Shown: positions 1 through 64,000 of the stretch, in pieces
How the letters are laid out: every line of letters starts with the position of its first letter
Position numbering within the stretch: the stretch's first letter is position 1
From: a virus
Strand: one strand, 5' to 3'
Length of the DNA stretch: 64,000 nucleotides
IMG/VR virus record: IMGVR_UViG_3300005721_000046
The notes under the pieces: generated by a model
What the model was told of the DNA's origin: nothing
Databases searched by the model: none
Seen by the model: only the letters and a program-made list of their open reading frames with translations
Position numbers and translations under genes: made by a program

Positions 1-3000
1 CTCTAAGCCAATAGTTAAGCGTCTGTCGCGGCTCTAATCCTGTTCGACTGAAAGTAATGCCTGAAGTTTGCGCTATTAATTTTGCTTCGGCAACATTACT
101 GTTCGAACTTTCGTAAATCTCGACATAGGAGAAATCTACATCTGTCGGATTTGTCCAGCTCAACCACAGAGCATTCAAACCTGAACTGATCTTAAAATTT
201 GTCGGTTTCGCGGGCGGCACGTTATCTATCGCAACTTTATGTTCTACCGTTGCGGTATAGGACGAAACGTTACCTGCTTTGTCGCGTGCACGAACACGAC
301 ATTGATATGTTAGCCCGGCAATAGTATCAAATTCATATGAATTCGATACCGTGAGAACCGACACCCAGTTTCCATCCGGAAGTTCTTTTAACTGCAGGTC
401 GTAGCCTGCCAGATCATCTTCAGTGTTTGCGTCCCATTTGACTATAACATGCGGTCTGTTATCGGTTATAGCAGAACTGACTGCCAGATTTTCTGGCATT
501 TTGGGCGGTGTTACGTCAATATCAAAAAGTGTATGAATGGCGATCTCGGTTGAATAATCGAGATTGTCTTTACCAAAATTATCATATCCGGCTATTTTAA
601 AATAGTAGGTTGTGTCCGGTTTTCCCATTACGACAATCGGATTTTCGTTGCCTTCGTAGAAAGGCTTATCGGTGCTTACATCAATTCCTGATTTTTCCGA
701 TCTAAAGAGAACAACGCCTTCAAAGTCGTTATCTTTGGGACGTTCGTATCCCATGTAAATAACCGAACCATTGACCTGATAAATTGGAGCGATTGGCCCG
801 GGCGGCGGATTATAGAAAGTTGCGGTAACAGGATCAGAGTTACGACCAAATACATCATAGAGTGTAATTTCAACACGAAGCGATCGACAGGCATCGGAAT
901 GTCCACGCGCCTGATTGTCACCGCTATTTGCTTCATAGGTATATGTATAAGCGCTGCCGACTACTCGCTCTTGTCTTAATAAGTCGCCAGTCTGAGCATT
1001 GTAGATTTTTATAATATTGTAAGCGTAATGCGGCGAAGGCTCGTTCGAAGGAGCGCTATTCATGGATTGCGCCAGATTATTTTGCCATTTGATGCGTAAA
1101 TCTCTGCCATTAAAGGCATTTGAGCCCGGATTATCAATCAACTCGATATTGCTAACGGTGGGCAATGGATAGCCCCATGCACCAACTGCATCATATTCGA
1201 GTTCTGCGGGTGTCGAAAGTACGCCTACATACGAGATGGTTTGAACATAGAATTTGTATTTGCCAGTTTTTACGTCGTTTAATGTTCTGTAAGTGTCCTG
1301 CGTGACACCCAGAACTTGATGATCGTCGTCAGGTGTGTCGACAGAGACCATAAAACCGCGCGTAAGAGAAGCGTCAGGCGGCGTCCACGATAATGTTAAG
1401 CTTTGATATGACTGACCATTTAAGACGTAACCCGTTTCTTTAACGGTCAAATTCTTTGGCGGTAATGATGTTTTCGAGACACGATCATAAGGTAATGGGT
1501 CAAAAACTATGCCGCGTTCAATACGATCGAATTTTTGCGGATCATGAAAAAGACCTGACACTGTGAAGGTGTTTTTGTCTTCTTCTTTAATATCCAAAAC
1601 ATTATAAAGTCGCGGCGTAATATCAGTGCCTTTAATCGTCCAAACAGCGTTATCGACTGCTTTTTGCGAAAACGCACTTGCTACCCTCACCGTCTTTTCG
1701 TTAATAAAAGCCGCGATAGGTCTTGTTTCGATGCTACCATCCGGCATCGCAAGCATTAGCTGATAACTTTGATTGTCATTTGCTTCAAATGGCGCATCAA
1801 GCACTATTGTCAGATCATCTTGTCGCGCGATACGACCGCCCGCTCGAATATTGGCTTTATTGGGATCCGATACGGCTATTAGGTTGCCCGGTCTTACATT
1901 AGCATGATCCCAACCTGCTTTATACGTAATGGTCTCGGTCTCGTGTTGCTCGCTATCAATAATCCACTTTCCGTAGCGATGCGCCAAGCCACGCGATGTG
2001 CAACCAGGAAATTGTAGTGATTTCTCACGCCATCCATATTTCGCCAAAAGATCGTTATCAATAACCACTTCGGTCGAAGGCGAGTAGAAGTCTTTCGGGT
2101 CGTTCCATTTCACTAAAATGACGCTATGGCGTGCTTTTAGTGCCGTTCCTGAGTATTCAAACTCTCCTTTTATAACGTTCGCTGGCGTTACAAGTTTAAC
2201 GGGATCTGACGGCATATCAGCAGTAGCAAACACTTGACCATATGCCCAATATGCCATGCCGCGCCAAGCTTTTGTGATGTTCTGCAGAACAAAATAGGCT
2301 TCGTCTTGACTGTTAATTACGCCATTAAAAGTAAAGCGGGGTTCGTAAATATCCTTGCCGGTATCTGCGTTTTTATAACCAGACGGCACAAGTTGATCGC
2401 AATATTGGGCGATTGTGTAAAGCGACCATTTATCTACAGCACTGGCTGGAATAAATTCTCCGAGGCCATATCTGTTGTTCGTGACGAGATCGTAGAAAAT
2501 CCATGCCGGATTGTTCGTCCATGCGATTTTAAATGAACCGTCCCAAATACCGCTATACTTACGCGTCCAATTATCATAATTGGATGGAACCTGTACTTGA
2601 AGACCGAGAACGTGATAGGCGCGTGGCGGAATAGACGTTCCCATGTCCTCGGCGTTTACATCAACGAAAATCGCCGCTGTATGCGGATAAATAAACTTGC
2701 CTTCGACCAATATCACATAAGACTCAAGATAAAGGTCGTTCTGTATATCGTCATCCTTCGGATCTTTGTCATCCGTAAGTCTGCGAACACGAATTTCCCA
2801 TGGATTGCCGCCATACGGCAATTGAATGCGATGAGCAATCTGAAAAGGCGAAGTCGACTTTTCATTGATGGTATTTTTAATCGCTTCTTGCCATGTTCCG
2901 TCATTGCCGCGAACATCGATAGCGTATGACAGACTTGTCTTTTTTAATTCACCCTTTGAAGACTGTTTAAACAACGCATTCACACGCATGATCACACGCA

Positions 3001-3361
3001 CTGCATCGGCGTTCTGCTCAATGATTGTGCGTGTAACTGGTGTTGCGTTTTTTTTAACCTGAACGTCGACCTGGACAGGCGTTTCTACGGCATTTTGTCC
3101 GTAAAAATAACCGTCATCGGGAGTTCCTCGGTGAAACTCCCAATTAACATTTTGAAAATTTAGAGTGCCGTCAGGTGCGGCTAAAGGTGTCTGGTCGAAA
3201 TAAATCGATTGAGCACCATTAACTAATCCTTCAATCGGACCTTCGGAGATAATCTCGACGAAACGTGCACGATCGCGTGTACGAATGGTATTAGGTTCGC
3301 TTTTAGTGGTGCTTTTATCGCCGCCTTTGCGTCCCAGAACTATATCTTGACTTGTGGTCAC
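1..3361 (-). CDS. J: host specificity / central tail fibre protein (lambda gpJ-like); C-terminus lies beyond the window start
   Basis: A minus-strand frame opens at GTG 3361 (GAAGG Shine-Dalgarno upstream) and runs off coordinate 1. It is absent from the ORF table because there is no stop in the window. Own translation: N-terminal 'VEIISEGPIEG' and 'WTNNPAWIFYDLVTNNRYGLG' resemble lambda J, followed by FN3-like repeats. Confidence 0.85.
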   Translation of the reverse strand, partial: MTTSQDIVLGRKGGDKSTTKSEPNTIRTRDRARFVEIISEGPIEGLVNGAQSIYFDQTPLAAPDGTLNFQNVNWEFHRGTPDDGYFYGQNAVETPVQVDVQVKKNATPVTRTIIEQNADAVRVIMRVNALFKQSSKGELKKTSLSYAIDVRGNDGTWQEAIKNTINEKSTSPFQIAHRIQLPYGGNPWEIRVRRLTDDKDPKDDDIQNDLYLESYVILVEGKFIYPHTAAIFVDVNAEDMGTSIPPRAYHVLGLQVQVPSNYDNWTRKYSGIWDGSFKIAWTNNPAWIFYDLVTNNRYGLGEFIPASAVDKWSLYTIAQYCDQLVPSGYKNADTGKDIYEPRFTFNGVINSQDEAYFVLQNITKAWRGMAYWAYGQVFATADMPSDPVKLVTPANVIKGEFEYSGTALKARHSVILVKWNDPKDFYSPSTEVVIDNDLLAKYGWREKSLQFPGCTSRGLAHRYGKWIIDSEQHETETITYKAGWDHANVRPGNLIAVSDPNKANIRAGGRIARQDDLTIVLDAPFEANDNQSYQLMLAMPDGSIETRPIAAFINEKTVRVASAFSQKAVDNAVWTIKGTDITPRLYNVLDIKEEDKNTFTVSGLFHDPQKFDRIERGIVFDPLPYDRVSKTSLPPKNLTVKETGYVLNGQSYQSLTLSWTPPDASLTRGFMVSVDTPDDDHQVLGVTQDTYRTLNDVKTGKYKFYVQTISYVGVLSTPAELEYDAVGAWGYPLPTVSNIELIDNPGSNAFNGRDLRIKWQNNLAQSMNSAPSNEPSPHYAYNIIKIYNAQTGDLLRQERVVGSAYTYTYEANSGDNQARGHSDACRSLRVEITLYDVFGRNSDPVTATFYNPPPGPIAPIYQVNGSVIYMGYERPKDNDFEGVVLFRSEKSGIDVSTDKPFYEGNENPIVVMGKPDTTYYFKIAGYDNFGKDNLDYSTEIAIHTLFDIDVTPPKMPENLAVSSAITDNRPHVIVKWDANTEDDLAGYDLQLKELPDGNWVSVLTVSNSYEFDTIAGLTYQCRVRARDKAGNVSSYTATVEHKVAIDNVPPAKPTNFKISSGLNALWLSWTNPTDVDFSYVEIYESSNSNVAEAKLIAQTSGITFSRTGLEPRQTLNYWLR

Positions 3362-3366
3362 GGCGT

Positions 3367-4035
3367 TTAGACCTTCATTCTTTCGATGTCTATTCCGCCG
3401 GATACGACACCACCACCTGTTATGACTTCTCCGTAAACAAGAGGAACGGGTATTGCTTGATCAGACATATTTGTCGGACCGCTCATGATGAATGAGTTGT
3501 CGTTTTTGTTGCGAGTTTTCTCTTCCGGCGATAAAAGCGAGGAAACGCCGGTTAAAGCCAAAGCAAGGCCAAAAACCGCGACGTGCGTACCGGTTACCGA
3601 CGAAAACACGCCAGTTCCGATAGCTTGTGTGAGTGCGCCACCTGTAAATAAAAATGCTGCGCCGATTAATGCAACACCGAGAATAACTTTAAGACCTCCG
3701 CCGCCATGCTTTGAGCCTTTGACAACAGGCGCAATATGCAGATCGCCTTTGCCTAGGTTGAAGTAAGAAACGTCATATTCGTCGAGACTTCTGCCCTTTT
3801 TTAGATTTTGACCACGTACGACATGCCAGGATCCTTTCGTTATATCTTCGCGAAATGCCGGAAAGTTTGTAATGAGCGCTCGAATGGCTTCACCCGCTGT
3901 GCGAACTTCGAGATTGAATACTCGACCGTATTTTTTAGCCAAAACGCCATGAAGAAAAACTTTACGCATTTTTCTTGGCTCCCGTGTAACGTATCCATAA
4001 AGATGATTGTTTTGCCCAAATACCGGCTGGCTCAC
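3367..4035 (-). CDS. tail assembly protein (lambda gpI-like); true start may be the internal Met near 3969
   Basis: About 220 aa with a Gly-rich/hydrophobic C-terminal half. Sits between K-like and J-like genes exactly as in lambda. Confidence 0.55.
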   Translation of the reverse strand: MSQPVFGQNNHLYGYVTREPRKMRKVFLHGVLAKKYGRVFNLEVRTAGEAIRALITNFPAFREDITKGSWHVVRGQNLKKGRSLDEYDVSYFNLGKGDLHIAPVVKGSKHGGGGLKVILGVALIGAAFLFTGGALTQAIGTGVFSSVTGTHVAVFGLALALTGVSSLLSPEEKTRNKNDNSFIMSGPTNMSDQAIPVPLVYGEVITGGGVVSGGIDIERMKV

Positions 4036-4768
4036 GTCTTGAAAGTCGTTGCGGTAAGTGATGAACTATGAGGCCGTCATTAATTAAAACGCCCGCGTGG
4101 TTATATTTGTCAGACCGAATTTTCATGAGAAAGCAGTCGCCGGGTTTGGCTTCTGAAAAGGGAATTTCGACAAATCCCTGACTTTTAAAGTTTTCCGCGT
4201 AAAGATCGCCGCCTTTGTACCACCAGTCGACTTCACGCGGAAAATCGTCAAGTTCGATAGGCTCGTATGGCCAGTCGAGTATGCCCTGCTCCGCCAATCT
4301 GTCTTTGCCGAAACGAAAGGTGTCTCTTAAAAGTGAGTAGCAATCTGTTATACCGTGAACAAAAGTTCTACCGATGATCGGCGGAATATAATCTTTTTCA
4401 CCCCATTTGAGAGCGTCGAATATGCGTTCCTCGTCAAGCGGAATAATTGCCCACGCAACGTCGGTTTGAACTTGGCTTTGCATGTCGGTTAGCGACGGTT
4501 CAAACGGTCCGTTGGGGTGGGAATGAACAATGTATTGTATATTTGCGTGACCGGCGAGAAGACTAGCGTATTTTGTCTCGTTCATTTTGAACGAACACAG
4601 CTTGCAACTGCAGTTTGGGTCGTTTTTTTTGTGTGATGTTATCGGATCCGCTTCATTGTCGAACGGAATATATTTGTAATCGATAATAACGCCGCAGGAC
4701 TCTTCGGGAAAACAGTCACGCGCGTGATGTTTTGCGTCATCAAACGCCAAATCAAACTTACTTGTCAT
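3962..4768 (-). CDS. tail tip assembly protein (lambda gpK-like): JAB/MPN metalloprotease plus NlpC/P60 peptidase
   Basis: JAMM motif 'EESCG...HSHPNGPFEPSLTDM'. NlpC/P60 Cys/His motif 'DCYSL...HAGVLINDGLIVHH'. Start chosen at ATG 4768, which gives an ATGA overlap with the L stop at 4765. The longest ORF extends to 4837. Confidence 0.8.
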   Translation of the reverse strand: MTSKFDLAFDDAKHHARDCFPEESCGVIIDYKYIPFDNEADPITSHKKNDPNCSCKLCSFKMNETKYASLLAGHANIQYIVHSHPNGPFEPSLTDMQSQVQTDVAWAIIPLDEERIFDALKWGEKDYIPPIIGRTFVHGITDCYSLLRDTFRFGKDRLAEQGILDWPYEPIELDDFPREVDWWYKGGDLYAENFKSQGFVEIPFSEAKPGDCFLMKIRSDKYNHAGVLINDGLIVHHLPQRLSRREPAGIWAKQSSLWIRYTGAKKNA

Positions 4769-5472
4769 TTTATTCTTTGAACTCCCGGAAACCCGCCAAA
4801 CGGAAATGGCCCGTTTGCGCCAAAGCGGGCACGACAACAGCTTAATCGCCGCGAAGGTTCATCTTTATCGGGCGTGGTCGGTAAGTCGTTGCGGTCAAAG
4901 AAACTATCGCCAGCGTAAGGGCATTGAGCTTTGGAGTAATCAAATCGACCGGTTAGAGGATCAAAGCGTCTGTAGCGCCATAAACAGGTCTCTCTAATAA
5001 CGAGTCTTCCGGGCAATTTCTTTCCCTCTTGGTCGATCGAGGCGGAAAGTTCCCATTCGATATAGACGCTATTTTCGGATGTCTTGCGTTCAAAACGAAA
5101 AATATCAGGCCCATAAAATGCTTCGGAGTCAGGTTCTTCACCATCATCCAAATGTCGTGCAAAGGTGCGTACGCGGTAAATTGTGCAACCGAGTAGTTCG
5201 CCCCATGTGGCCGACATTGCCTGCGCTACGCCATCGGTGTTTGAAATACGTACAGTCGGCGTAGGCAAAGAGCCGGTTCCGCTGGTTTCAAGACCTTCAA
5301 ACTCGACGTCGATCGGTTGATATTCAATGCCACCGAAGCGAACTCTGCCGTTATGTTTTGAACCTTGGACGAAATAAAACAAGGTTCCGCCAAGTGGCGA
5401 TGTGTCAACCGTGAAAAGATCGATAATTGCTGATGGATTTAGACTTTGAGATTCGGCATGAATAGAGGTCAT
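4765..5472 (-). CDS. L: minor tail protein L (lambda gpL-like)
   Basis: Full-length similarity to lambda L, including Cys-rich C-terminus 'CPYAGDSFFD...CCRARFG..NGPFPFGGFPG'. Confidence 0.85.
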   Translation of the reverse strand: MTSIHAESQSLNPSAIIDLFTVDTSPLGGTLFYFVQGSKHNGRVRFGGIEYQPIDVEFEGLETSGTGSLPTPTVRISNTDGVAQAMSATWGELLGCTIYRVRTFARHLDDGEEPDSEAFYGPDIFRFERKTSENSVYIEWELSASIDQEGKKLPGRLVIRETCLWRYRRFDPLTGRFDYSKAQCPYAGDSFFDRNDLPTTPDKDEPSRRLSCCRARFGANGPFPFGGFPGVQRIK

Positions 5473-5511
5473 GATTGCCTGATTAAAAGGGAAAATTATT
5501 GTCTTGCTGAT

Positions 5512-5895
5512 TTATCGTTCGTTGGTGAACGACTGAACGAGATTGGCCGTGCCTGACCAAACACCTTGATCGAATTTGAATTCGAATTCTTTACAAGTCC
5601 ACTTAAACGTCTGTGGCAGACCAAATGGACGATAATAAAAAGCCAAATTGCCCTGACGTTCTATAAAGAAACGTTCGATTTCTTGTGCTTGATCGTATAA
5701 AAGCGCGTCCCACTTCAACGGAACATTAAGCCGAATATGATTAAGACCGGCTGGCGTTATCTGACTGTAACCGTCACCGAATTCGGTTTCACGCAGTTTA
5801 ATTTCATACTTATGCGTTGTTCCGGGGGATGGGCCAACAGGAGGACAAAATGTGGGAAGCTGCATCTTTCTACCTAAAGATGCGAAATAACGCAT
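5512..5895 (-). CDS. M: minor tail protein M (lambda gpM-like)
   Basis: Motif 'EFGDGYSQITPAGLN' matches lambda M 'RFGDGYSQRAPAGLN'. Confidence 0.8.
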   Translation of the reverse strand: MRYFASLGRKMQLPTFCPPVGPSPGTTHKYEIKLRETEFGDGYSQITPAGLNHIRLNVPLKWDALLYDQAQEIERFFIERQGNLAFYYRPFGLPQTFKWTCKEFEFKFDQGVWSGTANLVQSFTNER

Positions 5896-5938
5896 CTTTT
5901 TTAATATAAAACGACGTTAAAAGCAAGTTGATTGAATA

Positions 5939-6685
5939 TTAGCGACCACAGTATCTCAGCCAAAAATCGGAATTTCGTGACCAGATACCGGCCTTTTCTC
6001 GTCTTGAATAACGACCTGGTAGATGATGAATAATATCACCGTTATCTACCAGTACACCGCCGTGAGTGTATTTATCGGACATGAACTGCATCAAAAAACA
6101 GTCGCCGGGTTTGGCTTGTCGTCGATCAATACGTTTAAAGCCTAAACGTTCATAATTATCGACGTAATAGTTTTTGCCCTCGCCCCACCAGCCATCATTG
6201 CGTGGAATGATTGGTAGCTCAATGGGTTCGTACGGCCATTCATAAATATGTTGTTTCGCTAATCTTTCTTTACCAAGCCGAAAACAATCGCGAATGAGCG
6301 AATAGCAGTCAGTCACGCCATGAACGAAGGTTCTACCGATAATCGGCGGAATTGGAGTTTCTGCTCCCCATACAAGTGGCTCGGAAACGACGTTTTCGTT
6401 CAGAAATATAAGCGCGAATGGTCGATCATATTTCTCCTGAAAACTCATTTCCTTTTCACTAGGCCAATAAGGTTCAGACGGTTTTGATGCGACTATTGCT
6501 TGTATGTTTTCAACACCCACATCTTCAAGCAAATGAAAAGGGAATTGAAAGTCTAATATATCATTATTAGCGACATTTTGCACCGGTTGATATCTGTTAT
6601 TGCTAATAAAACCGCATGCACGCGACGGATATTTTCTTCTCGCGTGTCTTTTTGCGGCCTCTAAAGCGTTATCGATTTCACTCAT
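5939..6685 (-). CDS. NlpC/P60 peptidase-domain protein, paralog of the K-like gene with a degenerate MPN/JAB N-terminal domain
   Basis: The C-terminal half is near-identical in pattern to the K-like protein ('PIPPIIGRTFVHGVTDCYSLIRD...PGDCFLMQFMSDKYTHGGVLVDNGDIIHHLP'). The N-terminus keeps 'ACGFI' (compare 'ESCGVI') but lacks the HxH JAMM motif. Confidence 0.75.
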   Translation of the reverse strand: MSEIDNALEAAKRHARRKYPSRACGFISNNRYQPVQNVANNDILDFQFPFHLLEDVGVENIQAIVASKPSEPYWPSEKEMSFQEKYDRPFALIFLNENVVSEPLVWGAETPIPPIIGRTFVHGVTDCYSLIRDCFRLGKERLAKQHIYEWPYEPIELPIIPRNDGWWGEGKNYYVDNYERLGFKRIDRRQAKPGDCFLMQFMSDKYTHGGVLVDNGDIIHHLPGRYSRREKAGIWSRNSDFWLRYCGR

Positions 6686-6696
6686 TTTAAAATGCC

Positions 6697-9600
6697 TTAG
6701 CGGGAACGATTATTTAAGAATGAGCCCGGACGTGATTGTTTGCGCATTTCATCGGCAATAATTGCACGCATTGTGCCATCAAGCTCTTTCGACATGCGCT
6801 TTGCCAAATCTTCGTTTTGTTCCGGACTGCCGGCAGAGCCATTGACCGTAATTGGTGCTTGAATTTGAACAAGTCGATTTTGCTGAAAACTGCCAGCCGC
6901 ACGCATTTGTTCAGGAGTTAGTACGGCTTCGCCTTTTTTTGCTATGATCGGAACTTCGGATGGAAGTAATCCGCCGCCAACTATTCCGCCGCCATGCATT
7001 TTGGGCGCCCCAAGAAACGCAAGCGCGGAAACCGATCTAAATGCGCCTCTGTCGCCAATCATTCCGCCACTGTGATGCACTGCGGCAGATTTGGTAAACA
7101 TTGATTTTGCGGCAGATCCAGTTGCGCCACTATCGCTCTTTAATGAGACTTTCTGACCACCGAAAATGCTTGACAAAAGTCCTTTAACGCCGATTTTTGT
7201 TATGTCATTTATAATACCGTCAATAACCGAACGTAAATTTCCGGCGCCTGTAATTACACCAGCAATACCTCCAGCAAGGCTATCCATCCAGCCTGTTTCC
7301 GACTTTTCGATCTGATCATTAATATCCGCCCATTCGCGCATTTGTTTAACAACGGGATTTATTTGTTGAGCGTATTTTTGGCGGATATTGGCTTTCTTTT
7401 GCTCAACCTCTTCTGTTATTGCAATTTCATCGGCGCCATTTTGACGCATATGTTGAGCCCACTCATCAACTGCCGCCATATCACGTTGTAATTGTGTTTG
7501 GCGCAATTGTGATTGCGTTAATAAACTATCACGAATGTCTTGCGTCTCTTGAGCCGTAGCGGCTTTTCGTTGTGCCAGCTCAAGTTGCGCTTGTTTTCTA
7601 ACGGCATCGCTTTTGGCGGCCTCAATGCTCTTATAAACCGGACCATTTTTGCCTTCGCCAAGCTGCTCGGCTTTATTTAAAAGCTGATCATAGGTCAGAA
7701 GGATATTTTTAATCTCCTGACTTTGACCTTGGTAGTTCGGATTGGCCGCTTTTTTGTTGTATTCAGCAATTTGCGAAGTGAGTTTTAACTCATCCTCTTT
7801 CATATCATTTCGAAGTTTCTGATCCTTTGTAGCCAATGTGCTTTGCACATCAAGCTGACGCATGCTCTCTAAAATCCGCTGATTACGCTCGTTCTTCGGA
7901 TCTTCGCCGTTATTAAGCATTGATTGACGCGCGGCATCGTATTTGTTGCCAGCATCAAAGGGGCGATTATAGATTTCGAGAAGTTCTTGCTTTGCTTTGC
8001 TTTTGAGCTCATTTATGTCGGCTGAAAAGCTTTCTTTTTGCGCCGCACGAACCTTCTCGTCGAGCGCGTTAATGCTTTCATCAACATTGGCGTTGATGTT
8101 CGACGAAGCGTTCAACAACGCGTTTTTAGCGGGGTCAAAGTTTAATTCCGGCGACTTTAATAGAGTTGCGTCCTTCTGTAGAAAAGAACGACGACCGGTC
8201 CATTCAAAATGCATCGGATCTTTGGTGTTTTTCCAATCTCCACCCCAAGTCAAACCCCATTTAGCCGCTAATTCCGATATATTAGCAGGCATATCGGTCA
8301 TAAAATTCTTGCCCATCGGGTTTTGCGAAGGGTTGATATCAATAGCGTTGCCAAAGGCGTGTTCGGATAGCGAACGGCCATCACGCTTTGTACGAAGATT
8401 ATAACCGCCAAGTGAATTTATCTGATAACCTTGCTCCTCAAGATCGTTTAGAAAACCTAAAAACGAAGCCGCTGCTTCCTTATGAACATTAACAGACTTA
8501 CCATTATGAGTGGTAATGCGTGTAATGTTGTTTCCTTGCCAATCGGGCGAAGTCGGATTACCCCAACGTCCCATGTTTTTTGACATGAGATTTGCCGATC
8601 CCTTTAACGTATCGTTGACTTCGGCAATTCCGCTGGTTAGCGAGTTGAGTTGACCTAATATGTTTGGTCCGAACTGAGGCCCAGACAGCCCAAGATTATT
8701 CGTTGGTGATTGATTGTTTACAGCGCCAACATTTCGTAATGAAGTTCCAATGTCAATTCCATTCGCTAGACCACTTATACCCGAAAGACTGTTCGAGACG
8801 CCATCAAGCGACATCTTTACATCGTTGATTTTTGCAATAGTCGTATTGCCGAAAGCATTTTCTCTGAACGCATCGCCTAACGTGGCGGCGAGCTTGGTTT
8901 GACTGTTGACGTTTTTGGCTAAATCATCGAATTGATTTTCAATAACCGAACTGGGGCCGATACCAAAGTACTTACCTTCCCGAATGGCTATTTTTAACTT
9001 CTCTGTTTCGGAAAGCTTAATGCCTCCTCGATCAGCCTCTTCTTTTCTGATGACGTTCTGAATATGCTGATCAAGAGTTTTCTTTTTAATCTGGTCAATG
9101 TCGTTTTGAAGACCGGTAAAACCTTCGCGCATTTTGTCGAAGACGGTCTTTTCGGCAGCCATTTGAAGAAGCTCTTGATGCATTCTTTTGACGGCTTCTT
9201 CAGCAGAGTCCAACTCGCCGTATTTGCCCGCACTAACTTTTGCGAACATCTGTGAGAAGGCGTTTGTAGCGCCTGAAATCTCTCCCTGAAGGTCAAAGAT
9301 TGTCTCTTTGAGTTTTAGAAGAGCTTTATTGCCATTCTTGATACGCGTTTGTTCGTTATTTACTGGAGACGCAAGAAGCTCTGGGTCCATTTTGTTTGGA
9401 CTCAGATCGTTTATTTTTTTCTTAATTTCGTTCTGCAGGTCTTTTATTTTTTTTATAGCGCCGAGATAATAATTTTTACCTAAACCATTTTGCGTATTTT
9501 CTGCGTCGGCGTTGGAATATTTCTTTAATAAACCCTGTTGTTTTTTTAATTCATCTTCAAGGCTAGCTAACTGACTTTGATATAATTTCTTTTGAGCCTT

Positions 9601-11436
9601 AATAGACTCATTATCGTATTTTGATTTTATATCTTTTAGACTTTCGCCTGTCTTGACGGCATTGCTGATAGCCGCTTCGCGCTGTTGACTAATAAGATTT
9701 TCAGTGTCTTCATAATCGCGCTCAAGGCCATCGGTTCTTGAATATAGAATATTTTCAACGGATCTTGCGCCCGCTTCTGTGTCCTGACGCTTCTTTTCAG
9801 CCTCAATAACCTCGCGTTCCTGTTCTATTTCTTCGCGCTCTTGTTGATTTTTCTTGGAATCAACAAGCGCTTGTTTATATACGCTTTGCTCATAATCCGT
9901 AACATCAAAGCCCTTGCTTAAATCATAAAACCACTGCGGTTTTTCGGTCAGCTTGGCTCGTGATAAAGCAGTTTCTTCCGCCTTTTTTAACTCCTCAATT
10001 TTGGCATCAATATTTCTTTTGGTCTCTTCGTAGTTTTTGGTTGAGCCATTTCTAGCGGCCTCATACGCTTCGTCCGTTTTGCGTTTTGCCTTATCCGCCG
10101 CGCTCTCCCAGTTACCAAAGAGCTCAACAATTCCCTGAATTGCTAAAATGCCCAAACCAATCAGCGGGATTGAAGCTGTAATTCCCTTAAGCGCGGTTCC
10201 AAAACCGAGTGCACCTATTTGAAGACTGGTAAATACGCTCTGTCCGGTTTTTAAACCAACAAAGCTATCTTGTATTGCTGTAAGCCCCCAACGGACTTCT
10301 GTGATAGAATTTTTAAGGTTCTTTAACGATCCAATCGCATAACCACTGAAGGCTGAAAACAACTGGGAAAGCTTGCTTACAACATATATACCACCTGCCG
10401 TCTCGATTATTGACAGCAAGGCATCGCGATATTCCCAAACATACTTCAGTGAATTCTTTAGATTTATCGCAACATTGGCTAGCGCTTGTCCGAACTGCTG
10501 CGCATAAACCTTTGCGTCGTTCGACTTTAGAAACTCGTTGATATCCTTAAGATCATCTTTGATAACCGAGAAAAATGCGTTACCGCCTGTATCAGTCGCA
10601 AGTAACTGCAGATTGGTTTTAAGCTGACTCATTTGTCCGGAAAACGACTGCATCATACGATAGCTAGCGCCACCATATGTGCGTTCCATTTCATCAGCCA
10701 GTTTTTTCAACGACGACCGAGCGTCAAGTGTGCCAGTTGCTACAACTTTTGACAACTGAGCGACGGTCAAACCCATCGAGCGTGCCATCAACTGCATTGC
10801 AGTTGGCATATGCTCGCCAAGTTGCTGTCGCAATTCTTCCATCTGAATGACTGACTTACCAGCCATTTGCGTGATAGCAACGGAAACACGATTTAATTGC
10901 TCATCTGTGCCGCCGAACGCCGTTAAACCGTCCATAAAGGATTTTAACATGCCGCCTTTGGGATCCAAACGAGCGGCTTTCATTTTAACGAACGCGTCAG
11001 TAATGGCTTTTAATGAGAATGGCGCTTGTTCGGCCTCTTTTCGCAGCCATGCGACGTTTTCCGCTGCATCCTTAATCGGATCGCTTGCCGTGGACATCGC
11101 TCGCATCTGATAGCTTAGACGTTCCATCTCGCTATTAACACGAACGATATCGCCTAAAAAGCCGCTTGAAATAGACGAAAAGACGGAAATAGCCTGTGAA
11201 AATGCGCCCGTTATAACCGAAACGTCACGCAAGACACCCGTAAACGACTCTCCGGCGGACGTCATACGACGAAGCCCGGCAGCGGCCTTGTCGCTACCGG
11301 ACTCTATTTTTTGTACAGAAGTTGCTACTTTACCAGCACTTGTTTCAATGCCTGCCAGAGAACTTATGGCGTTTTTCAGATCAGACTGAAATTTGCTGGA
11401 ATCGAGTTGAAGCTCGACTTTGATGGGGGAAGTCAT
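6697..11436 (-). CDS. tail tape measure protein (1579 aa) with embedded LAS/M15 zinc peptidase domain
   Basis: Size and position downstream of the G/T chaperone genes. N-terminal TMP-like region, long coiled coils and Gly-rich segments. Internal M15/VanY-like motifs 'SEHAFGNAIDI' and 'DPMHFEW' at about 8360-8700. Confidence 0.9.
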   Translation of the reverse strand: MTSPIKVELQLDSSKFQSDLKNAISSLAGIETSAGKVATSVQKIESGSDKAAAGLRRMTSAGESFTGVLRDVSVITGAFSQAISVFSSISSGFLGDIVRVNSEMERLSYQMRAMSTASDPIKDAAENVAWLRKEAEQAPFSLKAITDAFVKMKAARLDPKGGMLKSFMDGLTAFGGTDEQLNRVSVAITQMAGKSVIQMEELRQQLGEHMPTAMQLMARSMGLTVAQLSKVVATGTLDARSSLKKLADEMERTYGGASYRMMQSFSGQMSQLKTNLQLLATDTGGNAFFSVIKDDLKDINEFLKSNDAKVYAQQFGQALANVAINLKNSLKYVWEYRDALLSIIETAGGIYVVSKLSQLFSAFSGYAIGSLKNLKNSITEVRWGLTAIQDSFVGLKTGQSVFTSLQIGALGFGTALKGITASIPLIGLGILAIQGIVELFGNWESAADKAKRKTDEAYEAARNGSTKNYEETKRNIDAKIEELKKAEETALSRAKLTEKPQWFYDLSKGFDVTDYEQSVYKQALVDSKKNQQEREEIEQEREVIEAEKKRQDTEAGARSVENILYSRTDGLERDYEDTENLISQQREAAISNAVKTGESLKDIKSKYDNESIKAQKKLYQSQLASLEDELKKQQGLLKKYSNADAENTQNGLGKNYYLGAIKKIKDLQNEIKKKINDLSPNKMDPELLASPVNNEQTRIKNGNKALLKLKETIFDLQGEISGATNAFSQMFAKVSAGKYGELDSAEEAVKRMHQELLQMAAEKTVFDKMREGFTGLQNDIDQIKKKTLDQHIQNVIRKEEADRGGIKLSETEKLKIAIREGKYFGIGPSSVIENQFDDLAKNVNSQTKLAATLGDAFRENAFGNTTIAKINDVKMSLDGVSNSLSGISGLANGIDIGTSLRNVGAVNNQSPTNNLGLSGPQFGPNILGQLNSLTSGIAEVNDTLKGSANLMSKNMGRWGNPTSPDWQGNNITRITTHNGKSVNVHKEAAASFLGFLNDLEEQGYQINSLGGYNLRTKRDGRSLSEHAFGNAIDINPSQNPMGKNFMTDMPANISELAAKWGLTWGGDWKNTKDPMHFEWTGRRSFLQKDATLLKSPELNFDPAKNALLNASSNINANVDESINALDEKVRAAQKESFSADINELKSKAKQELLEIYNRPFDAGNKYDAARQSMLNNGEDPKNERNQRILESMRQLDVQSTLATKDQKLRNDMKEDELKLTSQIAEYNKKAANPNYQGQSQEIKNILLTYDQLLNKAEQLGEGKNGPVYKSIEAAKSDAVRKQAQLELAQRKAATAQETQDIRDSLLTQSQLRQTQLQRDMAAVDEWAQHMRQNGADEIAITEEVEQKKANIRQKYAQQINPVVKQMREWADINDQIEKSETGWMDSLAGGIAGVITGAGNLRSVIDGIINDITKIGVKGLLSSIFGGQKVSLKSDSGATGSAAKSMFTKSAAVHHSGGMIGDRGAFRSVSALAFLGAPKMHGGGIVGGGLLPSEVPIIAKKGEAVLTPEQMRAAGSFQQNRLVQIQAPITVNGSAGSPEQNEDLAKRMSKELDGTMRAIIADEMRKQSRPGSFLNNRSR

Positions 11437-11447
11437 AACGCACCGTT

Positions 11448-12157
11448 TTATCCGTTGATGCGGCTCTTGTTTTTCAAAGCGTGAAGACCGTCGCGATCAA
11501 ATTCCGGATCCAATCCTGTCTCTGTGTCGATAACAATCTCGTTTGAAACCGCTTCGTCCCACACATAAATTTTTCCAATTTGATTTGATAAATGGTCATA
11601 AGTTGCTTTAAAAGCATCGCCGCTTTGAGCCGACGCAAGTAACTGAAGCTGTCGAAGCTCCTTTTCGGCTCGTAATCTGTCGATCTGATTACTCAAAAAC
11701 CAAAATCGACGAAGTGGTGTTTGTAATAGGTCGTCAAAACCTATGCCGTATTCTTTGAGAACTCTGGCGAAGAGAAATCCAAAATCTACTGATTTCAGTC
11801 CGCCTTTTGGGCGTTTCCCGATTTTTTTGCCTCGGTTATTTCTTCTTCATCGTCCGACACAATTTCACTATTTGCGCCGCGAGCTGTTTCGGCCAATGTA
11901 CGAAGTTGCTTGAACGTCCATTTCCGCACCTGTTCGGCTTTGAGTGTCGGAAATGCACGCAACACTATTCCGATCATAACTTCCACCTCTTGCCCCGCCG
12001 TCGCGTTTACACCAATGGAGTCAATCGCTTTCATGTTTTCAATAAAATCTGCGACCGTTGCTTCTTTCATTTTGTGCTTCGCGCCGTCGACAATAAGTTC
12101 GACCGGAGTTGGGTTGCGAATCTCGTCCAAGTTAATAATTTTGGTTTTCGTGGTCAT
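11448..12157 (-). CDS. tail assembly chaperone G-T fusion produced by programmed -1 frameshift
   Basis: The -1 frame is open from the A AAA AAA heptamer (plus-strand T7 at 11822-11828) through to 11448, joining the 82-aa ORF. This is the conserved phage G/GT arrangement just upstream of the TMP. Confidence 0.6.
11795..12157 (-). CDS. tail assembly chaperone G-like (120 aa)
   Basis: Small acidic protein immediately upstream of the TMP. An A7 slippery run lies at its 3' end. Confidence 0.65.
   Translation of the reverse strand: MTTKTKIINLDEIRNPTPVELIVDGAKHKMKEATVADFIENMKAIDSIGVNATAGQEVEVMIGIVLRAFPTLKAEQVRKWTFKQLRTLAETARGANSEIVSDDEEEITEAKKSGNAQKAD
11822..11828 (-). other. slippery heptanucleotide A AAA AAA (programmed -1 ribosomal frameshift site)
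   Basis: The minus-strand reading 'GAG GCA AAA AAA TCG' is seen directly. The downstream -1 frame has no stop until 11448. Confidence 0.6.
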
Positions 12158-12228
12158 AATTTTCTTTACACTGTTAATGATTTAGCGAAATGCGCGCCCG
12201 CATCTTTTTGTGGACGCGCAAGTGAGTT

Positions 12229-13038
12229 TTATTCTTTACCAACCGAGAATAGACGACCATCTTCGCGTGCATAGCCTTTGAAATCGGCCTTATAAACACG
12301 TTCATTGTCTGTTTGATAGGCAAAGTTGAGCGCTCCAGGGCAGGCTGCGCGATAAACAGTGAAGTCGTCCTCGCCATTTGTACCAATCGGGCGCAATACG
12401 AGTGTTTTAGCCATATTAAGCAGATTGATATTAACGCCGGTCGAAACGATCGCGGCGGCCTTTGTCGGATTCACGCCGCCGGTTAAATCCGTGGTATTCA
12501 AACCTGTTCCGACTTTAGAAATTTTGCCATTACCGATTGTACCACGTTGTTTAGCTGTAATAGTTACAACAGCGTTATTGGCTTCTGCGGTGTAATCGAT
12601 CTTTGCTGCGTTAATTGCGGCGGTAAGTTTAACGGCTGTTTCTTCCGGCGTAGCGCAAATTTCAATCTCGTGATCATTTGTAGGAAATGATTTAAAAGTG
12701 AAAATGGTGTCATTGATAGAAACTTCGTTGCTATCAACAATAGGATCACCGGTAAAAGAGATCGTACCTGTTGCTTTTACGCCATCACTGACGAGTTTTG
12801 AACCCGGCATGATAGCAACCAAATTTTCAAGAGTGGTCTCCGCAAGTGGGGTTTTTACAGTTACGGTACGACCTGTAATCAACTCGGAAATAGGTGTTTC
12901 GCCGAACTGATCGACTTTTACATCATGGGTGGTTGTTGCGACTTCGACTTCAACCCCGCCTTTGGTGTAGCCGAGATCATTTCCGTCAAAAAGAATAGTG
13001 CAAACGCCAAGTTTGACGTTCTCAGTGGACGATGCCAT
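12229..13038 (-). CDS. major tail (tube) protein (gpV-like)
   Basis: 269 aa and Thr/Val-rich with a beta-rich pattern. Position immediately upstream of G/T and TMP. The hairpin motif in the leader is shared with the capsid gene. Confidence 0.65.
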   Translation of the reverse strand: MASSTENVKLGVCTILFDGNDLGYTKGGVEVEVATTTHDVKVDQFGETPISELITGRTVTVKTPLAETTLENLVAIMPGSKLVSDGVKATGTISFTGDPIVDSNEVSINDTIFTFKSFPTNDHEIEICATPEETAVKLTAAINAAKIDYTAEANNAVVTITAKQRGTIGNGKISKVGTGLNTTDLTGGVNPTKAAAIVSTGVNINLLNMAKTLVLRPIGTNGEDDFTVYRAACPGALNFAYQTDNERVYKADFKGYAREDGRLFSVGKE

Positions 13039-13168
13039 TGCAAGCTCCTTGTTACATACAGTCTGATTATTTTGTTATGAAAATTGTGGCCGGAACGACG
13101 ACATCGTTTAATCAACGGCAACACAAACGATATAATAGCCTAACTTTACGAATAATTCCAGAAAAAAA

Positions 13169-13186
13169 GGCAAGTGATTACTTACC
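13169..13186 (-). promoter_or_regulatory. hairpin motif copy 3 (GGCAAGT-N4-ACTTACC), about 130 nt upstream of the major tail gene
   Basis: Same 30-nt context as copy 2 (AAAAGG[T/C]AAGT..ACTTACCATT.AAG). On the minus-strand RNA the stem keeps pairing through a G-U wobble and is followed by U7. Confidence 0.5.
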
Positions 13187-13300
13187 ATTCAAGGCAACAA
13201 ACCAACTTGAATTTGTTGTGAATAGATTGAATTGCGTTGGCGATTATTTGAATTTCTGGTTATTACACGCCAAACAAAATTTAATAGAGATTATATTATT

Positions 13301-13708
13301 ATGAAATTATTCCGAACTTCACTTTTAATCGCAATTACCTTTATACTGAACATAACGTCGACCTTCGCCGGGACTATAGCCGATGATGACGAATTAAAAG
13401 ATGAAATGGAAATGTTTTCCAGAGCAATCGGATTAGCAGATGCTATGGCCTCGAACTGCTCCAATGGAGAGGCTCTATCACGTGTAAAAATCGTGCGAAC
13501 TAGAGGTCTTGAGCGCTTTGCTGAAGCGGGGTTTCCGCAAAAAACGGTAGAGAAATTTGACGATTTTATTCAAAAACGTATTAAAACAGAGAGCGACAAT
13601 ATCGGTTCTAGATGTAGAGAGGATTCTCTAAAGGTTTATATGAGAGGGATAGAAATGGAATATAAACTTTTGGAGAACATTCTTAGCCGTTATGTCGGTC
13701 CGCAATAA
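13301..13708 (+). CDS. small secreted protein (moron) encoded opposite to the tail operon
   Basis: Start placed at the 'MKLFRTSLLIAITFILNITSTFA|GT' signal peptide. AT-rich upstream region. It is the only plus-strand gene within the 22-kb minus-strand structural block. Confidence 0.55.
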   Translation: MKLFRTSLLIAITFILNITSTFAGTIADDDELKDEMEMFSRAIGLADAMASNCSNGEALSRVKIVRTRGLERFAEAGFPQKTVEKFDDFIQKRIKTESDNIGSRCREDSLKVYMRGIEMEYKLLENILSRYVGPQ

Positions 13709-13723
13709 AAACGTTTGACTTAT

Positions 13724-14116
13724 TTAAATAACCGCAAAGACCGTTTGAAAATGTTGCGAAAATTCAATTCCATTTCCTTTAAGTCGTGGAAACTGTACAG
13801 GCAATGCCTCAGGATAGAACCGAATTATCTTGCAATTTTTCGCCTCATGTAATTCAGGTTTTTCTACAATCAACTCGTTACAAACTTTGTTAGCTAGTAT
13901 TTCGCCTTCAACCGGATCGACATGTCGGGTTATGATCTGAATTCGCGTTTTATGCCAGTCCTTGATGTAAGGATCGATTTTAATACCAGTGAGAGGGGGC
14001 TTGATCATAACGCCTATAGATACCTCTGCCGGCATCATTGCGTTGAACAAGGTTTTTCCCGGAACGACCAAGCCGGATTCGGTTAATTTGCTAATCAAAA
14101 CGTCTTCTATAATCAT
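13724..14116 (-). CDS. tail terminator / tail completion protein (gpU-position)
   Basis: 130 aa. Position between head-tail joining genes and the major tail gene. No diagnostic motif. Confidence 0.4.
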   Translation of the reverse strand: MIIEDVLISKLTESGLVVPGKTLFNAMMPAEVSIGVMIKPPLTGIKIDPYIKDWHKTRIQIITRHVDPVEGEILANKVCNELIVEKPELHEAKNCKIIRFYPEALPVQFPRLKGNGIEFSQHFQTVFAVI

Positions 14117-14119
14117 TAT

Positions 14120-14614
14120 TTACCGACCTAACGTTGATACCAAATTAAACATCTGCTTCTGCAGCTTTTCCTCTTCTTCTTCCGCTGCACGCGAGAGAAA
14201 ATGCGAACCCACCTTATCGCCATTTGGCCCAGCCATTTTAGCCAAGGTTCGAGGTCCGGGTTTATAAGCTTCGTAGTTTTCATGAATAATCATGGCGTAT
14301 TGATCAAGATTGACGTCCGCCATGAAAACTTCGCCGTTATCGCGGTCAACAACCTGTCCGCCAACAACAACGTCAATTTGCAGGCGTCCATTAATACCGG
14401 TTCTGTCAGACTCCACGCGGATAGAGTTTTTAAGTGCACCCGTATCTTCGGGTACATACTCCTTGGCGGTTTTTACAATGTTATTTGCGGCTCTGCGCAT
14501 TTGTCTACTTGCGCCATCAACAGCTCGCTCGCCTATTTGACGCAACTCAAGTCGGTTTTCTTGCAAACCTGTTACGCGTACTTTGCTCACGTTGCTACAA
14601 TCTCCAAGTCGCAT
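14120..14614 (-). CDS. head-tail joining protein, HK97 gp10-like family
   Basis: 'GALKNSIRVE' motif typical of the HK97 gp10 family. Position. Confidence 0.45.
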   Translation of the reverse strand: MRLGDCSNVSKVRVTGLQENRLELRQIGERAVDGASRQMRRAANNIVKTAKEYVPEDTGALKNSIRVESDRTGINGRLQIDVVVGGQVVDRDNGEVFMADVNLDQYAMIIHENYEAYKPGPRTLAKMAGPNGDKVGSHFLSRAAEEEEEKLQKQMFNLVSTLGR

Positions 14615-14934
14615 TCATAATGATCAATTTTTCCGTCAACGGAACGACGGGCAAATTTTGAAATAATCTTGTAACGAACTCCGTCGAAATCAAAACGATC
14701 ATTGATTTTTACGTCAACATAATTAGCAATGAGTATTTTGCCTCTCTCAACCGTCATTTCGTCGGCCGATCCGCGAGAGGCGGAGGAGTCGGCGCGTACC
14801 GAGGTTTTCTCCGCGCCTATTTCGAGATTTACAATTGCAAACGGACAAACACGAACCGGACTGTAAATTTCACGAGCGTGAACGTCATATCCTTCTAAAG
14901 TCGATATTGCACCAACGAGATTAGGCTCAAACAT
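14587..14934 (-). CDS. head closure / head-tail adaptor protein
   Basis: 115 aa. Position and size. Confidence 0.4.
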   Translation of the reverse strand: MFEPNLVGAISTLEGYDVHAREIYSPVRVCPFAIVNLEIGAEKTSVRADSSASRGSADEMTVERGKILIANYVDVKINDRFDFDGVRYKIISKFARRSVDGKIDHYECDLEIVAT

Positions 14935-14941
14935 TTTTACC

Positions 14942-15730
14942 TCATGTTCGTGCTACGGTCATGCGGTAATAGATATAACCTGCAAGCGCTGTTAGCGTTT
15001 GATTTGAAACGCCATAATCGAGCTTGTCCGGTCGTAAAGTTAGCCAGCTCTCGCCGATTTTTTCCGTAATCACTCCAGAACGACGCTTTCGCGCAATGCT
15101 ATCGCCTTGAAGCAATTCATTCGCTTCAATAAGCTGGGCTCTACGTAAAACCTTTTTAAAGTGTGTGGGAAACTCGTTAAAGTCGTCGCGTGTGAGCTCT
15201 TGCCACGTGTGAGCGAGAATAACATATTGCTTTCCAATTGGCCTGCCGTAGTTATCAAATCGATCAAATCGCATCGGGATGGAAACCAATCGATTATACG
15301 CCTCGATCAACGCGGATTTTTTCTGCTCTTCCGATGCCGCAGACCAACCAAGCAGATTGGGTTGATTATTAGCTTCAATCTCGGCCGCTTCATAAGTTTG
15401 AAACGTATTACTCATAATCACCAGTCGCTGTTCTGTCTCTATAACATAGGAGAGTGACTGATATATCGACCCATGCGCGGTGACGAGTTCGACACGGAGA
15501 ATTCTGGCCGCTTGTAGTTCTTCGGACTGTAACTTGTTAAAAGCCGAAGATATAACGATCGATTTTTCCTTGTCCGTCTGTTCAAACGGTAAAGAACCAA
15601 AGTCTACGATTTCGTTATCCTCGCCATCAAAAAGCGTGGCTTTGATTTCGGTCGGTTCAATAGAACTGCCATTTCTGTCAACGAAATTAACGACTACCTC
15701 GACGGTGCTATCTTCGACATAGTACTTCAT
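14942..15730 (-). CDS. putative head-tail connector / head completion protein
   Basis: Position between capsid-proximal genes and adaptor genes. No motif. Confidence 0.3.
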   Translation of the reverse strand: MKYYVEDSTVEVVVNFVDRNGSSIEPTEIKATLFDGEDNEIVDFGSLPFEQTDKEKSIVISSAFNKLQSEELQAARILRVELVTAHGSIYQSLSYVIETEQRLVIMSNTFQTYEAAEIEANNQPNLLGWSAASEEQKKSALIEAYNRLVSIPMRFDRFDNYGRPIGKQYVILAHTWQELTRDDFNEFPTHFKKVLRRAQLIEANELLQGDSIARKRRSGVITEKIGESWLTLRPDKLDYGVSNQTLTALAGYIYYRMTVART

Positions 15731-15735
15731 TCAGA

Positions 15736-16374
15736 TTATTCGCTTTCAGGTGTGTTATTTGACGCTTTTACATCCGAAACATCAGCAATCTCTGAGTTAG
15801 AAACATCGTTATTGGCCGCGTTAATGGCTTTCGAGAGATCGCCAGAAATCGCTGCCTGTTTAAGTGCGTTGTTTTCCGCAACTTCCTTTTCAATGGCACT
15901 ATCGATGCGTTTTTTACGTTTTTCGAGGAACTTTTCTTGAGCTGCCAAGATCATGTCGATGAGTGCCGGGATTGAACGATGTTTGACGTCCCAAATTTCG
16001 GCAGCTTCACGCAGGCCTTTAATACCTTCTTTATCGGCAATCGCTTCAAGATTTTCTCTGGTGTAAAAAGTGGGCTGCTTGCCTGACTCCATTGCTATAG
16101 AGAGATCCTCTCGTGCTTTTTCTGTCTCTGTTTGCCGAGAAAGCGGAGCATTTACCGGTGCATGAATTGTATTCGTGCTTAGCAATTTATAAGCGGCGCT
16201 ATTTCTACTCTCATTACCATCCACATCAATTTCGATCATTTCCATGCCGATTGATAGTCGACGTCTGATGTGGTCGGGTACAAACTCGTCCGAAACGCCA
16301 TTGGTAAAATGAACAACACCAAGGGAGCCAGTGTAATTTGCCCATTGCGGCGCTGTAATCTTTAATTTTTTCAT
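15736..16374 (-). CDS. hypothetical structural-module protein
   Basis: ORF directly downstream of the capsid terminator. Acidic C-terminus. Confidence 0.35.
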   Translation of the reverse strand: MKKLKITAPQWANYTGSLGVVHFTNGVSDEFVPDHIRRRLSIGMEMIEIDVDGNESRNSAAYKLLSTNTIHAPVNAPLSRQTETEKAREDLSIAMESGKQPTFYTRENLEAIADKEGIKGLREAAEIWDVKHRSIPALIDMILAAQEKFLEKRKKRIDSAIEKEVAENNALKQAAISGDLSKAINAANNDVSNSEIADVSDVKASNNTPESE

Positions 16375-16384
16375 ATGTTGTAAA

Positions 16385-16418
16385 TCCTCAAAACGAAAAT
16401 GGGGCGATAACGCCCCAT
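16385..16418 (-). terminator. rho-independent terminator downstream of major capsid gene
   Basis: Minus-strand RNA GGGGCG-UUAU-CGCCCC followed by AUUUUCGUUUUG, immediately after the capsid stop (16451). Confidence 0.7.
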
Positions 16419-16450
16419 AGTCGCTTAGATGGGGCTTTAAGTCCCATTGA

Positions 16451-17353
16451 TTATACGTTGGTTACGCCCTTCAGTCGTGCAAGACTATGAGTAGCTTTCA
16501 AAGCTGCGCCACAATACCAACGAAGACGCCAACGACGTGCATCGCGTTTTTCGAGAAGACCAAGATCGTCTACACGAATACCTGCTGCGTTACCGCCATA
16601 AAGACCATGGAAGCCATCAATCTCGTTGAGGCGCAAAGCATAAACAGACGTAGTCGCTGTGGCCGAACCCTGTTTTTCATCTGCTGGGATGAAATCGTTG
16701 ATAATGACCGGAGTACCGTCATAACATTTGATCGGCATACCAAAGTTTTTAATCATCATTGTTTCGGCTGTATTACCACCATGAATGCGATTGAGTTCGC
16801 GGATTGCTCGCCAAGTACCCGAGCGCATCATAATGACATCAGCACCGAGCTTGACCATGTCCTTGAGCTCATCAAGAGCGGCATACGAAATAGGATTGCC
16901 GTCGACACCTGCATCAAGCGTTTGATCGGCTGTAACAAGTTTACGTACGCCATCGAACTGCTTCGGATTGACACTTGTGTCACCTGTAACGAGATTCATC
17001 CTAAATTTGCGCCCCAAGCCTTTGGCTTTGGCTGCAAGCTGAAGAGCAACCTGATCGTTAAGTTGCGACTGCGTTTCGGCAGTGAAATTGTCAATATCGA
17101 CCTGTCCGGCCAGCACCTTCAACTTTGTTTCGACCTCGACGTATTTTGCTGCCGACTCTTCGATATCTTCATAAGCGTCATACCAATCGCCGGTCGGCAA
17201 TTCGCCTTCGCGGACATAGCTGTATACTTTATCTTTTGCTTGCACGAAGGGCACGAGTGCAAATAATTCGTCACGGTCAATGATTTCTTCGATCACGCCA
17301 CGCTGTTTGTCTTCCACAGATAGCTTTTCAGCCTCTTCGACGAGAAGCGCCAT
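16451..17353 (-). CDS. major capsid protein (HK97-fold, T7 gp10-like pattern)
   Basis: 300 aa following the scaffold gene. 'DQVALQLAAKAKG' resembles T7 gp10 'DQVALGKEIIAALTKA'. Strong terminator downstream. Confidence 0.8.
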   Translation of the reverse strand: MALLVEEAEKLSVEDKQRGVIEEIIDRDELFALVPFVQAKDKVYSYVREGELPTGDWYDAYEDIEESAAKYVEVETKLKVLAGQVDIDNFTAETQSQLNDQVALQLAAKAKGLGRKFRMNLVTGDTSVNPKQFDGVRKLVTADQTLDAGVDGNPISYAALDELKDMVKLGADVIMMRSGTWRAIRELNRIHGGNTAETMMIKNFGMPIKCYDGTPVIINDFIPADEKQGSATATTSVYALRLNEIDGFHGLYGGNAAGIRVDDLGLLEKRDARRWRLRWYCGAALKATHSLARLKGVTNV

Positions 17354-17473
17354 GTGTTTTCTCCTTGAAATTCGCCGAAAGACGGGAAAGACCGCAAAGC
17401 GGCTTTGAAACGTCAGAAATGAGGTTCGGAATGAACACCCGATAAATCGGCTATTATGTTTTTGGGGGGTGGT

Positions 17474-17491
17474 GGTAAGTTATAACTTACC
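17474..17491 (-). promoter_or_regulatory. hairpin motif copy 1: perfect palindrome GGTAAGT-TATA-ACTTACC in capsid leader
   Basis: Seen directly. About 120 nt upstream of the capsid start. Additional small palindromes nearby (ccgataaatcgg, ccgcaaagcgg). Confidence 0.55.
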
Positions 17492-17581
17492 TCTGGCTAT
17501 ATAAAAGACGTGCGAAATCACGCAATAGGCCAGACTACAGCGTGCAGTTTAGCCTAAAACGGAATAAATCTCAAGAGAAAA

Positions 17582-17599
17582 GGTAAGTTAATACTTACC
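17582..17599 (-). promoter_or_regulatory. hairpin motif copy 2: GGTAAGT-TAAT-ACTTACC just downstream of scaffold stop
   Basis: Seen directly. Shares a 30-nt context with the copy at 13169. Confidence 0.55.
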
Positions 17600-17611
17600 A
17601 TTTAAGCATTT

Positions 17612-18505
17612 TTAAAGCTTTTTAGAGCTTTCAGACTCCAAACCCGCGAATATTCGTGATTTTCCGAACAGATTTTGTCCGCCAGTTTTGTTTTGAGTTT
17701 TTAGATTATCAGTGCGAGAGCGTGCGCCTTCTTTGATCTTTGAACGCACCAATGTGTCGCGATCAGGATCCGCCTCAATAATTTTCTGAAAGGCCGTATC
17801 GAAGTTATAAGGATTGCCGGAACCATCAATCAACGGCGCGCGATTTGCAGCGCCAGCAGGTTTATCATAAGCAATCACTTGGCCGTCCTTAAGATCGAAA
17901 TAAGATCCATAAAGCGCACGAGCTTTCGTGGGTGTCAAAATGAGATTTTCGTTGATATATTTGGAATTTGCGAAATTCGCGCCAAGAGTTAAATTATCAA
18001 TCGTTGCCGCGTTTTGATCAAGTTTCTGTTTTAACTCGGCAATTTCTTTTTCTCGCGCCTCAATATCGCGTTTGTGTTCTTCGGCCATCATTTTTTTGGC
18101 CAGCTCGAAATCGCCTTTAGCTTCGGCCTCTTTTTGCTTTGCCTCCTGCTCGCGTTTCTTCAGATCGCGAACTTCTTTTGGCTCAATGCCACCATATTCG
18201 TTAATCTTTGCCCGCAACGCATCGAGCTCGCTTTGTGCTTTGCGTAGCTTTTCTTTCTTTTCCATCACTTCTTTAAGAAGTCCGTCATCTTGTTTGGGTT
18301 TATCAGAAGTTTCCTTTTGATTTTCCTGTGACGTTTTTTGCGTGTCGACTTTGCTGTTCTCAGCCGCTACTTCTTCGACAACGTTTTTTGAAGCCGTTGC
18401 AGTCTGATTTGCGGTATCCGCTACAGTCTGATTTGTACCTGCGCCATTAACGGTTTCAGACGTTTTAGCTTCGGCATGTGATGTTGCGGTATTTTCGGTA
18501 GACAT
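17612..18505 (-). CDS. capsid scaffolding protein
   Basis: 297 aa, highly charged with K/E-rich coiled coil ('EKKEKLRKAQSELDALRAKINE...'). Lies between the portal and capsid genes. Confidence 0.75.
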   Translation of the reverse strand: MSTENTATSHAEAKTSETVNGAGTNQTVADTANQTATASKNVVEEVAAENSKVDTQKTSQENQKETSDKPKQDDGLLKEVMEKKEKLRKAQSELDALRAKINEYGGIEPKEVRDLKKREQEAKQKEAEAKGDFELAKKMMAEEHKRDIEAREKEIAELKQKLDQNAATIDNLTLGANFANSKYINENLILTPTKARALYGSYFDLKDGQVIAYDKPAGAANRAPLIDGSGNPYNFDTAFQKIIEADPDRDTLVRSKIKEGARSRTDNLKTQNKTGGQNLFGKSRIFAGLESESSKKL

Positions 18506-18615
18506 ATTACACTCCTGCCCGGTCTCTTCTTGGGCTGTTGAGGGGGTCGGTATCTTGACCCGTTGCTGTTTTTAGCTCCAACGGTCTCTTGTTGAAGCTA
18601 AGTTAAAAGGATTAT

Positions 18616-20199
18616 TTAGTCGGTGTCTTTTGTGACTTCGCCTTGGCGATTAGGCGCTGAAGCCGGTTTTGCGCTTGAAGGTATAGCCGCGCTGTCGGAA
18701 TTCGACTTGTCATCTAGCCAACGATTGATGTCGGCTTTCAGTTTTTGTTTTATATCTTCGCTAATTTGAGGAAAGATTTTTGAAACCAATGAACGCATTT
18801 GTTCGCGTCTGACTTCTTTCGGAGCGTCGATTTGACCTAATGTTTGAGCTAAAACGACGTCGTCGGCCATGCTTGCAATGTCAAAAGTGGTCGGATAGGT
18901 AACGAGTTTTTTATCGACGCTATTAATACCGCGCCAAGCGCAAGCGGTCGCAACGATCCAGTTTTCGACGTTTTCACAGCTCTGAGCTTTTGCCATCAAA
19001 AGCGAGTTTACTCGCTCGAAGTCATAAGCCTTGGCAACGCCGGAAGAGTTATCAATACCGACAGCATTGTCCTCTTTTGTGCGCTCACCAGCCAAGCCGA
19101 TCGAGTGATAAATTTCGTTGATGATTTTTTCAACAACCGTCAGAATAATGCTGGCTTGTTTGGGGTCGGGAGATAGAAAAAATGGTTGTGACGAAGAACC
19201 CGCGCCGCCATCATATACAAAAACGCGCTTCGTTCCCATATCCAGCGTCTTCTGATAGAGATCATCTCCCGGCAACATCGATTGACTTGGTATTGCAAGC
19301 TGCGAAAAAGTCTGGTCCTGAATGATTGCGTCGAGGTTCGACATGTAGTTTGCGGCAGCTCTATCAAGATAAGCCACGTCATCAATTAGACCGGATACGG
19401 TGTATTGATCCTCGGAGATTGTGTGGTCGGAAAACTTTACAGGTACGAAGCCGAGTTTGTTTTCTCCCTTGTCTTTTAAGACAACCTTACGTTTTTTTGT
19501 CGGCTGATTTGTTTTTGGATCTAAAACTTCCTCTTGAGTTTCAATTTCCTCAAACAACATCCATTCAGTGCGTGTCCACAAACGAACTCTTTCCTTGACT
19601 TCGTTTGACGAATTGAAAGGATCGGCGTCATCGCGTACGACCTCGCGTAATTTTACCCAGAGTAGTTCGCCGTCGCCGTCTTCATCCCAGGCATAATCAA
19701 GAATATCAGGCGCTTTAACAACGTATGCATAAATCTTTCCTTGGGAGTTTTTTTCGTCCTGAACAGTACGATTATCGCCTGTGACTGGCGTAAAATTGTT
19801 GTCAACCACAACAGCGACACGACCAAATATGCTGTTTCCAACTGATACCTGTCGCATAAATTGCGAGATATCAAGACCGCCAAGCGTCGTCTTTTCCCAG
19901 AGTTGCCTGATTACGTCATTCGCTTCGTCAAAATTGCGCTCGATCTGACCTTTGAAAAGATATTTTTGGACAAGCTCGACAACCTCCCTCGTATGATTAA
20001 AACGATAGGAGCGTTCAATGCGTTCTCTGTATTCTTTATCGCCCTCTTTCAAATATCGGAAAATGTTCGTGTCGAACCAATCTCGACCGCCTTTATACGT
20101 TGCCTCCAAAAAGGCCCAGTGCGCAATCATACTGGCGTAATGCGGATGTCGATTGTGATATATTGAAGATAGAGCTTCGTCACTATAAGAATTAAACAT
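18616..20199 (-). CDS. portal protein (T7 gp8-like head-tail connector family)
   Basis: 527 aa. Position between TerL and the scaffold gene. Confidence 0.75.
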   Translation of the reverse strand: MFNSYSDEALSSIYHNRHPHYASMIAHWAFLEATYKGGRDWFDTNIFRYLKEGDKEYRERIERSYRFNHTREVVELVQKYLFKGQIERNFDEANDVIRQLWEKTTLGGLDISQFMRQVSVGNSIFGRVAVVVDNNFTPVTGDNRTVQDEKNSQGKIYAYVVKAPDILDYAWDEDGDGELLWVKLREVVRDDADPFNSSNEVKERVRLWTRTEWMLFEEIETQEEVLDPKTNQPTKKRKVVLKDKGENKLGFVPVKFSDHTISEDQYTVSGLIDDVAYLDRAAANYMSNLDAIIQDQTFSQLAIPSQSMLPGDDLYQKTLDMGTKRVFVYDGGAGSSSQPFFLSPDPKQASIILTVVEKIINEIYHSIGLAGERTKEDNAVGIDNSSGVAKAYDFERVNSLLMAKAQSCENVENWIVATACAWRGINSVDKKLVTYPTTFDIASMADDVVLAQTLGQIDAPKEVRREQMRSLVSKIFPQISEDIKQKLKADINRWLDDKSNSDSAAIPSSAKPASAPNRQGEVTKDTD

Positions 20200-20304
20200 A
20201 AAAACCTGACGAAGATATGGGAAAATAACGACATGATGTCGTTTAAATGACCGCTATAAGGTCAAACGTGGAAAGTATACGTTATAATATAACGGTTTGC
20301 AAGC

Positions 20305-21639
20305 TTATAACGATATACCAATAATGTTTGATTGACGCATCGGATGTCTGAAATCGACATAATAACCAAGAGCATCGGCTGCGTGCTCAACACCTTTGGC
20401 TTTGTCGACTTCGCGAGATCCTTCTTTATAAGTTGTTTGTTCAAGCGAGTTGATGATACCGGAACAGTTGGCGTCAACACGCAGTCTTATTTCGCCGTTG
20501 GCGGTAAACAACAATCGATTGACCGAGTTTACGCGATCTTGCACGGCCGGATGTTTGCGCTTGAAATAAATGTTTTTAAAACCGGCTTCCCGCAAAATAT
20601 CAAGCGACGTTTCGCCACGATCATGATTACGGTTATTGCCTGCCGGGTCAGGATAGATGGAAATCTGGTTGAGATAACGATAATAGCGCCGTGATAGCTC
20701 ATCGGCGGTTTCTTGAACGTTACTTCCAAAAAGTATCGCCTCGTCAACGACCCAGATTTCACCATCTGGCTGTTCTTGCAAAACGATAGACGACATCGGG
20801 TCGATGTTAAAGTCCATGCCAATGTAAATTGGTAATTTGGGATTAAACGGATAATCACCAACGTGTTTTGTTCTATCAAACGCGTAATAGACGCGACCGC
20901 TCATATTGACGAAAGAGGCTTCAAACTCTTGAGCAAAGGATTTTGGATCCATGTCATGCCGACGGGCTTCGATTTCAGAGCGCGGCACAAAAGGAGAAGA
21001 GCTTGTGGGAAATTGCCAGGACTTCCATTCGTTCTCGATAATCTTTCCGCGACTATCTGTAATATGGTCCGGCCGCTGACCTAGCTGATAAAGATCGTAA
21101 AGCCAGTTAAAACTCTTTGGCGTACCAATGAAAATAGCCCGGCCGCGCGTTGTGGCGAGTGTCGGCTGTATAACCTCTTGCCATGTTTCTTCTTTCATGT
21201 CCTGCGCTTCGTCGAGCACAACCAGATTAAGACCTACACCACGTAAAGTATCCGGTTTATCAGCGCCTTTCAAAACAATACGTGAGCCATTGACAAACTC
21301 CATCGACATTCGAGTTTCGTTTGTCTTTTTAATCCATTGATAAGGAATAATACGTTTAAGACTATCCCACATCAGATCACGAGCCATTTGATATGTTGGT
21401 GCAATATACCAAATAAGCTGATCCGATTTTTCCGCTGAAGCCACTATAATTTCGGTCGATGAAAGCTTGGTTTTACCCCAACGTCTACCCGCCACAACAA
21501 CGCGAAAGCGATGTTTGTCCTGATAAACCTTTTTCTGTAACGAATGAAGTTTGCAGGAAAAGTTATTTAGTGTCGACGACGTCATTCTTTTCCTCAAATG
21601 ATTTAATTTCCGCAACAAGGTCGTCAGTGGTTGCGTCAA
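20305..21639 (-). CDS. terL: terminase large subunit
   Basis: Walker A 'VVAGRRWGKTKL', Walker B 'LVVLDEAQD', C-terminal nuclease region. Start may be the internal Met near 21585. Confidence 0.85.
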   Translation of the reverse strand: MTQPLTTLLRKLNHLRKRMTSSTLNNFSCKLHSLQKKVYQDKHRFRVVVAGRRWGKTKLSSTEIIVASAEKSDQLIWYIAPTYQMARDLMWDSLKRIIPYQWIKKTNETRMSMEFVNGSRIVLKGADKPDTLRGVGLNLVVLDEAQDMKEETWQEVIQPTLATTRGRAIFIGTPKSFNWLYDLYQLGQRPDHITDSRGKIIENEWKSWQFPTSSSPFVPRSEIEARRHDMDPKSFAQEFEASFVNMSGRVYYAFDRTKHVGDYPFNPKLPIYIGMDFNIDPMSSIVLQEQPDGEIWVVDEAILFGSNVQETADELSRRYYRYLNQISIYPDPAGNNRNHDRGETSLDILREAGFKNIYFKRKHPAVQDRVNSVNRLLFTANGEIRLRVDANCSGIINSLEQTTYKEGSREVDKAKGVEHAADALGYYVDFRHPMRQSNIIGISL

Positions 21640-22234
21640 GTGGTAAAGCGCCGATCTCCTTGTGATGCTTCAACAGGTCTTCGTCAGTAAGGTCTTCGAC
21701 TGTGAGCTTGGGTAATCTGTTTTCATCGACGTGTTCGTCGGCTTTAAGCACGCGTAATGTGGCTTCTACGTTATCAATAACGATACGATTATATCTATTT
21801 AACGCCTTTAAATCCGGGTCGATTGCTGAAGGAGGTCTGGACGCCTTCAGATTTTCTATAACCGTGTGTCGAGCGAGCAATAATGATTGCTTTAGAACAT
21901 TTACGGCCGTTAAACGAGTTTCTTCAATCCACTGTGCACGTTTATCCGAATAACGTTCGACGGCCGCAATGGCTGCTTTATGACCGGCGGTTGCAACTTC
22001 TGCCGCGCGAGATCCTTTTACAATTCCGGCTGATTTGAATCTTTTCGACAAAGCTTGTCGTGAAATTCCAAGATCGTTGGCAATTTCGACAAGTGAGCGC
22101 TCACCTTTTTCGTAAATATCACAGGCGTTTTGAAACTCGGCTTCGGTAAGACGTTTACCGGTGACGGTCAATGTTTCTTCGTCAAAATTTGCTTCATTTT
22201 CATCAGAATTGGGTGTCATTTGCGTATAATGCAC
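21563..22234 (-). CDS. terS: terminase small subunit with N-terminal HTH
   Basis: HTH 'LVEIANDLGISRQALSKRF'. Immediately upstream of terL and overlapping it. Confidence 0.7.
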   Translation of the reverse strand: MHYTQMTPNSDENEANFDEETLTVTGKRLTEAEFQNACDIYEKGERSLVEIANDLGISRQALSKRFKSAGIVKGSRAAEVATAGHKAAIAAVERYSDKRAQWIEETRLTAVNVLKQSLLLARHTVIENLKASRPPSAIDPDLKALNRYNRIVIDNVEATLRVLKADEHVDENRLPKLTVEDLTDEDLLKHHKEIGALPLDATTDDLVAEIKSFEEKNDVVDTK

Positions 22235-22277
22235 AAAAGCCGTGCATTTCCAGTTATTTAGCCGGAGTTTTTAACAA

Positions 22278-22370
22278 ATTTTCCCGTCCTACGCGCTGTA
22301 AATATATATATATATAATTTATTATCTAATATTAATTTCTTTACAGCGCGAAGAAGGGATAACTCTCCGG
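22278..22370 (-). promoter_or_regulatory. conserved ~90-bp element, copy 1: 11-bp inverted repeat CGCGCTGTAAA/TTTACAGCGCG (22292-22302 and 22340-22350) flanking an AT-rich (TA)n spacer, upstream of terS
   Basis: Seen directly. Near-identical second copy at 33795-33870. Confidence 0.6.
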
Positions 22371-22622
22371 TCATGGTTTAGGCCAAAAAAGTTTGTAAGA
22401 AAGATCGGTCGGAATGAGCAGAGAATAGCTTCCGGATTTTTTTCTAATCAGAACGTTGTATTTAATTAAATATCGGACGGAAATTCGTACCGCACCGTAA
22501 GAGCACTCATACGGTAATAGCTCGTGAAGTTCCCGGATATTTAAAAACTTTCCCTCACCGGCTTTTTTCAGAACAATACCCATGATGGTACGCTGCTTGT
22601 CTGTCATTCGCGGCATGTTCAT
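22371..22622 (-). CDS. small winged-helix DNA-binding protein
   Basis: 83 aa, MarR/PadR-like helix pattern. Overlaps the upstream GNAT gene by 4 nt. Confidence 0.5.
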   Translation of the reverse strand: MNMPRMTDKQRTIMGIVLKKAGEGKFLNIRELHELLPYECSYGAVRISVRYLIKYNVLIRKKSGSYSLLIPTDLSYKLFWPKP

Positions 22623-23527
22623 TGTTTTAGCCTCTCAGTCGGACTTTGACGATCAAATGCAGAAAGCGGCAAACGTGCCGGCACACTTCCTTTCGGATCC
22701 GGACATTTCCAAATTCCGTAAAGCGGTGAGGCTAAGCCGATCTGCTGAATGCCCTTGATGATTTCGCGTGCCGACATTGCTGCAACGCGACGCGCTGCAT
22801 TCGATCCGGCATTAGATGTGTTTTCCAAAGCCGAGTTGCGCATGTAGAACTGTCGACATTGTTCGATCACCAATTCGCGTTCAGTTTGAGGCTTACTATC
22901 AATCTCTGCCAATATCGCTTCGTGATCGGCCGGATTTGCCTCAAAGTTCATGCGAAAAAATTTCATGACCTTTTCGTAATTGTTCGCGTTCATCGGTTTA
23001 ACGAACCGGAAGCCCGCTTTTTGGCCGAAAGTATTATACTTCGACATCGAGGATTGAATTTCCATGAAGGTGTTACCCTCAATGCGCGACACCAAGTTCA
23101 TCATACGATAGCCTGCACCAATGCCGCGATACATCGTGTCGATCACGAAGCGAGAGATGACGCGGATATTAGCATTGATGAACTTGTATCGAGCGGTATT
23201 GGTAAAACGCGTGTCGTTTCCCGGCTTTAATTTCGGCATAACGATATGTCTCTCGCGCAGCATTCCTTTTGGCGAGCCCGTTACCAGGACACCAATCGTT
23301 TCGCCGTATAGACTTAATCGCCAAAAACGTGGGCCAACGGGTAATTTTTCAGCCTTGTAGTGAAGCTCGTGCAGGAGATTCCAGTCGTCTTTAGTGCCGC
23401 GCTCCACTATCATATCGTCTAAAAGCTTAAAAGAAGCTCGTGGAGCGTCGTTTCGTTCGAATAGAGTATCGAACATGCAGACGACGTCTGGAGCGCGTGT
23501 ATGACGCTCTGTGTTGATTTTATGCAT
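22619..23527 (-). CDS. GNAT-family N-acyltransferase with N- and C-terminal extensions
   Basis: GNAT motif A 'RVISRFVIDTMYRGIGAGYRMMNLV'. 302 aa. Confidence 0.55.
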   Translation of the reverse strand: MHKINTERHTRAPDVVCMFDTLFERNDAPRASFKLLDDMIVERGTKDDWNLLHELHYKAEKLPVGPRFWRLSLYGETIGVLVTGSPKGMLRERHIVMPKLKPGNDTRFTNTARYKFINANIRVISRFVIDTMYRGIGAGYRMMNLVSRIEGNTFMEIQSSMSKYNTFGQKAGFRFVKPMNANNYEKVMKFFRMNFEANPADHEAILAEIDSKPQTERELVIEQCRQFYMRNSALENTSNAGSNAARRVAAMSAREIIKGIQQIGLASPLYGIWKCPDPKGSVPARLPLSAFDRQSPTERLKQ

Positions 23528-23539
23528 ATTTCCTGAGTG

Positions 23540-24175
23540 CTAAATGCGTTTACAATCGACTTTTTCGCGAAAACGCTTCGTGATTGTTAAATTTGGCGCA
23601 AGTTCGTCGACAAGATCGGTATGGGTCGTCGCAACCATTAATGTTTTACCGAGACGTCTTGCAACTTTGGCTACATTGAAGGCGACGACACGGGCAGTAA
23701 CGCGATCTAAAACGGCGCCGAATTCGTCGGCAACCCATACATCAGCGCCAGACTCCATGACTTTTGCAAGTTTGAGTCGATAACGCTGACCATCAGAGAG
23801 CTCGGAAGGCTTGCGGATGTAGATCCAGGCGTCGGAAATGCCTGCCTTCGCAAGAAAATCGGTTGCTGTTACCGTGTCGTCACCAATCAATTCAATTACC
23901 GGCCTCTCCTCAAGCGTAATCGAATTGAGATCCGCGACCTTGAGACCTTCTTTGCGCATTTTGGCTACAAGGTCGCGTAGGAGAAGTGATTTACCGGATC
24001 CGGATTGACCGGTGATATAGACCACGTCTCCCTGGTTTATCGAAATCGAAAGGTTGTCATAAATAACAAATTCCTTTTCCGATAAACCTAGACCAAAGGC
24101 TTCGGCAACCTCTAGAACGCGAGGGGTTCGTTCGACTGAGCTGCGAAATCTTCGGTCAATTGTGTATGTTGTCAT
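23540..24175 (-). CDS. ABC-type ATPase (nucleotide-binding domain only)
   Basis: Walker A 'GQSGSGKS', ABC signature 'LSDGQRYRL', Walker B 'VWVADEFGAVLD', H-loop 'ATTH'. Start placed at Met 'MTTYTIDRR' (24175). The longest ORF extends to 24265. Confidence 0.65.
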   Translation of the reverse strand: MTTYTIDRRFRSSVERTPRVLEVAEAFGLGLSEKEFVIYDNLSISINQGDVVYITGQSGSGKSLLLRDLVAKMRKEGLKVADLNSITLEERPVIELIGDDTVTATDFLAKAGISDAWIYIRKPSELSDGQRYRLKLAKVMESGADVWVADEFGAVLDRVTARVVAFNVAKVARRLGKTLMVATTHTDLVDELAPNLTITKRFREKVDCKRI

Positions 24176-24186
24176 TGAATTCCCGC

Positions 24187-24576
24187 TTAACCGTTTTCGT
24201 TCATCGGGAAATAGATGTTTCCGTCCACATCGGTGTAAGGCGAGTAGATGAGAACGTCGTTGCATTCGAGACTTAAAGAGCTCAAAATCGCGCCGATAGT
24301 GCCAATTTCGGGCGAATTATATGTTTCTTTGCGAATAGCCATTTCGGTGAAGAAAAAGCCGTTTTCGACATTTCGGGCTACAATAACGACGTCGTCCATT
24401 TTACCTTCGGCAACCATGTTTCGAAGTTTATCGAGCGTTTCGATTAGATCGTTTCGCCGTTCCTCTTCTGTGACATCGATCACCGGTTTTTCGTAGTTGC
24501 TGCTATTGTTCGGAAATTTTACGACGTTATCGCTATTTGTCGTGGGAGAGTTATTATGATTATCGTTATTGTTCAT
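24187..24576 (-). CDS. hypothetical protein with Asn-rich N-terminus
   Basis: ORF tightly packed between the ParB-like gene and the ATPase gene. Confidence 0.4.
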   Translation of the reverse strand: MNNNDNHNNSPTTNSDNVVKFPNNSSNYEKPVIDVTEEERRNDLIETLDKLRNMVAEGKMDDVVIVARNVENGFFFTEMAIRKETYNSPEIGTIGAILSSLSLECNDVLIYSPYTDVDGNIYFPMNENG

Positions 24577-24578
24577 GT

Positions 24579-25271
24579 TTATTCTGCCATCACTTCCGAC
24601 GATAGAGAAGTGTCCAATATTTCGATTAAGGCATCTGGTCCTTTCTTGCCTGTCTTTGTTTCGACGCGTGACATGAGTGAGTGAATCTGACGTGACTGGG
24701 CAATTGTCACGCGTTTAAAACCGAGAGCATCAGCAACTGGCGCCATAATGTCATCGGTTGCTGCGACGTTTTCTCGGTTTTGCTCGGCTTGTTCTTCGAC
24801 CGCCGATCCTATGTCGTCGACAAAATTCAAATCGCTAATTTCGCCGAGATCTTCGATTGCAAAATTAAGTTCGTTTTCGTCAAAACCGGTATCGAAAAGA
24901 GTCAAATTGCTTTCTGTGCTGGCAAGACTTTCCTGAAGTCGTTTAAGTTCCGACGAAATCATATCCATGTCGTAAGCAACCGATGTTACGCGGTTGTCGG
25001 CAAGACGTAACGCATCTGCCTCAGCTTTGGTTAGATCGGAGCGAACAACAACCGGAACCTTTTTCAGTCCAAGTTTTAGGGCGGCCAATCGTCTACCATG
25101 ACCGATAATAATCGATCCGTCTTTCCAAACGACAATTGGCTGCGTCCATCCAAATTGCTTAATTGAATTGGCGAGCTTGGCTATTTGCTTTTCATCGTGA
25201 AGTTTGGCGTTATTCTCATACGGCTTTAGTTTTTCGATATCCCAAATCTCAGTTGGTAGGGGTTGCGACAA
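24579..25271 (-). CDS. ParB-like nuclease domain protein 1
   Basis: ParB N-terminal domain pattern 'IVVWKDGSIIIGHGRRLAALKLGLKKVPVVV'. Confidence 0.7.
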   Translation of the reverse strand: MSQPLPTEIWDIEKLKPYENNAKLHDEKQIAKLANSIKQFGWTQPIVVWKDGSIIIGHGRRLAALKLGLKKVPVVVRSDLTKAEADALRLADNRVTSVAYDMDMISSELKRLQESLASTESNLTLFDTGFDENELNFAIEDLGEISDLNFVDDIGSAVEEQAEQNRENVAATDDIMAPVADALGFKRVTIAQSRQIHSLMSRVETKTGKKGPDALIEILDTSLSSEVMAE

Positions 25272-25341
25272 TTTTTTTCTCTCCAGAATTGTATGCCGTC
25301 GCTAGTTACTTTTTTTAATTATAGCGATAAATGGCCGTCAT

Positions 25342-25998
25342 TTATTTCAGGTAAGGCATCAAAATTTGAACCAGGGCGTCACCGACGTTTGTCAGTTCGT
25401 CGGCTTCTGTGAAGCCGTATTCTTTTTGAGTGGTCGCGATAAGCGCGGTTATGCGTTCAGCGTCCGCGATAGGTACTTTAAATCGCATAATTGTGTGCGT
25501 TTTTGCAGGCTTTGCGACGGGCTCCAAATCTTCCGGTGTATCAAGTTCAGTTTCAACATCCTCCTCAAGTTCCAACATTTCTAACGCTATATTTGATGAA
25601 AAGATTTCGTTGATGTCAGATTCGCCATAAGGAAGAAAATCTTTGAGCTCGTTAGTGTCCAAAGACTTTAACAATTCGGCTAATTCAATAGCGTCGTCTG
25701 TGCCGTATCGTGCGTTGTCGGCCAAACTGATTTCTTTGGCGCGTTTGTCGTCGATACAACCAAGATTAAAAACAGGTAATTTATCCAAGCCTAGTTCGAT
25801 GGCCTGTTCCCATCGATGCTGTCCGCCGAGAATCTCGTATACGCCCTCTTCTATCTCTCGAACGATAATGGGTTTAAAAACACCATTACGTTTGAGTGAA
25901 GCGCGTATTTTGCGCTCGTTTTCGGGCGTTACTTTATTCGTATTCCATGAGTTTTTTCGGAGCTGGCTTGGCTTGAGTTCAAGAAACTGTGCTGCCAT
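25342..25998 (-). CDS. ParB-like nuclease domain protein 2
   Basis: 'IIVREIEEGVYEILGGQHRWEQAIELGLDKLPVF' ParB/Srx fold pattern. Acidic middle region like protein 1. Confidence 0.7.
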   Translation of the reverse strand: MAAQFLELKPSQLRKNSWNTNKVTPENERKIRASLKRNGVFKPIIVREIEEGVYEILGGQHRWEQAIELGLDKLPVFNLGCIDDKRAKEISLADNARYGTDDAIELAELLKSLDTNELKDFLPYGESDINEIFSSNIALEMLELEEDVETELDTPEDLEPVAKPAKTHTIMRFKVPIADAERITALIATTQKEYGFTEADELTNVGDALVQILMPYLK

Positions 25999-26090
25999 GT
26001 TGCTCTTTTTTTATAAATACCGTTATGTTATAACATAACCATATAATTTTAACCCGCATTTTGAAATAATTCAAGTAAAAAGGATATTTA

Positions 26091-27665
26091 ATGTCTCTTG
26101 TTCGTATAGCTAAGAACGCGATTTTAGCAAAATTGATTGAACCAGATCATAATATCGTTGTTTTCGTGAATAATCTTCTTTCCTATGACGTAAATGTCGG
26201 TGGAGCGTTCGGTTGGTCAGGAAAGTCATCTTTTTTTACCATGTATAACCGAACATTTCCGGCGGGCTTTGTCTATTTGGTTACGGAAGAGCTTAGTAAA
26301 GCTGGTCATGACGTCAGAATTATTCAAAGTGCGTTACCCAAACCTACAGGACCTGAAAATCCCATTGTCGATAGCTTTGGTAACGATGATCCGCGTTATG
26401 ATTATCAGATAAAAGCATTGCGACAGGTAGAAAAGTATGGCGCGGGTATTGTGCGTGTTGCAACCGGTGGCGGTAAGAGCAAGATCGCCAAATTGGTGAT
26501 GAAAAGATTTCCCGGCGTTACGCTTTTTCTGTCTACACGAGCAATTTTGCTTCGTCAGATGGATAAACAGCTCAAAGAAATCGGTATGAACACCGGAATG
26601 ATTGGCGACGGTGAAATGCATTTTGTTCCCGGCGTTAATCTTGGAATGGTGCAAACGCTCGTACAGGCTCTTGAGGAGCCAAACTTAAATAACGAAATTC
26701 TTGCAGTGATTGCCGCAGAACACAAAAAGAACAAGAAGGTTTTAACGCGTCAACAAGCCGAAAAGACTGCCAGATTAGTTTACGAGCGAAAAATTAAGCG
26801 GCGCGACGCGATAAGCAAGTTTCTTTCGATGGTTAATGTTGTCATTGGTGAAGAAGCCCATGAAGCAGGCGGCAATTCTTATTATAAAATTCTACAACAT
26901 TGTAAAAACGCGAGAATTCGCGTTGCATTAACTGCAACGCCATTCATGCGTTCTGACATGGAAGATAATATGCAGCTCATGGCCGCTTTCGGACCAATTT
27001 TGATCGACATTAGTGAGAAAATGTTGATTGATCGAGGCATTTTAGCAAAGCCTTTCTTCAAGTTTGTCGATAGTCAGCCTCATCCCAAGCTCTTTAAGAC
27101 ATCGCCATATGAACGAGCCTTGAAATATGGCTATACCGAGAACGAATTTTTGATAAATGACATGATCCGTGACGCAAAACACGCAAAATTACATGGTTTG
27201 CCGGTGTTGACGCTTGTGACGCGCAAGAAGTTTGGCGAGATTTTGCAAAAGGCTTACGAAAAAGCAGGAATTCGAGCTGTTTTTCTTAAAGGCGACGACG
27301 ATAGCGTCGAGCGGAGCGAAAAATTAAACGCTTTAGCAAGCGGAAAGATAGACGGTATTATCGGAACGACAATTTTGGATGTTGGTGTCGACGTTCCAGC
27401 GATTGGTCTTGTTCAATTAGCAGGTGGCGGTAAAGCCGAAGTAGCTCTTAGACAGCGTATAGGTCGCGGATTACGCGCGAAAAAAGGCGGACCGAATGTC
27501 GCTTTCATTGCTGATTATTCCTGCAACAAAAACACCTATCTGAGCGTTCATGCCGAGCAGCGATTTTCGATAATCAAAAACACACCCGGCTTTGCCGAAG
27601 GAATTTTGCCGAAGGGTAAGGATTTTGATTGGAATATTTTTGAAAAGTCGCTTGTTGATGCGTAA
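26091..27665 (+). CDS. superfamily-2 DNA helicase (DEAH-like)
   Basis: Motif I 'ATGGGKSK', motif II 'VIGEEAHEA', motif VI 'QRIGRGLR'. Confidence 0.8.
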   Translation: MSLVRIAKNAILAKLIEPDHNIVVFVNNLLSYDVNVGGAFGWSGKSSFFTMYNRTFPAGFVYLVTEELSKAGHDVRIIQSALPKPTGPENPIVDSFGNDDPRYDYQIKALRQVEKYGAGIVRVATGGGKSKIAKLVMKRFPGVTLFLSTRAILLRQMDKQLKEIGMNTGMIGDGEMHFVPGVNLGMVQTLVQALEEPNLNNEILAVIAAEHKKNKKVLTRQQAEKTARLVYERKIKRRDAISKFLSMVNVVIGEEAHEAGGNSYYKILQHCKNARIRVALTATPFMRSDMEDNMQLMAAFGPILIDISEKMLIDRGILAKPFFKFVDSQPHPKLFKTSPYERALKYGYTENEFLINDMIRDAKHAKLHGLPVLTLVTRKKFGEILQKAYEKAGIRAVFLKGDDDSVERSEKLNALASGKIDGIIGTTILDVGVDVPAIGLVQLAGGGKAEVALRQRIGRGLRAKKGGPNVAFIADYSCNKNTYLSVHAEQRFSIIKNTPGFAEGILPKGKDFDWNIFEKSLVDA

Positions 27666-27697
27666 GCATAGAAGGAAATAAGGAAATAGGCATATAA

Positions 27698-27737
27698 GCG
27701 AGTAAGGAAGTACGGATTTCTTTAGTTCCTTACTCGC
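27698..27737 (+). promoter_or_regulatory. 12-bp perfect inverted repeat GCGAGTAAGGAA/TTCCTTACTCGC with a 16-nt loop, directly after the helicase stop and next to GGAAATAAG repeats
   Basis: Seen directly. Possible terminator or operator. Confidence 0.45.
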
Positions 27738-27824
27738 CCCTCCCCTACCCGCGTCATTTCCGTGCATTTTCTCGCTATAAAATATTATCGACAGCAACGT
27801 TGATTAAGTGAATGCGAGGAAAAA

Positions 27825-28499
27825 ATGCAGGAAACGCCCAAAATTTTTGCTATTTGCGGTCAACCAAAGTCGGGTAAAACCACGCTTGCTCAGATGCTGA
27901 AAAACAGACTTGGCTATCAGATCATTGATGACGCTCGACCATTACGTTCAATCGCGACACAGCATTTTGGCTTATCGTTGGCCGATGTAATTACTCAGGC
28001 GGGTAAATCAAAGCAAGTCGAATTTATGGGACGTCAATGGACGGTAAGACAGATTTTGGGCGAGATCGGTAACGCGCTTGAGGATAAATTCGGTGCCGAT
28101 ATTATTCCTGAGCTTGCATATATGCAGATGTGCCGGATGATGGAGCAGAAATCAATCAAGCACTTTGTTGTACCTTCCGTAAGACGTGATCAGGGTGTCT
28201 ACTGGAAATCAAAAGGCGCGCTTGTTGTTGAGATTTGTAACCCGAACGTTCCGGAGAGTGCGTTTGAATTCGATCAATATAACAAATCGGTCATCGATAT
28301 TCGTTTAATTAATGATTTTGATCCGGAACGAATAGCGGATCCTAATCGAGAACGTCGTCGGCTTTATAATGAATTCGTTGGGCATGTTCAGAAGAAGTTT
28401 GTTAAGCAGATTCAGTCGGGTGTTTTCTGCGGCGGCGTCATTCAAAATACTCCAGAACATATGCCACAGACATTATCGTGTGACGAAAGCGTTCTGTAA
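27825..28499 (+). CDS. P-loop nucleotide kinase (dNMP kinase-like)
   Basis: Walker A 'ICGQPKSGKTT'. 224 aa. Confidence 0.55.
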   Translation: MQETPKIFAICGQPKSGKTTLAQMLKNRLGYQIIDDARPLRSIATQHFGLSLADVITQAGKSKQVEFMGRQWTVRQILGEIGNALEDKFGADIIPELAYMQMCRMMEQKSIKHFVVPSVRRDQGVYWKSKGALVVEICNPNVPESAFEFDQYNKSVIDIRLINDFDPERIADPNRERRRLYNEFVGHVQKKFVKQIQSGVFCGGVIQNTPEHMPQTLSCDESVL

Positions 28500-28609
28500 T
28501 AAGGAAATAAGCATATAGGCATCTACTTTTTTCTCTAAATAGGGAATTTCCTTGCGGTATTTGCTTATTTGGTTATGTTTAAGGCATAGATTCGTATTAG
28601 GGAATTACA

Positions 28610-29263
28610 ATGCCTTTAATCATTGCCTGTTTGTCACAAAAAGGCGGAGTGGGTAAAAGCACTCTTGCCCGACTTATTGCCAGAACCTACGCAGTCGGTG
28701 GATGGTCGGTAAAAATTGCCGACTTTAACACGACACAGTTGAGTTCGTATAATTGGGCGCAAATTCGCAACGGTGAAGGCCATAAACCAAAAATCGATTC
28801 AGAGCCTGCCACCTCGCCTTCTCTTCTCAAACGCGAAAAATATGATCTGGTTGTCGCTGATGGTCGACCGGACTCCGATCAATCAAGTTTGGAAATCGCG
28901 CGAATAGCTGATCTGATTGTTATACCAACCGGTCTACCGCTAGACGACTTGATGCCACAGTTGCGCTTTGCCAATGAGCTCGTTGAAAAAGGCATAGATC
29001 CTCAAAAAATTCTTTGGGTGCTCAACAAGATCACCGATAGCATAACTGCGGTTGCAGAGGCGCGCGATTATATTCGTCAGGATCAGGATTATCGCATCGC
29101 CGCTCAAGAGCTCATGCACAAGATCAGTTACCAGAAAGCGCAAAACCATGGACTGGCTTTATCGGAAGTTGGTCGTAAGGTTGGTTCGTTGGAAGAAAAG
29201 GCTGATCTATTGGCGGCCGAAATCGTAGAGCTTGTTACCAAGTTGACGGAGGATAAAGAATGA
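28610..29263 (+). CDS. parA: ParA/MinD-family partition ATPase
   Basis: Deviant Walker A 'SQKGGVGKST'. 217 aa (small, type Ib size). Confidence 0.8.
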   Translation: MPLIIACLSQKGGVGKSTLARLIARTYAVGGWSVKIADFNTTQLSSYNWAQIRNGEGHKPKIDSEPATSPSLLKREKYDLVVADGRPDSDQSSLEIARIADLIVIPTGLPLDDLMPQLRFANELVEKGIDPQKILWVLNKITDSITAVAEARDYIRQDQDYRIAAQELMHKISYQKAQNHGLALSEVGRKVGSLEEKADLLAAEIVELVTKLTEDKE

Positions 29264-29514
29264 CTGAAGACGTAAAAACTAGAGCAGCAGTTCCGCCGCG
29301 TTCAAACAAAAGCTTTTTGCCACACGAAATCACAGCAAAGAAAGCAGGCGCAGCAAATAACATGCGCTCGGAAAAGACCGTTAAGACGTCTTTGCTGATT
29401 ACCGAAGAGCAACATCGCGATATGCGCTTGGCACGTGTCGAGTACAATCGGCCAGTCAATGACATTCTGGTTGAAGCGTTTTACCAGTGGCTCGATCGGC
29501 AGCGTAAGAAATAA
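29260..29514 (+). CDS. small ribbon-helix-helix-like partition partner (ParG-like)
   Basis: 84 aa overlapping the parA stop by 4 nt. Basic N-terminus and C-terminal helix pair typical of RHH centromere-binding proteins. Confidence 0.5.
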   Translation: MTEDVKTRAAVPPRSNKSFLPHEITAKKAGAANNMRSEKTVKTSLLITEEQHRDMRLARVEYNRPVNDILVEAFYQWLDRQRKK

Positions 29515-29570
29515 TATCCTGGTCTTCGAGACACAAAGAAGCAAAACGGTAGATAGGTAAAGAGGGATTA

Positions 29571-29636
29571 GCGTAGATAAGGAAATAAGCATTTGCGCAT
29601 TTAGGTATACGCCTATTTAGGTACATGCTTATTTCT
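29571..29636 (+). repeat. symmetric repeat element GGAAATAAGCAT ... ATGCTTATTTCT enclosing two ATTTAGGTA(C/T)AC direct repeats
   Basis: Seen directly. Immediately downstream of the parA-RHH operon. Candidate centromere or operator. Confidence 0.5.
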
Positions 29637-30069
29637 GGTCAAACGTCAACGACGTAACTTCGCCACCTGAAAACACATCAAACTGCATTGCGATTTTTAT
29701 AGCTTCCTCGGCGTTAGCACCCATTCCAAGCGCGCCATAAGCATATTTGCAGCCAGAACCAATTGCGTAATAATCGGATGAGAGCGGACCTGATGGTGTG
29801 TAGTTATCGCAGTAATAGAACACGCCTTCTTGGGTTATATGTAATGCCGCAAAATCTGGATCGGTGTCTGGTATTTCTTCAGGTCTTGCTCCGTTATTCA
29901 ACCAGTTGGCGATTTGCTCGGAAAAGCCTGGATGCGCCGTTGTAACGCCAACGAGACTGTTATTCTTCAGCTTGTGAATCTTTAATTTGTTGCCAATTGG
30001 TGTCGCATCGCCTGAGTAGGCACGCGAGTCAGCAGCAAGCACGCCATCACGATAAACAATTGTCGTCAT
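29629..30069 (-). CDS. HslV/proteasome-beta-like N-terminal nucleophile hydrolase
   Basis: 'MTTIVYRDGV' aligns with HslV 'MTTIVSVRRNG' (Thr1 nucleophile). Lys at the HslV K33-equivalent position ('NKLKIHKL'). 'YYAIGSGCKYAYGALG' aligns with 'LIAIGSGGPYAQAAAR'. An alternative start at 30108 would add a 13-aa pro-peptide. Confidence 0.65.
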   Translation of the reverse strand: MTTIVYRDGVLAADSRAYSGDATPIGNKLKIHKLKNNSLVGVTTAHPGFSEQIANWLNNGARPEEIPDTDPDFAALHITQEGVFYYCDNYTPSGPLSSDYYAIGSGCKYAYGALGMGANAEEAIKIAMQFDVFSGGEVTSLTFDQK

Positions 30070-30180
30070 TTTAATCCATGCAATAGAGGGGAAATGCGCG
30101 CATATCATTTGCGCTTAAGGCGACCGAATTCTCAAAGTCGCTTTTGTACTTTTAATCCCAACTTTCGATAAAATCAATAA

Positions 30181-30268
30181 ATAAGGAAATAAGTGAATAG
30201 GGGAATAAGGAAATAAGCGAATAAGCGAAGAGGGGAATACGGAAATAAGGAAATAGGTAAATAGAGGA
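30181..30268 (+). repeat. array of about 9 GGAAATAAG / GGGAATAAG / CGAATAAG direct repeats
   Basis: Seen directly. Upstream of the HslV-like gene. Confidence 0.7.
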
Positions 30269-30470
30269 GGACAGAAACCTCAAGGATTGCCGGGGTTTTT
30301 TTAAAGATCGAGCAGGGGAGGTTTGGATTTGAAAGTGTCGCGGCAACTGGAGGCATCCCCGAGATGCTTATTGCGTTGGGCTAAGACTTTCGCTATAGTA
30401 TATTTATCAAGAGAACAGAAAAACAAAATATCTTGATAGTAAAACAACAATTTAATGAAAGAGAAACAAA

Positions 30471-31115
30471 ATGTCAAAAGCAAAACTTAACAAAGAAAAC
30501 AACAAAGAAAACAACAAAAAAGAAACAATCTTAAAAGTTGCTAGAACAATTGAAAACGAATACGTAAAAGCAATTGATGAACGTCTTCAATTAGCACTAG
30601 CAAAAAATGTTTGCGCTGCAAACGAGAAGAAAATGCAAAACATGAAGCGCATGTTGTCAAGTGAACGCTTGTGTAATCTTTTAAGAGATGCAAAAGTTGA
30701 CGCGAATGCATTTTCTCGTGCAATTTACGCAAGCGAAAAAGTCGTAAAATTCGCAACACAAGCAATCGCATTTGACGCGACAAAATTAAACGAAAACACG
30801 CAAGCAATCTTCAAAACTGCAATCAATTGTGCAAAAAACAACGTCGAGTTTACAAAAGATGACGCGTGCGCTTCAATAAGCAAAGATTTAAACGTTGATG
30901 AAAATAAAAAAGCGTATGTTTTTCGTAGAAACATTATTCAACAAGTTTCAACAATTGCTGCACAAAGTCAAACAAGTCTTGACGCGTTGAAAACGCTTCA
31001 CATTATTAGCGACAATGCGCAAAAGAAAAATGTCTATGACGTAAATCTTGACAGCGAATTGACAAAAGCGCTTTGCAAAAACTTTAATATCGACTTGAAT
31101 GCAAAAGCTGCATGA
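30471..31115 (+). CDS. hypothetical protein, paralog of the 32831-33640 gene
   Basis: A-rich, low-GC ORF. 'INCAKNNVEFTKDDA' aligns with 'IKCSENNVSFTQG' in the paralog. Confidence 0.5.
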   Translation: MSKAKLNKENNKENNKKETILKVARTIENEYVKAIDERLQLALAKNVCAANEKKMQNMKRMLSSERLCNLLRDAKVDANAFSRAIYASEKVVKFATQAIAFDATKLNENTQAIFKTAINCAKNNVEFTKDDACASISKDLNVDENKKAYVFRRNIIQQVSTIAAQSQTSLDALKTLHIISDNAQKKNVYDVNLDSELTKALCKNFNIDLNAKAA

Positions 31116-31828
31116 TGAAAGTCAAACGAAAGCGAGTGAATTAACTCACTCGCTTTCAAATGCAAAACCCCTACGGGGCGTCCCACGATTTCATGCGGGG
31201 CGTCCCACGATTCGACACAAATACCAAACCATGGCTACCGGATTGATTATTTCCGGAATGGCGTTCGAAACGGTTTTCAAATGGTCGTCCGTCTTTTGTC
31301 TTGAAATAATTGGCAACCAGAATGGTGTCCATGCTGAAACAATCGGAAACCGGAATTGGCAACCAGAATGGCAACCAAGTTTAGGGCTGAATCAAAATGA
31401 CCGGCACTCTAATTCAGATCCAACGGGAAACCGCTTTTATAACCATCTCCAATGGCGAATTTTTGTCAGGCATTTTGGGCGCGTTTGACCAATTTTGGAC
31501 AGGTTTTCGGCAGGTTTTTCGCTGGTTTCGGGCGGTTTTCAGGTGGTGTTGGGCGAATTTTGGTGGTGGCGGTGTCGGTTTTGGCGGTGTTGGGCGGTTT
31601 TTTTCGGCAGGTTTTCAGGCGTTTTTCAGGCGTTTTTAGGTGAAATCCACGCATCCCACGGTTTAAATCTCGCCGTTCCTAGCCGACGTGTCCATTCCCC
31701 GGAATCCAAGCAAATCCAAAACCGCAAGCTATATCTCGGCTTCTAGGAATCTTGCCATTCCCCGAATTATCCATGGTTTTTAAGAAGCGTATTGAAAAGG
31801 GCTAGAGTTTAGCTCTTTTCAATGTGTT
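31116..31828. repeat. repeat-dense non-coding region. Contains a 16-bp direct repeat GGGGCGTCCCACGATT x2 (31175-31190, 31197-31212), TTGGCAACCAGAATGG x2.5 and about 15 G-rich units with T4-5 tracts phased at about 10-11 bp (31440-31640). Candidate origin / bent DNA
   Basis: Seen directly. ORFs called here on both strands are low-complexity artefacts. Confidence 0.6.
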
Positions 31829-32137
31829 TCACTGTTGCGCTTGTGAGAACGTTAAAGCCTTTAATTCAGCGCGCTTTTGATTAAGTTGCTTAACATATCG
31901 CGCGCGTCTAAATTTCATAACATTGTAGCGTTTGTTATAAAGTTCGATTAATTCATCAACCGAGCGATTTAAAGCGCTTGCAATAAGGCGAATACGCTCA
32001 CGAGTGTTTTTAACAATCTCGCTAAGCGCGATTATGATTTTCGGTTTCTCAAAGCGTCTCGTTGCAAGAGCGACGCTTGCAGCGTTAAGCAATTCAAATT
32101 CTTCGAAAAGGCGTTCGAATGAGCTGCGAAAAGACAT
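31829..32137 (-). CDS. hypothetical protein
   Basis: 102 aa ORF. Confidence 0.4.
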   Translation of the reverse strand: MSFRSSFERLFEEFELLNAASVALATRRFEKPKIIIALSEIVKNTRERIRLIASALNRSVDELIELYNKRYNVMKFRRARYVKQLNQKRAELKALTFSQAQQ

Positions 32138-32489
32138 TTTTTTTCTCTTTCTGTTATTTGATTATCATTAAAACAAAGACAAAAAGAGCGACGATAAGCG
32201 CGATCTCTTCAATTACGTCATAAAGAACAATGCGATTAAGTTCTTTTTCATAATCAAAATGCTGTCTCATTTGTTTCTCTTTCTGTTTGTTTTTTACATT
32301 TTGATAATAGCGTTTCAGAGCGTTGAAATCTCGAGGTGTCGAACGGTGAATACGCTTGCTGATTGGCCTGAATCGGCCGGAAAAAATTGGATAACGCTGT
32401 TAATCGGCCTCAAAAAAAAACGCAGGATTAGCGGCGTTTTGGCCTAAAGGTTCCGTAGATGTTATCGGTTGGCCGGAACGCCAAGGATT

Positions 32490-32658
32490 TTAAGGAAATA
32501 TGTACATAGGCAAATAGGCCGATAAAGAAATAGGTAAATAGGGAAATAAGCACATAAGGAAAGACACACGCCCGTGGGATCAGCGGCCAAGGTGCAAGCG
32601 GCCAAGGTGTTAGTGAGGATAAAGAAATAAGGAAATAAGGAAGTAGGTAAGTAGGTAC
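32490..32658 (+). repeat. GGAAATA-type repeat arrays (two clusters) plus GCGGCCAAGGTG x2
   Basis: Seen directly, including 'GGAAATATGTACATAGG', which resembles the palindromic operator half-site. Confidence 0.6.
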
Positions 32659-32689
32659 AAAAAAAAGACGCTGACCGAAGCCAGCGTCA
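32659..32689 (-). terminator. rho-independent terminator after gene 32831-33640
   Basis: Minus-strand RNA stem GACGCUG/CAGCGUC followed by U8-9. Confidence 0.7.
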
Positions 32690-32830
32690 GTTAAGAGCGA
32701 TCAGAATAGAGAAACACAAGAATCGCCCTTGAAAAGTTTTATACAATTGAAGAAAAATTCAAAAGCATAATAATAAATTAAAGCGTCTAGTGAGCACTAG
32801 ACGCCTATGAGATATCGTTGTTGAGTTGTT

Positions 32831-33640
32831 TCATTCATGAAACATTTTAATGAGTTGACGTGTTACAGGTGTATCTTTCAAAGCGATTACATTGTCGTCA
32901 CTCTTTTCATTATTGCTAGCAATTGCATCAAAAACCTCTAATGACGCGATCATTTGCGAACGCTGCGCTTGAGCCGTTGCTTTTGAAAGGTCGTGTCGCG
33001 TCAAATAACGCGCGTCACTGTGTGAGATGCGATATTCGCGCGATAATGACGCGAGTTGCAGACCCTGTGTAAAAGATACGTTATTTTCGCTACATTTGAT
33101 CATAGAACGTATAAAACAGTTGATTGTCTTATTGCTTGAATAAAAACCTTTCAACGCACGAGCGATCTCTGCAATCTTGAAAAACGCATAGACGTTGAAA
33201 CGGTTTTTAACGCTTTGCTGTTTATTTACAAAACTCTCATTAATGTGCAATGCGACGAAAACCTGACAAATGTCGTCACTCATGAACTGATTTTTTAGAA
33301 CCGTGAGATTATTGATCATTTTCATCGTGCAATTTTCTTTTGAACGCTCATAATCGATGCGAGCGTCAAAGGCGACAGCAAAATGCATGCGCATTTCTTC
33401 AATCTTTTTTACGTCTTCGATTGCAGTAAATATGTTATTGATATCACCTGATATGCTCTCACCGATATCAACTGACTTGATTGCGTTTGTATTGTTTAAC
33501 GAGACAGTTTTAACAACCGGTGCTTTCGCGATCTCTTCTGTTGTTTTGGTCTCTTCAATCTCTTTCGCATTAAGCGCGACGGCCTGCGCTGTAATATCGT
33601 CGAAAATCGCGGTGTTCGTCATGACGTCTGCAAGGTTCAT
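32831..33640 (-). CDS. hypothetical protein, paralog of 30471-31115
   Basis: See paralog. Followed by a terminator. Confidence 0.5.
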   Translation of the reverse strand: MNLADVMTNTAIFDDITAQAVALNAKEIEETKTTEEIAKAPVVKTVSLNNTNAIKSVDIGESISGDINNIFTAIEDVKKIEEMRMHFAVAFDARIDYERSKENCTMKMINNLTVLKNQFMSDDICQVFVALHINESFVNKQQSVKNRFNVYAFFKIAEIARALKGFYSSNKTINCFIRSMIKCSENNVSFTQGLQLASLSREYRISHSDARYLTRHDLSKATAQAQRSQMIASLEVFDAIASNNEKSDDNVIALKDTPVTRQLIKMFHE

Positions 33641-33794
33641 TTTGTTTCTCTTTCTGTTTTGTTTTCGCGTTAATATTTTGATTTCATTGCGAAAAATTGT
33701 TTTACAAGAAAGACTATAGTCAAAAAAAACAAACGTGTCTCAAGGCTTATAACGGTTTGTGACGGTTTGAAATTCCGGAACTTTGAACAAAGAG

Positions 33795-33870
33795 ACGTTC
33801 CCGTCCTACACGCTGTAATATATATAATATATCTAACATTATAATATTAATTTACAGCGCGTAGGCAGGA
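33795..33870 (-). promoter_or_regulatory. conserved ~90-bp element, copy 2: IR CCTACACGCTGTAA/TTACAGCGCGTAGG (33805-33818 and 33852-33865) around an AT-rich (TA)n spacer
   Basis: Seen directly. Flanks are also shared with copy 1 ('TTCCCGTCCTAC', 'CTCCGG'). Confidence 0.6.
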
Positions 33871-33893
33871 AAGAGACATCTCCGGGCGTTCTA

Positions 33894-34745
33894 TTAGATA
33901 TCTCTAACGCACTTAAAATGCCTTAAGTGCGTTGTTAAAATCACTTCTCCTAAGAATTCGTTGAGACCCAAAATATTATAGTGCTCAACTATTAACTCGT
34001 CGGTGTCGTCACGAGCCGTTATCGCTAAAACCGAAGGAACACGGTGTTTTTCAAAAGCTAAGGCGTAATGTTCCTCTCTGTATTGCGGCTCTTTTACGGT
34101 CTTTGGGGTTTTTCGTAAAACCGTCTTCGATTGAACCGTTCGATAATAAGCGGCTTTCTGCATAACTTCGATTAAATGAGCGCGGTCGCTTTCACTTAAC
34201 TCACTTAGCTTTTTGTTTTTTTCAAATTTTGAAACGAGATCCTTGAGATCGTTGACTGTCGAAAGCTTATTCTTTTTGCAATATTCTTCTGAGGCTTCTA
34301 AAAGCGTTAATAATGTCGGATCACAACGTTGTTGACATTTGAAGTGTTCAATTTTTTCTAGTGAGGAATTTTTAAAGAATTTATTTAGCTTTTCAATCGA
34401 GATAAATTCGGCTGTTAAATCGGCGATGGCTTCCTGGGGTTTATGATGCATTTTTACAAAATAAACAGGAAATTCCATCAGGCGTGGACGGCTGATGGCG
34501 TAATAGATAGCCTCTTTCGTTTTTTCATCGAGTATTACTTCCTCAAAATAAGCTGCGTCTTTTATATTGAGCAGCGTTATGTTTGTATCCCAGTCGCCTT
34601 TTAATTTACGTCGAACGCGTCTCTTGTAGGAATCGCCGGCAGATAATATTAAATCCTCGGCTGTAACGAGATCGTAGATTTCGCAAAAATCCTCCGATTG
34701 TCTCAAGAGATCCATATAGAGAGTCGGTGACTTGCTGTCAGGCAT
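33894..34745 (-). CDS. hypothetical protein, paralog family B member 1 (two internal repeats)
   Basis: Aligns along its length with 35023-35868 ('LEKIEHFKCQQRCDPTLLTLLEASEEYCKKNKLS' versus 'EEKLQNFKCLKPCACATVFIELLKSSEEYCKEHELS'). Start chosen at the Met aligning with the paralog start. The longest ORF starts at 34841. Confidence 0.55.
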   Translation of the reverse strand: MPDSKSPTLYMDLLRQSEDFCEIYDLVTAEDLILSAGDSYKRRVRRKLKGDWDTNITLLNIKDAAYFEEVILDEKTKEAIYYAISRPRLMEFPVYFVKMHHKPQEAIADLTAEFISIEKLNKFFKNSSLEKIEHFKCQQRCDPTLLTLLEASEEYCKKNKLSTVNDLKDLVSKFEKNKKLSELSESDRAHLIEVMQKAAYYRTVQSKTVLRKTPKTVKEPQYREEHYALAFEKHRVPSVLAITARDDTDELIVEHYNILGLNEFLGEVILTTHLRHFKCVRDI

Positions 34746-34831
34746 TTGTTTATTCGCTTTCTCAATCTCAATGTGTGAATTATTGATTGAATTGTAGCGA
34801 TCAATAATAACGCCTTCAAAAGGTATCGTAA

Positions 34832-34847
34832 GGAAATACATATTTCC
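34832..34847. promoter_or_regulatory. perfect 16-bp palindrome GGAAATACATATTTCC (operator-like) within a 45-bp conserved promoter block
   Basis: Seen directly. Identical palindrome and flanks at 35936-35951. Confidence 0.6.
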
Positions 34848-35022
34848 CTATAAGCCTATTTCTGCATATGCGTAGAAGAAGGTAGATAGACTACCCGGAA
34901 GCCATGGTTTTGAGTTTATGTTCTTGGTTTTTTTGATGCGTTATATCTTGACAAAACCTTCATCAAAGACACAAAAACAGAGAAAGCTTTTTTGCTTTCT
35001 CTGTTGTCATTCTTTTACTCTA

Positions 35023-35868
35023 TTACATATATCTAAAGCATTTAAAGCATTTCATCTGCTCAGTAGTCGCGTTACTCATAAGATTACTGAACTCGAAAAC
35101 GTTATAATGTTTTTCTTCAAACTCATTTTTATGTTCAAGTAGCGATAAAACGCAAACCTCATGATTAAGAGTGCGTTCGAGATATGCAAAGGCGCGATGT
35201 CTAATGTCGTTATTTTCTTCGTCATATGAACATTCGTAAAACGCTGCATTTTTCATAATCTCGATTGCGTGATCACGATCTTCATTTAAAAACTGTTTCG
35301 TCTCGTCATATTTTTTACTGATCTTGTAAAAATCGTCATGCGTCGAAAGCTCATGCTCTTTGCAATATTCTTCAGAACTTTTTAAAAGCTCGATAAACAC
35401 AGTCGCGCATGCACAAGGTTTTAGACATTTGAAGTTTTGTAGCTTTTCTTCTGTTGCGTTTTCAAAAAACTTGTTGAACTCTTCAAGCGTAATATATTCG
35501 CATGTCAATTCAGCATATTCTTCTTCAGGTTTGTCATGAAGAATTGAACGATAGATACATGAAGGTCTATCATCGTTTTCGTGATAGCAAAAAGAATAAT
35601 AAATAACTTCATGTGTTTCTTTATTAATTGATTGCGCTTCATAATAAGCAGCTTCAATCATGAAAGACAGATCTGTCTCGAACTGACCGTAAGAGTAACC
35701 GTACTCATCATTTTCGTCATCAGAGTGCGTAAAAACTTCATGATGTTGTTTTTGATCTTCTACGTAATGAACTAATTCATCATAGTCAGTTAAATTATGC
35801 TGCACGCAAAACTTTTGAGACTTTTTCAAGAGTGCTAAATATTTAGTATCAGACATTTGCTCATTCAC
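35023..35868 (-). CDS. hypothetical protein, paralog family B member 2 (two internal repeats)
   Basis: See member 1. The internal duplication is visible ('KKSQKFCVQHNLTDYDELV' and 'KSSEEYCKEHELSTHDDFY'). Confidence 0.55.
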   Translation of the reverse strand: MNEQMSDTKYLALLKKSQKFCVQHNLTDYDELVHYVEDQKQHHEVFTHSDDENDEYGYSYGQFETDLSFMIEAAYYEAQSINKETHEVIYYSFCYHENDDRPSCIYRSILHDKPEEEYAELTCEYITLEEFNKFFENATEEKLQNFKCLKPCACATVFIELLKSSEEYCKEHELSTHDDFYKISKKYDETKQFLNEDRDHAIEIMKNAAFYECSYDEENNDIRHRAFAYLERTLNHEVCVLSLLEHKNEFEEKHYNVFEFSNLMSNATTEQMKCFKCFRYM

Positions 35869-35935
35869 TTTCTTTGTTAATTAATTGAACAATAAAGTTA
35901 TAGCGACGAGCAAAAGCGCCTTCAAAAGGCTTCGT

Positions 35936-35951
35936 AAGGAAATACATATTT
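35936..35951. promoter_or_regulatory. second copy of palindrome GGAAATACATATTTCC, 68 nt upstream of paralog B member 2
   Basis: Seen directly. Confidence 0.6.
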
Positions 35952-36009
35952 CCCTAAAGGCGTATATCCTTATATATTTAGGCGAATGTCCGGGAAATCG
36001 CGTATTAAT

Positions 36010-36330
36010 CGCATCCTTGGTTTTCATCGGCTTAGGCTTCGCGTCATGGTTTCTTCATACCTTGGTTTATCTACCTTGGTTTTCACGCCTTGGTTCTTAA
36101 ACCACGGTTTCGCGTCACGGTTCTTAAACCATGGTTTTTAATACCGAGGCATCTTCACCGTGGTTTTGTGTACCTAGGAAAAAGTCCAGCCATTCCTAGG
36201 ATTTTAGGTGTGTGAGCGAAAACTCAGTCATTCCTCGGTTTTTGCACAAAGGCTTCTAGGTGTCTAAACGCGAACTCAGCCGTTCCTAGGCGTATAGACA
36301 AAAGCTCAGTCGTTCTTAGGTATAGTCCGG
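36010..36330. repeat. GGTT-rich repeats (CCTTGGTT x4, GGTTCTTAAACCAYGGTTT x2). Then four copies of core CTCAGYCRTTCYTMGG at variable spacing
   Basis: Seen directly. Confidence 0.6.
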
Positions 36331-36444
36331 ATTGGTTTATGGCTTCAGGTTTACGGATTATGCAGGAAAAGATAGGGCGAAGAGGGGAGGGGTGAATTTA
36401 CCTATTGAAATCCAAAGAGCACGGCGGCGCGGAATTTTTCATCG

Positions 36445-36560
36445 TCCGCTTACGTCCGTTCTTATTCGCTCTTATTCATTCTTATTCGTTCTTACTCGCT
36501 TACATTCGTTCTTGGTCACTCTTGTTGGTTCTCAGTTCGCTCTTATTCGTTCTTATATGC
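36445..36560. repeat. about 11 tandem copies of a 10-bp unit YTCTTATTCG (reverse complement CGAATAAGAR)
   Basis: Seen directly. The unit is the reverse complement of the GAATAAG motif found elsewhere. Confidence 0.75.
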
Positions 36561-36840
36561 TCATACACGCTTCTAATGATCTGAAGGCGTTTTGACGCTA
36601 TCTGTCTTTTTTTACGTCTTGCTAGAATATGTTTTATGCTTAGCGTTCCCTATCATGCGTAAAAACGCTCAGTTGACCCTCTAAGCGCGTTTTATATCTT
36701 TGACGTATGAATTGACGTCTTGTTTGACGGTCGCACTCAGTGAGCTTCTATAGCGTTTTTTAATATGATGTTATTTGTTATAGACCTGTCTTAGTTTTTT
36801 ATGTTTCAGCTTGTTAGCGTTTTAAAAAAAATAAATTTTG

Positions 36841-37025
36841 GCCTAAAACGTAAACTTTTGTCAACTTATGTCGTTCTTGGCCTGAATAATCCGATATCTT
36901 AAGTTGACAGATTGTGGCCGATCGAAGCCGGAATTTGTGTTTTAGGCTGTGTTTTTACATGATAAGTTGACAGATTATGGTCAAAATGGCCTAAACGTAA
37001 ACATTTTATGGCCTAAACGTAAACG
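36841..37025. repeat. GGCCTAAACGTAAAC x3 and TAAGTTGACAGATTRTGG x2 direct repeats
   Basis: Seen directly. Confidence 0.6.
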
Positions 37026-37709
37026 TTACGCTATTTCATTTTCGACACAAAAATTCTTAAGTCTGTTGAGCTTGGCAATGGTTGCGCGAAGATGAGTTTT
37101 TTGCCAAAAGCCTGATGTTTCCATTCGCGAAGGATCTTTTGTGAAAGGTGTATCCTTTCGCTCAATCTTATTAGCCAAATATAGCCATTCAATCGCCTCT
37201 TTAAGAAAGAAGTTATGCCGTTTATGTAGAAAGGACATTTGATAACGTTTTTCTGCCTTTGCTAATTCAGGCTTTAATCGACACAAATGTTTTATAACGT
37301 TTGGTGAATCCAAATGCCGCATAACGTTTCGAACGAGCAAACTTATAAACATTATAAATATTGCGTTTTTAAGCGCCGCTATTGTTAGCAATTCATACTC
37401 GTCGAAGTGAAAGGTTTCCGGTATGTTAAAACCTTCAATCACGCTTTCAATGTTGGCCGATGGTTTGTAATATAATCGATTAAGAATGTCTAAAATGTCA
37501 TGAACAAGATCGTATGTGTTTGGATGTTCCGGATCGTTTAACGATTCCTTAGGAAATTGTTTAGCGAATTGAATGAACCAGAACAGCTTTTCGTTGAGAG
37601 TTTTCCCATGCATATTCTTCATATCATCCAACGAAATTATATCAGCTAGGTCAATCATGACGCTCTTCCGTGTCGTTTTTGTTGTCTTCGTGATTGATAT
37701 ATTTCTCAA
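37026..37709 (-). CDS. hypothetical protein
   Basis: 227 aa ORF. Confidence 0.45.
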   Translation of the reverse strand: MRNISITKTTKTTRKSVMIDLADIISLDDMKNMHGKTLNEKLFWFIQFAKQFPKESLNDPEHPNTYDLVHDILDILNRLYYKPSANIESVIEGFNIPETFHFDEYELLTIAALKNAIFIMFISLLVRNVMRHLDSPNVIKHLCRLKPELAKAEKRYQMSFLHKRHNFFLKEAIEWLYLANKIERKDTPFTKDPSRMETSGFWQKTHLRATIAKLNRLKNFCVENEIA

Positions 37710-38187
37710 TTTTTCGTTCGAGCCGCACTAATTGACATAGTTCGACGCCGATTATTAAAGCTGAATGAAAGATAAAGAACACAGCCACATAACGAAACAG
37801 TTGAATAAGGTCTGTGTGAATACCGCTAAGTCGTTCAATGAAGTTAAAAAACGTGACCCACATCGGTGTATCCGGCATTATTAATGCAAAGTCGAAAAAT
37901 AACGAGCCGTAAAAAAATACATTCGTGCGTGAATATCTTTGGTCTTTTAGTACCGATAAAATAAATTCCGAGAATTCGATTTTCACCATTTCGGTTAAGG
38001 CGAAGCGAATAATATCGTTCAGTAGAAAAAACGCCAAAAACAGCAGACATAATAAGCTATAAGGCACTATTAGTGCATAATCATTGACGCTTTGTAGGCC
38101 GAAGAGCTCATACGAGATTACAGCAATGACCATGAGCAAAATATTACGAAATGATTTTTTTGACATGTTGTTTTCTTTGTCGCTCAA
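37651..38187 (-). CDS. membrane protein (multiple TM helices)
   Basis: Hydrophobic segments throughout. Confidence 0.45.
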   Translation of the reverse strand: MSDKENNMSKKSFRNILLMVIAVISYELFGLQSVNDYALIVPYSLLCLLFLAFFLLNDIIRFALTEMVKIEFSEFILSVLKDQRYSRTNVFFYGSLFFDFALIMPDTPMWVTFFNFIERLSGIHTDLIQLFRYVAVFFIFHSALIIGVELCQLVRLERKIEKYINHEDNKNDTEERHD

Positions 38188-38555
38188 TGCAGATTATGTT
38201 CGTTTAGTTTAGAACTTATGCTCGCCTCGATGGCGTTCAAAGCGTTTCGTTCTGCTTCTGGAATTGTCGAATGAGCTTTGATTTCCGCTATTTTATTGAG
38301 CACGATAACGTTTAATGTGTTCTGTGATGGCAATAAGAGAAATATGACCATAAGCACTGGCGCGACACATGCGATTATAATCATAGCCTTTTTCGTAAGA
38401 ACCGTGATGACGGAATTCTTGTCCGGCAATATTATATACAACATAGTTACTGTTGCGATTGCGCCCCAAACAAGCAAAATCGTCGCAATAAGCAATACGA
38501 TGTATGCTGTTTGAACAAGGTCAGACCAATACATGGTCGTTATTAAATCGTTCAT
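38184..38555 (-). CDS. small membrane protein (3 TM)
   Basis: Hydrophobic segments. 4-nt overlap with the downstream gene. Confidence 0.45.
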   Translation of the reverse strand: MNDLITTMYWSDLVQTAYIVLLIATILLVWGAIATVTMLYIILPDKNSVITVLTKKAMIIIACVAPVLMVIFLLLPSQNTLNVIVLNKIAEIKAHSTIPEAERNALNAIEASISSKLNEHNLH

Positions 38556-38776
38556 ATCGTCGCCGTCAGTTCTTTACAAGTTAATATGAGCTTTAAAGTT
38601 TCGCTTGCCTCTTTGGTAATGACATCGTCGGGATAGCCTAGAGCACGGTAAACTTTGACGATTTCCGTAAGATGAGCCAGAAGCGTCAATCGAAGTCTTG
38701 CGTCCTCGTTACCGGCAAATTTCGGATCAATGTCAACGTGTGTAGTGATGTTAAATTTTAGATCGTTTCCGGTCAT
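38552..38776 (-). CDS. hypothetical small protein
   Basis: 74 aa ORF in an operon-like array. Confidence 0.35.
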   Translation of the reverse strand: MTGNDLKFNITTHVDIDPKFAGNEDARLRLTLLAHLTEIVKVYRALGYPDDVITKEASETLKLILTCKELTATI

Positions 38777-38836
38777 GATAGTTTCGCCTTTAAATTAAAA
38801 CGTGAATTGTATAAGCGACTGTTTTTATTACCGATT

Positions 38837-39418
38837 TTAAGCCGCCATTACTCTTGGATATGAAAATCGAACGTAAGTGCTAAGAACATATTTTGCCGCG
38901 TTCGAGATGGGTTTCATGTCGCTATAACGATACATCTGCATGTAGGGAAAAATAACGACTGTGCCGGTCTTTGGTTTGATTCCTGCGTCTAAATGGTCGA
39001 AGACAGTTTCTCCGCCGTTTTCGACGTCATTCAGATAGGCAAGCATTACGAATAAACGACTTGCAGTGGCGTTGCTTGTAGGACCAACAGGATGCGAAAC
39101 TCGATTGGATCCATTTGACGAATAACGTTCAATTCGGAACGACGTCAATGTCGTTGAAAAGCTCACACGTTCCGGTAGTTTTACGTTAAAATGGGTTTCG
39201 CGTGCCTGAAGAAGTGTGTTGTAAATACGCGATAGATAAGTTTTAAAGGCCGCATAATCGTGAGGATTTATTTGTTCGAAATAACCATCTGCGTCTGATT
39301 GTTCCGACTGACAAGGCTTTTTGATTTTATCTGCTAAGGTGATTAGCTTTTCACAGATATTGGTATCTAATACACCTTCATAAACGCCAATTAAATTCAA
39401 GAGAGTAGGAGTTGACAT
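38837..39418 (-). CDS. 2OG-Fe(II) oxygenase / prolyl-4-hydroxylase-like fold protein (atypical metal motif)
   Basis: 'RLFVMLAYLNDVENGGETVF...KPKTGTVVIFP' matches the P4H-like core pattern. The first His motif reads 'SHPVG' rather than HxD. Confidence 0.4.
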   Translation of the reverse strand: MSTPTLLNLIGVYEGVLDTNICEKLITLADKIKKPCQSEQSDADGYFEQINPHDYAAFKTYLSRIYNTLLQARETHFNVKLPERVSFSTTLTSFRIERYSSNGSNRVSHPVGPTSNATASRLFVMLAYLNDVENGGETVFDHLDAGIKPKTGTVVIFPYMQMYRYSDMKPISNAAKYVLSTYVRFSYPRVMAA

Positions 39419-39451
39419 AATCTATTTCTCCGAAATAGCTGCTTTCAGTTA

Positions 39452-39505
39452 GTATTATAGCTTGAGATAGCGTGGAGAAATGTCGGTATAAAAAGGCTTT
39501 AACAC
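39452..39505 (-). promoter_or_regulatory. repeated promoter-like element copy 1 (TATAAT - N11 - CGYGGAGAAATGTCGGTAT ... GGCTTTAAC)
   Basis: Minus-strand TATAAT at 39454-39459. Upstream of the 38837-39418 gene. Confidence 0.55.
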
Positions 39506-39524
39506 TTGCCTTTAGTTATGATAT

Positions 39525-39956
39525 TCATTCCGTAGGATTTAACGTTATTGTCTGTTTAGTTTCTTCGCAAAATCCGATGAAAGTCGGCATGACGTTGTAA
39601 TCTTTTTGCCATTTATCAGCGATTGCCTTAACTGCGTCATCAAAGGCCTTTTCGGCCTCACGTGAACAAATAAAAACATCTTCGTCGCCATAAAAATCGG
39701 ATATGTCCCAATTCACTTCGCCAATAAGATAATCCATATAATCAGCAAGCCTGTGATAGTAGACTTTACCAAAAATTAAATAGATTTTTGTTGGTTTTTC
39801 AGCGCAATTGGCGATTTTCGTCTTTGCATAATTCACCGCATCTTCTTGCGTTTTGAAAGCGCCTTTGTCCGTCTCGAACCGTTTTCCGTCCAGGCTCAAA
39901 AACCAACCGTCTTCGTTCAATACTCTGTTCAATGGTCTTTTACCTTTTGTTATCAT
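39525..39956 (-). CDS. hypothetical protein
   Basis: 143 aa ORF. Confidence 0.4.
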   Translation of the reverse strand: MITKGKRPLNRVLNEDGWFLSLDGKRFETDKGAFKTQEDAVNYAKTKIANCAEKPTKIYLIFGKVYYHRLADYMDYLIGEVNWDISDFYGDEDVFICSREAEKAFDDAVKAIADKWQKDYNVMPTFIGFCEETKQTITLNPTE

Positions 39957-40531
39957 TTTGTTGCTTTCTCTATGGCTTCTTTAATTTCGCGATTTAGACT
40001 GAAAAGCCCTCGAATACTTGAAAAGTTTCGTATTGTTAGCTGGGCAAGATAAATTACGGTAACAAAGCAAAACAATCGAACCAAATGAACCAGATCGATC
40101 GTTATGGCGCTTTGTTCGGTGTCAACGTTGAAAATGATTATTTGGTAGTTTGTTTCGGCTAAAGAGATTGCTATTCCGGCTAGCACACACCTTACAAAAA
40201 AAGCATTTTCTATGTAGTCGCGTTCTTTCTCAAAAAAGGATAAGACTGCTTGTCTCCAATCTGGGTTTAAGTCGGCTTTCAATATCGAAAACCTATGGCT
40301 GAACCACAGATTTAAACAAATGGCTATGCCGCTCGTTACCGTCAAAAATACGAACATATAAATGATCGTACGACCGCTAATGTCCGGCATTCCGAAAATA
40401 AAGTCGAGAACAAAGTAAAGTGCAATACTAACTAATGTAAGAAAACTATATCTATATAATTCCGGATAATCTTCTATGAAAAAGATCATTCTATTTATAA
40501 TATTGTTTATTAAACTTTTTAATGTTGTCAT
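39953..40531 (-). CDS. membrane protein (4-5 TM)
   Basis: Hydrophobic segments. Confidence 0.45.
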   Translation of the reverse strand: MTTLKSLINNIINRMIFFIEDYPELYRYSFLTLVSIALYFVLDFIFGMPDISGRTIIYMFVFLTVTSGIAICLNLWFSHRFSILKADLNPDWRQAVLSFFEKERDYIENAFFVRCVLAGIAISLAETNYQIIIFNVDTEQSAITIDLVHLVRLFCFVTVIYLAQLTIRNFSSIRGLFSLNREIKEAIEKATK

Positions 40532-40577
40532 TAGCTTATCACCTCGACAAAACGATTGCTTGAGTTAATTTCGTGAG

Positions 40578-40630
40578 TTATTATAACTGATAACAACGCG
40601 GAAAAATGTCGGTATGAAAAGGCTTTAACG
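40578..40630 (-). promoter_or_regulatory. repeated promoter-like element copy 2
   Basis: Minus-strand TATAAT at 40580-40585, N11, then CGCGGAAAAATGTCGGTATGAAAAGGCTTTAACG. Confidence 0.55.
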
Positions 40631-41398
40631 ATGTCTCGTGTTTAGTTTTTTCTCAAGTTTTTCAAAGCAAGCCGAAAGCATGCTGGAATCATAACCATTA
40701 AATAATTCACCAGCGGATAATGCAGATTGATGACTGTCAAAACCGGTTTTTGTTTTGCAATAGTCGAAGCTGATAACTTTAAAACCATATGTGCCTTTGT
40801 TATTCTCATCCTCAAAGGTTCTTACCCATTGAAAGATTCCTTGAGATTGCAAACCACATATAAAATCTTTAGGTTCGATTAAAATACCAAGTTCTTTACG
40901 TGAAAAATCTGGTTTTTCCATAAGCTCGGTTGCGTTAGCTAATATGAAATTTTTTATTTCAAAATAAACTTTATTATATGGTCGATTATGCTTTTTAGAA
41001 GCCCATTCGGTCGCGATTATTAACTTTTCAATGCCTGATTTAGATAAATCGTCATAACAATGCATGTAATAATCTTCAGGAATAATCTCAGCGACAAGGC
41101 TTAATGCGTCTTGCATATTATTTGCAAAAACAGAATCCTCGTAGAGGTTTAATTCGTCATATCCAAATGTGAAAATAAACTCAATGTCATTTTCATCAGA
41201 TTTATCAATCCTCAAGCGAACATTGAATGGTAAATGATCTAATTTTGAATCATATGGAACAAAATTAGAGTCTCGTAAATTTTCAATGGAGCCTCGAATG
41301 GTCTTGCTTACGGGCGTCATTTTAATTCTTTTGTTTGTTTTATCATCACAAATGACAAACCACGAATTAACCGGGCCGCGCAAAAGATATGCCTGCAT
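40625..41398 (-). CDS. hypothetical protein
   Basis: 257 aa ORF. Confidence 0.4.
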   Translation of the reverse strand: MQAYLLRGPVNSWFVICDDKTNKRIKMTPVSKTIRGSIENLRDSNFVPYDSKLDHLPFNVRLRIDKSDENDIEFIFTFGYDELNLYEDSVFANNMQDALSLVAEIIPEDYYMHCYDDLSKSGIEKLIIATEWASKKHNRPYNKVYFEIKNFILANATELMEKPDFSRKELGILIEPKDFICGLQSQGIFQWVRTFEDENNKGTYGFKVISFDYCKTKTGFDSHQSALSAGELFNGYDSSMLSACFEKLEKKLNTRHR

Positions 41399-41498
41399 AA
41401 TTGATGTCTTTCATATTAAGATAGATAAATGGCAATTGACAAAAACTGGCCGTCTCGAACGGTGTAAACGATGTTATTCAATTAATTCAGACGTGACA

Positions 41499-41792
41499 CT
41501 AAACATTTTCGTTTATTTGGTTGTCAAGTTTATCAAGCATTTTCTGCCTTTCACGTTGGTCAAGTCCCCACAACTGCGGATTGATTGCATAATTGTGCTT
41601 GTGACAATGTGTTGCGTGTTGAACAGCTTCGTCTAGGGTGTCAAACACGCCTAGCCATTCACCATAAAGAACCGGAAAAGTTATGCCATATTGTCCTTGA
41701 CTTCGGCCGTAATAACCAAATGAAATATGATATCTTTTATCAATTTTCAGCTCTCCTCGCTTGTTTATTCGCTTATCAGAGGCGATACGCAT
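41499..41792 (-). CDS. hypothetical protein
   Basis: 97 aa ORF with a promoter element upstream. Confidence 0.4.
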   Translation of the reverse strand: MRIASDKRINKRGELKIDKRYHISFGYYGRSQGQYGITFPVLYGEWLGVFDTLDEAVQHATHCHKHNYAINPQLWGLDQRERQKMLDKLDNQINENV

Positions 41793-41827
41793 GATGAATT
41801 CTCCGTTCGTTTGTTTTGTTGTCTTTC

Positions 41828-41880
41828 GCTATTATAGCTGCAGAAAACGCGGAGAAATGTCGGTAAAAGAAGGCATTAAA
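41828..41880 (-). promoter_or_regulatory. repeated promoter-like element copy 3
   Basis: Minus-strand TATAAT at 41831-41836, N11, then the conserved block. Confidence 0.55.
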
Positions 41881-41886
41881 CGTTTT

Positions 41887-42600
41887 TTAAGACCAATTTT
41901 GATCTTCTTCTATTTGCTTTTTTCTTATTTCGACAGCGCCCTTTAATCGTTCAATGAAGCGTTGCTTTGCCGTCATGATGTCATTACGCGGAAGAATAAT
42001 ATCTGAACCATCAAACTTGGCGAGTGTTTCTGTATAACGAATGGCGATATTCTTATAAGCGATAATACCGGAACCGGGTCGATAATCCTCTATGATCGAA
42101 AAGATATAAAGGAATGAACGCCGCGCTATTTTACGTTGTGCTATCGAAATAGCTTGGTTTATATCTAAAAATGGGCCGCCGCCAATGCCGTCGACACTTA
42201 GACATGGCTTATTAGACGTATCTCGCTGATGTTCTTCAATGTACCAAAAATAGCTTTCTGGCTTTTGTTGCCATTGTTTTTCTTTCTCTTTCGTTTTCTC
42301 GAACGCTTGTTTTAAAGCATAACAATCGCTTTGATTTAAATGATAACCCACGCAGATTTTTTTAACCACATCCGTAGGTAACGTTGTAGTTCCGGCTTCG
42401 AGCCAAGCCAGCAGTGATGCGTGTACGCCAGTCACTCTTTCCATGTCTTCAATACCATGCTTATGGGCCTTTCGTATCGTACGAATTGCAAGTCCAAAAT
42501 CTGTCGTCTCGCTTGGTATCTCGAATAAGCTGTCGCTGTTCTCGACGTTTAAGTCCCAACTCCAGTACCAATTAGTGCTCTTTTTATCTTTAATTGTCAT
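41887..42600 (-). CDS. XRE-family HTH regulator with novel C-terminal domain (paralog 1)
   Basis: HTH 'AIRTIRKAHKHGIEDMERVTGVHASLLAWLEAG'. Along-length similarity to 42726-43421. Confidence 0.55.
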   Translation of the reverse strand: MTIKDKKSTNWYWSWDLNVENSDSLFEIPSETTDFGLAIRTIRKAHKHGIEDMERVTGVHASLLAWLEAGTTTLPTDVVKKICVGYHLNQSDCYALKQAFEKTKEKEKQWQQKPESYFWYIEEHQRDTSNKPCLSVDGIGGGPFLDINQAISIAQRKIARRSFLYIFSIIEDYRPGSGIIAYKNIAIRYTETLAKFDGSDIILPRNDIMTAKQRFIERLKGAVEIRKKQIEEDQNWS

Positions 42601-42667
42601 GCTTTGTTTCCATCTCTATCGTCTCGACGAAACGGTTGTTTGTGCTAATTCTGTGTGATTGAGTGTT

Positions 42668-42722
42668 TATTATAGCTGCAGAAAACGTGGAGAAGTGTCG
42701 GTATGAAAAGGCTTTAAACGCG
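42668..42722 (-). promoter_or_regulatory. repeated promoter-like element copy 4
   Basis: Minus-strand TATAAT at 42669-42674. Confidence 0.55.
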
Positions 42723-42725
42723 TTC

Positions 42726-43421
42726 TCAGGAATAAAACTGGTCTTGTTCTTGTTGTTTTTGCCTTATCTCAACAGCGTTTTTTAAACGTTCGATGAAGCG
42801 TTCCTTTGCCGTCATCATCTCTTTACGCTGAATAATACCTGAGGCGCTAGACTTGGCGAATGTTTCTACAAAACGAATGACGATATTCTTATAAGCAATA
42901 ATACCGGAGCCAGGTCGATAATCCTCTACAACCGAAAAAACATAAACGGTTGACGGCTGTACCACTTTAAATTGTGCTACCGAAATAGCTTGGTCAATAT
43001 CTAAAAATGGACCGCCGCCAATACCATTGTTGTTTTGCGAGGAGGGCTGATGTTCTTCAATGTACCAAAAATAACTTTCTGGCTTTTGTTCCCATTGTTC
43101 TTCTTTGATTTTTGTTTTTCGGAAAGCTTGCCTCAAGGCATAATCATCTTCCTGGCTTAATTGATAACCCACGCAGATTTTCTCATCGACTCCATAAGGC
43201 AATCTTACAATTCCGCTTTCAAGGCAACTCAGTAGGCGATAGTCGACATCGGTCAATCTTCCCATGTCGACGACGGTATGATTATGAGCCTTTCGTATCG
43301 TTCGAATTGCATGACCGAAATTCGTTATTTCACTTAGAATTTCAAATAGGCTGTCATTAGTCTTAAAATCCGAGTCCCAGTTCCAGTGCCAATTAGTGCT
43401 CTTTTTGTCCTTAATTGTCAT
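42726..43421 (-). CDS. XRE-family HTH regulator with novel C-terminal domain (paralog 2)
   Basis: Start set at 'MTIKDKKSTNW', which is conserved with paralog 1. The longest ORF extends to 43448. Confidence 0.55.
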   Translation of the reverse strand: MTIKDKKSTNWHWNWDSDFKTNDSLFEILSEITNFGHAIRTIRKAHNHTVVDMGRLTDVDYRLLSCLESGIVRLPYGVDEKICVGYQLSQEDDYALRQAFRKTKIKEEQWEQKPESYFWYIEEHQPSSQNNNGIGGGPFLDIDQAISVAQFKVVQPSTVYVFSVVEDYRPGSGIIAYKNIVIRFVETFAKSSASGIIQRKEMMTAKERFIERLKNAVEIRQKQQEQDQFYS

Positions 43422-43499
43422 GTTATCGTCGACTCCTAACATCTTCACAAAGTGTCTTTTCTCCCGTTATGGGTTGATAGACGTGTGATTATTGTTGCA

Positions 43500-43697
43500 T
43501 TAAGAGCACTCCTCGAGGGCAATTCTTACAGCCGTATTAACTTGAGCGATAATTCGCTCATCGGTGTCTCCTCGCTTCTTTAAAATACGAACAATGGTAG
43601 TCATAAAAGCGGCCGGTAAGACACGAGCCGACTCGTCGTCAGAAAGTCTTCGATCCGCTTCAATCTTTATTGAAATTTTTGGTAAGTTGTCGGTCAT
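43500..43697 (-). CDS. hypothetical small protein
   Basis: 65 aa ORF with a promoter element upstream. Confidence 0.35.
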   Translation of the reverse strand: MTDNLPKISIKIEADRRLSDDESARVLPAAFMTTIVRILKKRGDTDERIIAQVNTAVRIALEECS

Positions 43698-43776
43698 TTT
43701 GTTTTCTCTTTATTCGGTTCATCTGTCGCGTCAATGAGACGTTCGTTTGTGTTGATTTTGCGTTATTGTATGTTTG

Positions 43777-43835
43777 ATTATAGCTGCAAACAGTGCGGAA
43801 AAATGCTGGGTAAAGAAGGTATTAAACACCTGATA
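43777..43835 (-). promoter_or_regulatory. repeated promoter-like element copy 5
   Basis: Minus-strand TATAAT at 43777-43782. Confidence 0.55.
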
Positions 43836-43873
43836 GAGACAATTGATTCAATGATGAATGGTTTTCGCTGTAA

Positions 43874-44251
43874 TCAATGGATATTGTCGGTTGTGTCGCG
43901 TTCTTTTCCTGATGAATAGCTGGCCGTCAGTGATTGCAAATAATCGCGTTCTGATTGCGATAAATTACCATCAGCTAACGCGGTTGCGATTGTCGCTTTG
44001 ATTATTTCTTTTTCAGCGGATAATGACGGCATTAGCGAATAAAAGAAAAAAAACGCACAAGAAGCAAAAAGAAAACCTCCAGTTATCATTTTCAGTTCGT
44101 CCGTTATTTTTTCTCCAGCCATGCTGACCGCCAGAATTACAAACATCGCTATCCAAAAAAAGATAAATGAAGTTGATGCGGTTACGAAAAAGAATGTTTG
44201 CAAATTGCTCGCGCCGTCACAGCGATAAATTATGCCAATAACGTCATTCAT
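43874..44251 (-). CDS. membrane protein (3 TM)
   Basis: Hydrophobic segments. 4-nt overlap with the upstream gene. Confidence 0.4.
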   Translation of the reverse strand: MNDVIGIIYRCDGASNLQTFFFVTASTSFIFFWIAMFVILAVSMAGEKITDELKMITGGFLFASCAFFFFYSLMPSLSAEKEIIKATIATALADGNLSQSERDYLQSLTASYSSGKERDTTDNIH

Positions 44252-44781
44252 TCTGCGATTTTCTCTTTTATTTCGTTTAAATTTGTTTCGGCCGCGAGCA
44301 ATTCAGCCAATTTTTCTTGAGCCAGAACAATAGCGTCTATGCCGCTGTTAAGCTTTCTTTGCTGGTAAATGTCGAAACAGGTTTGGAAAAATTCGGTTAG
44401 CAGGAAAAAACTAATAGCGAAGCGAACCGCTTGTACGACATCAACTGCCCCAACGCGATTACCGACATGACTAAACAGTTCAATTTGAAAATGAAAATCT
44501 GGTAGTAAAACCATAATATTGGTAAGAATGGATAGCAGAATAAATAAGACAAATTTTTTTCGCCAAACACGTTCGAGGTTGGTTATAAGATATTCGCGAA
44601 GATGCGTTTCTCCTATCGTCGCAGCTTTGGTAACTGTTCTATTAACCAGTTCAAGAGAATATATTCTTGGAAGCGCGAAAATAACATAGGAAATGCTGAG
44701 TTCCGTTAATGTAACGATAGGACTTTGCATAAACACGTAATAGAGAAACGCGAGTATGGCTAAGAAGCAGGCTTTTTTCAT
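44248..44781 (-). CDS. membrane protein (4 TM)
   Basis: Hydrophobic segments. Confidence 0.4.
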   Translation of the reverse strand: MKKACFLAILAFLYYVFMQSPIVTLTELSISYVIFALPRIYSLELVNRTVTKAATIGETHLREYLITNLERVWRKKFVLFILLSILTNIMVLLPDFHFQIELFSHVGNRVGAVDVVQAVRFAISFFLLTEFFQTCFDIYQQRKLNSGIDAIVLAQEKLAELLAAETNLNEIKEKIAE

Positions 44782-44830
44782 TTTTCGGCCTCTAAATGTT
44801 CGTAGTGGGATTCACCGTCTTGTTGTCGGT

Positions 44831-45337
44831 CTAAACTTCTTCGGAAGAGGCGATAGTCGCGTCGTAATAGATAATTTTGATACCGAGTGAGCCTGCGCTA
44901 CCAAGCTGATCAATATGATAAGATGGATCTTCAATATCGATCAGCCCGTTTAGATGTTGTTCGATAATGTCGTTGAACGCATCTCCGGGACTTTTACTCG
45001 GCCAAAGACCTCTTCCGGCTTTAATCGCTGCAGTAAATTTAGGAAGATCGATTTCACACGTTAGATATGTTTCGGCTTTAACGTTAATTGTTTTTATCGA
45101 TCCATCTTCTGTTTCGTTTTGTATTCGCTTTATCAAAAGTTGATTGCGGCGCAGTGAGACGTCAAACTTTGTTTCTCTATTTTCTTCGTCAAAAACCGAA
45201 AAAGTTTCATGAGATTGTTCGGTGTCTAGCTTCTGTAGGCGTTGCGCTACGTCTTTATTTAAGAAAATGTAACTTGCTATTGCGTCTTTGGGATTGCGAG
45301 CGGCTATTTTTTGTTTATTTATGATGAAAAAGTTCAT
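44831..45337 (-). CDS. hypothetical protein
   Basis: 168 aa ORF. Confidence 0.4.
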   Translation of the reverse strand: MNFFIINKQKIAARNPKDAIASYIFLNKDVAQRLQKLDTEQSHETFSVFDEENRETKFDVSLRRNQLLIKRIQNETEDGSIKTINVKAETYLTCEIDLPKFTAAIKAGRGLWPSKSPGDAFNDIIEQHLNGLIDIEDPSYHIDQLGSAGSLGIKIIYYDATIASSEEV

Positions 45338-45349
45338 TTTTATATGCCT

Positions 45350-46036
45350 TCAAACCGTCGCTTCGATTAGTTTTCTTTCGTCAATGACTTTTTTAATTTT
45401 GGCGCGTAAAATAACAGCCGCTGCTGCTGCGTTATATGTCCACTTTCGCATCCATTCATTTTTTTGATGCGAGTAATGAAATCCTCGTTCTTTCAAAAGA
45501 TCAGTAATGTCCGGCGAAGGCTTTTCTGAAAAAATGAATTTTATTCGTTTTTCTTCGGAATTCTGTTCAAGATCAAAGCCGTATTCCGGGTAAGAAAGTC
45601 TCTTTGTTTTAAGCGTTGCGATATGCTTTATTTCCTCAATTCGTTTTTTTAACCGACGAATTTCTGAATATTTTGCGGCTGTCTTATTTTTTTCGGCTTT
45701 TATCTCGGCGAGCTTGGCTTCAAGCTTTTCAACCGCATCCGGATCATCACTTGAAATGCCGCCTTTACCGACTGATTTCGCTTTTTCTTCATAAAATTCC
45801 GCTTTTTCAATTTCTTTGGTCGCACGACTAAAAGCACTGTCAAGCTGGTTTTGAGTCCGTAAATGTTTTTGTTCAGAATAATGACCGCGTAAAACGGGTT
45901 GACCACCTGAGCCCAAAAAGACCTGATGCCGTTCGTGCGCGGCATTCAATATTTCGTCCGATTTTTGTCGAGCTGTTGCGGCTTTTTTGAGCAGTTGTTG
46001 ACGTTTTTGTTCCTGTTTTTCGTAGATATTCGTCAT
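45350..46036 (-). CDS. hypothetical coiled-coil protein
   Basis: 228 aa. Five CCTTATTT repeats lie immediately upstream. Confidence 0.45.
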   Translation of the reverse strand: MTNIYEKQEQKRQQLLKKAATARQKSDEILNAAHERHQVFLGSGGQPVLRGHYSEQKHLRTQNQLDSAFSRATKEIEKAEFYEEKAKSVGKGGISSDDPDAVEKLEAKLAEIKAEKNKTAAKYSEIRRLKKRIEEIKHIATLKTKRLSYPEYGFDLEQNSEEKRIKFIFSEKPSPDITDLLKERGFHYSHQKNEWMRKWTYNAAAAAVILRAKIKKVIDERKLIEATV

Positions 46037-46045
46037 TTTTCAAAA

Positions 46046-46085
46046 CCTTATTTCCTTATTTCCTTATTTCTTTATTTCCCTATTT
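46046..46085 (+). repeat. 5 tandem copies of CCTTATTT (= AAATAAGG), abutting the start of gene 45350-46036
   Basis: Seen directly. Confidence 0.7.
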
Positions 46086-46308
46086 ATGTATATAGGGAGA
46101 TAAAGAAATGCGCGAAGCGGTCTGATTTAACCGTAATGTCAATACTTAGTCACAAAGAAGCGGCATCAGACTTTTCTTGCTTAGTAGGACGTTCGCGCGC
46201 ACCCCGAAAGGAATCTTTGTGACTTGGCATCGTAAGCTGTTTAGTGTCACAGCATCACGTTCTGATATTATGTATAGCGAAAATAAATGTGGAAGTATTG
46301 AGGATGTG

Positions 46309-46707
46309 TCAGGCGTCTGATTGAAGATCGTATTCGTACAACTCGTCTGGATAATTCGATTCGATGAAGTCTCTTGCGCCGTTTTGATATGCGCCGATAA
46401 TCAAATCCTTTTTTTCTGCCTCAAGTCTAGCGTTCAAATTAATCAAACCGTTTATTGTTGCTTCTTTCTGCTGGCACAGCTCGTACATTTTCACCAGATA
46501 CTGCACCTTTTGGTCTTCGATCTTCTCGTGTTGATTCATAAGTTTTTTTACAAATTTAGCGGTTTGATATTTCTTGAAATTGAAAAAACCGAACACTTTT
46601 AAGTCTCCTGAGCTTAAGCTATAACAACTATTTGTTATAGCGTGACAAAAGCTGGACTTTGTTAGGCACGATTGAGTATCGAGCGTCCGGAATAACGATA
46701 CAAACAA
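46309..46707 (-). CDS. hypothetical protein
   Basis: 132 aa ORF. Confidence 0.35.
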   Translation of the reverse strand: MFVSLFRTLDTQSCLTKSSFCHAITNSCYSLSSGDLKVFGFFNFKKYQTAKFVKKLMNQHEKIEDQKVQYLVKMYELCQQKEATINGLINLNARLEAEKKDLIIGAYQNGARDFIESNYPDELYEYDLQSDA

Positions 46708-46787
46708 AAATCGCTTGCCGAAGAAAAATATTCATGGTAGAAAACAAATGCGACAGAATTCTCTTTCTGTTGTTTGTTTTACAAAAA

Positions 46788-47078
46788 TTAACCTTCCTTA
46801 ACTGGAAGGTTTTTTTTTGACTTCGTATTATATCGACCTTCAAGTTCAAATGCCGCTATTTCTGCAATCTGAATCCATGTGCAAGACGGCTTTTTCTCGT
46901 CAACAACGACCAGGAAATGTCGAGGATCGTCAAATACTGCCACTTTTCCTCGAATAGGCGCGGAATTGCCTTTCAGTGTAACGGCTACCGAGCAACCGAC
47001 AAGCTTCTTTTTGGTTGCAAATATATTAATGAACATCGGTGTCATTGTTTGTTTCCCTTTGTATACGCCATTTTTCAA
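46788..47078 (-). CDS. small protein with tentative Sm/Hfq-like fold
   Basis: 'VAVTLKGNSAPIRGKVAVFDDPRHFLVVVDE...IQIAEIAAFEL' resembles the Sm1/Sm2 pattern of Hfq. Weak call. Confidence 0.3.
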   Translation of the reverse strand: MKNGVYKGKQTMTPMFINIFATKKKLVGCSVAVTLKGNSAPIRGKVAVFDDPRHFLVVVDEKKPSCTWIQIAEIAAFELEGRYNTKSKKNLPVKEG

Positions 47079-47280
47079 ATGAAAGGTTCTCGTCTGCGTC
47101 GACTGATGATATGGATTTTTCGATTGCCGCGATCAGAGCGGATCTATCCAGTGTTGAATATTGATCGAAATTTTTGATTGGATTGGGTTGATCAGGAAAG
47201 CTTAAAGCGAACCGGCGACGCATTTCCGCAAGAAAACAAACTGCGGCGAATTCTAAGCGTAGGCGTGAAAGATTCTGCAT
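47026..47280 (-). CDS. hypothetical small protein
   Basis: 84 aa ORF. Confidence 0.3.
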   Translation of the reverse strand: MQNLSRLRLEFAAVCFLAEMRRRFALSFPDQPNPIKNFDQYSTLDRSALIAAIEKSISSVDADENLSFEKWRIQRETNNDTDVH

Positions 47281-47936
47281 AATTAATTAGTCACAATTTT
47301 ATTAGATGGCTAAAAAGCGCGTTGTTACAAGTGGTTAAGTTTTTATAGTTGAATTCAAAGTTGAAAATTGCGGGGTATTTCTTGTTCATTAAAAAAAATT
47401 TTATGGACTCTAACAAAATATTCGATCAGAAAGCGAGAACAAAACGGGAACAGCGGAAAGGGGCGGTTTATGATGCAGTACTCGGATACAAGGATTACGC
47501 GCGCGGCAACTATGCTACGCCGCGATTTAAAATTGACTGTTGGGCGAATATTTAAAGAAAATGGCATTCTTTTTAATGAAGAGGTGTTTTTGCAAAATAC
47601 GTCAATTGATTGGGAACAACTCGTTCAAGAAGCTTTTTGCTATGGAACGGATATAATTCCGCCTCCTGTACCTGTTAAAGAGACATTAGAAATCAATGTT
47701 CAAGTTGAGGTTTTAAACGTATAAAAGTTGTTTCGTGGTTAAAATGAGATTTATAGGCCAACGAATTGAGCAAAAAAGAAAGAAAGTTATTCGTTGACCT
47801 ATAGTTAATTATGAAATATGAAATAGAAAAATGAGTGTTTTGCGTCTGAATTATGTCTTTACGTCATATATTCTCCTTTTGTTTTTTCTTATAATATATT
47901 TATAGCAAAAATGAACTTGGAATGCTGTAGGTAAAT

Positions 47937-48983
47937 CTATATCGCCCAGACCCGATAACGTGATCGGCCAGTAATTTCTCTCAATTGCAACGTCTTTAAA
48001 ATCTTCAATACACCGGCCGGAGAAATATTCAGCGCGGCTGCCGCATTTGTGGTTGTAACGACCGGCGTTGCAATAGCATAATCAATAAAAGCCTTGGTTT
48101 TGGATCCCGCACGTATGTTTTCGGTGCGTTCTTGCAAGCGTTCATAACGGACTTTGATTTTATGAGCGTTACGAATGGCTTGCTCGCTTGAAAGCGCATA
48201 AGCGTCGATATAGGCTTTCAAACGCTTCAAACGATTATGATTTTTGCGGGTATTTAACGGTGTTTGTCTTAAACCCGTTGTTATAGAAGGCAGATAATCA
48301 AGCGATAAATCCACCCGAAGGGCAGTGTTTGCGTATTCAAAGCCAAGCCATGGTTTGTTCGGTATTGGATCGAGGTTAATCCAGGCGTCCAGAAGGATGG
48401 CCGAACGCAAGATTGGCGGTTCGTGCTGCGTTGATTTTATAACCTCTTGCCATTTTTCCCATATTTCATCCTGATTTTTTGGCTTCAGCAATTGCTTAAG
48501 TCGGTTAGGCTTGATTTCAAGTGTCTCCGGATTTTCAAGGATTTTGTTTGTACGCTCTAAGATGGCGTCTATATCTTCCAGCTCTCTTTCAAAATCATCA
48601 ATAGCGGTTTTATCACGTGAAGTTTCGTGAGTTGGCTGTTGTGTCAATTGGAATGAATCTGCTTCAAAGAGCCACTCGCGCTTCTTGGTCTCGATCAAAC
48701 GTCTGGCAGCCAGAATATCCATGGCATCGGCAATATCCTGATTAGAAATTGCAACGTCGGTGTTATATGCGTGGAGCACCAAGTCGTTCAATTCGATCAA
48801 GCCGCCTTGAAGATAGATTGAGGCAACGGCTGAAAAGAAATGTTCGCGACTGTTTAGTCCGTTTTTGAACGTGGATGCCTCGATGAGACCGTTGTAACGC
48901 ATGATTAGCTCGGTCGCTTTTATCAGCGGCTCAAGGAGTTCAGAACGGTCAACCGTAGACGATCTATAATCAATTGATTTCAT
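47937..48983 (-). CDS. hypothetical protein with C-terminal HTH, divergent from integrase
   Basis: 348 aa. C-terminal 'AAALNISPAGVLKILKTLQ' HTH-like. This is a common architecture next to tyrosine recombinases. Confidence 0.45.
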   Translation of the reverse strand: MKSIDYRSSTVDRSELLEPLIKATELIMRYNGLIEASTFKNGLNSREHFFSAVASIYLQGGLIELNDLVLHAYNTDVAISNQDIADAMDILAARRLIETKKREWLFEADSFQLTQQPTHETSRDKTAIDDFERELEDIDAILERTNKILENPETLEIKPNRLKQLLKPKNQDEIWEKWQEVIKSTQHEPPILRSAILLDAWINLDPIPNKPWLGFEYANTALRVDLSLDYLPSITTGLRQTPLNTRKNHNRLKRLKAYIDAYALSSEQAIRNAHKIKVRYERLQERTENIRAGSKTKAFIDYAIATPVVTTTNAAAALNISPAGVLKILKTLQLREITGRSRYRVWAI

Positions 48984-49001
48984 TTAAAAAAATATTTCAC
49001 A

Positions 49002-49028
49002 TTAAACTGAAAGCGGCGTTCAGTTTAA
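49002..49028. promoter_or_regulatory. 10-bp perfect inverted repeat TTAAACTGAA-N7-TTCAGTTTAA in the divergent int promoter region
   Basis: Seen directly. Confidence 0.45.
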
Positions 49029-49141
49029 TCACTACCGATAATAACGCAAGCAGTTTCTAACTAATGATAACTATCCCTTATCGTTAGTGTTGAATAAAAC
49101 CGCAAATCATCGTATGGAGAGATAACTTCAACGAGGATGTT

Positions 49142-50259
49142 ATGAGCGACTTAAATCCGCTTTATTCGGTATTGCCGACAAGACAGGTCGAAAACCTCGG
49201 CCATGAACTCAATAGCGAAGATGTTGCGACATTAAGCTACCTTGTTCAGCAAGGCATGGGCGCAAACACACTGCGCGCTTTGGCCGCCGATCTTGCTTAT
49301 ATCGAATGCTGGTGCAAGGCTGCCACCGGCCATGATCTCGATTGGCCGGCACCTGAGACGCTCATACTCAAATTTATCGCTCATCACCTTTATGATGTCG
49401 CAAGGCACGAAGTTGATAAAAGCCATGGCATGCCGGAAGAGGTTGCCTCGGCCATGATTAAAGCAGGCGTTCTTAAGCATGTCGGACCGCATGCACCTTC
49501 GACTGTCAAGCGCAGATTGTCGTCATGGGCGACATTGACACGATGGAAGGGTCTTGAAGGCGCATTTCAGTCGCCAAAGATAAAGAATGCTATTCGGCTG
49601 GCCGTTCGTGCAAGTGAGCGGCCGCGCCAACGTAAAAGCAAAAAGGCGATAACCATTGACGTATTAATCAAGCTTATTGCGACCTGCGGTCAAAGTCTGG
49701 TTGATATGCGTGACAAAGCAATTCTATTGGTAGCCTTCGCATCAGGTGGTCGACGGCGTTCCGAAATCGCAAGTCTCAGGATGAGCCAATTAACGAGAGA
49801 AGCCGACGTTTTAATCGACGCGCGGGATGCGGGGAAGGGGACTATGCCATGCGCTCGAATTAGGCTTGGGCGCACGAAAACCACGACAAATGATGAGGGC
49901 GATTATGCACTGATTATGGGCAGACCCGTCGTTGCTTTGTATCAATGGATTGAGGCTGCGCACATTGATAAAGGCGCAATTTTCAGGTCGATTGATAGAT
50001 GGGGGAATATCAACAATGTGTCGCTTACAGGCCAGTCGATTAATAATATGATTAAATCGCGCGTCAAAAAAGCCGGATTGGATCCTAACGACTTTTCAGC
50101 TCATGCTTTACGAGCAGGTTATCTCACTGAGGCCGCGCGAAAGGGATATCGCTTCCCGAAGCCATGCAGCAATCAGGCCATAAATCAATACAGCAGGCGG
50201 CACGTTATTATAATGACAGTGAGCGCAGATCAGGCTTAGCGGCGCGACTTATCGATTGA
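49142..50259 (+). pseudogene. int: tyrosine recombinase / phage integrase with +/-1 frameshift near the 3' end
   Basis: The main frame ends 'KGYRFPKPCSNQAINQYSRRHVIIMTVSADQA*' at 50239. The adjacent frame from about 50160 encodes the canonical catalytic tail 'AMQQSGHKSIQQAARYYNDSERRSGLAARLID*' (stop 50257-50259). A single-base indel near 'CCCGAAGCC' (50153-50161) would restore it. Confidence 0.75.
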
Positions 50260-50578
50260 TAGGTCTTGCTTGTTTTACGTGATAGACGGCGACGATGTGA
50301 ATGATTTGGTTGTCGTCAATCAGATAGCGTATTTCGTACCTTTTGCTGACGAGCATTCGCCTTACAGGTGTTTTAGTTTGAAGTCCTTTAACGACCGGAT
50401 GGCTTTCAGGAAAAAGTTTTAAATCTTCAACTGCATCTAAAAGCGCATCAACCAGTTGCTGCACTCTTATCTGACCTGAACCGGACGCTGATTTATCGGT
50501 GCGGATTATAAAATTGGTAATCTCATAAAGTTGGTGAAGAGCATACTCTTCCCATTGAATGGCTTTGATAACATGCAT
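50249..50578 (-). CDS. ParE/RelE-family toxin
   Basis: 109 aa. C-terminal 'RYEIRYLIDDNQIIHIVAVYHVKQ' is a ParE/RelE pattern. Preceded by a small partner gene. Confidence 0.6.
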   Translation of the reverse strand: MHVIKAIQWEEYALHQLYEITNFIIRTDKSASGSGQIRVQQLVDALLDAVEDLKLFPESHPVVKGLQTKTPVRRMLVSKRYEIRYLIDDNQIIHIVAVYHVKQARPINR

Positions 50579-50579
50579 A

Positions 50580-50786
50580 TTAAGAAATGGGATCTGGCCA
50601 AGAAAGAGGTTTATCTGTGAATTTGCTCATGATGAAGCGCCGAACATCTTCATGCCTATAGCTTTTGGCACCAGGTTTTTCCATTTCTTCCAGTGCCCTG
50701 AGCGTGTCAATGTCCATCTCAGCTTCGGTCCAACCTCGTTGAGTCATTTCTTTTAAGTCAGGTGTTTTAACGCTAGCGTGAGACAT
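50580..50786 (-). CDS. putative antitoxin partner
   Basis: 68 aa ORF directly upstream, separated from the toxin gene by one nucleotide. Confidence 0.45.
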   Translation of the reverse strand: MSHASVKTPDLKEMTQRGWTEAEMDIDTLRALEEMEKPGAKSYRHEDVRRFIMSKFTDKPLSWPDPIS

Positions 50787-50863
50787 CGATTACCTTCTCT
50801 AAGTGAATATATCTTAATATATATGAACACATTACAACGTGTCAAATGGTTGTGGTCGGGTTA

Positions 50864-51238
50864 TCATTTAGAGCTAAGACAAATCTCGCGAAGATCCGGG
50901 TCGTCAATCATGTAACAGTTACCTTCGCACGATGCGCGCTCGTCCGGGTCATCAATCATATAGCAAGAGCCTTTACCGGTTTTGCCGAGACACAATGCAC
51001 GTTCTTGCGGATCTTCGATATCATAACAAGAACCGGCTTTTGTTTGGCCAAGACATTGTTGTCGCATCTGTCGGTCATCGATTGCGTAGCAAGAATCCTT
51101 GCCCGATAAACCAAGACATAATGCGCGTTCTTGCGGATCGTTAATGTTGTAACAGTTACCGCCTGCTTGCGCTGTCGCGTTAAAAGCAAGGTTAATTAGA
51201 ACAAATGATATAATGACAGCGATATTTTTGATAAACAT
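50864..51238 (-). CDS. secreted cysteine-rich protein with five tandem ~21-aa repeats (CY-I-DP-ER-LCLG)
   Basis: Signal peptide 'MFIKNIAVIISFVLINLAFNATAQA'. Repeats are seen directly in the translation. Confidence 0.55.
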   Translation of the reverse strand: MFIKNIAVIISFVLINLAFNATAQAGGNCYNINDPQERALCLGLSGKDSCYAIDDRQMRQQCLGQTKAGSCYDIEDPQERALCLGKTGKGSCYMIDDPDERASCEGNCYMIDDPDLREICLSSK

Positions 51239-51548
51239 TTTACTCTACCATCATTAAAAAAGGCATCAAATGACGCCTTTTTTAATGTCTTTTGTTTCTT
51301 CGTGACTTTCATAACATGTTTATAGGAATAATCGACGGCATGTTTATAGGAAAAACCGACACGATTTTCAGTTTTTTGTTTGCCTTTTCTAAACAATTTG
51401 CATTGTCACAAATAAAAACAGTTTGTCGGTTATTATCATCTAAACTATCACAAAAACAAACTCTTGTGGCCGCTTGATAACAAAAACCGCAAATGTCTTT
51501 TCTATGGTTATTAAGCATTTGATAACCTTTTTGTTGCTTAAGATCGGA

Positions 51549-52406
51549 TTATTTTAGACTGACAAATGGCACAGAATTACCGGACATCATTGTACTTGGC
51601 AAAGCACCATTCCAACGTTCAGCCTTTGTAAGATCAATCAAGTCAGGATTGTTATGAAGTGCCTCACTTTTTGCCTTAATTGCATCTGCCGAAGCTTGGC
51701 CCTCGATGCGAATGGACTCGGCTTTGCTTTTTGCTGACGCCAATTGACTATCAGCTAGAGCTTGAGCGCGGGTTACGGTGATTTCGGCTTCAACTTTGGT
51801 ACGTTCGAGTTCTTGCTTTTTTGTTTGAACAGCCATTTCCGCCTGTGCGCGTTGTTCTGCGGCTTCTTCTACGGTCTTCGAGAAGGTAATGTTCTCAATC
51901 TGAACAGCCTCAATCTTAATCAAACCGTCACCGATATTAGAAATAGCTTTTGTAAGCTCGGTGTTTAATCGAGTACGTTCGCGTATGGCTGTATCGGCCG
52001 TAAAAGTACCAAAAACCGAAGCTATTTGTTCCTTTGCCGGTCTTAAAATCATTCGTGAGGCTAAACTATCAAGCGTACCGAAGTTGCGATAGATTTGTTC
52101 AACCTCTCCAGGTAGTGCAGAATAGTTAATCGAGAAAGTAACAGTCGCGGTTTGTCGGTCAGATGTATAAACCGGTACATCCTTAAAATCGCTGGTTTGA
52201 GTGCGAATTGAGATAATTTTGGCGTCGTCAATAAATGGCTTTTTCCAATAAATTCCCGGCGTTGACGTGCTGATGATTTTTGAATTCGACAAAATAACTG
52301 CCCGCTCTCCTTCGTCGACAACGTAAAACGAACCGCCAATGATGGATATTGCGATAACAAAAACAATAAAGCAGATTATTGCCGACACAATTTTAATAAT
52401 GGTCAT
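51549..52406 (-). CDS. SPFH/band-7 (HflK/C, prohibitin-like) domain membrane protein
   Basis: N-terminal TM followed by 'YVVDEGERAVILSNSKI' SPFH start motif. C-terminal coiled coil. Confidence 0.75.
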   Translation of the reverse strand: MTIIKIVSAIICFIVFVIAISIIGGSFYVVDEGERAVILSNSKIISTSTPGIYWKKPFIDDAKIISIRTQTSDFKDVPVYTSDRQTATVTFSINYSALPGEVEQIYRNFGTLDSLASRMILRPAKEQIASVFGTFTADTAIRERTRLNTELTKAISNIGDGLIKIEAVQIENITFSKTVEEAAEQRAQAEMAVQTKKQELERTKVEAEITVTRAQALADSQLASAKSKAESIRIEGQASADAIKAKSEALHNNPDLIDLTKAERWNGALPSTMMSGNSVPFVSLK

Positions 52407-52591
52407 TTATTTTGTTTTTTCCTTTTTTGGTTTTTTTGATCTCGGTATAATGCCCATTTGAAAGCTTGATAGGCGCCAATACCTATCAGACATCCCACGA
52501 CGAACCCGCCTATAAGTTTGTAAATCATATTGATTACCTTACAGTTTTGTGAAAATGATTGAGATTGATAAAATTCGTTGAGGTATGACAA
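52403..52591 (-). CDS. small membrane protein upstream of the SPFH gene
   Basis: 62 aa, one TM and a basic tail. 4-nt overlap. Confidence 0.35.
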   Translation of the reverse strand: MSYLNEFYQSQSFSQNCKVINMIYKLIGGFVVGCLIGIGAYQAFKWALYRDQKNQKRKKQNK

Positions 52592-52640
52592 TCTCGCTAT
52601 ATGTTATAGCGAGATTACTTTTTGACGCTTGCGGGTAATA

Positions 52641-53435
52641 TTAAGCAGCTTCTGCAACAGTTGCTGCAGGAGCTAACAAGTCACGCAACCGATTTGTGAT
52701 TGTATTGTTGGGCAGCAATGTCAGTGTTTGCCCAGAACGATTAGCGATTTTGACGCACGAAAGAAGCGTCATCATCTGCCCTGTTTGCGAACGCGCTGTA
52801 CCTTCGCGTAGACCAGCGTCTTGATACATCTTCACAACTTCGCCGTTAGTCGCTTCGCCTTTTTCTAACAGATAAGCAAACGCCATTTTAGTGTACCGAG
52901 AAGGTTCGCGACCGGCGGCGAGCGAGATAAACAGATTATCGAATTTTTCACCAATTTTTGTCTGCAAAGGCCTAAGCTTAATCACTTCATCCTTGATAGC
53001 ATCCAAGCGTGACTGGTCCAATTTAGAAGGATCTTCTTCGAGAACAAAAAATTCAGCCGGAACTGACGCCAAAGAGTGAACAGAACGTCCGCCTTTTCTC
53101 GTTGAAGACAATTTCTGTTTCTTTTTACTCTTATCGGTCACAGCAGCCGTCACTTCAGAGACCGCTATAGGCGTCACAACCGGCTGTTCTTCGTAAATTT
53201 TTTCTTTCTCGATAGTTGCTTCAATGAGGTTGAGTTCTTCGGATGTAGGCGTTTCAACATTGCTGTCGACAGTGATATTAAGATCAGTAATTTCAGACTG
53301 ATCATTTTGATCACTATCATCGACAACCTCGTCAACCGACTCTTCTTCGCCAATAATATCGTCAAATTCACTCAATGCCTGTTCAAGCGAAACTTCTGTT
53401 TCGTTTGAGGCTTCTGTAATTTCATGTGCACTCAT
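52641..53435 (-). CDS. hypothetical protein with strongly acidic N-terminal half
   Basis: D/E-rich first roughly 90 aa. Confidence 0.4.
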   Translation of the reverse strand: MSAHEITEASNETEVSLEQALSEFDDIIGEEESVDEVVDDSDQNDQSEITDLNITVDSNVETPTSEELNLIEATIEKEKIYEEQPVVTPIAVSEVTAAVTDKSKKKQKLSSTRKGGRSVHSLASVPAEFFVLEEDPSKLDQSRLDAIKDEVIKLRPLQTKIGEKFDNLFISLAAGREPSRYTKMAFAYLLEKGEATNGEVVKMYQDAGLREGTARSQTGQMMTLLSCVKIANRSGQTLTLLPNNTITNRLRDLLAPAATVAEAA

Positions 53436-53511
53436 TTTAGTAGTCCTTCTACTCGATTAGTTTAGTATAGATTGATCATAGAAGTTTTGCGTGTGGAGTG
53501 CGGCAGGTAAA

Positions 53512-54066
53512 TCAAGCTGCTTTTTGTTTACCTGTGGTGTCAGGAAGCTTGTAAAAACCCCATGTTGAGGCTTTGAAGAAGCACTTCATCATTACCTCAA
53601 CATCATAATAGGCGGCGTGTGCTTTGCTTTGATCATAATCAACGCCGCAAGCAAACGCTAATTCGCCCAAGCGCGGCTTTTTCCCGTCAGAAGTCGCCCA
53701 AACACCCTCAAGCATCGTGTCAACAGAAGGCTTCTTAGGCATTATAAGGCCAACTCGCTTTAATTCCTTGGCAATAAAGGGAAGATCAAATTCGTTTCCG
53801 TTATGAGCTATTAACAAATCCGCGCGTGACAAGATTTTTTGCACCATTGGCGCGACCGCTTTCCATTTGGGTTGACCAAATAGATCATTAATCGATATCC
53901 CGTGAACGCGCTGTGAGTCAGCAGATATACCTCTTTCCGGATCAATTCGCTGCTCATATTGCCATATGCGTTTTTCGTCTTTCCATAGACCGACATAAAT
54001 TTCAATAATGCGATGATCGGGCGTTAAAAGACCTGTGGTTTCAATATCAAGTCCGGCGATAATCAT
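53512..54066 (-). CDS. DnaQ-like 3'-5' exonuclease (DEDDh)
   Basis: Exo I 'LDIETTG', Exo II 'AHNGNEFDLPF', Exo III 'HAAYYDVEV'. Confidence 0.8.
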   Translation of the reverse strand: MIIAGLDIETTGLLTPDHRIIEIYVGLWKDEKRIWQYEQRIDPERGISADSQRVHGISINDLFGQPKWKAVAPMVQKILSRADLLIAHNGNEFDLPFIAKELKRVGLIMPKKPSVDTMLEGVWATSDGKKPRLGELAFACGVDYDQSKAHAAYYDVEVMMKCFFKASTWGFYKLPDTTGKQKAA

Positions 54067-54362
54067 ATCGTTTTCTCAATCTTCCTAATGCCAAAAATGT
54101 TCTCAACCGTCGTAATAGCCTCGTCTTTTGTTGAAGTGCGCGCGATAGGATAAAGCGTTAGAGGTGGCATTTGGCGCAGTGAAATGCTCCAACCGTTTTC
54201 ATCGTTACCAACGACATGAGCAACATCTCGATCATTCATGGTTAAAACGCATAATGTTACGCCAAGAGACGGATTTTTGACGCGTTCATTAAAGTCGGCG
54301 TTAGTAAGAAACTGCTCTGTCCATTGAGCCATTGTCGTGTCCTTTATAATAAATGACGCCAT
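54063..54362 (-). CDS. hypothetical protein
   Basis: 99 aa ORF. Confidence 0.35.
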   Translation of the reverse strand: MASFIIKDTTMAQWTEQFLTNADFNERVKNPSLGVTLCVLTMNDRDVAHVVGNDENGWSISLRQMPPLTLYPIARTSTKDEAITTVENIFGIRKIEKTI

Positions 54363-54877
54363 GTCTTGTTGTTGACGATGGCGAAGATTGTTGAGCGGCT
54401 TACATTGTATTTTGATGCCAGAAACGCGGCGCTTTCTTTGCTGTGGCGAATTTCACACACGTCGTTCGCGGTAAGTTTCGCGTTTGCGTTTGCGCTGCCG
54501 CGACCTGTTTTCAGACCGGTTCTATGCGCATGTCGTTCGTTTTCTGAGCCGCTTGCCCATTCAAGATTAGAGACGGCATTGTTTTGTTTGTTGCCATCGA
54601 TGTGATTAACTTGCGGCAAATTATGCGGATTCGGCAGAAAACGTAACGCGACAACTCTGTTTACCAAGACTGATTTTGTAATGCCGCGCCAGGTTAGATT
54701 GAAATAAACACGGCCGGTGGACTTATGTGTTCGCGGCTTAACAACTGACCACGTGTTTGACATAAGTTCACCGGCGTACGACGCACGCGAGCAACGGCGA
54801 ATGGTTCCGTCACTCGTCACGATCAAATAACGCTTAACCAGGGCGTCTTTAATCCATGCGTCTTTGTTGAAGGTCAT
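54344..54877 (-). CDS. HNH endonuclease
   Basis: 'NHIDGNKQNNAVSNLEWASGSENERHAHR' HNH_3 motif. Confidence 0.7.
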   Translation of the reverse strand: MTFNKDAWIKDALVKRYLIVTSDGTIRRCSRASYAGELMSNTWSVVKPRTHKSTGRVYFNLTWRGITKSVLVNRVVALRFLPNPHNLPQVNHIDGNKQNNAVSNLEWASGSENERHAHRTGLKTGRGSANANAKLTANDVCEIRHSKESAAFLASKYNVSRSTIFAIVNNKTWRHLL

Positions 54878-55113
54878 TCGGGTTTTCCGGCCGAAGAGGA
54901 AATACCGTTACGAATATCGGCGTGAATGTCTGCGAGCAGACTAGATAATCCGTCGTCAACGATGCCGGATGTCGTGTCGTACAAAACATTAACAACGAGA
55001 AAATACTCTCTTTTGCTAATTTTTTTCGCGTTATAAGCCGCAGTCCATTTGTCTAATTGATCTGCAGCTTTACGCGAAAGTTCCTCCATATGACTCGGCC
55101 ATTCGTCGATCAT
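54874..55113 (-). CDS. hypothetical small protein
   Basis: Start trimmed to Met 55113 (GGAG SD) because the promoter-like element copy 6 lies inside the longer ORF. Confidence 0.35.
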   Translation of the reverse strand: MIDEWPSHMEELSRKAADQLDKWTAAYNAKKISKREYFLVVNVLYDTTSGIVDDGLSSLLADIHADIRNGISSSAGKPE

Positions 55114-55140
55114 TTTGTTCTCCGTGTTGTTGTGTGCTTT

Positions 55141-55195
55141 AGCTATTATAACTTGTAACAACTCGGAAAAATGACGGGATGTAATGGCATTAAGC
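55141..55195 (-). promoter_or_regulatory. repeated promoter-like element copy 6
   Basis: Minus-strand TATAAT at 55145-55150, N11, then CTCGGAAAAATGACGGGAT. Confidence 0.5.
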
Positions 55196-55208
55196 GCTTT
55201 GCGCTAGC

Positions 55209-55823
55209 TTAAGAGTTTATTTGAGTTTTATAGGTGTCAAGAAACAGGTCGCGGGCGCGTGTCGGCTCAAGCATTTCAATGATATAAGGCGCAATACGTT
55301 TGTCGTTATACATTTTGCCGATTTCCCAATCTTCACTACTCTTCATGACAATAATTTGGCTCGCCTCGGCCGCACAAACCGCATCATCGGCTATTTTTAT
55401 CTCTTCGGGAAATGGCAACGTTAAATTAAAACGTTCGGCAATTGCGCGCTCGTTTATTTCTTCAATTCGTTTAAAAGGCTCGAAAAAAGCCGTTGAGTAT
55501 TTTAGCGGTCGAATAAGATCTGACACGTAGGCTTCGGCCGCATCGTGGAGTAGGGCGTATAGGCCTAAATCCGGTCTACCCAGTTCTTCGCAAACATAAC
55601 GCCAGACATATACAGAATGCTCGGCGACCGAATAAAATATTTGATCAAATCTGGAGTCTTCTTTTGACCGTCTAAGCGTAGCGCCGTTCCAACGACCAAT
55701 CGTTGCGAGATGATGAGCGATTGTATAAATGTGAACGTCTTGTGGTTTGGGCGCAAATGGATAATATTTACTACCCATAGCGGTGTGCATGTATATTTTT
55801 TCAAGCTCTGTTGTGTTCATCAA
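55209..55823 (-). CDS. HD-domain phosphohydrolase (YfbR-like 5'-deoxynucleotidase family)
   Basis: 'VAEHS...ALLHDAAEAYVSDL' H/HD/D metal motifs. Confidence 0.6.
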   Translation of the reverse strand: MMNTTELEKIYMHTAMGSKYYPFAPKPQDVHIYTIAHHLATIGRWNGATLRRSKEDSRFDQIFYSVAEHSVYVWRYVCEELGRPDLGLYALLHDAAEAYVSDLIRPLKYSTAFFEPFKRIEEINERAIAERFNLTLPFPEEIKIADDAVCAAEASQIIVMKSSEDWEIGKMYNDKRIAPYIIEMLEPTRARDLFLDTYKTQINS

Positions 55824-55845
55824 AATTCATTCTTGTTGTTTGAGA

Positions 55846-56046
55846 TTAAAATATCGCCGAAAGCCAATCGACCCAAAGATTGAAACCTCGACAAATACCG
55901 CCAGGAAGAAAAACGAGACCAACAACCGCGAGTATGACGTTGTTATGCCATAGAGCCTCTATGACATGCGTTCCAAGCAGGAATGTCAACGAGTTCCACA
56001 TAAGAAATAATATGACGTCGGCTTGATGTCTCATTTTTTTACTCAA
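55846..56046 (-). CDS. small membrane protein
   Basis: 66 aa with two hydrophobic helices. Confidence 0.3.
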   Translation of the reverse strand: MSKKMRHQADVILFLMWNSLTFLLGTHVIEALWHNNVILAVVGLVFLPGGICRGFNLWVDWLSAIF

Positions 56047-56099
56047 TGATTAATTTCGTTAATCTAACTTTAGCAAAAAAATAAGCGGATAACTCGCGG

Positions 56100-56744
56100 T
56101 TAATTGAGTTTCTTTAACATTTCCATCTTGAGACGTTGTTCCGCCATATAATCGCAGATTTCGGAATATACCAAGTTCAGTCTATCTTTGAGCGGAGACG
56201 CCTCAACATCCAATGTTGTTATATCAGGAAGAATATCGGACAAAAAACCTTTTATAAGCGTTTCGCAGTGAATTTGATAGGCAAAACCAATCGGCGGTCT
56301 ATAATCGTTAAATTCATAATCTGGCAGACGCCTGAGAAAAATGATAAAAGGTTTGTAGGTATAGATTAGTTTAAGGCATAACGCGCGATAAGCTATTAGT
56401 TGTCTGTCGTAGTCTTCAAAAACGTTTGTTCGATTGGCTAATGCGTTTTTGGTGCTATGCATACCAACTTCGGCATACGTATAGGCTAAAAGATCAACAG
56501 GTGTCCTGTCTATAATACACGGTTTGTCAATCTTGCCTAGAAAGCGTTCAAATGCCTTTAACAAACCGACTTGAAAATTCATTCGATCAATAAAATTAAG
56601 ATCGGCGACCGGACTTGGCAATCCCGCCTCAGCCGCCATTTCTGTGATTGATGTTGGTATAAAAGGAATTCCAAGCTTTTTTGACAACTCTTTTGCCAAT
56701 GTTGTTTTGCCCGAACAAGACGCGCCAGTTAAACCATAAATCAT
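56100..56744 (-). CDS. P-loop deoxynucleoside/dNMP kinase
   Basis: Walker A 'GLTGASCSGKTT'. 'IIDRTPVD' dNK-like motif. Confidence 0.55.
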   Translation of the reverse strand: MIYGLTGASCSGKTTLAKELSKKLGIPFIPTSITEMAAEAGLPSPVADLNFIDRMNFQVGLLKAFERFLGKIDKPCIIDRTPVDLLAYTYAEVGMHSTKNALANRTNVFEDYDRQLIAYRALCLKLIYTYKPFIIFLRRLPDYEFNDYRPPIGFAYQIHCETLIKGFLSDILPDITTLDVEASPLKDRLNLVYSEICDYMAEQRLKMEMLKKLN

Positions 56745-56764
56745 AATTGATCCTTCTCTTGAGA

Positions 56765-57445
56765 TTAGTGTCCGGTAGAACCAAAACCGCCAGTACCTCT
56801 GGCTGTAGTTGTGATGTTTTCGTCATCGAGAACAAAAAACATTCTGGCTCGCTTTGCAGGAACCATTTGAGCTATACGATCACCGGTTTTAACAATAAAA
56901 GGAATGTCGCTTGTGTTGAACAGGATGACGCCAATCTCGCCGCGATAATCCGGATCGATTGTTCCGGGTGTATTTAAAACGGTAATGCCGTTTTTGAGCG
57001 CAAGACCGGATCGCGGTCGTATCTGTAATTCATAATCTTTGTCCATATTTGCGATCATTAAGCCCGTTTTAATAAGCGCGCGTTGACGAGGTTTGATAAC
57101 GACTTCACCGTCAACTACGGCATAGAGATCCGCACCAACTGCTTCTTCTGTCGAGAAAACAGGCAAACGCGCATCTTTGTGATTTTTAAAGAAACAGACC
57201 GTATTTTCGCAGTTAGATGCGGCTTTCTTAATTTCGTTTTTCATAAAATCTGCCCTTAATTCACCTTCTATCTCTTTGACGACAAACGAAGTAATTTCCT
57301 CATTCATGGCGTCAGTTGCCGCCTTGCGTGTCACGTATGGCCCATATCGACGCCTATCTGTTGGACGCGAGCCGAAGATAAAGTCTGCATAGAAAAGTCC
57401 TCGTTTCCTATGGATTGAATAGTTAAGTCGAGGTTGTTCACTCAT
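56765..57445 (-). CDS. dut: dUTPase with ~67-aa N-terminal extension
   Basis: All five dUTPase motifs are present ('AVGADLYA', 'RPRSG', 'GTIDPDYRGE', 'GDRIAQ', 'RGTGGFGSTG'). Long-form start overlaps the thyX stop (ATGAGTGA). An alternative start at 57244 gives a canonical 160 aa. Confidence 0.85.
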   Translation of the reverse strand: MSEQPRLNYSIHRKRGLFYADFIFGSRPTDRRRYGPYVTRKAATDAMNEEITSFVVKEIEGELRADFMKNEIKKAASNCENTVCFFKNHKDARLPVFSTEEAVGADLYAVVDGEVVIKPRQRALIKTGLMIANMDKDYELQIRPRSGLALKNGITVLNTPGTIDPDYRGEIGVILFNTSDIPFIVKTGDRIAQMVPAKRARMFFVLDDENITTTARGTGGFGSTGH

Positions 57446-58328
57446 GTGTGTTGCTTTTCGTGTTATTTTGCAGTTGATTTTCGACTAGAATTCGGTGCTG
57501 AAACCAGCCTCGACAGAAGTTTCTGCTGGGCAGACCCAAATCTAATACAGCTTCGGCTTGATGCTCGACGGGCGAAGCATGAATGGGATTAGCGCCGACA
57601 AGTTTATTAAATCGCGCAAGTTCGCTGGCGATGTCATCTTTGCCGTCAAAGGGTTTGTAAGAAATGCGAGCGCAACGTGCCGCTGACAGCGACAAAAGTG
57701 TCTGCAGGTCGTTTGCGTTGTTTGTTTTGTCGTCATCGGTGATGTAAGGTAAGTGCCATTCGCCGCTATCAAGGTCTTTATAAGAGGTGTTTTCTACCGC
57801 ATCGCGTATTTTGACCGCCAAGTCATGAAAATGCGGTTCAGCATCTTTGTGACAACGCAAAGCAAAGAAATTGTCGAAATCGGTTGCAGTAATAAGCGTA
57901 TCAATCCACATAAATGGTTCTAGCAAACGATTTACCAACTGCTTGTGATATCCGGCGTTCATAAAGCCTTCGGCCGCTTCTACTGCATAGTCACGCGCTT
58001 TTAACCACATTGCTTCGCGATTACCGGTTATTGCCGGATGACTAGCTGAAACGAATGTTACATTTGCTGAACATTCTTCAAACGCCTGCATTCCTTTTTG
58101 GTTTTTCCCCCAATGCCACGGAATAACCGGATTGGTCTTCACTTCTTCGATCATTCTCGAAATAGGAACGGCGCGAGAAGAACGTGCGTTGCGTGAAAAG
58201 ACCCTGTGTGTCATTAGCTCTGAATGAATAAAGCGCGGATAGTGTAGATGAAGCGTAATCAAAGGTCTAATGGTGGCAAGCGGATGATTGCTAGCAGCAA
58301 TAACCTTAACAAACATTTGATCTTGCAT
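57438..58328 (-). CDS. thyX: flavin-dependent thymidylate synthase ThyX
   Basis: ThyX motif 'THRVFSRNARSSRA' (RHRx7-8S). Confidence 0.8.
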   Translation of the reverse strand: MQDQMFVKVIAASNHPLATIRPLITLHLHYPRFIHSELMTHRVFSRNARSSRAVPISRMIEEVKTNPVIPWHWGKNQKGMQAFEECSANVTFVSASHPAITGNREAMWLKARDYAVEAAEGFMNAGYHKQLVNRLLEPFMWIDTLITATDFDNFFALRCHKDAEPHFHDLAVKIRDAVENTSYKDLDSGEWHLPYITDDDKTNNANDLQTLLSLSAARCARISYKPFDGKDDIASELARFNKLVGANPIHASPVEHQAEAVLDLGLPSRNFCRGWFQHRILVENQLQNNTKSNTHE

Positions 58329-58455
58329 GTTTATTTCTTTCGATAAAATGTCTCATAAGACAAAAAAATAGCGCGTCGTTTTTTTTCACGACGCACTGTT
58401 TTTTATAACGAGAATTTTTTTGGATAACTGATGGGATTAATCAGATTTGTGTCGG

Positions 58456-58683
58456 TTAAAACTCGTCATCCAAATAATCTGCCAAGTCATCAAAACCGCC
58501 AATATGTTCGCCGTTTTGATATATCTGCGGAAAAGTTTTAAAGCCTAATGCTTTAAATTCGGCGATTTCGTCAGGCTCGGCATAAATGATTTCCTGATAA
58601 CTTTCGCCGCTATCTTTGATGGCCTTTTTGGCTTTTTCGCACCAAGGACAGCCGGGTTTTGTGTGAATGACAAAAGTACTCAT
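58456..58683 (-). CDS. glutaredoxin-like redoxin
   Basis: 'KPGCPWCEKAKK' CxxC active site. 75 aa. 4-nt overlap with nrdA. Confidence 0.7.
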   Translation of the reverse strand: MSTFVIHTKPGCPWCEKAKKAIKDSGESYQEIIYAEPDEIAEFKALGFKTFPQIYQNGEHIGGFDDLADYLDDEF

Positions 58684-60389
58684 GCTTCACAAGCCTGACA
58701 TGCAGCCGCGTTCGAGCGTCCTAGCTCTTGAGCTTTATTTAGGCTCTTGTGGTAATAAAGTGATTTCACTCCGCATTTCCAAGCCCGCACGATCAAATCG
58801 ACGTTTTCTCGTTTGTTCATATCAGGATTAATCTTCAAGTTGATTGACTGGCCTTGGTCAATGAAGCGCTGTCTATCACCTGCCTGGCGAATTATCTCGT
58901 GCGGGTCAATCTCGATGAAGGTTTTAAAAATGGATTTTTCTTCATCAGAAAGAAAGTCCAGATGCTGAACAGAACCGGCGTTTTTGAGAATTGACAACCA
59001 AGTTTCACGTGTGTTTTTACCTTTTTCATCCAGCACATGTTCAAGTACCGGGTTTTTCATGGTGAAAACGCCCTTTGCGTTGTCGTTCTCAAAGTAGTTG
59101 GATTCCCACGGCTCAATTGACTGCGATATTTGACCCAGAATAATCGACGAACTAGTTGTTGGCGCGATTGCATTCACACACAAGTGTCTGACACCATAGC
59201 CTTTCAAACCTTCTGGCTCGCCATATTCTGCGGCCATTGCTTTTGAGGCTTTATGAGACATCTCACCAATATACGAATGAACGGCGATATTGAACTCGCG
59301 AGCTTTTTCGCTTTCAAAGGCGATATTATTGGCTTGCAAATACGAATGATAACCGACAACACCCAAACCCAAAGCGCGCCATCTTTTAGAGAATGCATGA
59401 GCACGTTCCATAAACTTAATCGAAGCGGTTTTGTCGATATATTCGCTCATGACAGCGTCGAGAAAATAAATCATTTCCTCAACAAGTGGGGTATTCTTCC
59501 ATTCGTCATAAAAGAGCAAATTAACCGCCGACAGATTACAAACGAAGCTTTCTTCTGCGTTTGAGGGCAGCATGATCTCCGAACAAAGATTGGAAGCGTA
59601 AATCGGTATATTCTTGTCTTTCAAGACCTGCGGTTTTGCTCGATTGACTGTGTCTTTGAAGAAAATATACGGATAGCCGCTTGAACGACGACGTTTAATG
59701 ATTTTAGCCATAATCAGGCGTTTTTTGCCGCCTTTTTCTTCGGCCAACATCTCTTGCATCCATTTGTCACCGATACATACACCGAACGACAAATGTTGAA
59801 TAACATGATGGACGCCATCTGTAATCGAGCGCATCATCAGCCATTCATTAATATCCGGATGCTCAACATCAAGCCAGATGGCGCAATTGCCACGTCGAAT
59901 GTTCGACTGTGAGATAACAGATATTGACTCTTGCAACAGTCGTGCAAAATGAACCGGACCATGTGACTTACCGCCTGCTGATATTGGCGCGCCTTCGGGT
60001 CGTAGTTCGTTCATATAGCATGAAGTCCCCGCGCCTTGTTTGGTCATCATTCCGATTTCTGCGTTAGCTGTCAGAATGGACTCCATATTATCTTCCATGA
60101 AGGATCCATTACATGAGATAGGCAGGCCACGTTTGTTGCCAAAATTCGACCATACGGGAGAAGAGGGCGAGACCCAGCCACGCGCCATGCCTAGCCGAAC
60201 AGTCGGCAGTTTTTTGTTCAAGATGCGTTCGGCTGTATCAACCAGCTGATTGGCTCTTTTTATAGCCTCTTCGCGCAAGTTTGCCTGAGGAATGCCTTCG
60301 CGGAGATAACCGCGCGAAAGCATTGTCAGTGATACATCATTCAACCAGTACCAATCTGGTCGTGTTTTTAGTTTTTGAAGGTAATTCAT
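58680..60389 (-). CDS. nrdA: ribonucleotide reductase large subunit (class I alpha)
   Basis: 'NLCSEIMLP' active-site motif. Paired with R2 upstream. Confidence 0.8.
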   Translation of the reverse strand: MNYLQKLKTRPDWYWLNDVSLTMLSRGYLREGIPQANLREEAIKRANQLVDTAERILNKKLPTVRLGMARGWVSPSSPVWSNFGNKRGLPISCNGSFMEDNMESILTANAEIGMMTKQGAGTSCYMNELRPEGAPISAGGKSHGPVHFARLLQESISVISQSNIRRGNCAIWLDVEHPDINEWLMMRSITDGVHHVIQHLSFGVCIGDKWMQEMLAEEKGGKKRLIMAKIIKRRRSSGYPYIFFKDTVNRAKPQVLKDKNIPIYASNLCSEIMLPSNAEESFVCNLSAVNLLFYDEWKNTPLVEEMIYFLDAVMSEYIDKTASIKFMERAHAFSKRWRALGLGVVGYHSYLQANNIAFESEKAREFNIAVHSYIGEMSHKASKAMAAEYGEPEGLKGYGVRHLCVNAIAPTTSSSIILGQISQSIEPWESNYFENDNAKGVFTMKNPVLEHVLDEKGKNTRETWLSILKNAGSVQHLDFLSDEEKSIFKTFIEIDPHEIIRQAGDRQRFIDQGQSINLKINPDMNKRENVDLIVRAWKCGVKSLYYHKSLNKAQELGRSNAAACQACEA

Positions 60390-60397
60390 TTAAGGTC

Positions 60398-61363
60398 TCA
60401 AAAATCGTCGTCGTCGGTATCGTCCGACTGTGTGTAAGTCGTGGGTTCGCCATGAAAAAAATCGACCTTTGGCGGCGCGTAAATTCCTTCGGTCATCCAG
60501 AAGGTTTTTGCCTCAAGTTCCGGATTGATCTTGAACTGCGGCTTATAACCAATACCCTCAAGACTTTCATTTAGCCGGATAGCGACGAAGGTTTTTAGAA
60601 TTTCGGCATTGAGATTTGGTTGGTTGTAATCACCTAACATCCAATCAACGAGATTGCATTCAGCGGCATATGCAACGTGGCATTCCTCGACAACTTTGGC
60701 TTCCATGTCTGCGTCGAAATATTGCGGATATTCCTCGCGCAAAGTGTTAATGATCTTTGTACCAATCTGGCCGTGCAAGAGCTCTTCGTTTCGTGTGTAC
60801 TTAACTTGCTGAGCCGCGTCTTTCAGTCTGTTTTGAAAGCGGTTCATCCACAAAATGATATAAAATTGGCTGAACAAGCTTACGTTTTCGGTAAACAGCG
60901 TAAACAGAACCAACGAATAGATATATTGCTTCTTGTCGTCGCCATAGACCTTCTGATTGTGCTTGGTGAGGTATTTCACGCGATTAGCAATTGCCGGAAC
61001 ATGAAGATTTTCTTCAAAAATGTTCGACATGCCCATTTTGTCGAGCAGCTTCTCGTAGGCGTCATTGTGAATCTCTTCCGTGTGCGCCATAACCGTTCCA
61101 AGGCTGTCGATCGAAGGATGAGGAAGATTGTCGCCAAGGCGTGCCCAAAACTTTTTAACCTGAACCTCGATTTGTGCAATTGCCGCAAGACAACGCGAAA
61201 CGATTACACGTTCTTGATCGGTCATTTTAAGCCGGAAATCATTTACGTCACTGTCAAAGGAAAATTTCTGCGCGTTCCAAAAGCCGTCCCACATCGCCTG
61301 GATAAAATCTTTTGTCCAGGGATAATGATTGGGCTTACGCGCTACTTGTTTATCAAATAGCAT
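60398..61363 (-). CDS. nrdB: ribonucleotide reductase small subunit (R2)
   Basis: Di-iron ligand motifs 'EEIHNDAY' and 'EELLHGQ'. C-terminal 'DDDDF'. Confidence 0.8.
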   Translation of the reverse strand: MLFDKQVARKPNHYPWTKDFIQAMWDGFWNAQKFSFDSDVNDFRLKMTDQERVIVSRCLAAIAQIEVQVKKFWARLGDNLPHPSIDSLGTVMAHTEEIHNDAYEKLLDKMGMSNIFEENLHVPAIANRVKYLTKHNQKVYGDDKKQYIYSLVLFTLFTENVSLFSQFYIILWMNRFQNRLKDAAQQVKYTRNEELLHGQIGTKIINTLREEYPQYFDADMEAKVVEECHVAYAAECNLVDWMLGDYNQPNLNAEILKTFVAIRLNESLEGIGYKPQFKINPELEAKTFWMTEGIYAPPKVDFFHGEPTTYTQSDDTDDDDF

Positions 61364-61396
61364 CGTTATAACTCTTATATTTTTGTTGAATTTTTG

Positions 61397-61436
61397 CTTG
61401 TGAAAAGTGTCACAAGTCGAAGATATTGATCATATC
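61397..61436. promoter_or_regulatory. operator-like palindromes upstream of nrdB: CTTGTGA-N6-TCACAAG and perfect GATATTGATCATATC (61422-61436)
   Basis: Seen directly. Confidence 0.4.
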
Positions 61437-61474
61437 AAAAAGAAAAAAATATCAAAGACTTGACTTTGTTATTT

Positions 61475-62044
61475 TTAGCTTGTTTTTGCAGCTTTTATCA
61501 TTGCAACTGTTTGTCGAAAAGACGGCGTTTGAATGCCTGCATGCATAATGCCGACACTATCGGCCAAATGCTCATTATCGTTCGTAATAACAAACTCACC
61601 ATGCAGCTTTCGTTTGCGCCAATCAGCTTGTGGAAACTTTTCTGTCGCCCACTCAATCATTTCTTGTTTGCTGGCGGTCTTTGTACCAACAGCAGCAAGC
61701 TTTGTTTCAGTTGGAGAAACCTCGACAATGGGTACTGTTAAGCTTGCATAGATGCCGATAACAATACCAAAACCAAGTACGGCCGAATAACTTTGTCCGC
61801 CGCTTGGTACTTCAAGAAACACTACAGCACAATCATCAAGCAGCGGTCGCAATCTTTCCGCGATTGATTGAGCGCGTTTAAGATTGTCCGAGGAAGCTCG
61901 TACTTGTTTGTTTTTGCCTTTTTCGGTCTTCAAAATATGCATTTCGCCGATTGTCAGATGCTCGTCATTCGTGTCGTAAGTGCCTTTTACGACACCGAAA
62001 TTTCGTAGAGAGCCGTCAAGAGCGGCAATTTTAATCTCAGCCAT
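61475..62044 (-). CDS. RuvC-like Holliday junction resolvase
   Basis: 'IAALDGSLRNFG' (first catalytic Asp), 'VFLEVP', C-terminal 'EHLADSVGIMHAG'. Confidence 0.55.
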   Translation of the reverse strand: MAEIKIAALDGSLRNFGVVKGTYDTNDEHLTIGEMHILKTEKGKNKQVRASSDNLKRAQSIAERLRPLLDDCAVVFLEVPSGGQSYSAVLGFGIVIGIYASLTVPIVEVSPTETKLAAVGTKTASKQEMIEWATEKFPQADWRKRKLHGEFVITNDNEHLADSVGIMHAGIQTPSFRQTVAMIKAAKTS

Positions 62045-62526
62045 TAAAATCTCCCGAATAGCGCGTTATTTGCGTAAGCAGTCTCTTTACGACGCTTTTC
62101 TTTTTCCTTTTCTTCGTTTACCGATTTCTCGAATTCTTCATTTAGAACCAATAATATGTCGAGCCATTCAAGCTGATCAGCATCAATATTGTCGGTGTCG
62201 GGAAACACCTTTTCTTTGACGATAGAGAAAAATTTTGGGAAAACAGCATCCAAATCAGAAAGCGGAATCTCGATAAATTGCCATGCTTGACAATCTTCAG
62301 GCGAAAAACCGAATATTAAATTCTTGCGCGGTGAAAGATACACATAGTCCGGAGCGAATAAAATACCGTCGACTTTTTTCTTTTTGAAAGTGCCATCTTG
62401 ATATTTTACCGTAACAGCAGTCTGAATGTCTGTTGCTAGAAATTCCTCTTTTAAGCTTGCGCCAGCAAGTCGTTCGTTTAAAAATTGCGCAAATTCTTTG
62501 GTCAGAAAACCATGTTTCTTCGCCAT
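62044..62526 (-). CDS. hypothetical protein
   Basis: 160 aa ORF. Confidence 0.4.
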   Translation of the reverse strand: MAKKHGFLTKEFAQFLNERLAGASLKEEFLATDIQTAVTVKYQDGTFKKKKVDGILFAPDYVYLSPRKNLIFGFSPEDCQAWQFIEIPLSDLDAVFPKFFSIVKEKVFPDTDNIDADQLEWLDILLVLNEEFEKSVNEEKEKEKRRKETAYANNALFGRF

Positions 62527-62597
62527 GATTACCTCGTAATAAAAACTTCTTCTTTATTTATAGCAAATTAAAACGCGCGTTTTGTGCAGGATAGTCG

Positions 62598-64000
62598 CTA
62601 CGCCTCAAGGATATTTGTGGTTCCATCCTCAAGCTTTTGCACCGTCAAAACCTGATCAACGTGATCGCGTAGCTCATTATGACTAATTATGAAAACAGAC
62701 CCGCGTTCTTTGGCTTTTTCTTCCAAAATCATCGTAAGGCGCTCTAAACCGGCCGGATCGAGTGCATCATCGATTTCATCGCCGATAAACAAATCAATCG
62801 GCTTTGTCGCACGTGTTGCGACCAAGTCTTGTAGCGCAAGCGCGGCTGCGATGCGCACCTTACGTTTCTCACCGCCGGAGAGACCTTTAAATGAGCGGGC
62901 ACAATGTTCTTTTTCCACCTCAATGGTGAATTTCTCTTTTAATCCGCCACTTGCGCTCTTAGCCAATGTCGTCCACACCGCCTTTATATTGCCGTCAGAA
63001 AGCGTCGAGAGATATTTCTCCGTTTGCATGTTGAGAAACGGCGTAACATCGTCAAGCACACGCGCACGAACGCCTGCAGGCTCAAACACACGACAAATGA
63101 CTTGTTTCTCGCGGCAAACGAGTTCTTGCGCGGTCAATTGATTTTGCATTTGCTCTTCGTAGTTTTTGGCGGTTTCTAAATCGGCCTGCGATTTCTTTAT
63201 CTGACTATCAAGCGGACACTCGGCTGTTTTTAACGACTTAATTCGTTCGACATTCTCTTTCGCCAACTGCTTCCATATATCTTTTTGCTTTTCGAGTGCC
63301 GCTATTTCATCCCGTTGCTTTTGCAAAGCCTTTAATTTTGCGATATGCTCATCCGGAGCTGTCATTGATGCGATATAGTCGTTAGTCTCTTTCTTTATCG
63401 CTTCACATTCGTATTCTATTTTATAACTCTCGCTTTCTGTAGCGTCTTGTAGCGATTTTTGCTCACTCAAACGCTTGTTAAGCGCTTTTAGTTTGTGCGA
63501 GATATGTTCTTTGTCAAACAGTCGACCGCATTCGAGGCAGGGCTTGCCGATTAAATCATTCACCGTAGCGATCTCTTTCATCGTGTTGGTAATCTCGGTC
63601 GCTATTTGCGCTTTTTTGCGTGTTATTTGATTTAAGTCAGCAGTCTTTTCCCCAAGTTTCCCCCTAAAGTCGCTAAGTTTGTCTTTTTGTTTGTAAACTG
63701 AGGCGAGCTGATCGTTGACTTTGGCGATCTGATTATCAATGGCTTCTTTATTGGACGATTTAAGCTTATTGTCTAATTTAGCAATGTTGGCGATCAACTC
63801 TTTGGTTTTTGCATGAATAAGGTTGATTTCCTCGGTCTTTTTGCTTTCCCACTGTTGTTTTGAATTTTCTAAATCAACAATGTTTTTACCGATAAACTCG
63901 ACGCGTTCGTTTGCCTTTTCGATTTCGTTGGTGATTGATTGAAGAACGTAAGTCTCTTGTTTCAGCCGATCACGGGCTATCTCTGACGCCTTTTCAAAAA
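62598..64000 (-). CDS. SbcC/Rad50-like recombination ATPase, C-terminal part (N-terminus beyond window end)
   Basis: Long coiled coil. ABC signature 'LSGGEKRKVRIAAALAL', Walker B/D-loop 'LFIGDEIDDALD'. Frame remains open to 64000. Confidence 0.7.
   Translation of the reverse strand, partial: FEKASEIARDRLKQETYVLQSITNEIEKANERVEFIGKNIVDLENSKQQWESKKTEEINLIHAKTKELIANIAKLDNKLKSSNKEAIDNQIAKVNDQLASVYKQKDKLSDFRGKLGEKTADLNQITRKKAQIATEITNTMKEIATVNDLIGKPCLECGRLFDKEHISHKLKALNKRLSEQKSLQDATESESYKIEYECEAIKKETNDYIASMTAPDEHIAKLKALQKQRDEIAALEKQKDIWKQLAKENVERIKSLKTAECPLDSQIKKSQADLETAKNYEEQMQNQLTAQELVCREKQVICRVFEPAGVRARVLDDVTPFLNMQTEKYLSTLSDGNIKAVWTTLAKSASGGLKEKFTIEVEKEHCARSFKGLSGGEKRKVRIAAALALQDLVATRATKPIDLFIGDEIDDALDPAGLERLTMILEEKAKERGSVFIISHNELRDHVDQVLTVQKLEDGTTNILEA

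Follow-up and report, generated by a model that had tools for sequence, protein, structure and literature searches.

A palindrome beside the predicted promoters of the major capsid and major tail genes of an alphaproteobacterial phage is a putative operator for a phage-encoded regulator

Three copies of the palindrome GGYAAGT-N4-ACTTACC occur in the window (the whole 64-kb stretch of viral DNA analysed), and sequence comparison leads us to favour, with moderate confidence, their interpretation as this phage's version of an 18-bp palindromic, putative binding site for a phage-encoded dimeric regulator. The regulator, most likely a repressor, would recognise both half-sites on duplex DNA, and its sites would bracket the two sigma70-like, host-type promoters from which the genes for the major capsid and major tail proteins are predicted to be transcribed: a site ends 6-7 nt upstream of each predicted -35 hexamer (centre near -52), and the capsid promoter has a further one downstream. 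While bound, the sites would keep both strong promoters silent, either early in infection or as long as the phage persists as a plasmid/prophage; release would switch on the capsid and tail promoters together. Protein binding, the direction of regulation and the identity of the regulator are what we infer here from sequence. The copies and the genes around them are as follows:

17474-17491, minus strand: copy 1 ('H2' of the capsid gene), GGTAAGT-TATA-ACTTACC, without a U-tract; letters GGTAAGTTATAACTTACC
17582-17599, minus strand: copy 2 ('H1' of the capsid gene), sense strand GGTAAGT-ATTA-ACTTACC; letters GGTAAGTTAATACTTACC
13169-13186, minus strand: copy 3 ('H1' of the tail gene), sense strand GGTAAGT-AATC-ACTTGCC, with one G.U; letters GGCAAGTGATTACTTACC
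16451-17353, minus strand: major capsid (head) protein gene (PHROG 212, E 1e-80; Pfam GP7)
12229-13038, minus strand: major tail protein gene with an Ig domain, product 61% identical to V1VFA-S gp076
17612-18505, minus strand: scaffolding protein gene
13724-14116, minus strand: tail terminator gene
16399-16418, minus strand: strong terminator, GC-rich (-20.7 kcal/mol), following the capsid gene

All three copies were found where the original prediction had placed them, and profile matches agree with its naming of the downstream genes. Searches of the 64-kb window with 0, 1 or 2 mismatches returned only these copies (chance expectation 0.00 for exact matches and 0.07 at 2 mismatches), a third mismatch added one chance-level match, and none of the three copies lies within coding sequence. 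Each is a 7-N4-7 dyad, with arms varying at only 1 of 14 positions and a different N4 each time. The arms of copies 1 and 2 are identical at 14/14 positions, yet the sequence common to these two copies is confined to the 18 bp, with unrelated flanks. Copies 2 and 3 belong to a common block, predicted at 30 nt and aligned here over about 62 nt, extending from 6 nt before the palindrome to the -10-like TTAGGCTA. The single deviation of copy 3 does become a G.U pair on the minus-strand (sense) RNA, and a run of seven U does follow, as had been noted. The copies had also been assigned to the leaders of the two genes; they do lie exclusively upstream of these genes, but copies 2 and 3 precede predicted -35 hexamers and would thus enter RNA only when transcription reads through from genes upstream. 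The promoters and T-tracts concerned are listed below:

17546-17575, minus strand: predicted capsid promoter P1, CTTGAG (17575-17570), 17-nt spacer, CTAAAC(T) (17552-17546)
17498-17526, minus strand: candidate second capsid promoter P2, ATTGCG-N17-TATATA, ending 6 nt before copy 1
13132-13161, minus strand: predicted tail-gene promoter, CTGGAA (13161-13156), 17-nt spacer, CTATTA(T) (13138-13132)
20274-20303, minus strand: predicted promoter of the portal gene, CTTGCA-N18-TATACT, immediately past the terminase stop codon
17576-17581, minus strand: T-rich tract TTTTCT, separating copy 2 from the -35
13162-13168, minus strand: T7 tract after copy 3

Copy 2 begins 12 nt past the scaffolding-gene stop codon and ends 6 nt from the predicted -35, copy 3 ends 7 nt from the predicted tail-gene -35, and copy 1 sits roughly 48 nt beyond the start predicted for P1, with another 120 nt separating it from the capsid start codon. 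The promoters of the capsid and tail genes are themselves predictions. The alphaproteobacterial sigma70 consensus is CTTGAC-N17-CTATAT, which predicted P1 fits; a promoter scan reported P1 as TTGAGA-17-TAAACT, its CTTG is conserved in relatives, and it aligns both with the tail-gene cassette and with L003, the closest relative (capsid identity 79%), in which the pair of ~62-nt cassettes before the capsid and tail genes also exists. The predicted tail promoter belongs to the shared cassette according to the alignments, TTAGGCTA included; it gave no match in an E. coli-type promoter scan. P2 is a weak candidate, read from the sequence and proposed by analogy with relatives, whose second site (H2) begins 2-8 nt after a -10. 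A 5'-terminal stabilising hairpin lies no more than a few nt from the 5' end of the mRNA, so copy 1 would act as one only if P2 were used; from P1 the hairpin would begin at about +48.

The window belongs to a lineage of ~115-kb alphaproteobacterial siphophages/phage-plasmids (V1VFA-S, RHph_Y2_11), described as phage-plasmid-like (PMC12509600), with contigs of 114-118 kb also occurring in assemblies of Ancylobacter and Phyllobacterium. The window shares synteny with Rhizobium phage V1VFA-S, with amino-acid identities of 35-76%, and ParA and two ParB_N proteins are among the shared products. The relatives carry an 18-bp family palindrome of the same 7-N4-7 form, TMARTMA-N4-TKAYTKA, in 34-37 copies per genome: V1VFA-S has 37 sites of TAAGTAA-N4-TTACTTA, and RHph_Y2_11 has 34 exact and 44 one-mismatch sites (shuffles, 0-1), with an asymmetric recurrent consensus, TCAGTAA-ATAT-TGATTGA. 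Half-sites are conserved and spacing is fixed, while the N4 is free (ATAT in RHph_Y2_11). The sites keep a register with promoter hexamers, clearest for the spacer-type sites described below: they occupy the spacer, coincide with the start site or adjoin the -35, and often lie upstream of the start point. Many V1VFA-S sites begin 1-4 nt after GCGCTATAA, so that the start point would fall within the left arm. At the terminase-portal junction of the relatives examined, the stop codon is followed by CTTGnn-N17/18-TAnnAT with the palindrome in the spacer and supplying the TA of the -10; this spacer-type pattern accounts for 25 of 156 sites in relatives, against ~1 expected by a rough estimate. The portal promoter of the window has the same architecture, with a different palindrome, CGTTATAtTATAACG, at 20294-20280 in its spacer. 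The capsid and tail genes of relatives have H1 beside the -35 and H2 after the -10, and the window copies occupy the capsid-H1, capsid-H2 and tail-H1 positions.

The window has only three copies, against 34-37 in relatives, and the family palindrome is absent from its orthologous portal and par-region sites and from the position just before the post-capsid terminator, where relatives have it. These absences, together with the inclusion of copies 2 and 3 in a duplicated cassette, would accord with functionless leftovers of a family operator system that lost most of its sites, and perhaps its regulator, in a low-GC sublineage, the likeness of the copies being maintained by cassette duplication. 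We find this very hard to credit, as the arms vary at a single position while the cassette flanks have diverged, the arms of copy 1 are identical to those of copy 2 with no flank in common, and L003 retains the three positions with a concerted variant of its own. In L003, TAAGTAAANACATA occurs at exactly the three orthologous positions (5 matches versus 0.39 expected), and all three copies bear the same, uncompensated T-to-A change in the right arm, which breaks the stem; at its orthologous H1 sites, only 4 of the 7 positions pair and the stem contains an internal mismatch.

The original prediction took the palindrome for an RNA-level element and not a DNA operator. Each copy can indeed fold as a hairpin in minus-strand RNA (7-bp stem, -8.1 kcal/mol, z -2.3 to -4.3), but the arms of 115 related sites vary independently. 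With within-genome shuffles of arms as control, arm complementarity at the variable positions of these sites showed no excess (82/95/100 observed versus 85.6/94.8/101.7 shuffled), 61 of the 115 sites are symmetric, and the non-Watson-Crick pairs comprise 48 of transversion type, 12 A.C and 8 G.U, with no enrichment of G.U; beyond the arms, flanking positions show at most a weak pairing excess, at one position. The window copies, with one variant position, are by themselves uninformative on arm covariation. Covariation in relatives, a check named with the original prediction itself, thus came out against RNA pairing, and the independent, uncompensated evolution of the half-sites suggests an operator rather than a paired RNA. 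An RNase III processing site, also proposed, is improbable, since such sites need about two helical turns of dsRNA and the stems here have 7 bp.

A purely RNA-level explanation nevertheless has support, although we consider it rather unlikely. Under it, copies 2 and 3 would serve read-through transcripts as weak intrinsic terminators or insulators, just ahead of the promoters of the two most expressed genes, and copy 1 would be a hairpin that stabilises or structures the capsid leader, their likeness being due to cassette duplication and descent from an ancestral operator, with no binding protein. Besides the folding values, it draws on the U-tracts next to copies 2 and 3, both flagged as terminator-like by a scan, and on the G.U of copy 3, a deviation that also tells against an operator. 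In most relatives examined a T-tract comes after the H1 site, and in several this site is lengthened to a perfect stem of 11-20 bp with A/T-run flanks, a terminator design. The capsid and tail leaders of L003 contain unrelated hairpins after the -10, and the 261-nt capsid intergenic RNA of the window is strongly structured (z -6.0); an Rfam search of 12000-21000 gave no match beyond one at chance level. Weighing against the RNA-level explanation are, in addition to the missing covariation throughout the family sites examined and the identically broken L003 stems, the weakness of the stems relative to the phage's own post-capsid terminator, the lack of a U-tract at copy 1, the identity of its arms with those of copy 2 despite unrelated flanks, which structure alone does not require, and the location of the predicted promoters downstream of copies 2 and 3. 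An RNA-level role is therefore retained in part: a palindrome followed by a T-tract can also fold as a weak terminator in read-through RNA, so that copies 2 and 3 may insulate the promoters from upstream transcription, as a subsidiary, less certain function.

The operator reading itself has to accommodate several discordant observations. The window half-site GGTAAGT cannot be matched in frame to the family half-site TMARTMA, and the shared TAAGT cores are 4 bp closer in the window than in relatives, which makes the same protein-DNA geometry impossible; this difference from the family DNA site also speaks for an RNA-level role, and the low copy number in the window is a further objection. A centre near -52 is not a classical repressor position, the tail promoter is without a second site, and the H1-to-(-35) distance varies among relatives (4 to 10 nt), which a hairpin with a U-tract explains no worse than a phased operator would. 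A combined reading, in which one protein recognises the 18-nt element as a duplex operator and, at the U-tract copies, as a nascent RNA hairpin, is highly improbable; if true, it would couple late-operon repression and termination/read-through via a single factor and account for the use of operator sequence, throughout the lineage, in the terminator stems that precede the capsid and tail promoters.

As for the protein that would bind the putative operator, relatives encode a Cro/C1-type HTH_3 protein beside repC, flanked by sites in 11 of 13 loci. Orthologs of this candidate, of the sigma factor and of repC were all absent from the window, a point against the operator reading. The candidate regulators in the window are two HTH_31 paralogs:

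41887-42600: HTH_31 paralog, candidate regulator
42726-43448: HTH_31 paralog, candidate regulator

A different binder is implied if the arms are variants of the window's 8-bp iteron (consensus AGGAAATA) and the palindromes inverted unit pairs of 8-N2-8 geometry; it would be the small 84-aa ribbon-helix-helix-like protein encoded beside ParA (29260-29514), binding iterons and palindromes alike. Comparable proteins would be omega of pSM19035 and ParG, which recognise short repeats in direct or inverted order. Iteron arrays occur near the par operon and elsewhere, with inverted pairs GGAAATA-CA-TATTTCC at 34832-47 and 35938-53 that share the 8-N2-8 geometry; GGTAAGTA forms one unit within the array at 32622-32661, and, when all 8-mers of the window are scored with the iteron matrix, the arms rank within the top 0.13%, 0.7% and 2.6%. 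We give this explanation little credence: the resemblance is post hoc and statistically weak, all copies depart from the consensus alike (T3, G6), which indicates a separate specificity, the V1VFA-S iteron AGCTATCT is clearly unlike the palindrome of that phage, and the ribbon-helix-helix fold is suggested by a sequence pattern and is not confirmed by Pfam.

Among known systems, the putative operator can be compared with the KorA operators (OA) of the global repressor network of IncP plasmids RK2/RP4, where KorA recognises a symmetric operator of 12 bp at seven promoter sites; these fall into two classes, perfectly symmetric and degenerate (PMC2665229). In both cases a short symmetric site is found at many promoters of one replicon, with perfect and imperfect copies together (about half of the 34-37 sites being symmetric in the relatives here). 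KorA sites are bound by a small HTH dimer that coordinates maintenance with other functions, whereas the binder here is only putative; sequence and geometry (7-N4-7, 18 bp) differ, the replicon is a tailed phage/phage-plasmid, and each relative has far more sites, in three promoter registers, while the window has only three. In phage-plasmid P1, the operators of the C1 repressor are dispersed, asymmetric 17-bp sites. The parallel would be a prophage resident as a plasmid that keeps its lytic operons silent via many scattered operators, although there is no sequence or protein relationship and plasmid lysogeny of the present lineage is only presumed. The ~62-nt hairpin-plus-promoter unit duplicated before the capsid and tail genes resembles the PeSL (promoter-early stem-loop) cassettes of T4-like phages, in which a stem-loop/terminator and a sigma70 promoter are repeated in the genome beside variable genes (PMC4122927). 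PeSLs, however, drive early expression, occur in many copies that mark indel boundaries in variable, hyperplastic regions, and have been considered as points of recombination rather than as operators. The window has two cassettes only, before conserved late structural genes; the tail copy does adjoin a variable slot, occupied by non-homologous opposite-strand ORFs in three phages, and the palindrome also stands alone, as copy 1. The palindromic Arc operator of P22 lies inside the spacer of the Pant promoter, between the -35 and -10. Palindromes are likewise located in the spacer at the spacer-type sites of the family and in the portal promoter of the window; the three copies lie outside any spacer. 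Finally, copies 2 and 3 resemble intrinsic terminators in combining a stem-loop with a U-tract, copy 2 standing right after a stop codon, but differ in their short AT-rich stems (3 G-C pairs), in the loss of pairing in L003 and in the absence of a U-tract from copy 1.

Three matches to the pattern GGYAAGT-N4-ACTTACC are present in the 64 kb window, where 0.00 to 0.07 would be expected by chance. They are copy 1 (17491-17474), copy 2 (17599-17582, sense strand minus) and copy 3 (13186-13169, minus), all at the coordinates of the original prediction; no further match appears even at two mismatches, and a tolerance of three adds only a fourth one, at chance level. The motif is real and non-random. 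Gene identities in the surrounding capsid and tail region, obtained by PHROG and Pfam scans, are as follows:

18616-20199, minus: portal
17612-18505, minus: scaffolding protein
16451-17353, minus: major head protein
13724-14116, minus: tail terminator
12229-13038, minus: Ig-domain major tail protein

The copies are indeed confined to the two intergenic regions that precede the major capsid and major tail genes, but their assignment to the leaders of these genes does not hold for copies 2 and 3, which lie upstream of a predicted -35 hexamer, centred near -52, and hence outside the leaders of promoter-initiated transcripts. Copy 2, located 12 nt past the scaffolding gene stop, is followed by TTTTCT and the predicted capsid promoter P1, CTTGAG-N17-CTAAAC(T), which a promoter scan recovered as TTGAGA-17-TAAACT, while copy 3 is followed by T7 and CTGGAA-N17-CTATTA(T). 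The alphaproteobacterial sigma70 consensus is CTTGAC-N17-CTATAT, and both hexamer pairs match it. The context shared by copies 2 and 3, originally put at 30 nt, extends over about 62 aligned nt, starting 6 nt ahead of the palindrome and ending at the -10-like TTAGGCTA, and therefore represents a duplicated cassette consisting of palindrome, T-tract and promoter. As a window-wide late-promoter motif TTAGGCTA was rejected, its two copies both lying within the cassettes and its count not exceeding chance. The predicted P1 start precedes copy 1 by about 48 nt; this copy lacks a U-tract and has on its 5' side a weak candidate second promoter, ATTGCG-N17-TATATA. The folding energy of each copy is -8.1 kcal/mol, versus -20.7 kcal/mol for the post-capsid terminator (16418-16399). 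The 261-nt capsid intergenic region is strongly structured overall (z -6.0), and in its folded minus-strand RNA positions 17566-17581 (UUUUCUCUUGAGAUUU, U-tract/-35) pair with 17357-17373 (AAUUUCAAGGAGAAAA, Shine-Dalgarno); according to this fold, the capsid ribosome-binding site could be masked in read-through transcripts and not in promoter-initiated ones. Inspection of the tail gene sequence by eye revealed no parallel pairing.

With its counterparts in the ~117 kb Rhizobium siphophages RHph_Y2_11, V1VFA-S and B1VFA the capsid protein shares 59-64% identity. Synteny with V1VFA-S extends to most of the genes in the window (35-76% identity), among them those for ParA and two ParB_N proteins. 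V1VFA-S and B1VFA have been reported as phage-plasmid-like, with parA, parB and repC (PMC12509600). Assemblies of Ancylobacter and Phyllobacterium genomes also contain relatives, as contigs of 114-118 kb, and Roseospira has one of 96 kb. As for closer relatives that carry the motif, the eight IMG/VR contigs matching the exact pattern are unrelated and show no similarity in structural genes, no identity exceeded 68% when metagenomes and genomes were scanned with the capsid protein, and Megablast against phage records gave no match.

At the scaffold-capsid junction of RHph_Y2_11, V1VFA-S and most of 28 IMG/VR relatives, the order is an 18-bp palindrome adjoining the -35 (H1, often lengthened by A-run/T-run flanks), CTTGnn as -35, the -10, a second palindrome starting 2-8 nt past it (H2), and a leader with ribosome-binding site; the tail gene usually possesses the same H1 and H2 pair. 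The core is common to H1 and H2 within a phage and phage-specific (for example TAAGTAA, TAAGTCA, TAAATCA, TCAATCA, TCAGTCA), all cores being versions of T[AC]A[AG]T[AC]A-N4-T[GT]A[CT]T[GT]A. A constant helical phase between H1 and H2 was considered and rejected, since the centre-to-centre distance, taken by hand from site coordinates, varies from 45 to 67 bp in relatives and is 108 bp in the window. Genome-wide, this family palindrome occurs at 37 sites in V1VFA-S and at 34 exact sites in RHph_Y2_11 (44 with one mismatch), versus 0-1 in shuffles, preceding early, replication, partition and late genes in three recurring promoter contexts. The upstream type corresponds to H1. In the spacer type, stop codon-CTTGnn-N17/18-TAnnAT, the palindrome occupies the spacer, and the TA with which it ends doubles as the first TA of the -10. 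This pattern, matched by 25 of 156 sites (about 1 expected by chance, a rough estimate), is present at the terminase-portal junction in the relatives examined and a second time behind the capsid gene, where the predicted start point is overlapped by a GC-rich terminator. In the start-site type the palindrome follows GCGCTATAA at a distance of 1-4 nt, so that a normal start point would fall inside the left arm, and ends at the Shine-Dalgarno sequence.

The original prediction favoured an RNA-level hairpin over a DNA operator. An RNA stem is expected to leave covariation and an excess of G.U pairs, a dimeric protein on duplex DNA independently conserved half-sites with fixed spacing and a free centre. 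For 115 sites in relatives with both arms matching the degenerate half-site, arm complementarity at the variable positions was compared with right arms shuffled among sites of the same genome. It did not exceed the shuffles (position 2, 82 observed, shuffle mean 85.6; position 4, 95 and 94.8; position 6, 100 and 101.7), and positions flanking the palindrome gave one weak excess at most. Only 61 of the 115 sites are fully symmetric; sense-strand non-Watson-Crick pairs comprise 48 of transversion type, 12 A.C and 8 G.U, and the asymmetric TCAGTAA-ATAT-TGATTGA recurs in RHph_Y2_11. With neither covariation nor G.U excess across these sites, the RNA-level reading was not borne out, and the independent half-sites, fixed spacing and free centre point to a dimeric protein on duplex DNA. 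Seemingly frequent G.U wobbles in the relatives' hairpins were an ascertainment bias of a finder that accepted G.U mismatches only, and vanished in an unbiased count. In Rfam the segment 12000-21000 had a single match at E<=1, at chance level, and RNAalifold of the capsid leader with the closest relative, L003, was uninformative (two sequences, hairpins unaligned). In relatives H1 is often an 11-20 bp perfect stem with U-tract, which makes terminator function plausible as a secondary role of upstream-type copies.

L003, whose capsid is 79% identical, has a duplicated cassette like that of the window and carries TAAGTAAANACATA at capsid H1, capsid H2 and tail H1, the same three positions as the window copies (five matches, one of them a weaker copy in the portal promoter spacer, versus 0.39 expected). 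By column alignment this element is the window TAAGT-N4-ACTTA core with a right-arm T-to-A change, identical in all three copies; the left arm is unaltered, the GG/CC ends are missing, and the stem is disrupted identically three times. Judged from the alignment, this concerted one-sided change argues for sequence recognition by a putative co-evolving factor and against a pairing requirement. The window half-site GGTAAGT is out of frame with the family half-site and its TAAGT cores are 4 bp closer, meaning that the geometry, and presumably also the binding specificity of the window's putative regulator, has been altered relative to the family. The window contains only the three palindrome sites, has no family site after the capsid gene, and shows no enrichment of a second genome-wide palindrome on GTTATA/TATAAC.

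Its predicted portal promoter, CTTGCA-N18-TATACT (20274-20303, minus), begins right after the terminase stop codon with the palindrome CGTTATAtTATAACG in the spacer; the promoter is kept in the relatives examined, but with the family palindrome instead of CGTTATAtTATAACG. A phage-specific promoter-like class conserved over ~45 nt, TAAAGCCTTTT-ATACCGACA-TTCTCCaCG-N9-GCTATAAT, is without palindrome and followed by CA-rich leaders (-10 hexamers at 43784, 42676, 41838 and 39461, minus, and 27774, plus; also at 46278 and 47906, minus). V1VFA-S has a similar class, CTCCC-N12-GCGCTATAA, and the relatives encode a sigma-70 family factor. Between the tail terminator and major tail genes lies an opposite-strand ORF (window 13301-13708, plus; V1VFA-S 47059-47415; L003 8016-8435); the three ORFs are mutually non-homologous, those of the window and V1VFA-S open with a signal-peptide-like segment, and the site, which adjoins the promoter cassette, resembles an accessory-gene slot.

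In the window an 8-bp iteron (consensus AGGAAATA) also forms arrays of 3 to 12 units, found ahead of the ParA operon, within it and in several intergenic regions (listed here together with ParA and the protein encoded after it):

27673-27712, plus: iteron array
28502-28525, plus: iteron array
30176-30271, plus: iteron array
32493-32564, plus: iteron array
32622-32661, plus: iteron array
46046-46085, minus: iteron array
28610-29263, plus: ParA homolog, 64% identical to V1VFA-S ParA
29260-29514, plus: 84-aa protein after ParA, conserved in V1VFA-S and RHph_Y2_11

That the arms of the three copies are weak variants of this iteron has a low probability: they score in the top 0.13-2.6% of 8-mers against it and GGTAAGTA serves as a unit in one array, but the three copies depart from the iteron consensus identically, and in V1VFA-S iteron and palindrome remain distinct sequences. 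V1VFA-S has 8-bp arrays of another sequence (AGCTATCT), one of them upstream of its ParA. The arrays are likely centromere or operator repeats for the small protein encoded beside ParA, which has a disordered N-terminal part, a strand-helix-helix-like C-terminal part and no Pfam match, and is possibly a partner of the ParG/omega kind. Iteron units also make up the palindrome GGAAATA-CA-TATTTCC, present at 34832-34847 and 35938-35953; each copy immediately precedes one member of a pair of paralogous genes (33894-34841 and 35023-35868, 30% identical). In the intergenic stretch 36447-36556 a 10-bp unit (CGTTCTTATT) is repeated about ten times in tandem, possibly as a second set of iterons or as a replication origin.

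A candidate for the palindrome-binding protein in relatives is a 130-aa Cro/C1-type HTH (HTH_3) protein encoded beside repC, with family palindromes on both sides of it in 11 of 13 loci (V1VFA-S gp105, L032, 25341-25733; RHph_Y2_11 gp080, L077, 13397-13798; also L079-L089). The window, outside which about 50 kb of the genome lies, has no orthologs of this protein, the sigma factor or repC; candidate in-window regulators are two HTH_31 paralogs, part of a plasmid-style gene set that fits a phage-plasmid lifestyle:

47937-48983, minus: DUF1612/HTH_13 protein
49142-50239, plus: tyrosine recombinase
50249-50578, minus: ParE toxin
41887-42600 and 42726-43448, minus: two HTH_31 paralogs, 65% identical

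The association of HTH recognition-helix type with half-site (SNPN/KNQN with TAAGTAA, TQSN with TCAxTxA) was discarded as evidence, being confounded by phylogeny (two clades only).

Overall, the best reading of the motif from these sequence comparisons is that of a palindromic operator system, common to the lineage, of which a local remnant surrounds the capsid and tail promoters; weak terminator activity is possible besides. If correct, a single palindromic operator, placed at tens of promoters in relatives, would here be reduced to the capsid and tail promoters; it would define a gene set under one control system, explain the silence of structural genes during plasmid maintenance and offer a putative binding site for isolating the regulator. 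The main value of the motif would be as an entry to the unstudied regulatory circuit of a poorly studied large alphaproteobacterial phage-plasmid lineage. More generally, perfect hairpins repeated before strongly expressed phage genes can turn out to be DNA sites; shuffling the arms within a genome distinguishes the two cases cheaply. Neither the V1VFA-S/B1VFA genome announcement (PMC12509600) nor the literature searched describes the palindrome element. Among known systems, the palindrome system resembles the global operator network of KorA/OA in RK2 (PMC2665229), and the form of the cassette resembles that of PeSLs (PMC4122927).

Follow-up and report, generated by a model that had tools for sequence, protein, structure and literature searches.

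The question raised by this locus is what role is played by an inverted-repeat element that occurs twice in a 64,000-nt stretch of viral DNA (the window), which is that of an SSU5-supergroup siphovirus/phage-plasmid. In the initial annotation the element was regarded as a candidate late promoter or activator site or, alternatively, as a recombination or packaging-related site. The repetition is genuine: the pattern CGCTGTAA-N30-60-TTACAGCG was found exactly twice in the 64 kb (0 in 100 shuffles), and TTCCCGTCCTAC occurs exactly two times in the window, at 22281 and 33798. When copies 1 and 2 were aligned, the arms and both flanks matched beyond the TA repeats, so that the similarity is not limited to low-complexity sequence. 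A scan of the whole window for AT-rich spacers flanked by arms of 18 nt or more returned the two sites and one short terminator-like hairpin (58361), and no third copy or half-copy of the palindrome was present in the 64 kb. Folded as DNA or as RNA, the copies give hairpins with a predicted stability well above that of shuffled sequences (z -3.2 to -7.0). The palindrome is absent from Rfam and from the searchable literature, and a metagenome scan yielded no true matches.

Both copies are the same nested palindrome in direct orientation, and all genes around them lie on the minus strand. Each copy consists of a short outer inverted repeat (CCGGAG or CCGGAA at one side, CTCCGG at the other), two arms of about 20 nt and, between the arms, a centre of nearly pure A+T (33-37 nt, 94-97% A+T). 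Copy 1 (site A), which has an ortholog in all relatives, occupies positions 22262-22370 (minus strand), directly after the stop codon of a winged-helix gene and about 43 nt before the ATG of a TerS-like gene. Its gene-proximal arm (22282-22302, minus (sense) strand TTTACAGCGCGTAGGACGGGA, including the conserved GGACGGGA motif) is separated from the gene-distal arm (22340-22359, minus strand TCCCTTCTTCGCGCTGTAAA) by an A+T centre of about 37 nt with a (TA)n run (22303-22339, 97% A+T). The halves of the outer repeat, CCGGAG (22262-22267) and CTCCGG (22365-22370), pair with each other in predicted folds, the second abutting the winged-helix stop codon. The gene-distal arm of site A is imperfect in the window and perfect in the relatives L002 and L003; the length of the (TA)n run in the centre varies among the close relatives L002, L003 and L004. 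Copy 2 (site C), which is kept in the relatives L012, L013 and L014, occupies positions 33775-33885 (minus strand) between genes of 315 aa and 269 aa, with a gene-proximal arm at 33799-33818 (minus strand TTACAGCGTGTAGGACGGGA), a 33-nt centre of 94% A+T at 33819-33851 and an imperfect gene-distal arm at 33852-33871 (minus strand TTCCTGCCTACGCGCTGTAA). Both copies lie where they had been placed initially, except that copy 2 ends at 33885 instead of 33870, because its outer repeat is formed by CCGGAA (33775-33780) and CTCCGG (33880-33885); the arms are present as described, but measure about 20 nt and not 11 nt, and TTCCCGTCCTAC, previously taken for a flank, belongs to an arm, its pairing partner being GTAGG(C)AGGAA.

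The gene that is always found immediately upstream of site A (22371-22622, minus strand) encodes an 83-aa winged-helix DNA-binding protein (phrog_900), whose AF2 model (pLDDT 90) has a winged-helix fold with Foldseek matches to BlaI/MecI, MarR, ArsR, AspA and TubR. The first gene after site A (21563-22219, minus strand, phrog_867) overlaps the start of TerL and encodes a protein with an N-terminal HTH and a long helical hairpin, the recognition helix being nearly invariant; it is called TerS-like from position and architecture only, and Foldseek returned nothing significant for it. The structure predictions and the annotation agree with the original placement of copy 1 between these two genes, at the head of the structural operon. 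TerL itself matched more than 2,000 phage records at less than 60% identity. The gene downstream of copy 2 (32831-33640, minus strand, 269 aa), formerly considered accessory, is conserved down to Rhizobium phage B1VFA, where its homolog B1VFA_058 (28% identity, E 3e-28) follows site C of that phage.

Of the relatives examined, 14 of 14 have the palindrome between the gene of the 83-aa winged-helix protein and the TerS-like gene, at TerS-like identities from 92% down to about 30%. The arms of site A are 17-26 nt long, usually with 0-2 mismatches, its centres measure 16-46 nt with at least about 80% A+T except in phage nickie (the palindrome is weakest in nickie-type phages), and the distance to the TerS-like start is 43-110 nt in the window and all relatives; the elements start 0-10 nt past the upstream stop codon. 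Two full copies are present in the window and three each in SSU5 and Klebsiella pJN2-26, where the copies are near-identical and 25-45 kb apart, and Nickievirus phages have the terS-proximal copy only. The Rhizobium phages B1VFA and V1VFA-S carry one full copy and two secondary copies that have no distal arm and retain the AT centre, the gene-proximal arm (17/19 identical to site A) and a downstream YTCCGG. Besides the terS site, relatives often carry the element at one or two further operon starts: in SSU5, pJN2-26 and B1VFA, site B lies upstream of phrog_2500 genes and one copy directly upstream of a DnaB/primase block. The arm sequences diverge between lineages, yet Watson-Crick complementarity is kept, with 96% of the arm-pair cells paired (n=198; three G-U, eight mismatches); 16 of 18 pairs carried changes on both sides, and only one change was one-sided.

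These data are best accommodated, with a probability of about 0.4, by a protein-bound, cis-acting DNA control site at the 5' ends of major transcription units, which in the window would be the structural/packaging operon (copy 1) and the block that starts with the conserved 269-aa gene (copy 2). The elements sit at the starts of major gene blocks and follow the downstream genes, not the upstream ones (sites B and C): at site C the upstream neighbours differ between the window and B1VFA and the downstream genes are homologous. A small DNA-binding protein encoded by the phage would recognise the two arms of about 20 bp as inverted sites. Winged-helix proteins of the MarR/BlaI/ArsR/TubR kind bind as dimers to dyad sites, and the confidently modelled 83-aa protein next to site A is the best candidate for the binder, the TerS-like protein with its invariant HTH being the second choice. 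The outer arm motif TCCCG.../...CGGGA is kept across lineages alongside conserved candidate recognition helices. Protein on both arms would bracket the A+T-only centre and probably bend or loop it, and transcription of the downstream operon might be switched on or off from or beside this easily melted or bent segment. Since the secondary copies of B1VFA and V1VFA-S keep one arm, sequence-specific, oriented recognition is suggested rather than a mere hairpin; the minimal functional unit may be the gene-proximal arm plus the AT centre, with the full dyad allowing cooperative binding at the terS site. The inferred left end of B1VFA virion DNA is 0.2-0.4 kb outward of site C, which has no gene upstream; transcription of the genes that follow would therefore start at or after this site.

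The promoter or activator role proposed initially is to that extent favoured by the comparative data as a regulatory role, but no sigma-70-type promoter, with -35 and -10 hexamers 16-18 nt apart, was found above chance: matches in both window copies were at the level of shuffles (the promoter consensus of the host may differ), and TTGAGA, a -35-like hexamer preceding the copies of SSU5, has no conserved counterpart in pJN2-26. The restriction to a late promoter was too narrow, as the element also heads the replication-gene block in relatives; conversely, the element is shared by structural, replication and other blocks that would normally fall into different temporal classes, and this speaks against a control site. 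Arms of about 20 bp spaced by 20-46 bp are also unusual for a simple operator. A likeness to the dyad-symmetric activator sites of late promoters (those of Mu C and of P2/186 Ogr/B, TGT-N12-ACA) and to phage-plasmid repressor systems with several operators, such as the P1 C1 operators, is seen in the few copies at operon heads, in an arm sequence that copies of one genome broadly share and that varies more from clade to clade, and in the gene for a small DNA-binding protein just before the first late operon. The present element differs from these in its much longer (about 20 bp) and much more widely separated (20-46 bp) arms, in having no recognisable core promoter, in also heading a replication block and in the compensatory changes that sites within one genome have of their own.

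The last point weighs further against a control site, because one protein reading all sites would not need site-by-site compensation. As compared with SSU5, pJN2-26 shows its own compensatory arm changes both at site 2 (CCTGTTTC/GAAACAGG) and at site 3 (CTTTCG/CGAAAG), which suggests that arm-arm pairing matters, be it in a hairpin, in a cruciform or through templated quasi-palindrome correction. Conceivably, but improbably, the palindromes act as DNA structures whose AT centre melts and whose arms extrude as a hairpin or cruciform under supercoiling, a structure that could be recognised by the winged-helix, the TerS-like or ParB-like nuclease proteins. On this reading, selection for extrusion would account for the compensatory changes and for the strict Watson-Crick symmetry, and the element could be a hairpin promoter like that of phage N4 or a structure-specific nicking or loading site, such sites dividing the genome of about 100 kb into three domains.

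At the level of RNA, the stem of about 20 bp could act in mRNA read through from the upstream gene, as an RNase III site like T7 R, as a stabiliser of the 3' end of the upstream message or as an antitermination element like HK022 put. This explanation, which we consider rather unlikely, gains from the upstream stop codon lying 0-10 nt away, which leaves no room for an upstream promoter, from RNA folds with z of -4.4 to -7.0, from the site-specificity of the compensatory changes and from the clade of the window phage, in which folding favours the sense over the antisense strand by 3-11 kcal/mol. For the sense-strand RNA of the window copies, folds of -37.5 and -43.5 kcal/mol with 18-22 paired positions are predicted; a minimal RNase III substrate is matched by stems of 18-22 bp, and the predicted fold reaches the stem length of at least about 20 bp expected of RNase III sites. 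Across 22 elements, however, sense folds better in 15, with a mean of -1.7 kcal/mol and no consistent advantage (SSU5 site 3, +10.3 kcal/mol sense versus antisense), and G-U pairs (3/198) and one-sided changes (one) are nearly absent. Arms that pair in strict Watson-Crick fashion and show no consistent folding asymmetry between sense and antisense fit a dyad at the DNA level. Moreover, secondary copies of B1VFA have no stem with one arm nearly intact, site C of B1VFA has no upstream gene from which to read through, and Rfam covariance models gave no window match at the gathering threshold (for L015 and L018, chance-level matches only). The resemblance to the T7 RNase III hairpins (R0.3-R18.5) lies in a stem of about 20 bp, the intergenic position right after a stop codon, the location at gene-block boundaries and several related copies per genome; the present elements differ in showing no consistent strand asymmetry, little sign of G-U tolerance and no internal-loop architecture, in that some copies are stemless and in that transcription through the site is putative. 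An intrinsic terminator was rejected for want of a U-tract: the main stem gave no terminator call, the loop measures 33-37 nt and the 3' flanks are AAAATTTG and ACGTCTC.

The packaging role contained in the first interpretation is weakened and now appears unlikely. It would make the terS-proximal palindrome a docking site for TerS, like lambda cosB (R3-I1-R2) or a pac site, with TerS and/or the winged-helix protein on the arms around a bent AT-rich spacer recruiting TerL, and the remaining copies serving as secondary or decoy sites. In lambda, cosB (R3-I1-R2) is the binding region of the terminase small subunit upstream of Nu1, and binding at the present element would be by analogy. Both have two inverted elements of about 16-20 bp, protein-binding in lambda and putatively so here, a bendable spacer, a location upstream of the small-terminase gene and a winged-helix or HTH protein encoded beside the site. 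The constant position immediately upstream of the TerS-like gene in 14/14 relatives, the single-copy Nickievirus phages included, is in line with this role, as are the HTH-hairpin architecture with its nearly invariant recognition helix, two genes with a ParB-like nuclease domain (ParB_N) in the block upstream of site A, and the GenBank record of SSU5, which opens within the AT centre of the site A palindrome (an ambiguous observation). Against it stand the three near-identical full copies of SSU5 and pJN2-26, since cutting at all of them would give sub-genomic products, the unbroken passage of Logan and ENA contigs through the palindrome, and the TerS assignment itself, which was made as described above. 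For B1VFA, fixed ends and a terminal repeat of 3,605 bp have been reported (PMC12509600). The placement of this repeat at 39.63-43.41 kb is the only one consistent with the 3,939-bp repeat of V1VFA-S and would put it about 14.5 kb from site A (54.3 kb), so that the terS-proximal copy probably does not lie at a physical end of the genome. Of the features of a cos site, the element adjoins the small-terminase gene, but in B1VFA it probably does not coincide with the ends of virion DNA, and in the window, SSU5 and pJN2-26 it is not single; it further differs from cosB in its 2-3 copies per genome, in that no cut site like cosN was identified and in a pure A+T spacer without IHF consensus.

A replication origin, also improbable here, would have inverted initiator sites flanking an A+T unwinding centre, as in HSV oriS/oriL or a papovavirus core origin, the DNA perhaps extruding as a cruciform, and lytic replication would proceed from several origins in each genome. 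Such a role would be in keeping with a dyad of GC-containing arms whose centre is (TA)n-rich and almost entirely A+T, with Watson-Crick symmetry held strictly on both strands, with the copy directly upstream of the DnaB/primase block and with the helicase, primase, polymerase, SbcC-like and RuvC-like nucleases encoded by the phages themselves. Cumulative GC skew, however, is monotonic in SSU5 and B1VFA and does not turn at any of the copies; in the window it reaches a minimum at 22-26 kb, where the coding strand also switches, so that this signal is confounded. Besides, an initiator gene is not a constant neighbour, Nickievirus phages carry the terS copy alone, and spacers of 20-46 nt disfavour cruciform extrusion unless self-complementary. 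Herpesvirus oriS/oriL and viral dyad origins share with the element the inverted arms, the A+T centre and the several copies, and differ in that neither skew or another replication signal nor an initiator was identified here and in that an origin leaves the link to terS unexplained.

A selfish or neutral repeat, either a mobile element of the miniature inverted-repeat kind or a quasi-palindrome kept by templated correction alone, is very improbable and, given the positional conservation, already appears largely refuted. Terminal inverted repeats, a copy number above one, an 8-bp direct repeat (GTCTCTTT) that may flank copy 2 and an arm-arm homogenisation that could be mechanistic would be expected of such a repeat, but the positions are orthologous across gamma- and alphaproteobacterial phages whose TerS-like proteins share only about 30-50% identity, no flanking duplication of that kind is seen at copy 1, and the 64 kb and the metagenome scan held no further copies. 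On the same grounds (orthologous insertion positions in distant relatives, a flanking repeat only at copy 2) a MITE was rejected. The alternative role as a recombination site found no support. A protelomerase target (telRL) was likewise discarded, as the centres of the window copies are not self-complementary and no protelomerase appeared among the subset of window ORFs that were annotated. The IRC-spacer-IRD arrangement of T5 (10.1101/866236) is similar in its inverted repeats, fixed spacer, two occurrences per genome and location in or near the long terminal repeat, but has no sequence relation to the present element, in which no DnaA boxes were seen by eye, and its two copies in T5 stand in opposite orientations. 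For a plasmid centromere of the P1 parS type or the dispersed N15 type, the ParB_N genes upstream and the AspA/TubR-like fold predicted for the winged-helix protein are suggestive; bearing on this, Nickievirus phages, too, keep site A.

Both copies of the inverted-repeat element reported in the initial annotation are present as described, copy 1 (site A, 22262-22370 with its outermost arms) between the gene for an 83-aa winged-helix protein (22371-22622) and a TerS-like gene (21563-22219), and copy 2 (33775-33885) ahead of a gene for a 269-aa protein (32831-33640). The arm pair CGCTGTAA...TTACAGCG with a gap of 30-60 nt occurs exactly twice in the 64 kb, against no occurrence in 100 shuffled sequences, and exact matches to TTCCCGTCCTAC were located at 22281 and 33798. 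The similarity extends beyond TA repeats: in the alignment, identical positions also occur in the arms and in both flanks. The dyad is real, but its extent had been understated: TTCCCGTCCTAC, taken at first for a left flank, pairs with GTAGG(C)AGGAA on the opposite side, so that the arms are about 20 nt long, and each copy is enclosed by an outer inverted repeat (CCGGAG at 22262-22267 with CTCCGG at 22365-22370 in copy 1; CCGGAA at 33775-33780 with CTCCGG at 33880-33885 in copy 2). The centres measure 37 nt with 97% A+T in copy 1 and 33 nt with 94% A+T in copy 2. Both copies fold far better than shuffled sequence (z -3.2 to -7.0, as DNA or RNA), and when the whole window was scanned for such structures, only copies 1 and 2 and a small terminator-like hairpin at 58361 emerged; extra half-sites were not found across the window. 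All genes flanking the two copies lie on the minus strand. In the direction of transcription, copy 1 reads: 83-aa gene, stop codon, CCGGAG, distal arm, A+T centre, gene-proximal arm (...GTAGGACGGGA), CTCCGG, TerS-like gene. A small hairpin at 22227-22249 (minus-strand sense ATGCACGGCTTTTGTGCAT) immediately precedes the TerS-like start codon; the contig L006 of a relative carries a different sequence at this place, which is also palindromic (ATGCGTCGCGACGCAT), and the leader hairpin may be a second conserved structure.

Below copy 1 lie the genes for the TerS-like protein (phrog_867, HTH), TerL and the portal protein. Window TerL shares 73% identity with Rhizobium phages V1VFA-S, B1VFA and RHph_X66, and about 55% with Salmonella phage SSU5 and the SSU5-type phage-plasmids of Klebsiella and E. 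coli. The gene order is identical in all fetched relatives: helicase, then ParB_N, ParB_N, a small gene, an ABC-like ATPase, a gene of about 300 aa and one of about 83 aa, followed by TerS-like, TerL and portal genes. The 83-aa protein was modeled as a confident winged helix (pLDDT 90), its nearest structures being AF1382, STIV F93, BlaI/MecI, ArsR and MarR proteins and the centromere binders AspA and TubR. In the model of the TerS-like protein, a three-helix HTH leads into a long helical hairpin. Since Foldseek returned no significant match to it in the PDB (Sf6 TerS ranked eighth, E = 1), the name 'TerS' rests on position and architecture; sequence searches of the PDB with both proteins yielded nothing useful. 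In L003 (12021-14942) and L004 (12021-14930), two contigs of one 92%-identical relative, the gene after TerL is a truncated portal gene and the next one a ShlB/POTRA two-partner-secretion gene, an arrangement that reflects either chimeric assembly or prophage decay in a Gram-negative host.

A palindrome of like design lies between the winged-helix and TerS-like genes of every relative: the metagenomic contigs L001-L011 (including one of Chelativorans composti), Rhizobium phages V1VFA-S, B1VFA and RHEph10, Klebsiella pJN2-26, SSU5 and, more weakly, Pseudomonas phage nickie. Arms at site A are 17-26 nt long; centres are 16-46 nt long and, nickie apart, contain at least about 80% A+T. The outer part of the arms (TCCCGTCC / GGACGGGA) is semi-conserved between lineages; the inner part is wholly different, with complementarity kept. 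In SSU5 the palindrome straddles the ends of the GenBank record: NC_018843.1 was opened inside the A+T centre (L018 1-25 with L019 2960-3000, the pieces at its two ends), so that the element is split and invisible in the linear record. The Cyrano record, modeled on that of SSU5, has the same linearization point, and annotators should be aware that the SSU5 reference starts mid-element. Downstream of site A, relatives of the alphaproteobacterial type have two occurrences of (G)CTCCGG or a close variant about 21-22 nt apart (L001 2890-2925, L009 ~9950-9990, L011 ~9935-9975, B1VFA 54345-54385); this spacing corresponds to two turns of the helix, as would suit additional protein-binding sites.

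To determine covariation, 18 arm pairs representing 11 lineages were placed in a register-anchored alignment, in which standard pairs made up 96% of the cells, a percentage biased upward by the choice of arms for complementarity. Regarding changes, 16 of the 18 pairs were altered on both sides (70 cells), with three G-U cells, one one-sided change and eight mismatched cells. None of 500 shuffles reached the observed pairing or covariation values, and sliding the partner by 1-3 columns reduced pairing to 37-48%. Given the diversity of the arm sequences, the covariation is robust to the bias in arm choice. Megablast of 20-36 kb against phage records, a search of IMG/VR with the exact arm pattern and a search of Rfam gave no match; a metagenome scan with TTACAGCGNNNNGGACGGGAA gave 54 matches, all attributable to chance, none with the A+T centre or second arm. 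The element is not mentioned in the literature searched. It is real, strongly conserved and not described before; dyad cis-elements as such are familiar, whereas its dimensions, nested symmetry, pure A+T core and layout in two to three copies across the supergroup are not.

SSU5 carries three copies, all nearly complete and in direct orientation: one spans the record junction, one (33458-33513) precedes SSU5_038 and the DnaB and primase genes, and one lies at 78304-78360. pJN2-26 has three copies matching these. In B1VFA and V1VFA-S the palindrome is full at site A, and two further copies are partial: these retain the A+T centre, the gene-proximal arm and the downstream YTCCGG and lack the distal arm. 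One of these (site B, 84.1 kb) precedes phoH, a phrog_2500 gene and primase/helicase genes, the other (site C, 40.0 kb) B1VFA_058. As SSU5_038 and B1VFA_116 both belong to phrog_2500, the copies at site B are orthologous. Copy 2 of the window had been placed at an accessory gene, which does not hold: the 269-aa gene that follows it is homologous to B1VFA_058 (28% identity, E 3e-28), identifying copy 2 as site C, an old conserved position. It is also found in the close relatives L012-L014, and since in each case the downstream gene is conserved and the upstream neighbor variable, the element belongs to the 5' side of the downstream block. Nickievirus phages have site A only, and within ±10 kb of terS in eight relatives no copy other than site A was seen. 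The contigs of the window's own clade reached via a tail protein of the window end about 3.4 kb past the window start and hold no third copy. The two genes upstream of copy 2 (33894-34841 and 35023-35868) are paralogues (30% identity, E 2e-37), each with a 92-nt repeated upstream region (34792-34883, 35898-35989); neither matches a known family, and B1VFA has no counterpart of them at that position.

The best-supported reading, with a probability of roughly 0.4, is that the element is a protein-recognized DNA control site heading the main transcription units. Its core would be the gene-proximal arm and the A+T centre, with the full dyad at the terS site, and the likeliest binder would be the adjacent winged-helix protein. 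The partial copies of B1VFA, with one arm almost unchanged in the absence of its partner, point to such sequence-specific recognition. The evidence on structure versus sequence cuts both ways, as pJN2-26 shows compensatory changes private to site 2 (CCTGTTTC/GAAACAGG) and site 3 (CTTTCG/CGAAAG versus CTTCCG/CGGAAG in SSU5). These point to arm-arm pairing or templated quasi-palindrome correction, because a shared reader protein would not demand site-private changes. An RNA hairpin is unlikely: in the clade of this phage, folding is 3-11 kcal/mol better for the sense than for the antisense strand, but over 22 elements the bias is weak (15/22, mean -1.7 kcal/mol) and sometimes reversed (+10.3 at SSU5 site 3), which, together with the near absence of G-U pairs, favors a dyad at the DNA level. 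The main stem gave no terminator call. The initial annotation had also offered a late promoter; promoter-like matches occurred at chance level only, and the TTGAGA hexamer 15-17 nt before TATAAA at SSU5 sites 1 and 3 is not conserved in pJN2-26. An origin or unwinding element is improbable; cumulative GC skew showed no inflection at the copies, and this test was uninformative. A selfish or neutral repeat is highly improbable. By the defining features of each class, a telomere-resolution site, a MITE and an intrinsic terminator (no U-tract at the element) were rejected.

The position beside the terminase genes raises packaging recognition at site A, considered unlikely here. Direct terminal repeats of 3,605 bp in B1VFA and 3,939 bp in V1VFA-S have been reported (PMC12509600); one Nickievirus is described as 'DTR (long)' (PMC11256456), and the TerL of another groups with 3' cos phages (PMC8537276). 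B1VFA was mapped base by base onto V1VFA-S, and 3,605-bp segments with a homologue of 3,939 ± 2 bp were sought. Only segments starting at B1VFA 39,631-39,808 satisfy both lengths, which by indel arithmetic gives a single possible location for the repeat, 39.63-43.41 kb (39631-43413). This region is gene-poor and contains B1VFA_058-061 and site C (40.02-40.11 kb), which lies 0.2-0.4 kb inside the inferred left end. Neither inferred boundary has a palindrome and site A is about 14.5 kb away, so that site A is unlikely to be the cut site in B1VFA. The palindrome at each of the three sites was tried as a repeat boundary in both directions, and none of these six placements gave the V1VFA-S repeat length. 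Five to six CCTTTACA motifs in both orientations (B1VFA MT770738.1 39113-39310; V1VFA-S 20449-20650) lie a few hundred bp before the inferred repeat start; the cluster starts at the very point at which the two phages become homologous again, and it looks like iterons.

Phage-plasmids of the SSU5 type are widespread in rhizobia, pseudomonads and Enterobacteriaceae, and in the last of these they carry resistance genes; to our knowledge, almost nothing is known of how they switch on lytic genes or recognize DNA for packaging. An element of about 100 bp that is conserved group-wide in position, symmetry and composition, and that lies precisely where the winged-helix gene gives way to the terminase genes, offers an evident way into that control. 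It provides no more than three defined sites in a genome, with two candidate binding proteins encoded next to it, which makes its role readily testable.

The phage also encodes a RuvC-like resolvase and an SbcC-like nuclease subunit (61475-62044 and 62598-63797), which are relevant to a genome maintaining long palindromes, and an integrase-like gene on the opposite strand (49142-50239(+)). Acb2/Tad1-hairpin and Tad2-like anti-defence genes occur in relatives near the ParA block and inside the ParB-to-terS block (L008 1734-2290; L010 1253-1534 and 8187-8480; L011 326-643 and 8063-8386); the window has none of these at the corresponding positions. An 8-bp unit (ATAAGGAA and variants) is arrayed through the intergenic regions beside the ParA-like gene (28610-29263) and the gene for its 84-aa partner, and also elsewhere (27655-27724, 28499-28525, 29577-29603, 30158-30283, 32483-32660, 34841-34874; inverted at 46047-46094); the arrays resemble iterons or a centromere/operator array of type Ib. 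Roughly 7-10 tandem copies of a 10-bp unit (TTCGTTCTTA-like) lie at 36445-36572, in a gene-poor stretch upstream of the two paralogous genes mentioned above. A tandem gene duplication (41887-42600 / 42726-43448) retains about 73-81% DNA identity over some 600 nt, the copy at 42726-43448 matching no PHROG family. A conserved box of some 50-76 nt, with the minus-strand end ...GCTATAATA, is found six times upstream of minus-strand genes (39427-39502, 40553-40628, 41804-41879, 42642-42717, 43750-43825 and 55118-55193); the copies are probably an early promoter family with a conserved upstream region.

What the first reader, a model, noticed from the sequence alone, without database searches (positions are those of the whole stretch)
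22371..24576. Tightly coupled operon: hypothetical / ABC-type ATPase / extended GNAT acyltransferase / winged-helix protein, between replication and packaging genes
The four genes are packed with 4-12-nt junctions. The ATPase has all ABC nucleotide-binding-domain motifs but no transmembrane partner. The 302-aa GNAT carries extra N- and C-terminal regions. An ABC-ATPase plus acetyltransferase pair at this position is not a standard phage module. It could be a nucleic-acid or protein modification, toxin-like or anti-defence system.
Basis: partly seen in the sequence, partly recalled or inferred. Interest (0 to 1): 0.6.

Follow-up and report, generated by a model that had tools for sequence, protein, structure and literature searches.

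The report
Phage ParB–ABC ATPase–acyltransferase module
This phage encodes a soluble ABC-type ATPase and an acetyltransferase-fold enzyme that are two halves of one machine; the same pair occurs, often with ParB-like proteins and next to the DNA-packaging genes, in many bacterial and archaeal viruses, and its job is untested, though marking viral DNA before packaging is my leading guess.

Summary
Four minus-strand genes (hyp129, a 211-aa ABC ATPase, a 302-aa GNAT-fold protein and an 83-aa winged-helix protein) are joined by 11-nt and 12-nt gaps and an ATGA overlap, and they lie between two ParB-like genes and TerS/TerL.

The claim that the pair is non-standard is wrong. It belongs to PHROGs 293/886/900. 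It is syntenic in 28 of 28 related loci, including SSU5-like phage-plasmids, a Yersinia pestis contig, Rhizobium RHEph10 and Pseudomonas nickie. The ABC gene is the best-conserved gene in the block.

Distant relatives are single ABC–GNAT fusion proteins, of the kind one phage record labels MK0520. Some are ParB–ABC–GNAT, PolB–ABC–GNAT or ABC–GNAT–TFIIB fusions. These fusions occur in Gordonia, Leptospira and Burkholderia phages, in a Heliorestis prophage, and in many archaeal viruses, where TerL lies within two genes upstream in about 47 of 73 loci. Lactococcus P335 and a Streptococcus pyogenes prophage carry the split form.

The ATPase and acyl-CoA-binding motifs are conserved throughout. The best reading is an ATP-driven, ParB-associated acyltransferase that acts on viral DNA, or on something bound to it, before packaging. 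The substrate is unknown. I found no published function.

The parts
25342..25998 (-). ParB1: 218-aa protein with a ParB/Srx N-terminal (CTPase-fold) domain and no recognisable ParB DNA-binding domain
   Evidence: Pfam ParB_N E=1.8e-12. phrog_723 E=2e-59. Only residues ~4-114 match solved ParB/Noc structures. Found in all 27 related loci that extend far enough. Aligns with the N-terminus of the ParB-ABC-GNAT fusion P0379 at E=1e-4.
24579..25271 (-). ParB2: 230-aa protein with a ParB/Srx N-terminal domain; the motif GHGRR is present
   Evidence: Pfam ParB_N E=1.8e-9. phrog_930 E=1e-75. PADLOC matches the ParB part of a ParB-methyltransferase model at E=3.6e-24. 28% identity, E=1e-9, to the N-terminus of the triple fusion P0379. 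Only the N-domain matches solved ParB structures.
24187..24576 (-). hyp129: acidic 129-aa protein with an Asn-rich N-terminus; a lineage-specific occupant of the slot between ParB2 and the ABC gene
   Evidence: No Pfam, PHROG, NCBIfam or PADLOC hit. tblastn finds it in 0 of 28 loci. A profile of the proteins in the same slot in 10 RHEph10-like and alphaproteobacterial loci matches it (hhalign 95.8%, E=7e-9). Cyrano and nickie have no gene in this slot. Net charge about -12.
23540..24175 (-). Soluble ABC-type ATPase, 211 aa. Walker A at 23987-24010, signature LSDGQ at 23786-23800, Walker B at 23723-23740, H-loop at 23621-23629.
   Evidence: Pfam ABC_tran 52 bits. phrog_293 E=2.6e-44. 41% identity, E=7e-49, to the N-terminal half of the fused protein P0177. 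Best-conserved gene of the block, with mean identity 63.5% over 28 loci.
22619..23527 (-). GNAT-fold acyl-CoA acyltransferase-like protein, 302 aa, basic (net +14). HxxHYK at 23354-23371, beta4 plus RGIGAG at 23111-23152, NxFxxKAGF at 23009-23035, helical insert at residues ~180-264, WKCPD at 22697-22711.
22371..22622 (-). wHTH83: 83-aa basic winged-helix DNA-binding protein, translationally coupled to the GNAT gene by an ATGA overlap
   Evidence: phrog_900 E=1.8e-11. AF2 pLDDT 90.4. Foldseek hits to winged-helix proteins with TM 0.70-0.79. tblastn detects it in 14 of 28 loci. A small gene occupies the same slot in Cyrano, nickie and RHEph10.
22284..22358 (.). Imperfect 30-nt inverted repeat (GCGCTGTAAA...TTTACAGCGC) flanking a (TA)n tract, in the 136-nt gap between the wHTH gene and the TerS-like gene. 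It could be an operator, a late promoter or a packaging-related site.
   Evidence: the repeat finder pair I2, 77% complementary with a 15-nt spacer. A promoter-like hexamer pair lies on the minus strand at 22328-22301, but the number of such sites is not above the shuffle expectation. Function not tested.
21563..22234 (-). TerS-like HTH DNA-binding protein (context: start of the packaging module)
   Evidence: phrog_867 E=2.3e-33, and a weak hit to the small-terminase family phrog_1206.
20305..21639 (-). Terminase large subunit (context)
   Evidence: Pfam Terminase_3 E=2e-8 and Terminase_6N E=4.7e-8. Syntenic in 26 of 28 loci.
26091..27665 (+). Divergently transcribed SF2 (ResIII/Helicase_C) helicase that marks the upstream edge of the conserved block
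   Evidence: Pfam ResIII and Helicase_C. phrog_16 E=3.5e-73. Syntenic in 27 of 28 loci.

Best explanation
Shown. The ABC ATPase and the GNAT-fold protein are the two halves, split into adjacent genes, of a widespread viral ABC-GNAT enzyme. Together with the two upstream ParB/Srx-fold proteins, and here a small winged-helix protein, they form a conserved ParB-ABC-GNAT module. The catalytic signatures of both halves are retained: Walker A, signature, Walker B and H-loop in the ATPase, and the R/Q-x-x-G-x-G/A acyl-CoA loop, motif B and an invariant H-Y pair in the transferase. The module is genetically tied to the late and packaging genes.

Inferred. The ABC domains dimerise on ATP. The ParB-fold proteins recruit or activate the complex on phage DNA. 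The GNAT domain then transfers an acyl group from an acyl-CoA to a universally available acceptor on that DNA before it is packaged. The most likely acceptor is an exocyclic amino group of a base, giving for example an N4-acyl-deoxycytidine-type mark. This would work like the NTPase-coupled cytidine acetyltransferase TmcA/NAT10, and would sit in the biological niche of late DNA modifiers such as Mu Mom or the ParB-methyltransferase fusions.

How the confidence splits. I put about 0.65 on the module acting on DNA or on a DNA-bound target; that figure spans this explanation and part of rivals 1 and 2. I put about 0.35 on the whole statement, including DNA-base acylation; that is the confidence I give.
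For: Physical coupling. Distant relatives are single ABC-GNAT polypeptides in the same N-to-C order as the genes here. The window ATPase is 41% identical to the N-half of P0177 and the GNAT-like protein is 27% identical to its C-half. Gordonia phage proteins match the fusion profile at 99.5-99.8% probability.

DNA association. ParB_N-ABC-GNAT triple fusions exist, and their N-terminus aligns with the window's ParB2. PolB-ABC-GNAT (P0245, P0234) and ABC-GNAT-TFIIB (P0171) fusions also exist. A ParB gene lies immediately upstream in Gordonia, Jace, LE4, P335 and S. pyogenes phages. The GNAT half is strongly basic.

Active enzymes. The ATPase and acyl-CoA motifs are invariant or nearly so across bacterial and archaeal viruses.

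Universal substrate. The same H-Y and Glu residues are conserved in viruses of Proteobacteria, Actinobacteria, Firmicutes, Bacteroidota, Spirochaetes and Nitrososphaerota. This argues against a host-specific target.

Late or packaging linkage. The module sits just before TerS/TerL in all 26 of the 28 loci that extend far enough to include TerL. TerL lies within the two ORFs upstream in about 47 of 73 archaeal viral loci. In Mu-like phiE255 and in Porphyromonas phages the gene follows the tail-fibre or tail genes, which is the position mom holds in Mu.

A hint of N4-acylcytosine chemistry. ASCH-domain genes lie next to the module in S. pyogenes prophage 315.4 and in 3 archaeal loci. ASCH proteins are N4-acylcytosine/ac4C amidohydrolases (PMC6972931; bioRxiv 10.64898/2026.02.27.708502).
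Against: No acylated base has been reported, to my knowledge, in any phage that carries the module. No biochemical datum exists for any member.

There is no sequence relationship to Mom (hhalign below 1%).

The ASCH association is sporadic (3 of 91 downstream ORFs), and ASCH was absent from the inserted genes of the 28 close loci.

Core-gene-like conservation (ABC above TerL) is more typical of an essential morphogenetic or replication function than of an anti-restriction modification.

ParB is not adjacent in many members, including the archaeal TerL-linked group, phiE255, Porphyromonas and Nonlabens.

The 80 archaeal loci are related viruses, so the TerL linkage there is not 47 independent events.
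Confidence: 0.35

Rival explanations
1. Packaging or maturation accessory factor. The ParB-ABC-GNAT complex prepares or marks concatemeric DNA for the terminase. It could help pac-site recognition, clear DNA-bound proteins ahead of the motor, or regulate TerS/TerL. The GNAT domain would act on a packaging protein or serve as an acyl-CoA sensor rather than modifying DNA.
For: Adjacency to terminase genes recurs in separate lineages and in different arrangements: upstream of TerS-TerL in the proteobacterial phages; within the two ORFs after TerL in archaeal viruses; genes 1-4 of Gordonia Sourvirus; 2 kb before TerL in a Heliorestis prophage; before TerL in LE4, P335 and 315.4. Conservation exceeds that of TerL and portal. 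One member carries an intein inside the ABC domain (P0198), which to my knowledge is typical of essential viral replication and packaging enzymes.
Against: In Mu-like phiE255 and in Porphyromonas phages the gene lies after the tail genes, with no terminase annotated within the 3.5-5 kb shown. In Nonlabens P12024S it lies in the replication module. I know of no packaging system that needs an acyltransferase. Strict conservation of the acyl-CoA loop argues for catalysis.
Confidence: 0.2
2. DNA-targeted protein acetyltransferase. ParB and the ABC ATPase bring the GNAT domain to DNA, where it acetylates lysines or N-termini of DNA-bound proteins such as nucleoid proteins, ParB itself, or replication and transcription factors, to remodel viral or host chromatin.
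Against: The acceptor-site residues are conserved across viruses of hosts whose chromatin proteins differ completely, bacteria versus Nitrososphaerota. The target would therefore have to be virus-encoded and equally conserved, and no such partner beyond ParB and TerL is seen.
Confidence: 0.15
3. RNA- or translation-directed enzyme. Like the ABC-F proteins (ribosome and tRNA binders, from my own knowledge), TmcA, or the GNAT toxins AtaT/TacT, the pair would acylate a tRNA base or the amino group of an aminoacyl-tRNA.
Against: The ParB, PolB and TFIIB fusions and the wHTH partner point to DNA. The ATPase is a single NBD with a truncated helical subdomain and no tandem ABC-F architecture. No tRNA genes occur in the window.
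Confidence: 0.1
4. Accessory moron: an anti-defence factor, a toxin-like GNAT with a wHTH antitoxin, or a subunit of a real ABC transporter as many database annotations state.
For: PHROGs files both families under 'moron, auxiliary metabolic gene and host takeover'. The slots around the genes do collect morons such as Tad2-like genes. The ATPase has weak PADLOC hits to mad3/mad8.
Against: The module is present in 28 of 28 relatives and is more conserved than TerL. No TM partner occurs in the window module. None is annotated in the nine cultured-phage regions I read, apart from one small 'membrane protein' downstream of the terminase in BiggityBass. The GNAT is 302 aa with an insert and is fused to the ATPase in relatives, whereas type II GNAT toxins are ~170 aa by my recollection. 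No PADLOC hit for the GNAT.
Confidence: 0.07

Closest known systems
The fused family labelled 'MK0520 protein, ABC-type ATPase fused to a predicted acetyltransferase domain' or 'ABC-type ATPase with predicted acetyltransferase domain' (which I recall as COG2401), uncharacterised; equivalent to PHROG 293 + PHROG 886 in phages
   Same: Both halves are homologous along their full length: 41% and 27% identity to P0177, including the helical insert and the C-terminal W-x-N-P motif. All catalytic motifs are shared. The Cyrano record and JGI already use these names for orthologues.
   Different: Here the enzyme is split into two genes, as in the other SSU5/RHEph10/nickie-like phages, P335 and S. pyogenes prophages. 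It is accompanied by two separate ParB genes, hyp129 and a wHTH. No function is known for any member.
TmcA / NAT10 (ATP-dependent RNA cytidine N4-acetyltransferase)
   Same: The logic is the same: a P-loop NTPase coupled to a GNAT domain to acylate a nucleic-acid target with acetyl-CoA (established knowledge of the family).
   Different: The NTPase there is a RecD-like helicase module, not an ABC NBD. There is no tRNA-binding domain here and no detectable sequence relationship. The substrate here is unknown.
Phage Mu Mom (GNAT-fold DNA adenine modifier)
   Different: No profile-level similarity (hhalign probability 0.2-0.8%). In Mu, mom has no ATPase or ParB gene beside it. Mom is sporadic, whereas this module is core-like.
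ParB-fold partners of DNA-modifying enzymes: ParB-dependent phage thymine dioxygenases (5mYOX), DpdB with DpdA, and ParB-methyltransferase and ParB-acetyltransferase fusions
   Same: A ParB N-terminal NTP-binding domain without an obvious DNA-binding domain is encoded next to, or fused with, a group-transfer or oxidising enzyme on a mobile element (PMC13229309; PMC12704722; PMC12839542). ParB2 matches the ParB part of a methyltransferase model.
   Different: The partner enzyme here is an ABC ATPase plus a GNAT. Neither PMC12704722 nor PMC13229309 mentions an ABC-ATPase partner, so this combination does not seem to be described there. Two ParB paralogues are present.
ParB-SMC loading (bacterial condensin)
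   Same: A ParB-fold protein working with an ABC-superfamily ATPase on DNA (established knowledge).
   Different: There is no coiled-coil insertion and no kleisin, and the ATPase is transporter-like in sequence. This is an analogy only.

Membership tests
ABC ATPase superfamily (nucleotide-binding domain) | Walker A, ABC signature (LSGGQ-like), Walker B with catalytic Glu, and H-loop; Pfam ABC_tran above the gathering score | tested here: met
   GQSGSGKS, LSDGQ, VWVADE and TTH are present. ABC_tran scores 52 bits against a cutoff of 25.
ABC ATPase superfamily (nucleotide-binding domain) | Q-loop glutamine and a full-size helical subdomain | tested here: not met
   There is no Gln between Walker A (residues 56-63) and the signature (126-130), and the spacing is 63 aa. 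The same holds for the fused family consensus.
ABC transporter (the function stated in many database annotations) | A membrane-spanning partner encoded in the operon | tested here: not met
   The maximum 19-aa hydropathy mean is 1.2 or less for all seven module proteins. Among the 28 syntenic loci I tested only the homologues of the window's genes and the Pfam families of the inserted ORFs, and no permease or transporter family was among them.
GNAT (Gcn5-related N-acyltransferase) superfamily | GNAT fold | tested here: met
   [not shown]
GNAT (Gcn5-related N-acyltransferase) superfamily | Motif A, the pyrophosphate-binding loop R/Q-x-x-G-x-G/A after beta4 | tested here: met
   R134-G-I-G137-A-G139 is present. 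R134, G135, I136, G137 and G139 are invariant in 30 orthologues. In the fusions, R337 and G340 are invariant. The motif is Q-G-x-G-x-G/A in the Gordonia proteins.
GNAT (Gcn5-related N-acyltransferase) superfamily | A Pfam GNAT model above the gathering score | tested here: not met
   The window protein scores 14.6 bits against 23.6. Homologues do pass: P0206 at 25.6 and P0171 at 21.5 against 20.7, and P335 Orf25 at 31.1.
GNAT (Gcn5-related N-acyltransferase) superfamily | Acyl-CoA binding and acyl-transfer activity | not testable with these tools
   Needs biochemistry.
Fused ABC-GNAT family ('MK0520' label; recalled as COG2401) | Homology to both the ATPase half and the acyltransferase half of the family | tested here: met
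   BLASTP E=7e-49 and E=6e-21 to P0177. A profile search finds 359 representatives, and all 15 of the longer ones I scanned with Pfam are fusions.
Fused ABC-GNAT family ('MK0520' label; recalled as COG2401) | Both domains in a single polypeptide | tested here: not met
   Here there are two genes separated by 12 nt. The same split occurs in RHEph10, Cyrano, nickie, P335 and 315.4.
Mu Mom-like DNA modification proteins | Sequence or profile similarity to Mom | tested here: not met
   hhalign probability is 0.2% (A1) and 0.8% (A2) against Mu Mom. Only the generic GNAT fold is shared.
TmcA/NAT10 cytidine acetyltransferases | RecD-like helicase ATPase domain plus GNAT plus tRNA-binding domain | tested here: not met
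   The ATPase is an ABC NBD. No TmcA/NAT10 Pfam domains are found in the module proteins.
Canonical ParABS partition ParB | ParB N-terminal CTPase-fold domain | tested here: met
   ParB_N E=1.8e-12 and 1.8e-9.
Canonical ParABS partition ParB | Central HTH parS-binding domain, C-terminal dimerisation domain, and an adjacent parA | tested here: inconclusive
   Only the N-domain aligns with solved ParB/Noc chains, and TIGR00180 is below its cutoff. A ParA-like gene exists 2.6 kb away on the other strand (28610-29263), but it is not adjacent. The cultured relatives nickie and RHEph10 also carry the ParB pair.
Type II GNAT toxin-antitoxin (TacAT/AtaRT-like) | A small GNAT toxin (~170 aa by my recollection) with an overlapping DNA-binding antitoxin gene, sporadically distributed | tested here: not met
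   The protein is 302 aa with a helical insert. It is fused to an ATPase in relatives and is universally syntenic in this phage group. There is no PADLOC hit.
Winged-helix DNA-binding proteins (the 83-aa gene) | H1-b1-H2-H3-b2-b3 topology and structural matches | tested here: met
   AF2 pLDDT 90.4. Foldseek TM 0.70-0.79 to AF1382, STIV F93, BlaI, AspA and TubR.

The most novel reading that the evidence does not exclude
The ParB-ABC-GNAT module is a previously unrecognised class of nucleic-acid writer. It would be an ABC-ATPase-powered, ParB-targeted DNA acyltransferase that puts an N-acyl mark (for example N4-acetyl- or N4-acyl-deoxycytidine) on viral genomes just before packaging, conserved from proteobacterial phage-plasmids to thaumarchaeal tailed viruses. 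Neighbouring ASCH proteins would read or erase the mark. In one subfamily, neighbouring formyltransferase-like enzymes would diversify it.
Probability: 0.25. Interest if true: 0.85.

Novelty: new member of a known kind. Interest (0 to 1): 0.55.

Why it matters
The window's genes are not new as sequences. Orthologues sit in SSU5, in a Yersinia pestis contig of about 108 kb, in RHEph10 and in nickie, usually mislabelled 'ABC transporter'.

What matters is what the comparison exposes. An uncharacterised three-part module (ParB fold, ABC ATPase, GNAT acyltransferase) is conserved as strongly as the terminase. It occurs in tailed viruses of at least five bacterial phyla and of archaea, it is repeatedly fused into one protein, and it is repeatedly placed beside the packaging genes.

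If it writes an acyl mark on DNA, that would be a new kind of viral genome modification and a new use of the ABC ATPase and ParB folds. If it is a packaging or maturation factor, it would be an unrecognised common component of head-filling. Either way it is directly testable in tractable phages (SSU5, P335, Gordonia Sourvirus, LE4).

It also corrects widespread annotation errors: PHROG 886 is named 'ABC transporter ATP-binding subunit', ParB-only proteins are called 'DNA methyltransferase', and a formyltransferase is called 'tRNA-methyltransferase'.

Tried and rejected
- Near-identity DNA search of 21500-26000 against 50,697 phage records: no match. Only protein-level relatives exist.
- Pfam, NCBIfam and PADLOC on the GNAT-like protein: nothing significant. 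Sequence search of the PDB with the family profile gave only noise, such as annexin. Fold comparison was needed.
- Mom homology: rejected at profile level.
- Real ABC transporter: rejected. There are no TM segments in the window module and no permease family among the genes of the syntenic loci.
- GNAT toxin with wHTH antitoxin: rejected on size, fusion partners and universal synteny.
- 'hyp129 is unique to this phage': my first tblastn result, 0 of 28, was a false negative. A profile of the same-slot proteins matches it.
- ASCH or methyltransferase genes among the inserted ORFs of the 28 close loci: none. Instead there are Tad2-like, BTLCP peptidase, PNKP-phosphatase and thioredoxin morons.
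- Literature: no paper holds 'COG2401', 'ABC-type ATPase fused' together with 'acetyltransferase', or 'ATPase with predicted acetyltransferase'. The ParB surveys do not mention an ABC partner. Krishnan et al. 2020 (ABC ATPase classification) and Iyer et al. 2013 could not be read, so I cannot exclude that they describe the family.
- The afdb50 fold library was unavailable. BFVD gave only weak generic GNAT hits.
- Repeats and promoter/terminator scans of the cluster: nothing above chance except the palindrome at 22284-22358.
- No tRNA genes in the window.


Full report
**1. What is in the sequence**

- hyp129 at 24187-24576
- an ABC-type ATPase at 23540-24175
- a 302-aa protein at 22619-23527
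- an 83-aa protein at 22371-22622

The mechanical ABC ORF reaches 24265. The ATG at 24175 gives 211 aa, the length called independently on near-identical metagenomic contigs. The junctions are 11 nt, 12 nt and an ATGA overlap.

Upstream on the same strand lie two ParB-like genes, ParB2 at 24579-25271 (2 nt before hyp129) and ParB1 at 25342-25998. Beyond them is a divergent SF2 helicase (26091-27665, plus strand). Downstream, after a 136-nt gap, come a TerS-like HTH protein, TerL and the portal. The packing is normal for a phage and is not evidence by itself.

**2. The individual proteins**

*ATPase.* It passes Pfam ABC_tran (52 bits, cutoff 25). It has Walker A, LSDGQ, Walker B-Glu and the H-loop. 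No Q-loop glutamine is evident. Walker A and the signature are only about 63 residues apart, so the helical subdomain that couples to permeases in transporters looks truncated. None of the seven module proteins has a transmembrane-like segment.

*83-aa protein.* It is a confident winged helix (pLDDT 90). Its Foldseek hits are AF1382, STIV F93, BlaI/MecI and the centromere binders AspA and TubR.

*ParB proteins.* Both match solved ParB/Noc structures only over the N-terminal NTP-binding domain.

**3. It is not rare**

PHROGs already holds all three conserved genes:
- phrog_293 for the ATPase
- phrog_886 for the GNAT half, at E=1e-111 and misnamed 'ABC transporter ATP-binding subunit'
- phrog_900 for the wHTH

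tblastn finds the GNAT half in 31 phage records: Rhizobium RHEph10-like, Pseudomonas nickie-like, Stenotrophomonas, Xanthomonas, and SSU5-like phage-plasmids of Salmonella, Klebsiella and E. coli. A genome scan adds 25 loci, mostly contigs of 100-118 kb in Rhizobiales, Sphingomonadales and Enterobacterales, including one in Yersinia pestis.

In all 28 loci the order is helicase | ParB - ParB - ABC - GNAT - (wHTH) - (TerS) - TerL - portal. Mean identity to the window is:

| Protein | Mean identity |
|---|---|
| ABC ATPase | 63.5% |
| TerL | 58.8% |
| GNAT half | 51.5% |
| portal | 50.6% |
| each ParB | about 46% |

The ATPase is the best-conserved gene of the block, which argues against a moron, a toxin or an anti-defence accessory.

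hyp129 was missed by tblastn. It is nevertheless a divergent member of a family that fills the same slot in at least 10 RHEph10-like and alphaproteobacterial loci (hhalign 95.8%, E=7e-9). Cyrano and nickie lack a gene there. Other ORFs inserted within the block are miscellaneous morons, for example Tad2-like genes in three loci.

**4. Rosetta-stone fusions**

A profile search of 1.84 billion representatives finds 359 relatives of the GNAT half. Many are proteins of 450-560 aa in which the match starts near residue 200. All 15 of the longer ones I scanned with Pfam carry ABC_tran N-terminal to the region that matches the GNAT half; in some of them the GNAT models also score, above cutoff in P0206 and P0171.

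The window ATPase is 41% identical (E=7e-49) to the N-half of one such protein, P0177. The GNAT half is 27% identical over 271 residues (E=6e-21) to its C-half, including the helical insert and the terminal W-x-N-P motif. The two window genes are therefore a split version of one enzyme, of the kind the Cyrano record and JGI call 'ABC-type ATPase fused to / with predicted acetyltransferase domain'. I recall this as COG2401.

A word-indexed search with P0177 gives 2028 proteins at E<1e-5, many of them from Nitrososphaerota, Aigarchaeota and Bathyarchaeia MAGs.

Further fusions are informative:
- ParB_N-ABC-GNAT proteins of about 630 aa (P0366, P0369, P0373, P0378, P0379). Their N-terminus aligns with the window's ParB2 (28% identity, E=1e-9) and ParB1 (E=1e-4).
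- PolB-ABC-GNAT (P0245, P0234) and ABC-GNAT-TFIIB (P0171).
- One member with an intein inside the ABC domain (P0198).

The ParB genes therefore belong to the functional unit, and the partners point to DNA.

**5. Genomic context elsewhere**

| Virus or element | Arrangement |
|---|---|
| Archaeal chromosome | Fused gene is the last gene after tail genes of a provirus |
| Archaeal integrated element | A triple fusion lies with PolB, a Rad51-like gene and an integrase |
| Heliorestis convoluta prophage | Fused gene 2 kb upstream of TerL and portal |
| 73 analysable IMG/VR loci (one related group of archaeal viruses) | 45 of the 146 ORFs at positions -1/-2 are Terminase_6N and 2 are TerL_ATPase, so TerL lies within the two upstream ORFs in about 47 loci. 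Downstream genes are heterogeneous. At least 14 contigs end exactly at the gene's stop codon. |
| Gordonia Sourvirus | gp1 ParB, gp2 ABC-GNAT (hhalign 99.5%), gp3 Formyl_trans_N protein (annotated tRNA-methyltransferase), gp4 terminase |
| Jace | gp85 ParB, gp86 ABC-GNAT (hhalign 99.8%) |
| Leptospira LE4 | ParB-like gp14, ABC-GNAT gp15, TerL gp19 |
| Lactococcus P335 | Alt, Orf23 (ParB_N), Orf24 (ABC), Orf25 (GNAT above Pfam cutoff), TerS, TerL |
| S. pyogenes prophage 315.4 | ParB, ABC, GNAT fragment, ASCH, TerL |
| Mu-like Burkholderia phiE255 and Porphyromonas phages | ABC-GNAT plus a formyltransferase after the tail-fibre or tail genes, the place mom holds in Mu |
| Nonlabens P12024S | In the replication module |

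**6. Mechanism**

*Shown:*
- The module is non-transporter.
- Its two enzymatic halves must work as one complex, because of the fusions.
- Both catalytic sites are under strong constraint.
- It associates with ParB-fold proteins and, in separate lineages, with the late and packaging genes.

*Inferred:* the ABC domains dimerise on ATP, ParB recruits or activates the complex on DNA, and the GNAT domain transfers an acyl group from an acyl-CoA to an acceptor that must be common to viruses of very different hosts.

I favour a DNA base as that acceptor, for these reasons:
- ParB-fold proteins are proven partners of phage DNA-modifying enzymes. Examples are the ParB-dependent thymine dioxygenases (PMC13229309) and DpdB-DpdA (cited in PMC12839542).
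- ParB-methyltransferase and ParB-acetyltransferase fusions are common on mobile elements (PMC12704722), and ParB2's best defence-library match is the ParB part of a ParB-methyltransferase model.
- TmcA/NAT10 shows that an NTPase coupled to a GNAT can acetylate a nucleobase, and Mom shows that a GNAT fold can modify DNA (fold match).
- Late genes placed before packaging are, to my knowledge, where phage DNA modifiers usually sit.
- ASCH genes, whose products hydrolyse N4-acylcytosines (PMC6972931; bioRxiv 10.64898/2026.02.27.708502), occasionally flank the module.

Against this reading:
- No acylated base has been reported in these phages, as far as I know.
- The fold match is non-specific, and Mom is unrelated in sequence.
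- The ASCH link is sporadic.
- Terminase-level conservation fits an essential morphogenetic role as well.

I give about 0.35 to DNA-base acylation, 0.2 to a packaging or maturation accessory, 0.15 to DNA-targeted protein acetylation, 0.1 to an RNA or aminoacyl-tRNA target (the formyltransferase neighbour and the AtaT/TmcA analogies), and under 0.1 to a moron, toxin or transporter.

**7. Comparison with what is known, and novelty**

The genes are members of an already catalogued but uncharacterised family, so as a finding this is a new member of a known kind. I found no paper on its function. The recent ParB surveys do not mention an ABC partner. Two relevant comparative-genomics papers could not be read, so an earlier description cannot be excluded. 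The module does not meet the tests for Mom, TmcA, GNAT toxin-antitoxin pairs or ABC transporters (see the membership table).

**8. Limits**

- ORF calling in the fetched loci was crude.
- The 80 archaeal loci are related viruses and are not independent events.
- The GNAT model has only medium confidence outside its core.
- All functional statements beyond homology, fusion and synteny are inference.

Noticed in passing
window 28610-29263 (+) and 49142-50239 (+): A ParA-like ATPase (Pfam CbiA/ParA; phrog_164) lies 2.6 kb from the ParB pair on the other strand, and a tyrosine-integrase-like gene (phrog_1) lies further on. The element may be temperate or a phage-plasmid like its SSU5-type relatives. 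Whether ParA works with ParB1 or ParB2 is open.
   Followed up: partly
window 22284-22358: A 30-nt imperfect inverted repeat (GCGCTGTAAA...TTTACAGCGC) around a (TA)n tract, in the only sizeable gap of the block, just upstream of the TerS-like gene. It is a candidate operator, late promoter or packaging-related site, and a possible wHTH83 or ParB target.
   Followed up: no
window 24187-24576: hyp129 is acidic (net about -12) with an Asn/Asp-rich N-terminus. tblastn missed its relatives, but a profile shows it belongs to a family that fills the same ParB2-to-ABC slot in at least 10 alphaproteobacterial phage or plasmid loci (RHEph10 gp082 type).
   Followed up: partly
L001-L028, ORFs between ParB1 and TerL (three of the 75 scanned): The slots between ParB1 and TerL in close relatives collect unrelated small genes, including Tad2-like (anti-Thoeris) domains in three loci, a BTLCP peptidase, a PNKP-type phosphatase and a thioredoxin. 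The region looks like a moron insertion hot spot.
   Followed up: partly
L115:1823-2470 (Gordonia phage BiggityBass gp3); L119:6083-6694 (Burkholderia phiE255 gp30); L121:4625-5098 (Porphyromonas phage): A Formyl_trans_N-domain protein immediately follows the fused ABC-GNAT gene in three distant phage lineages. In Gordonia phages it is annotated 'tRNA-methyltransferase'. A second N-acyl-transfer enzyme beside the GNAT suggests an amino-group substrate.
   Followed up: partly
P0198 (847 aa): An intein (Hint plus LAGLIDADG) is inserted inside the ABC ATPase domain of one ABC-GNAT fusion. To my knowledge, inteins usually sit in highly conserved replication, repair or packaging enzymes.
   Followed up: no
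L097 and L100, 5580-9362 (P0245); P0234; P0171: Family B DNA polymerase fused N-terminally to ABC-GNAT (1260 aa) on viral contigs of 26-73 kb, and an ABC-GNAT protein with a C-terminal TFIIB repeat.
   Followed up: partly
L035-L114 (IMG/VR archaeal viral contigs): In at least 14 loci the contig ends exactly at the stop codon of the ABC-GNAT gene, and in many more within 1 kb. The gene marks the edge of the virus or provirus, right after TerL.
   Followed up: partly
L001, L003 and PHROG annotations: There are systematic annotation errors. phrog_886 (the GNAT half) is named 'ABC transporter ATP-binding subunit'. ParB-only proteins (RHEph10 gp083, nickie gp158) are named 'DNA methyltransferase', apparently through ParB-methyltransferase fusion families.
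   Followed up: yes
[not shown]
   Followed up: no
window 32000-48000: G+C drops to 36-41% against 42-46% elsewhere. Five of the larger ORFs between 30.4 and 35.9 kb, plus the one at 47937-48983, have no PHROG match. This may be a foreign or accessory segment bounded by the integrase-like gene.
   Followed up: no
window 27825-28499 and 29629-30108: A dNMP-kinase-like P-loop protein (phrog_139) and an HslV-family peptidase (phrog_1040) lie just beyond the helicase.
   Followed up: no
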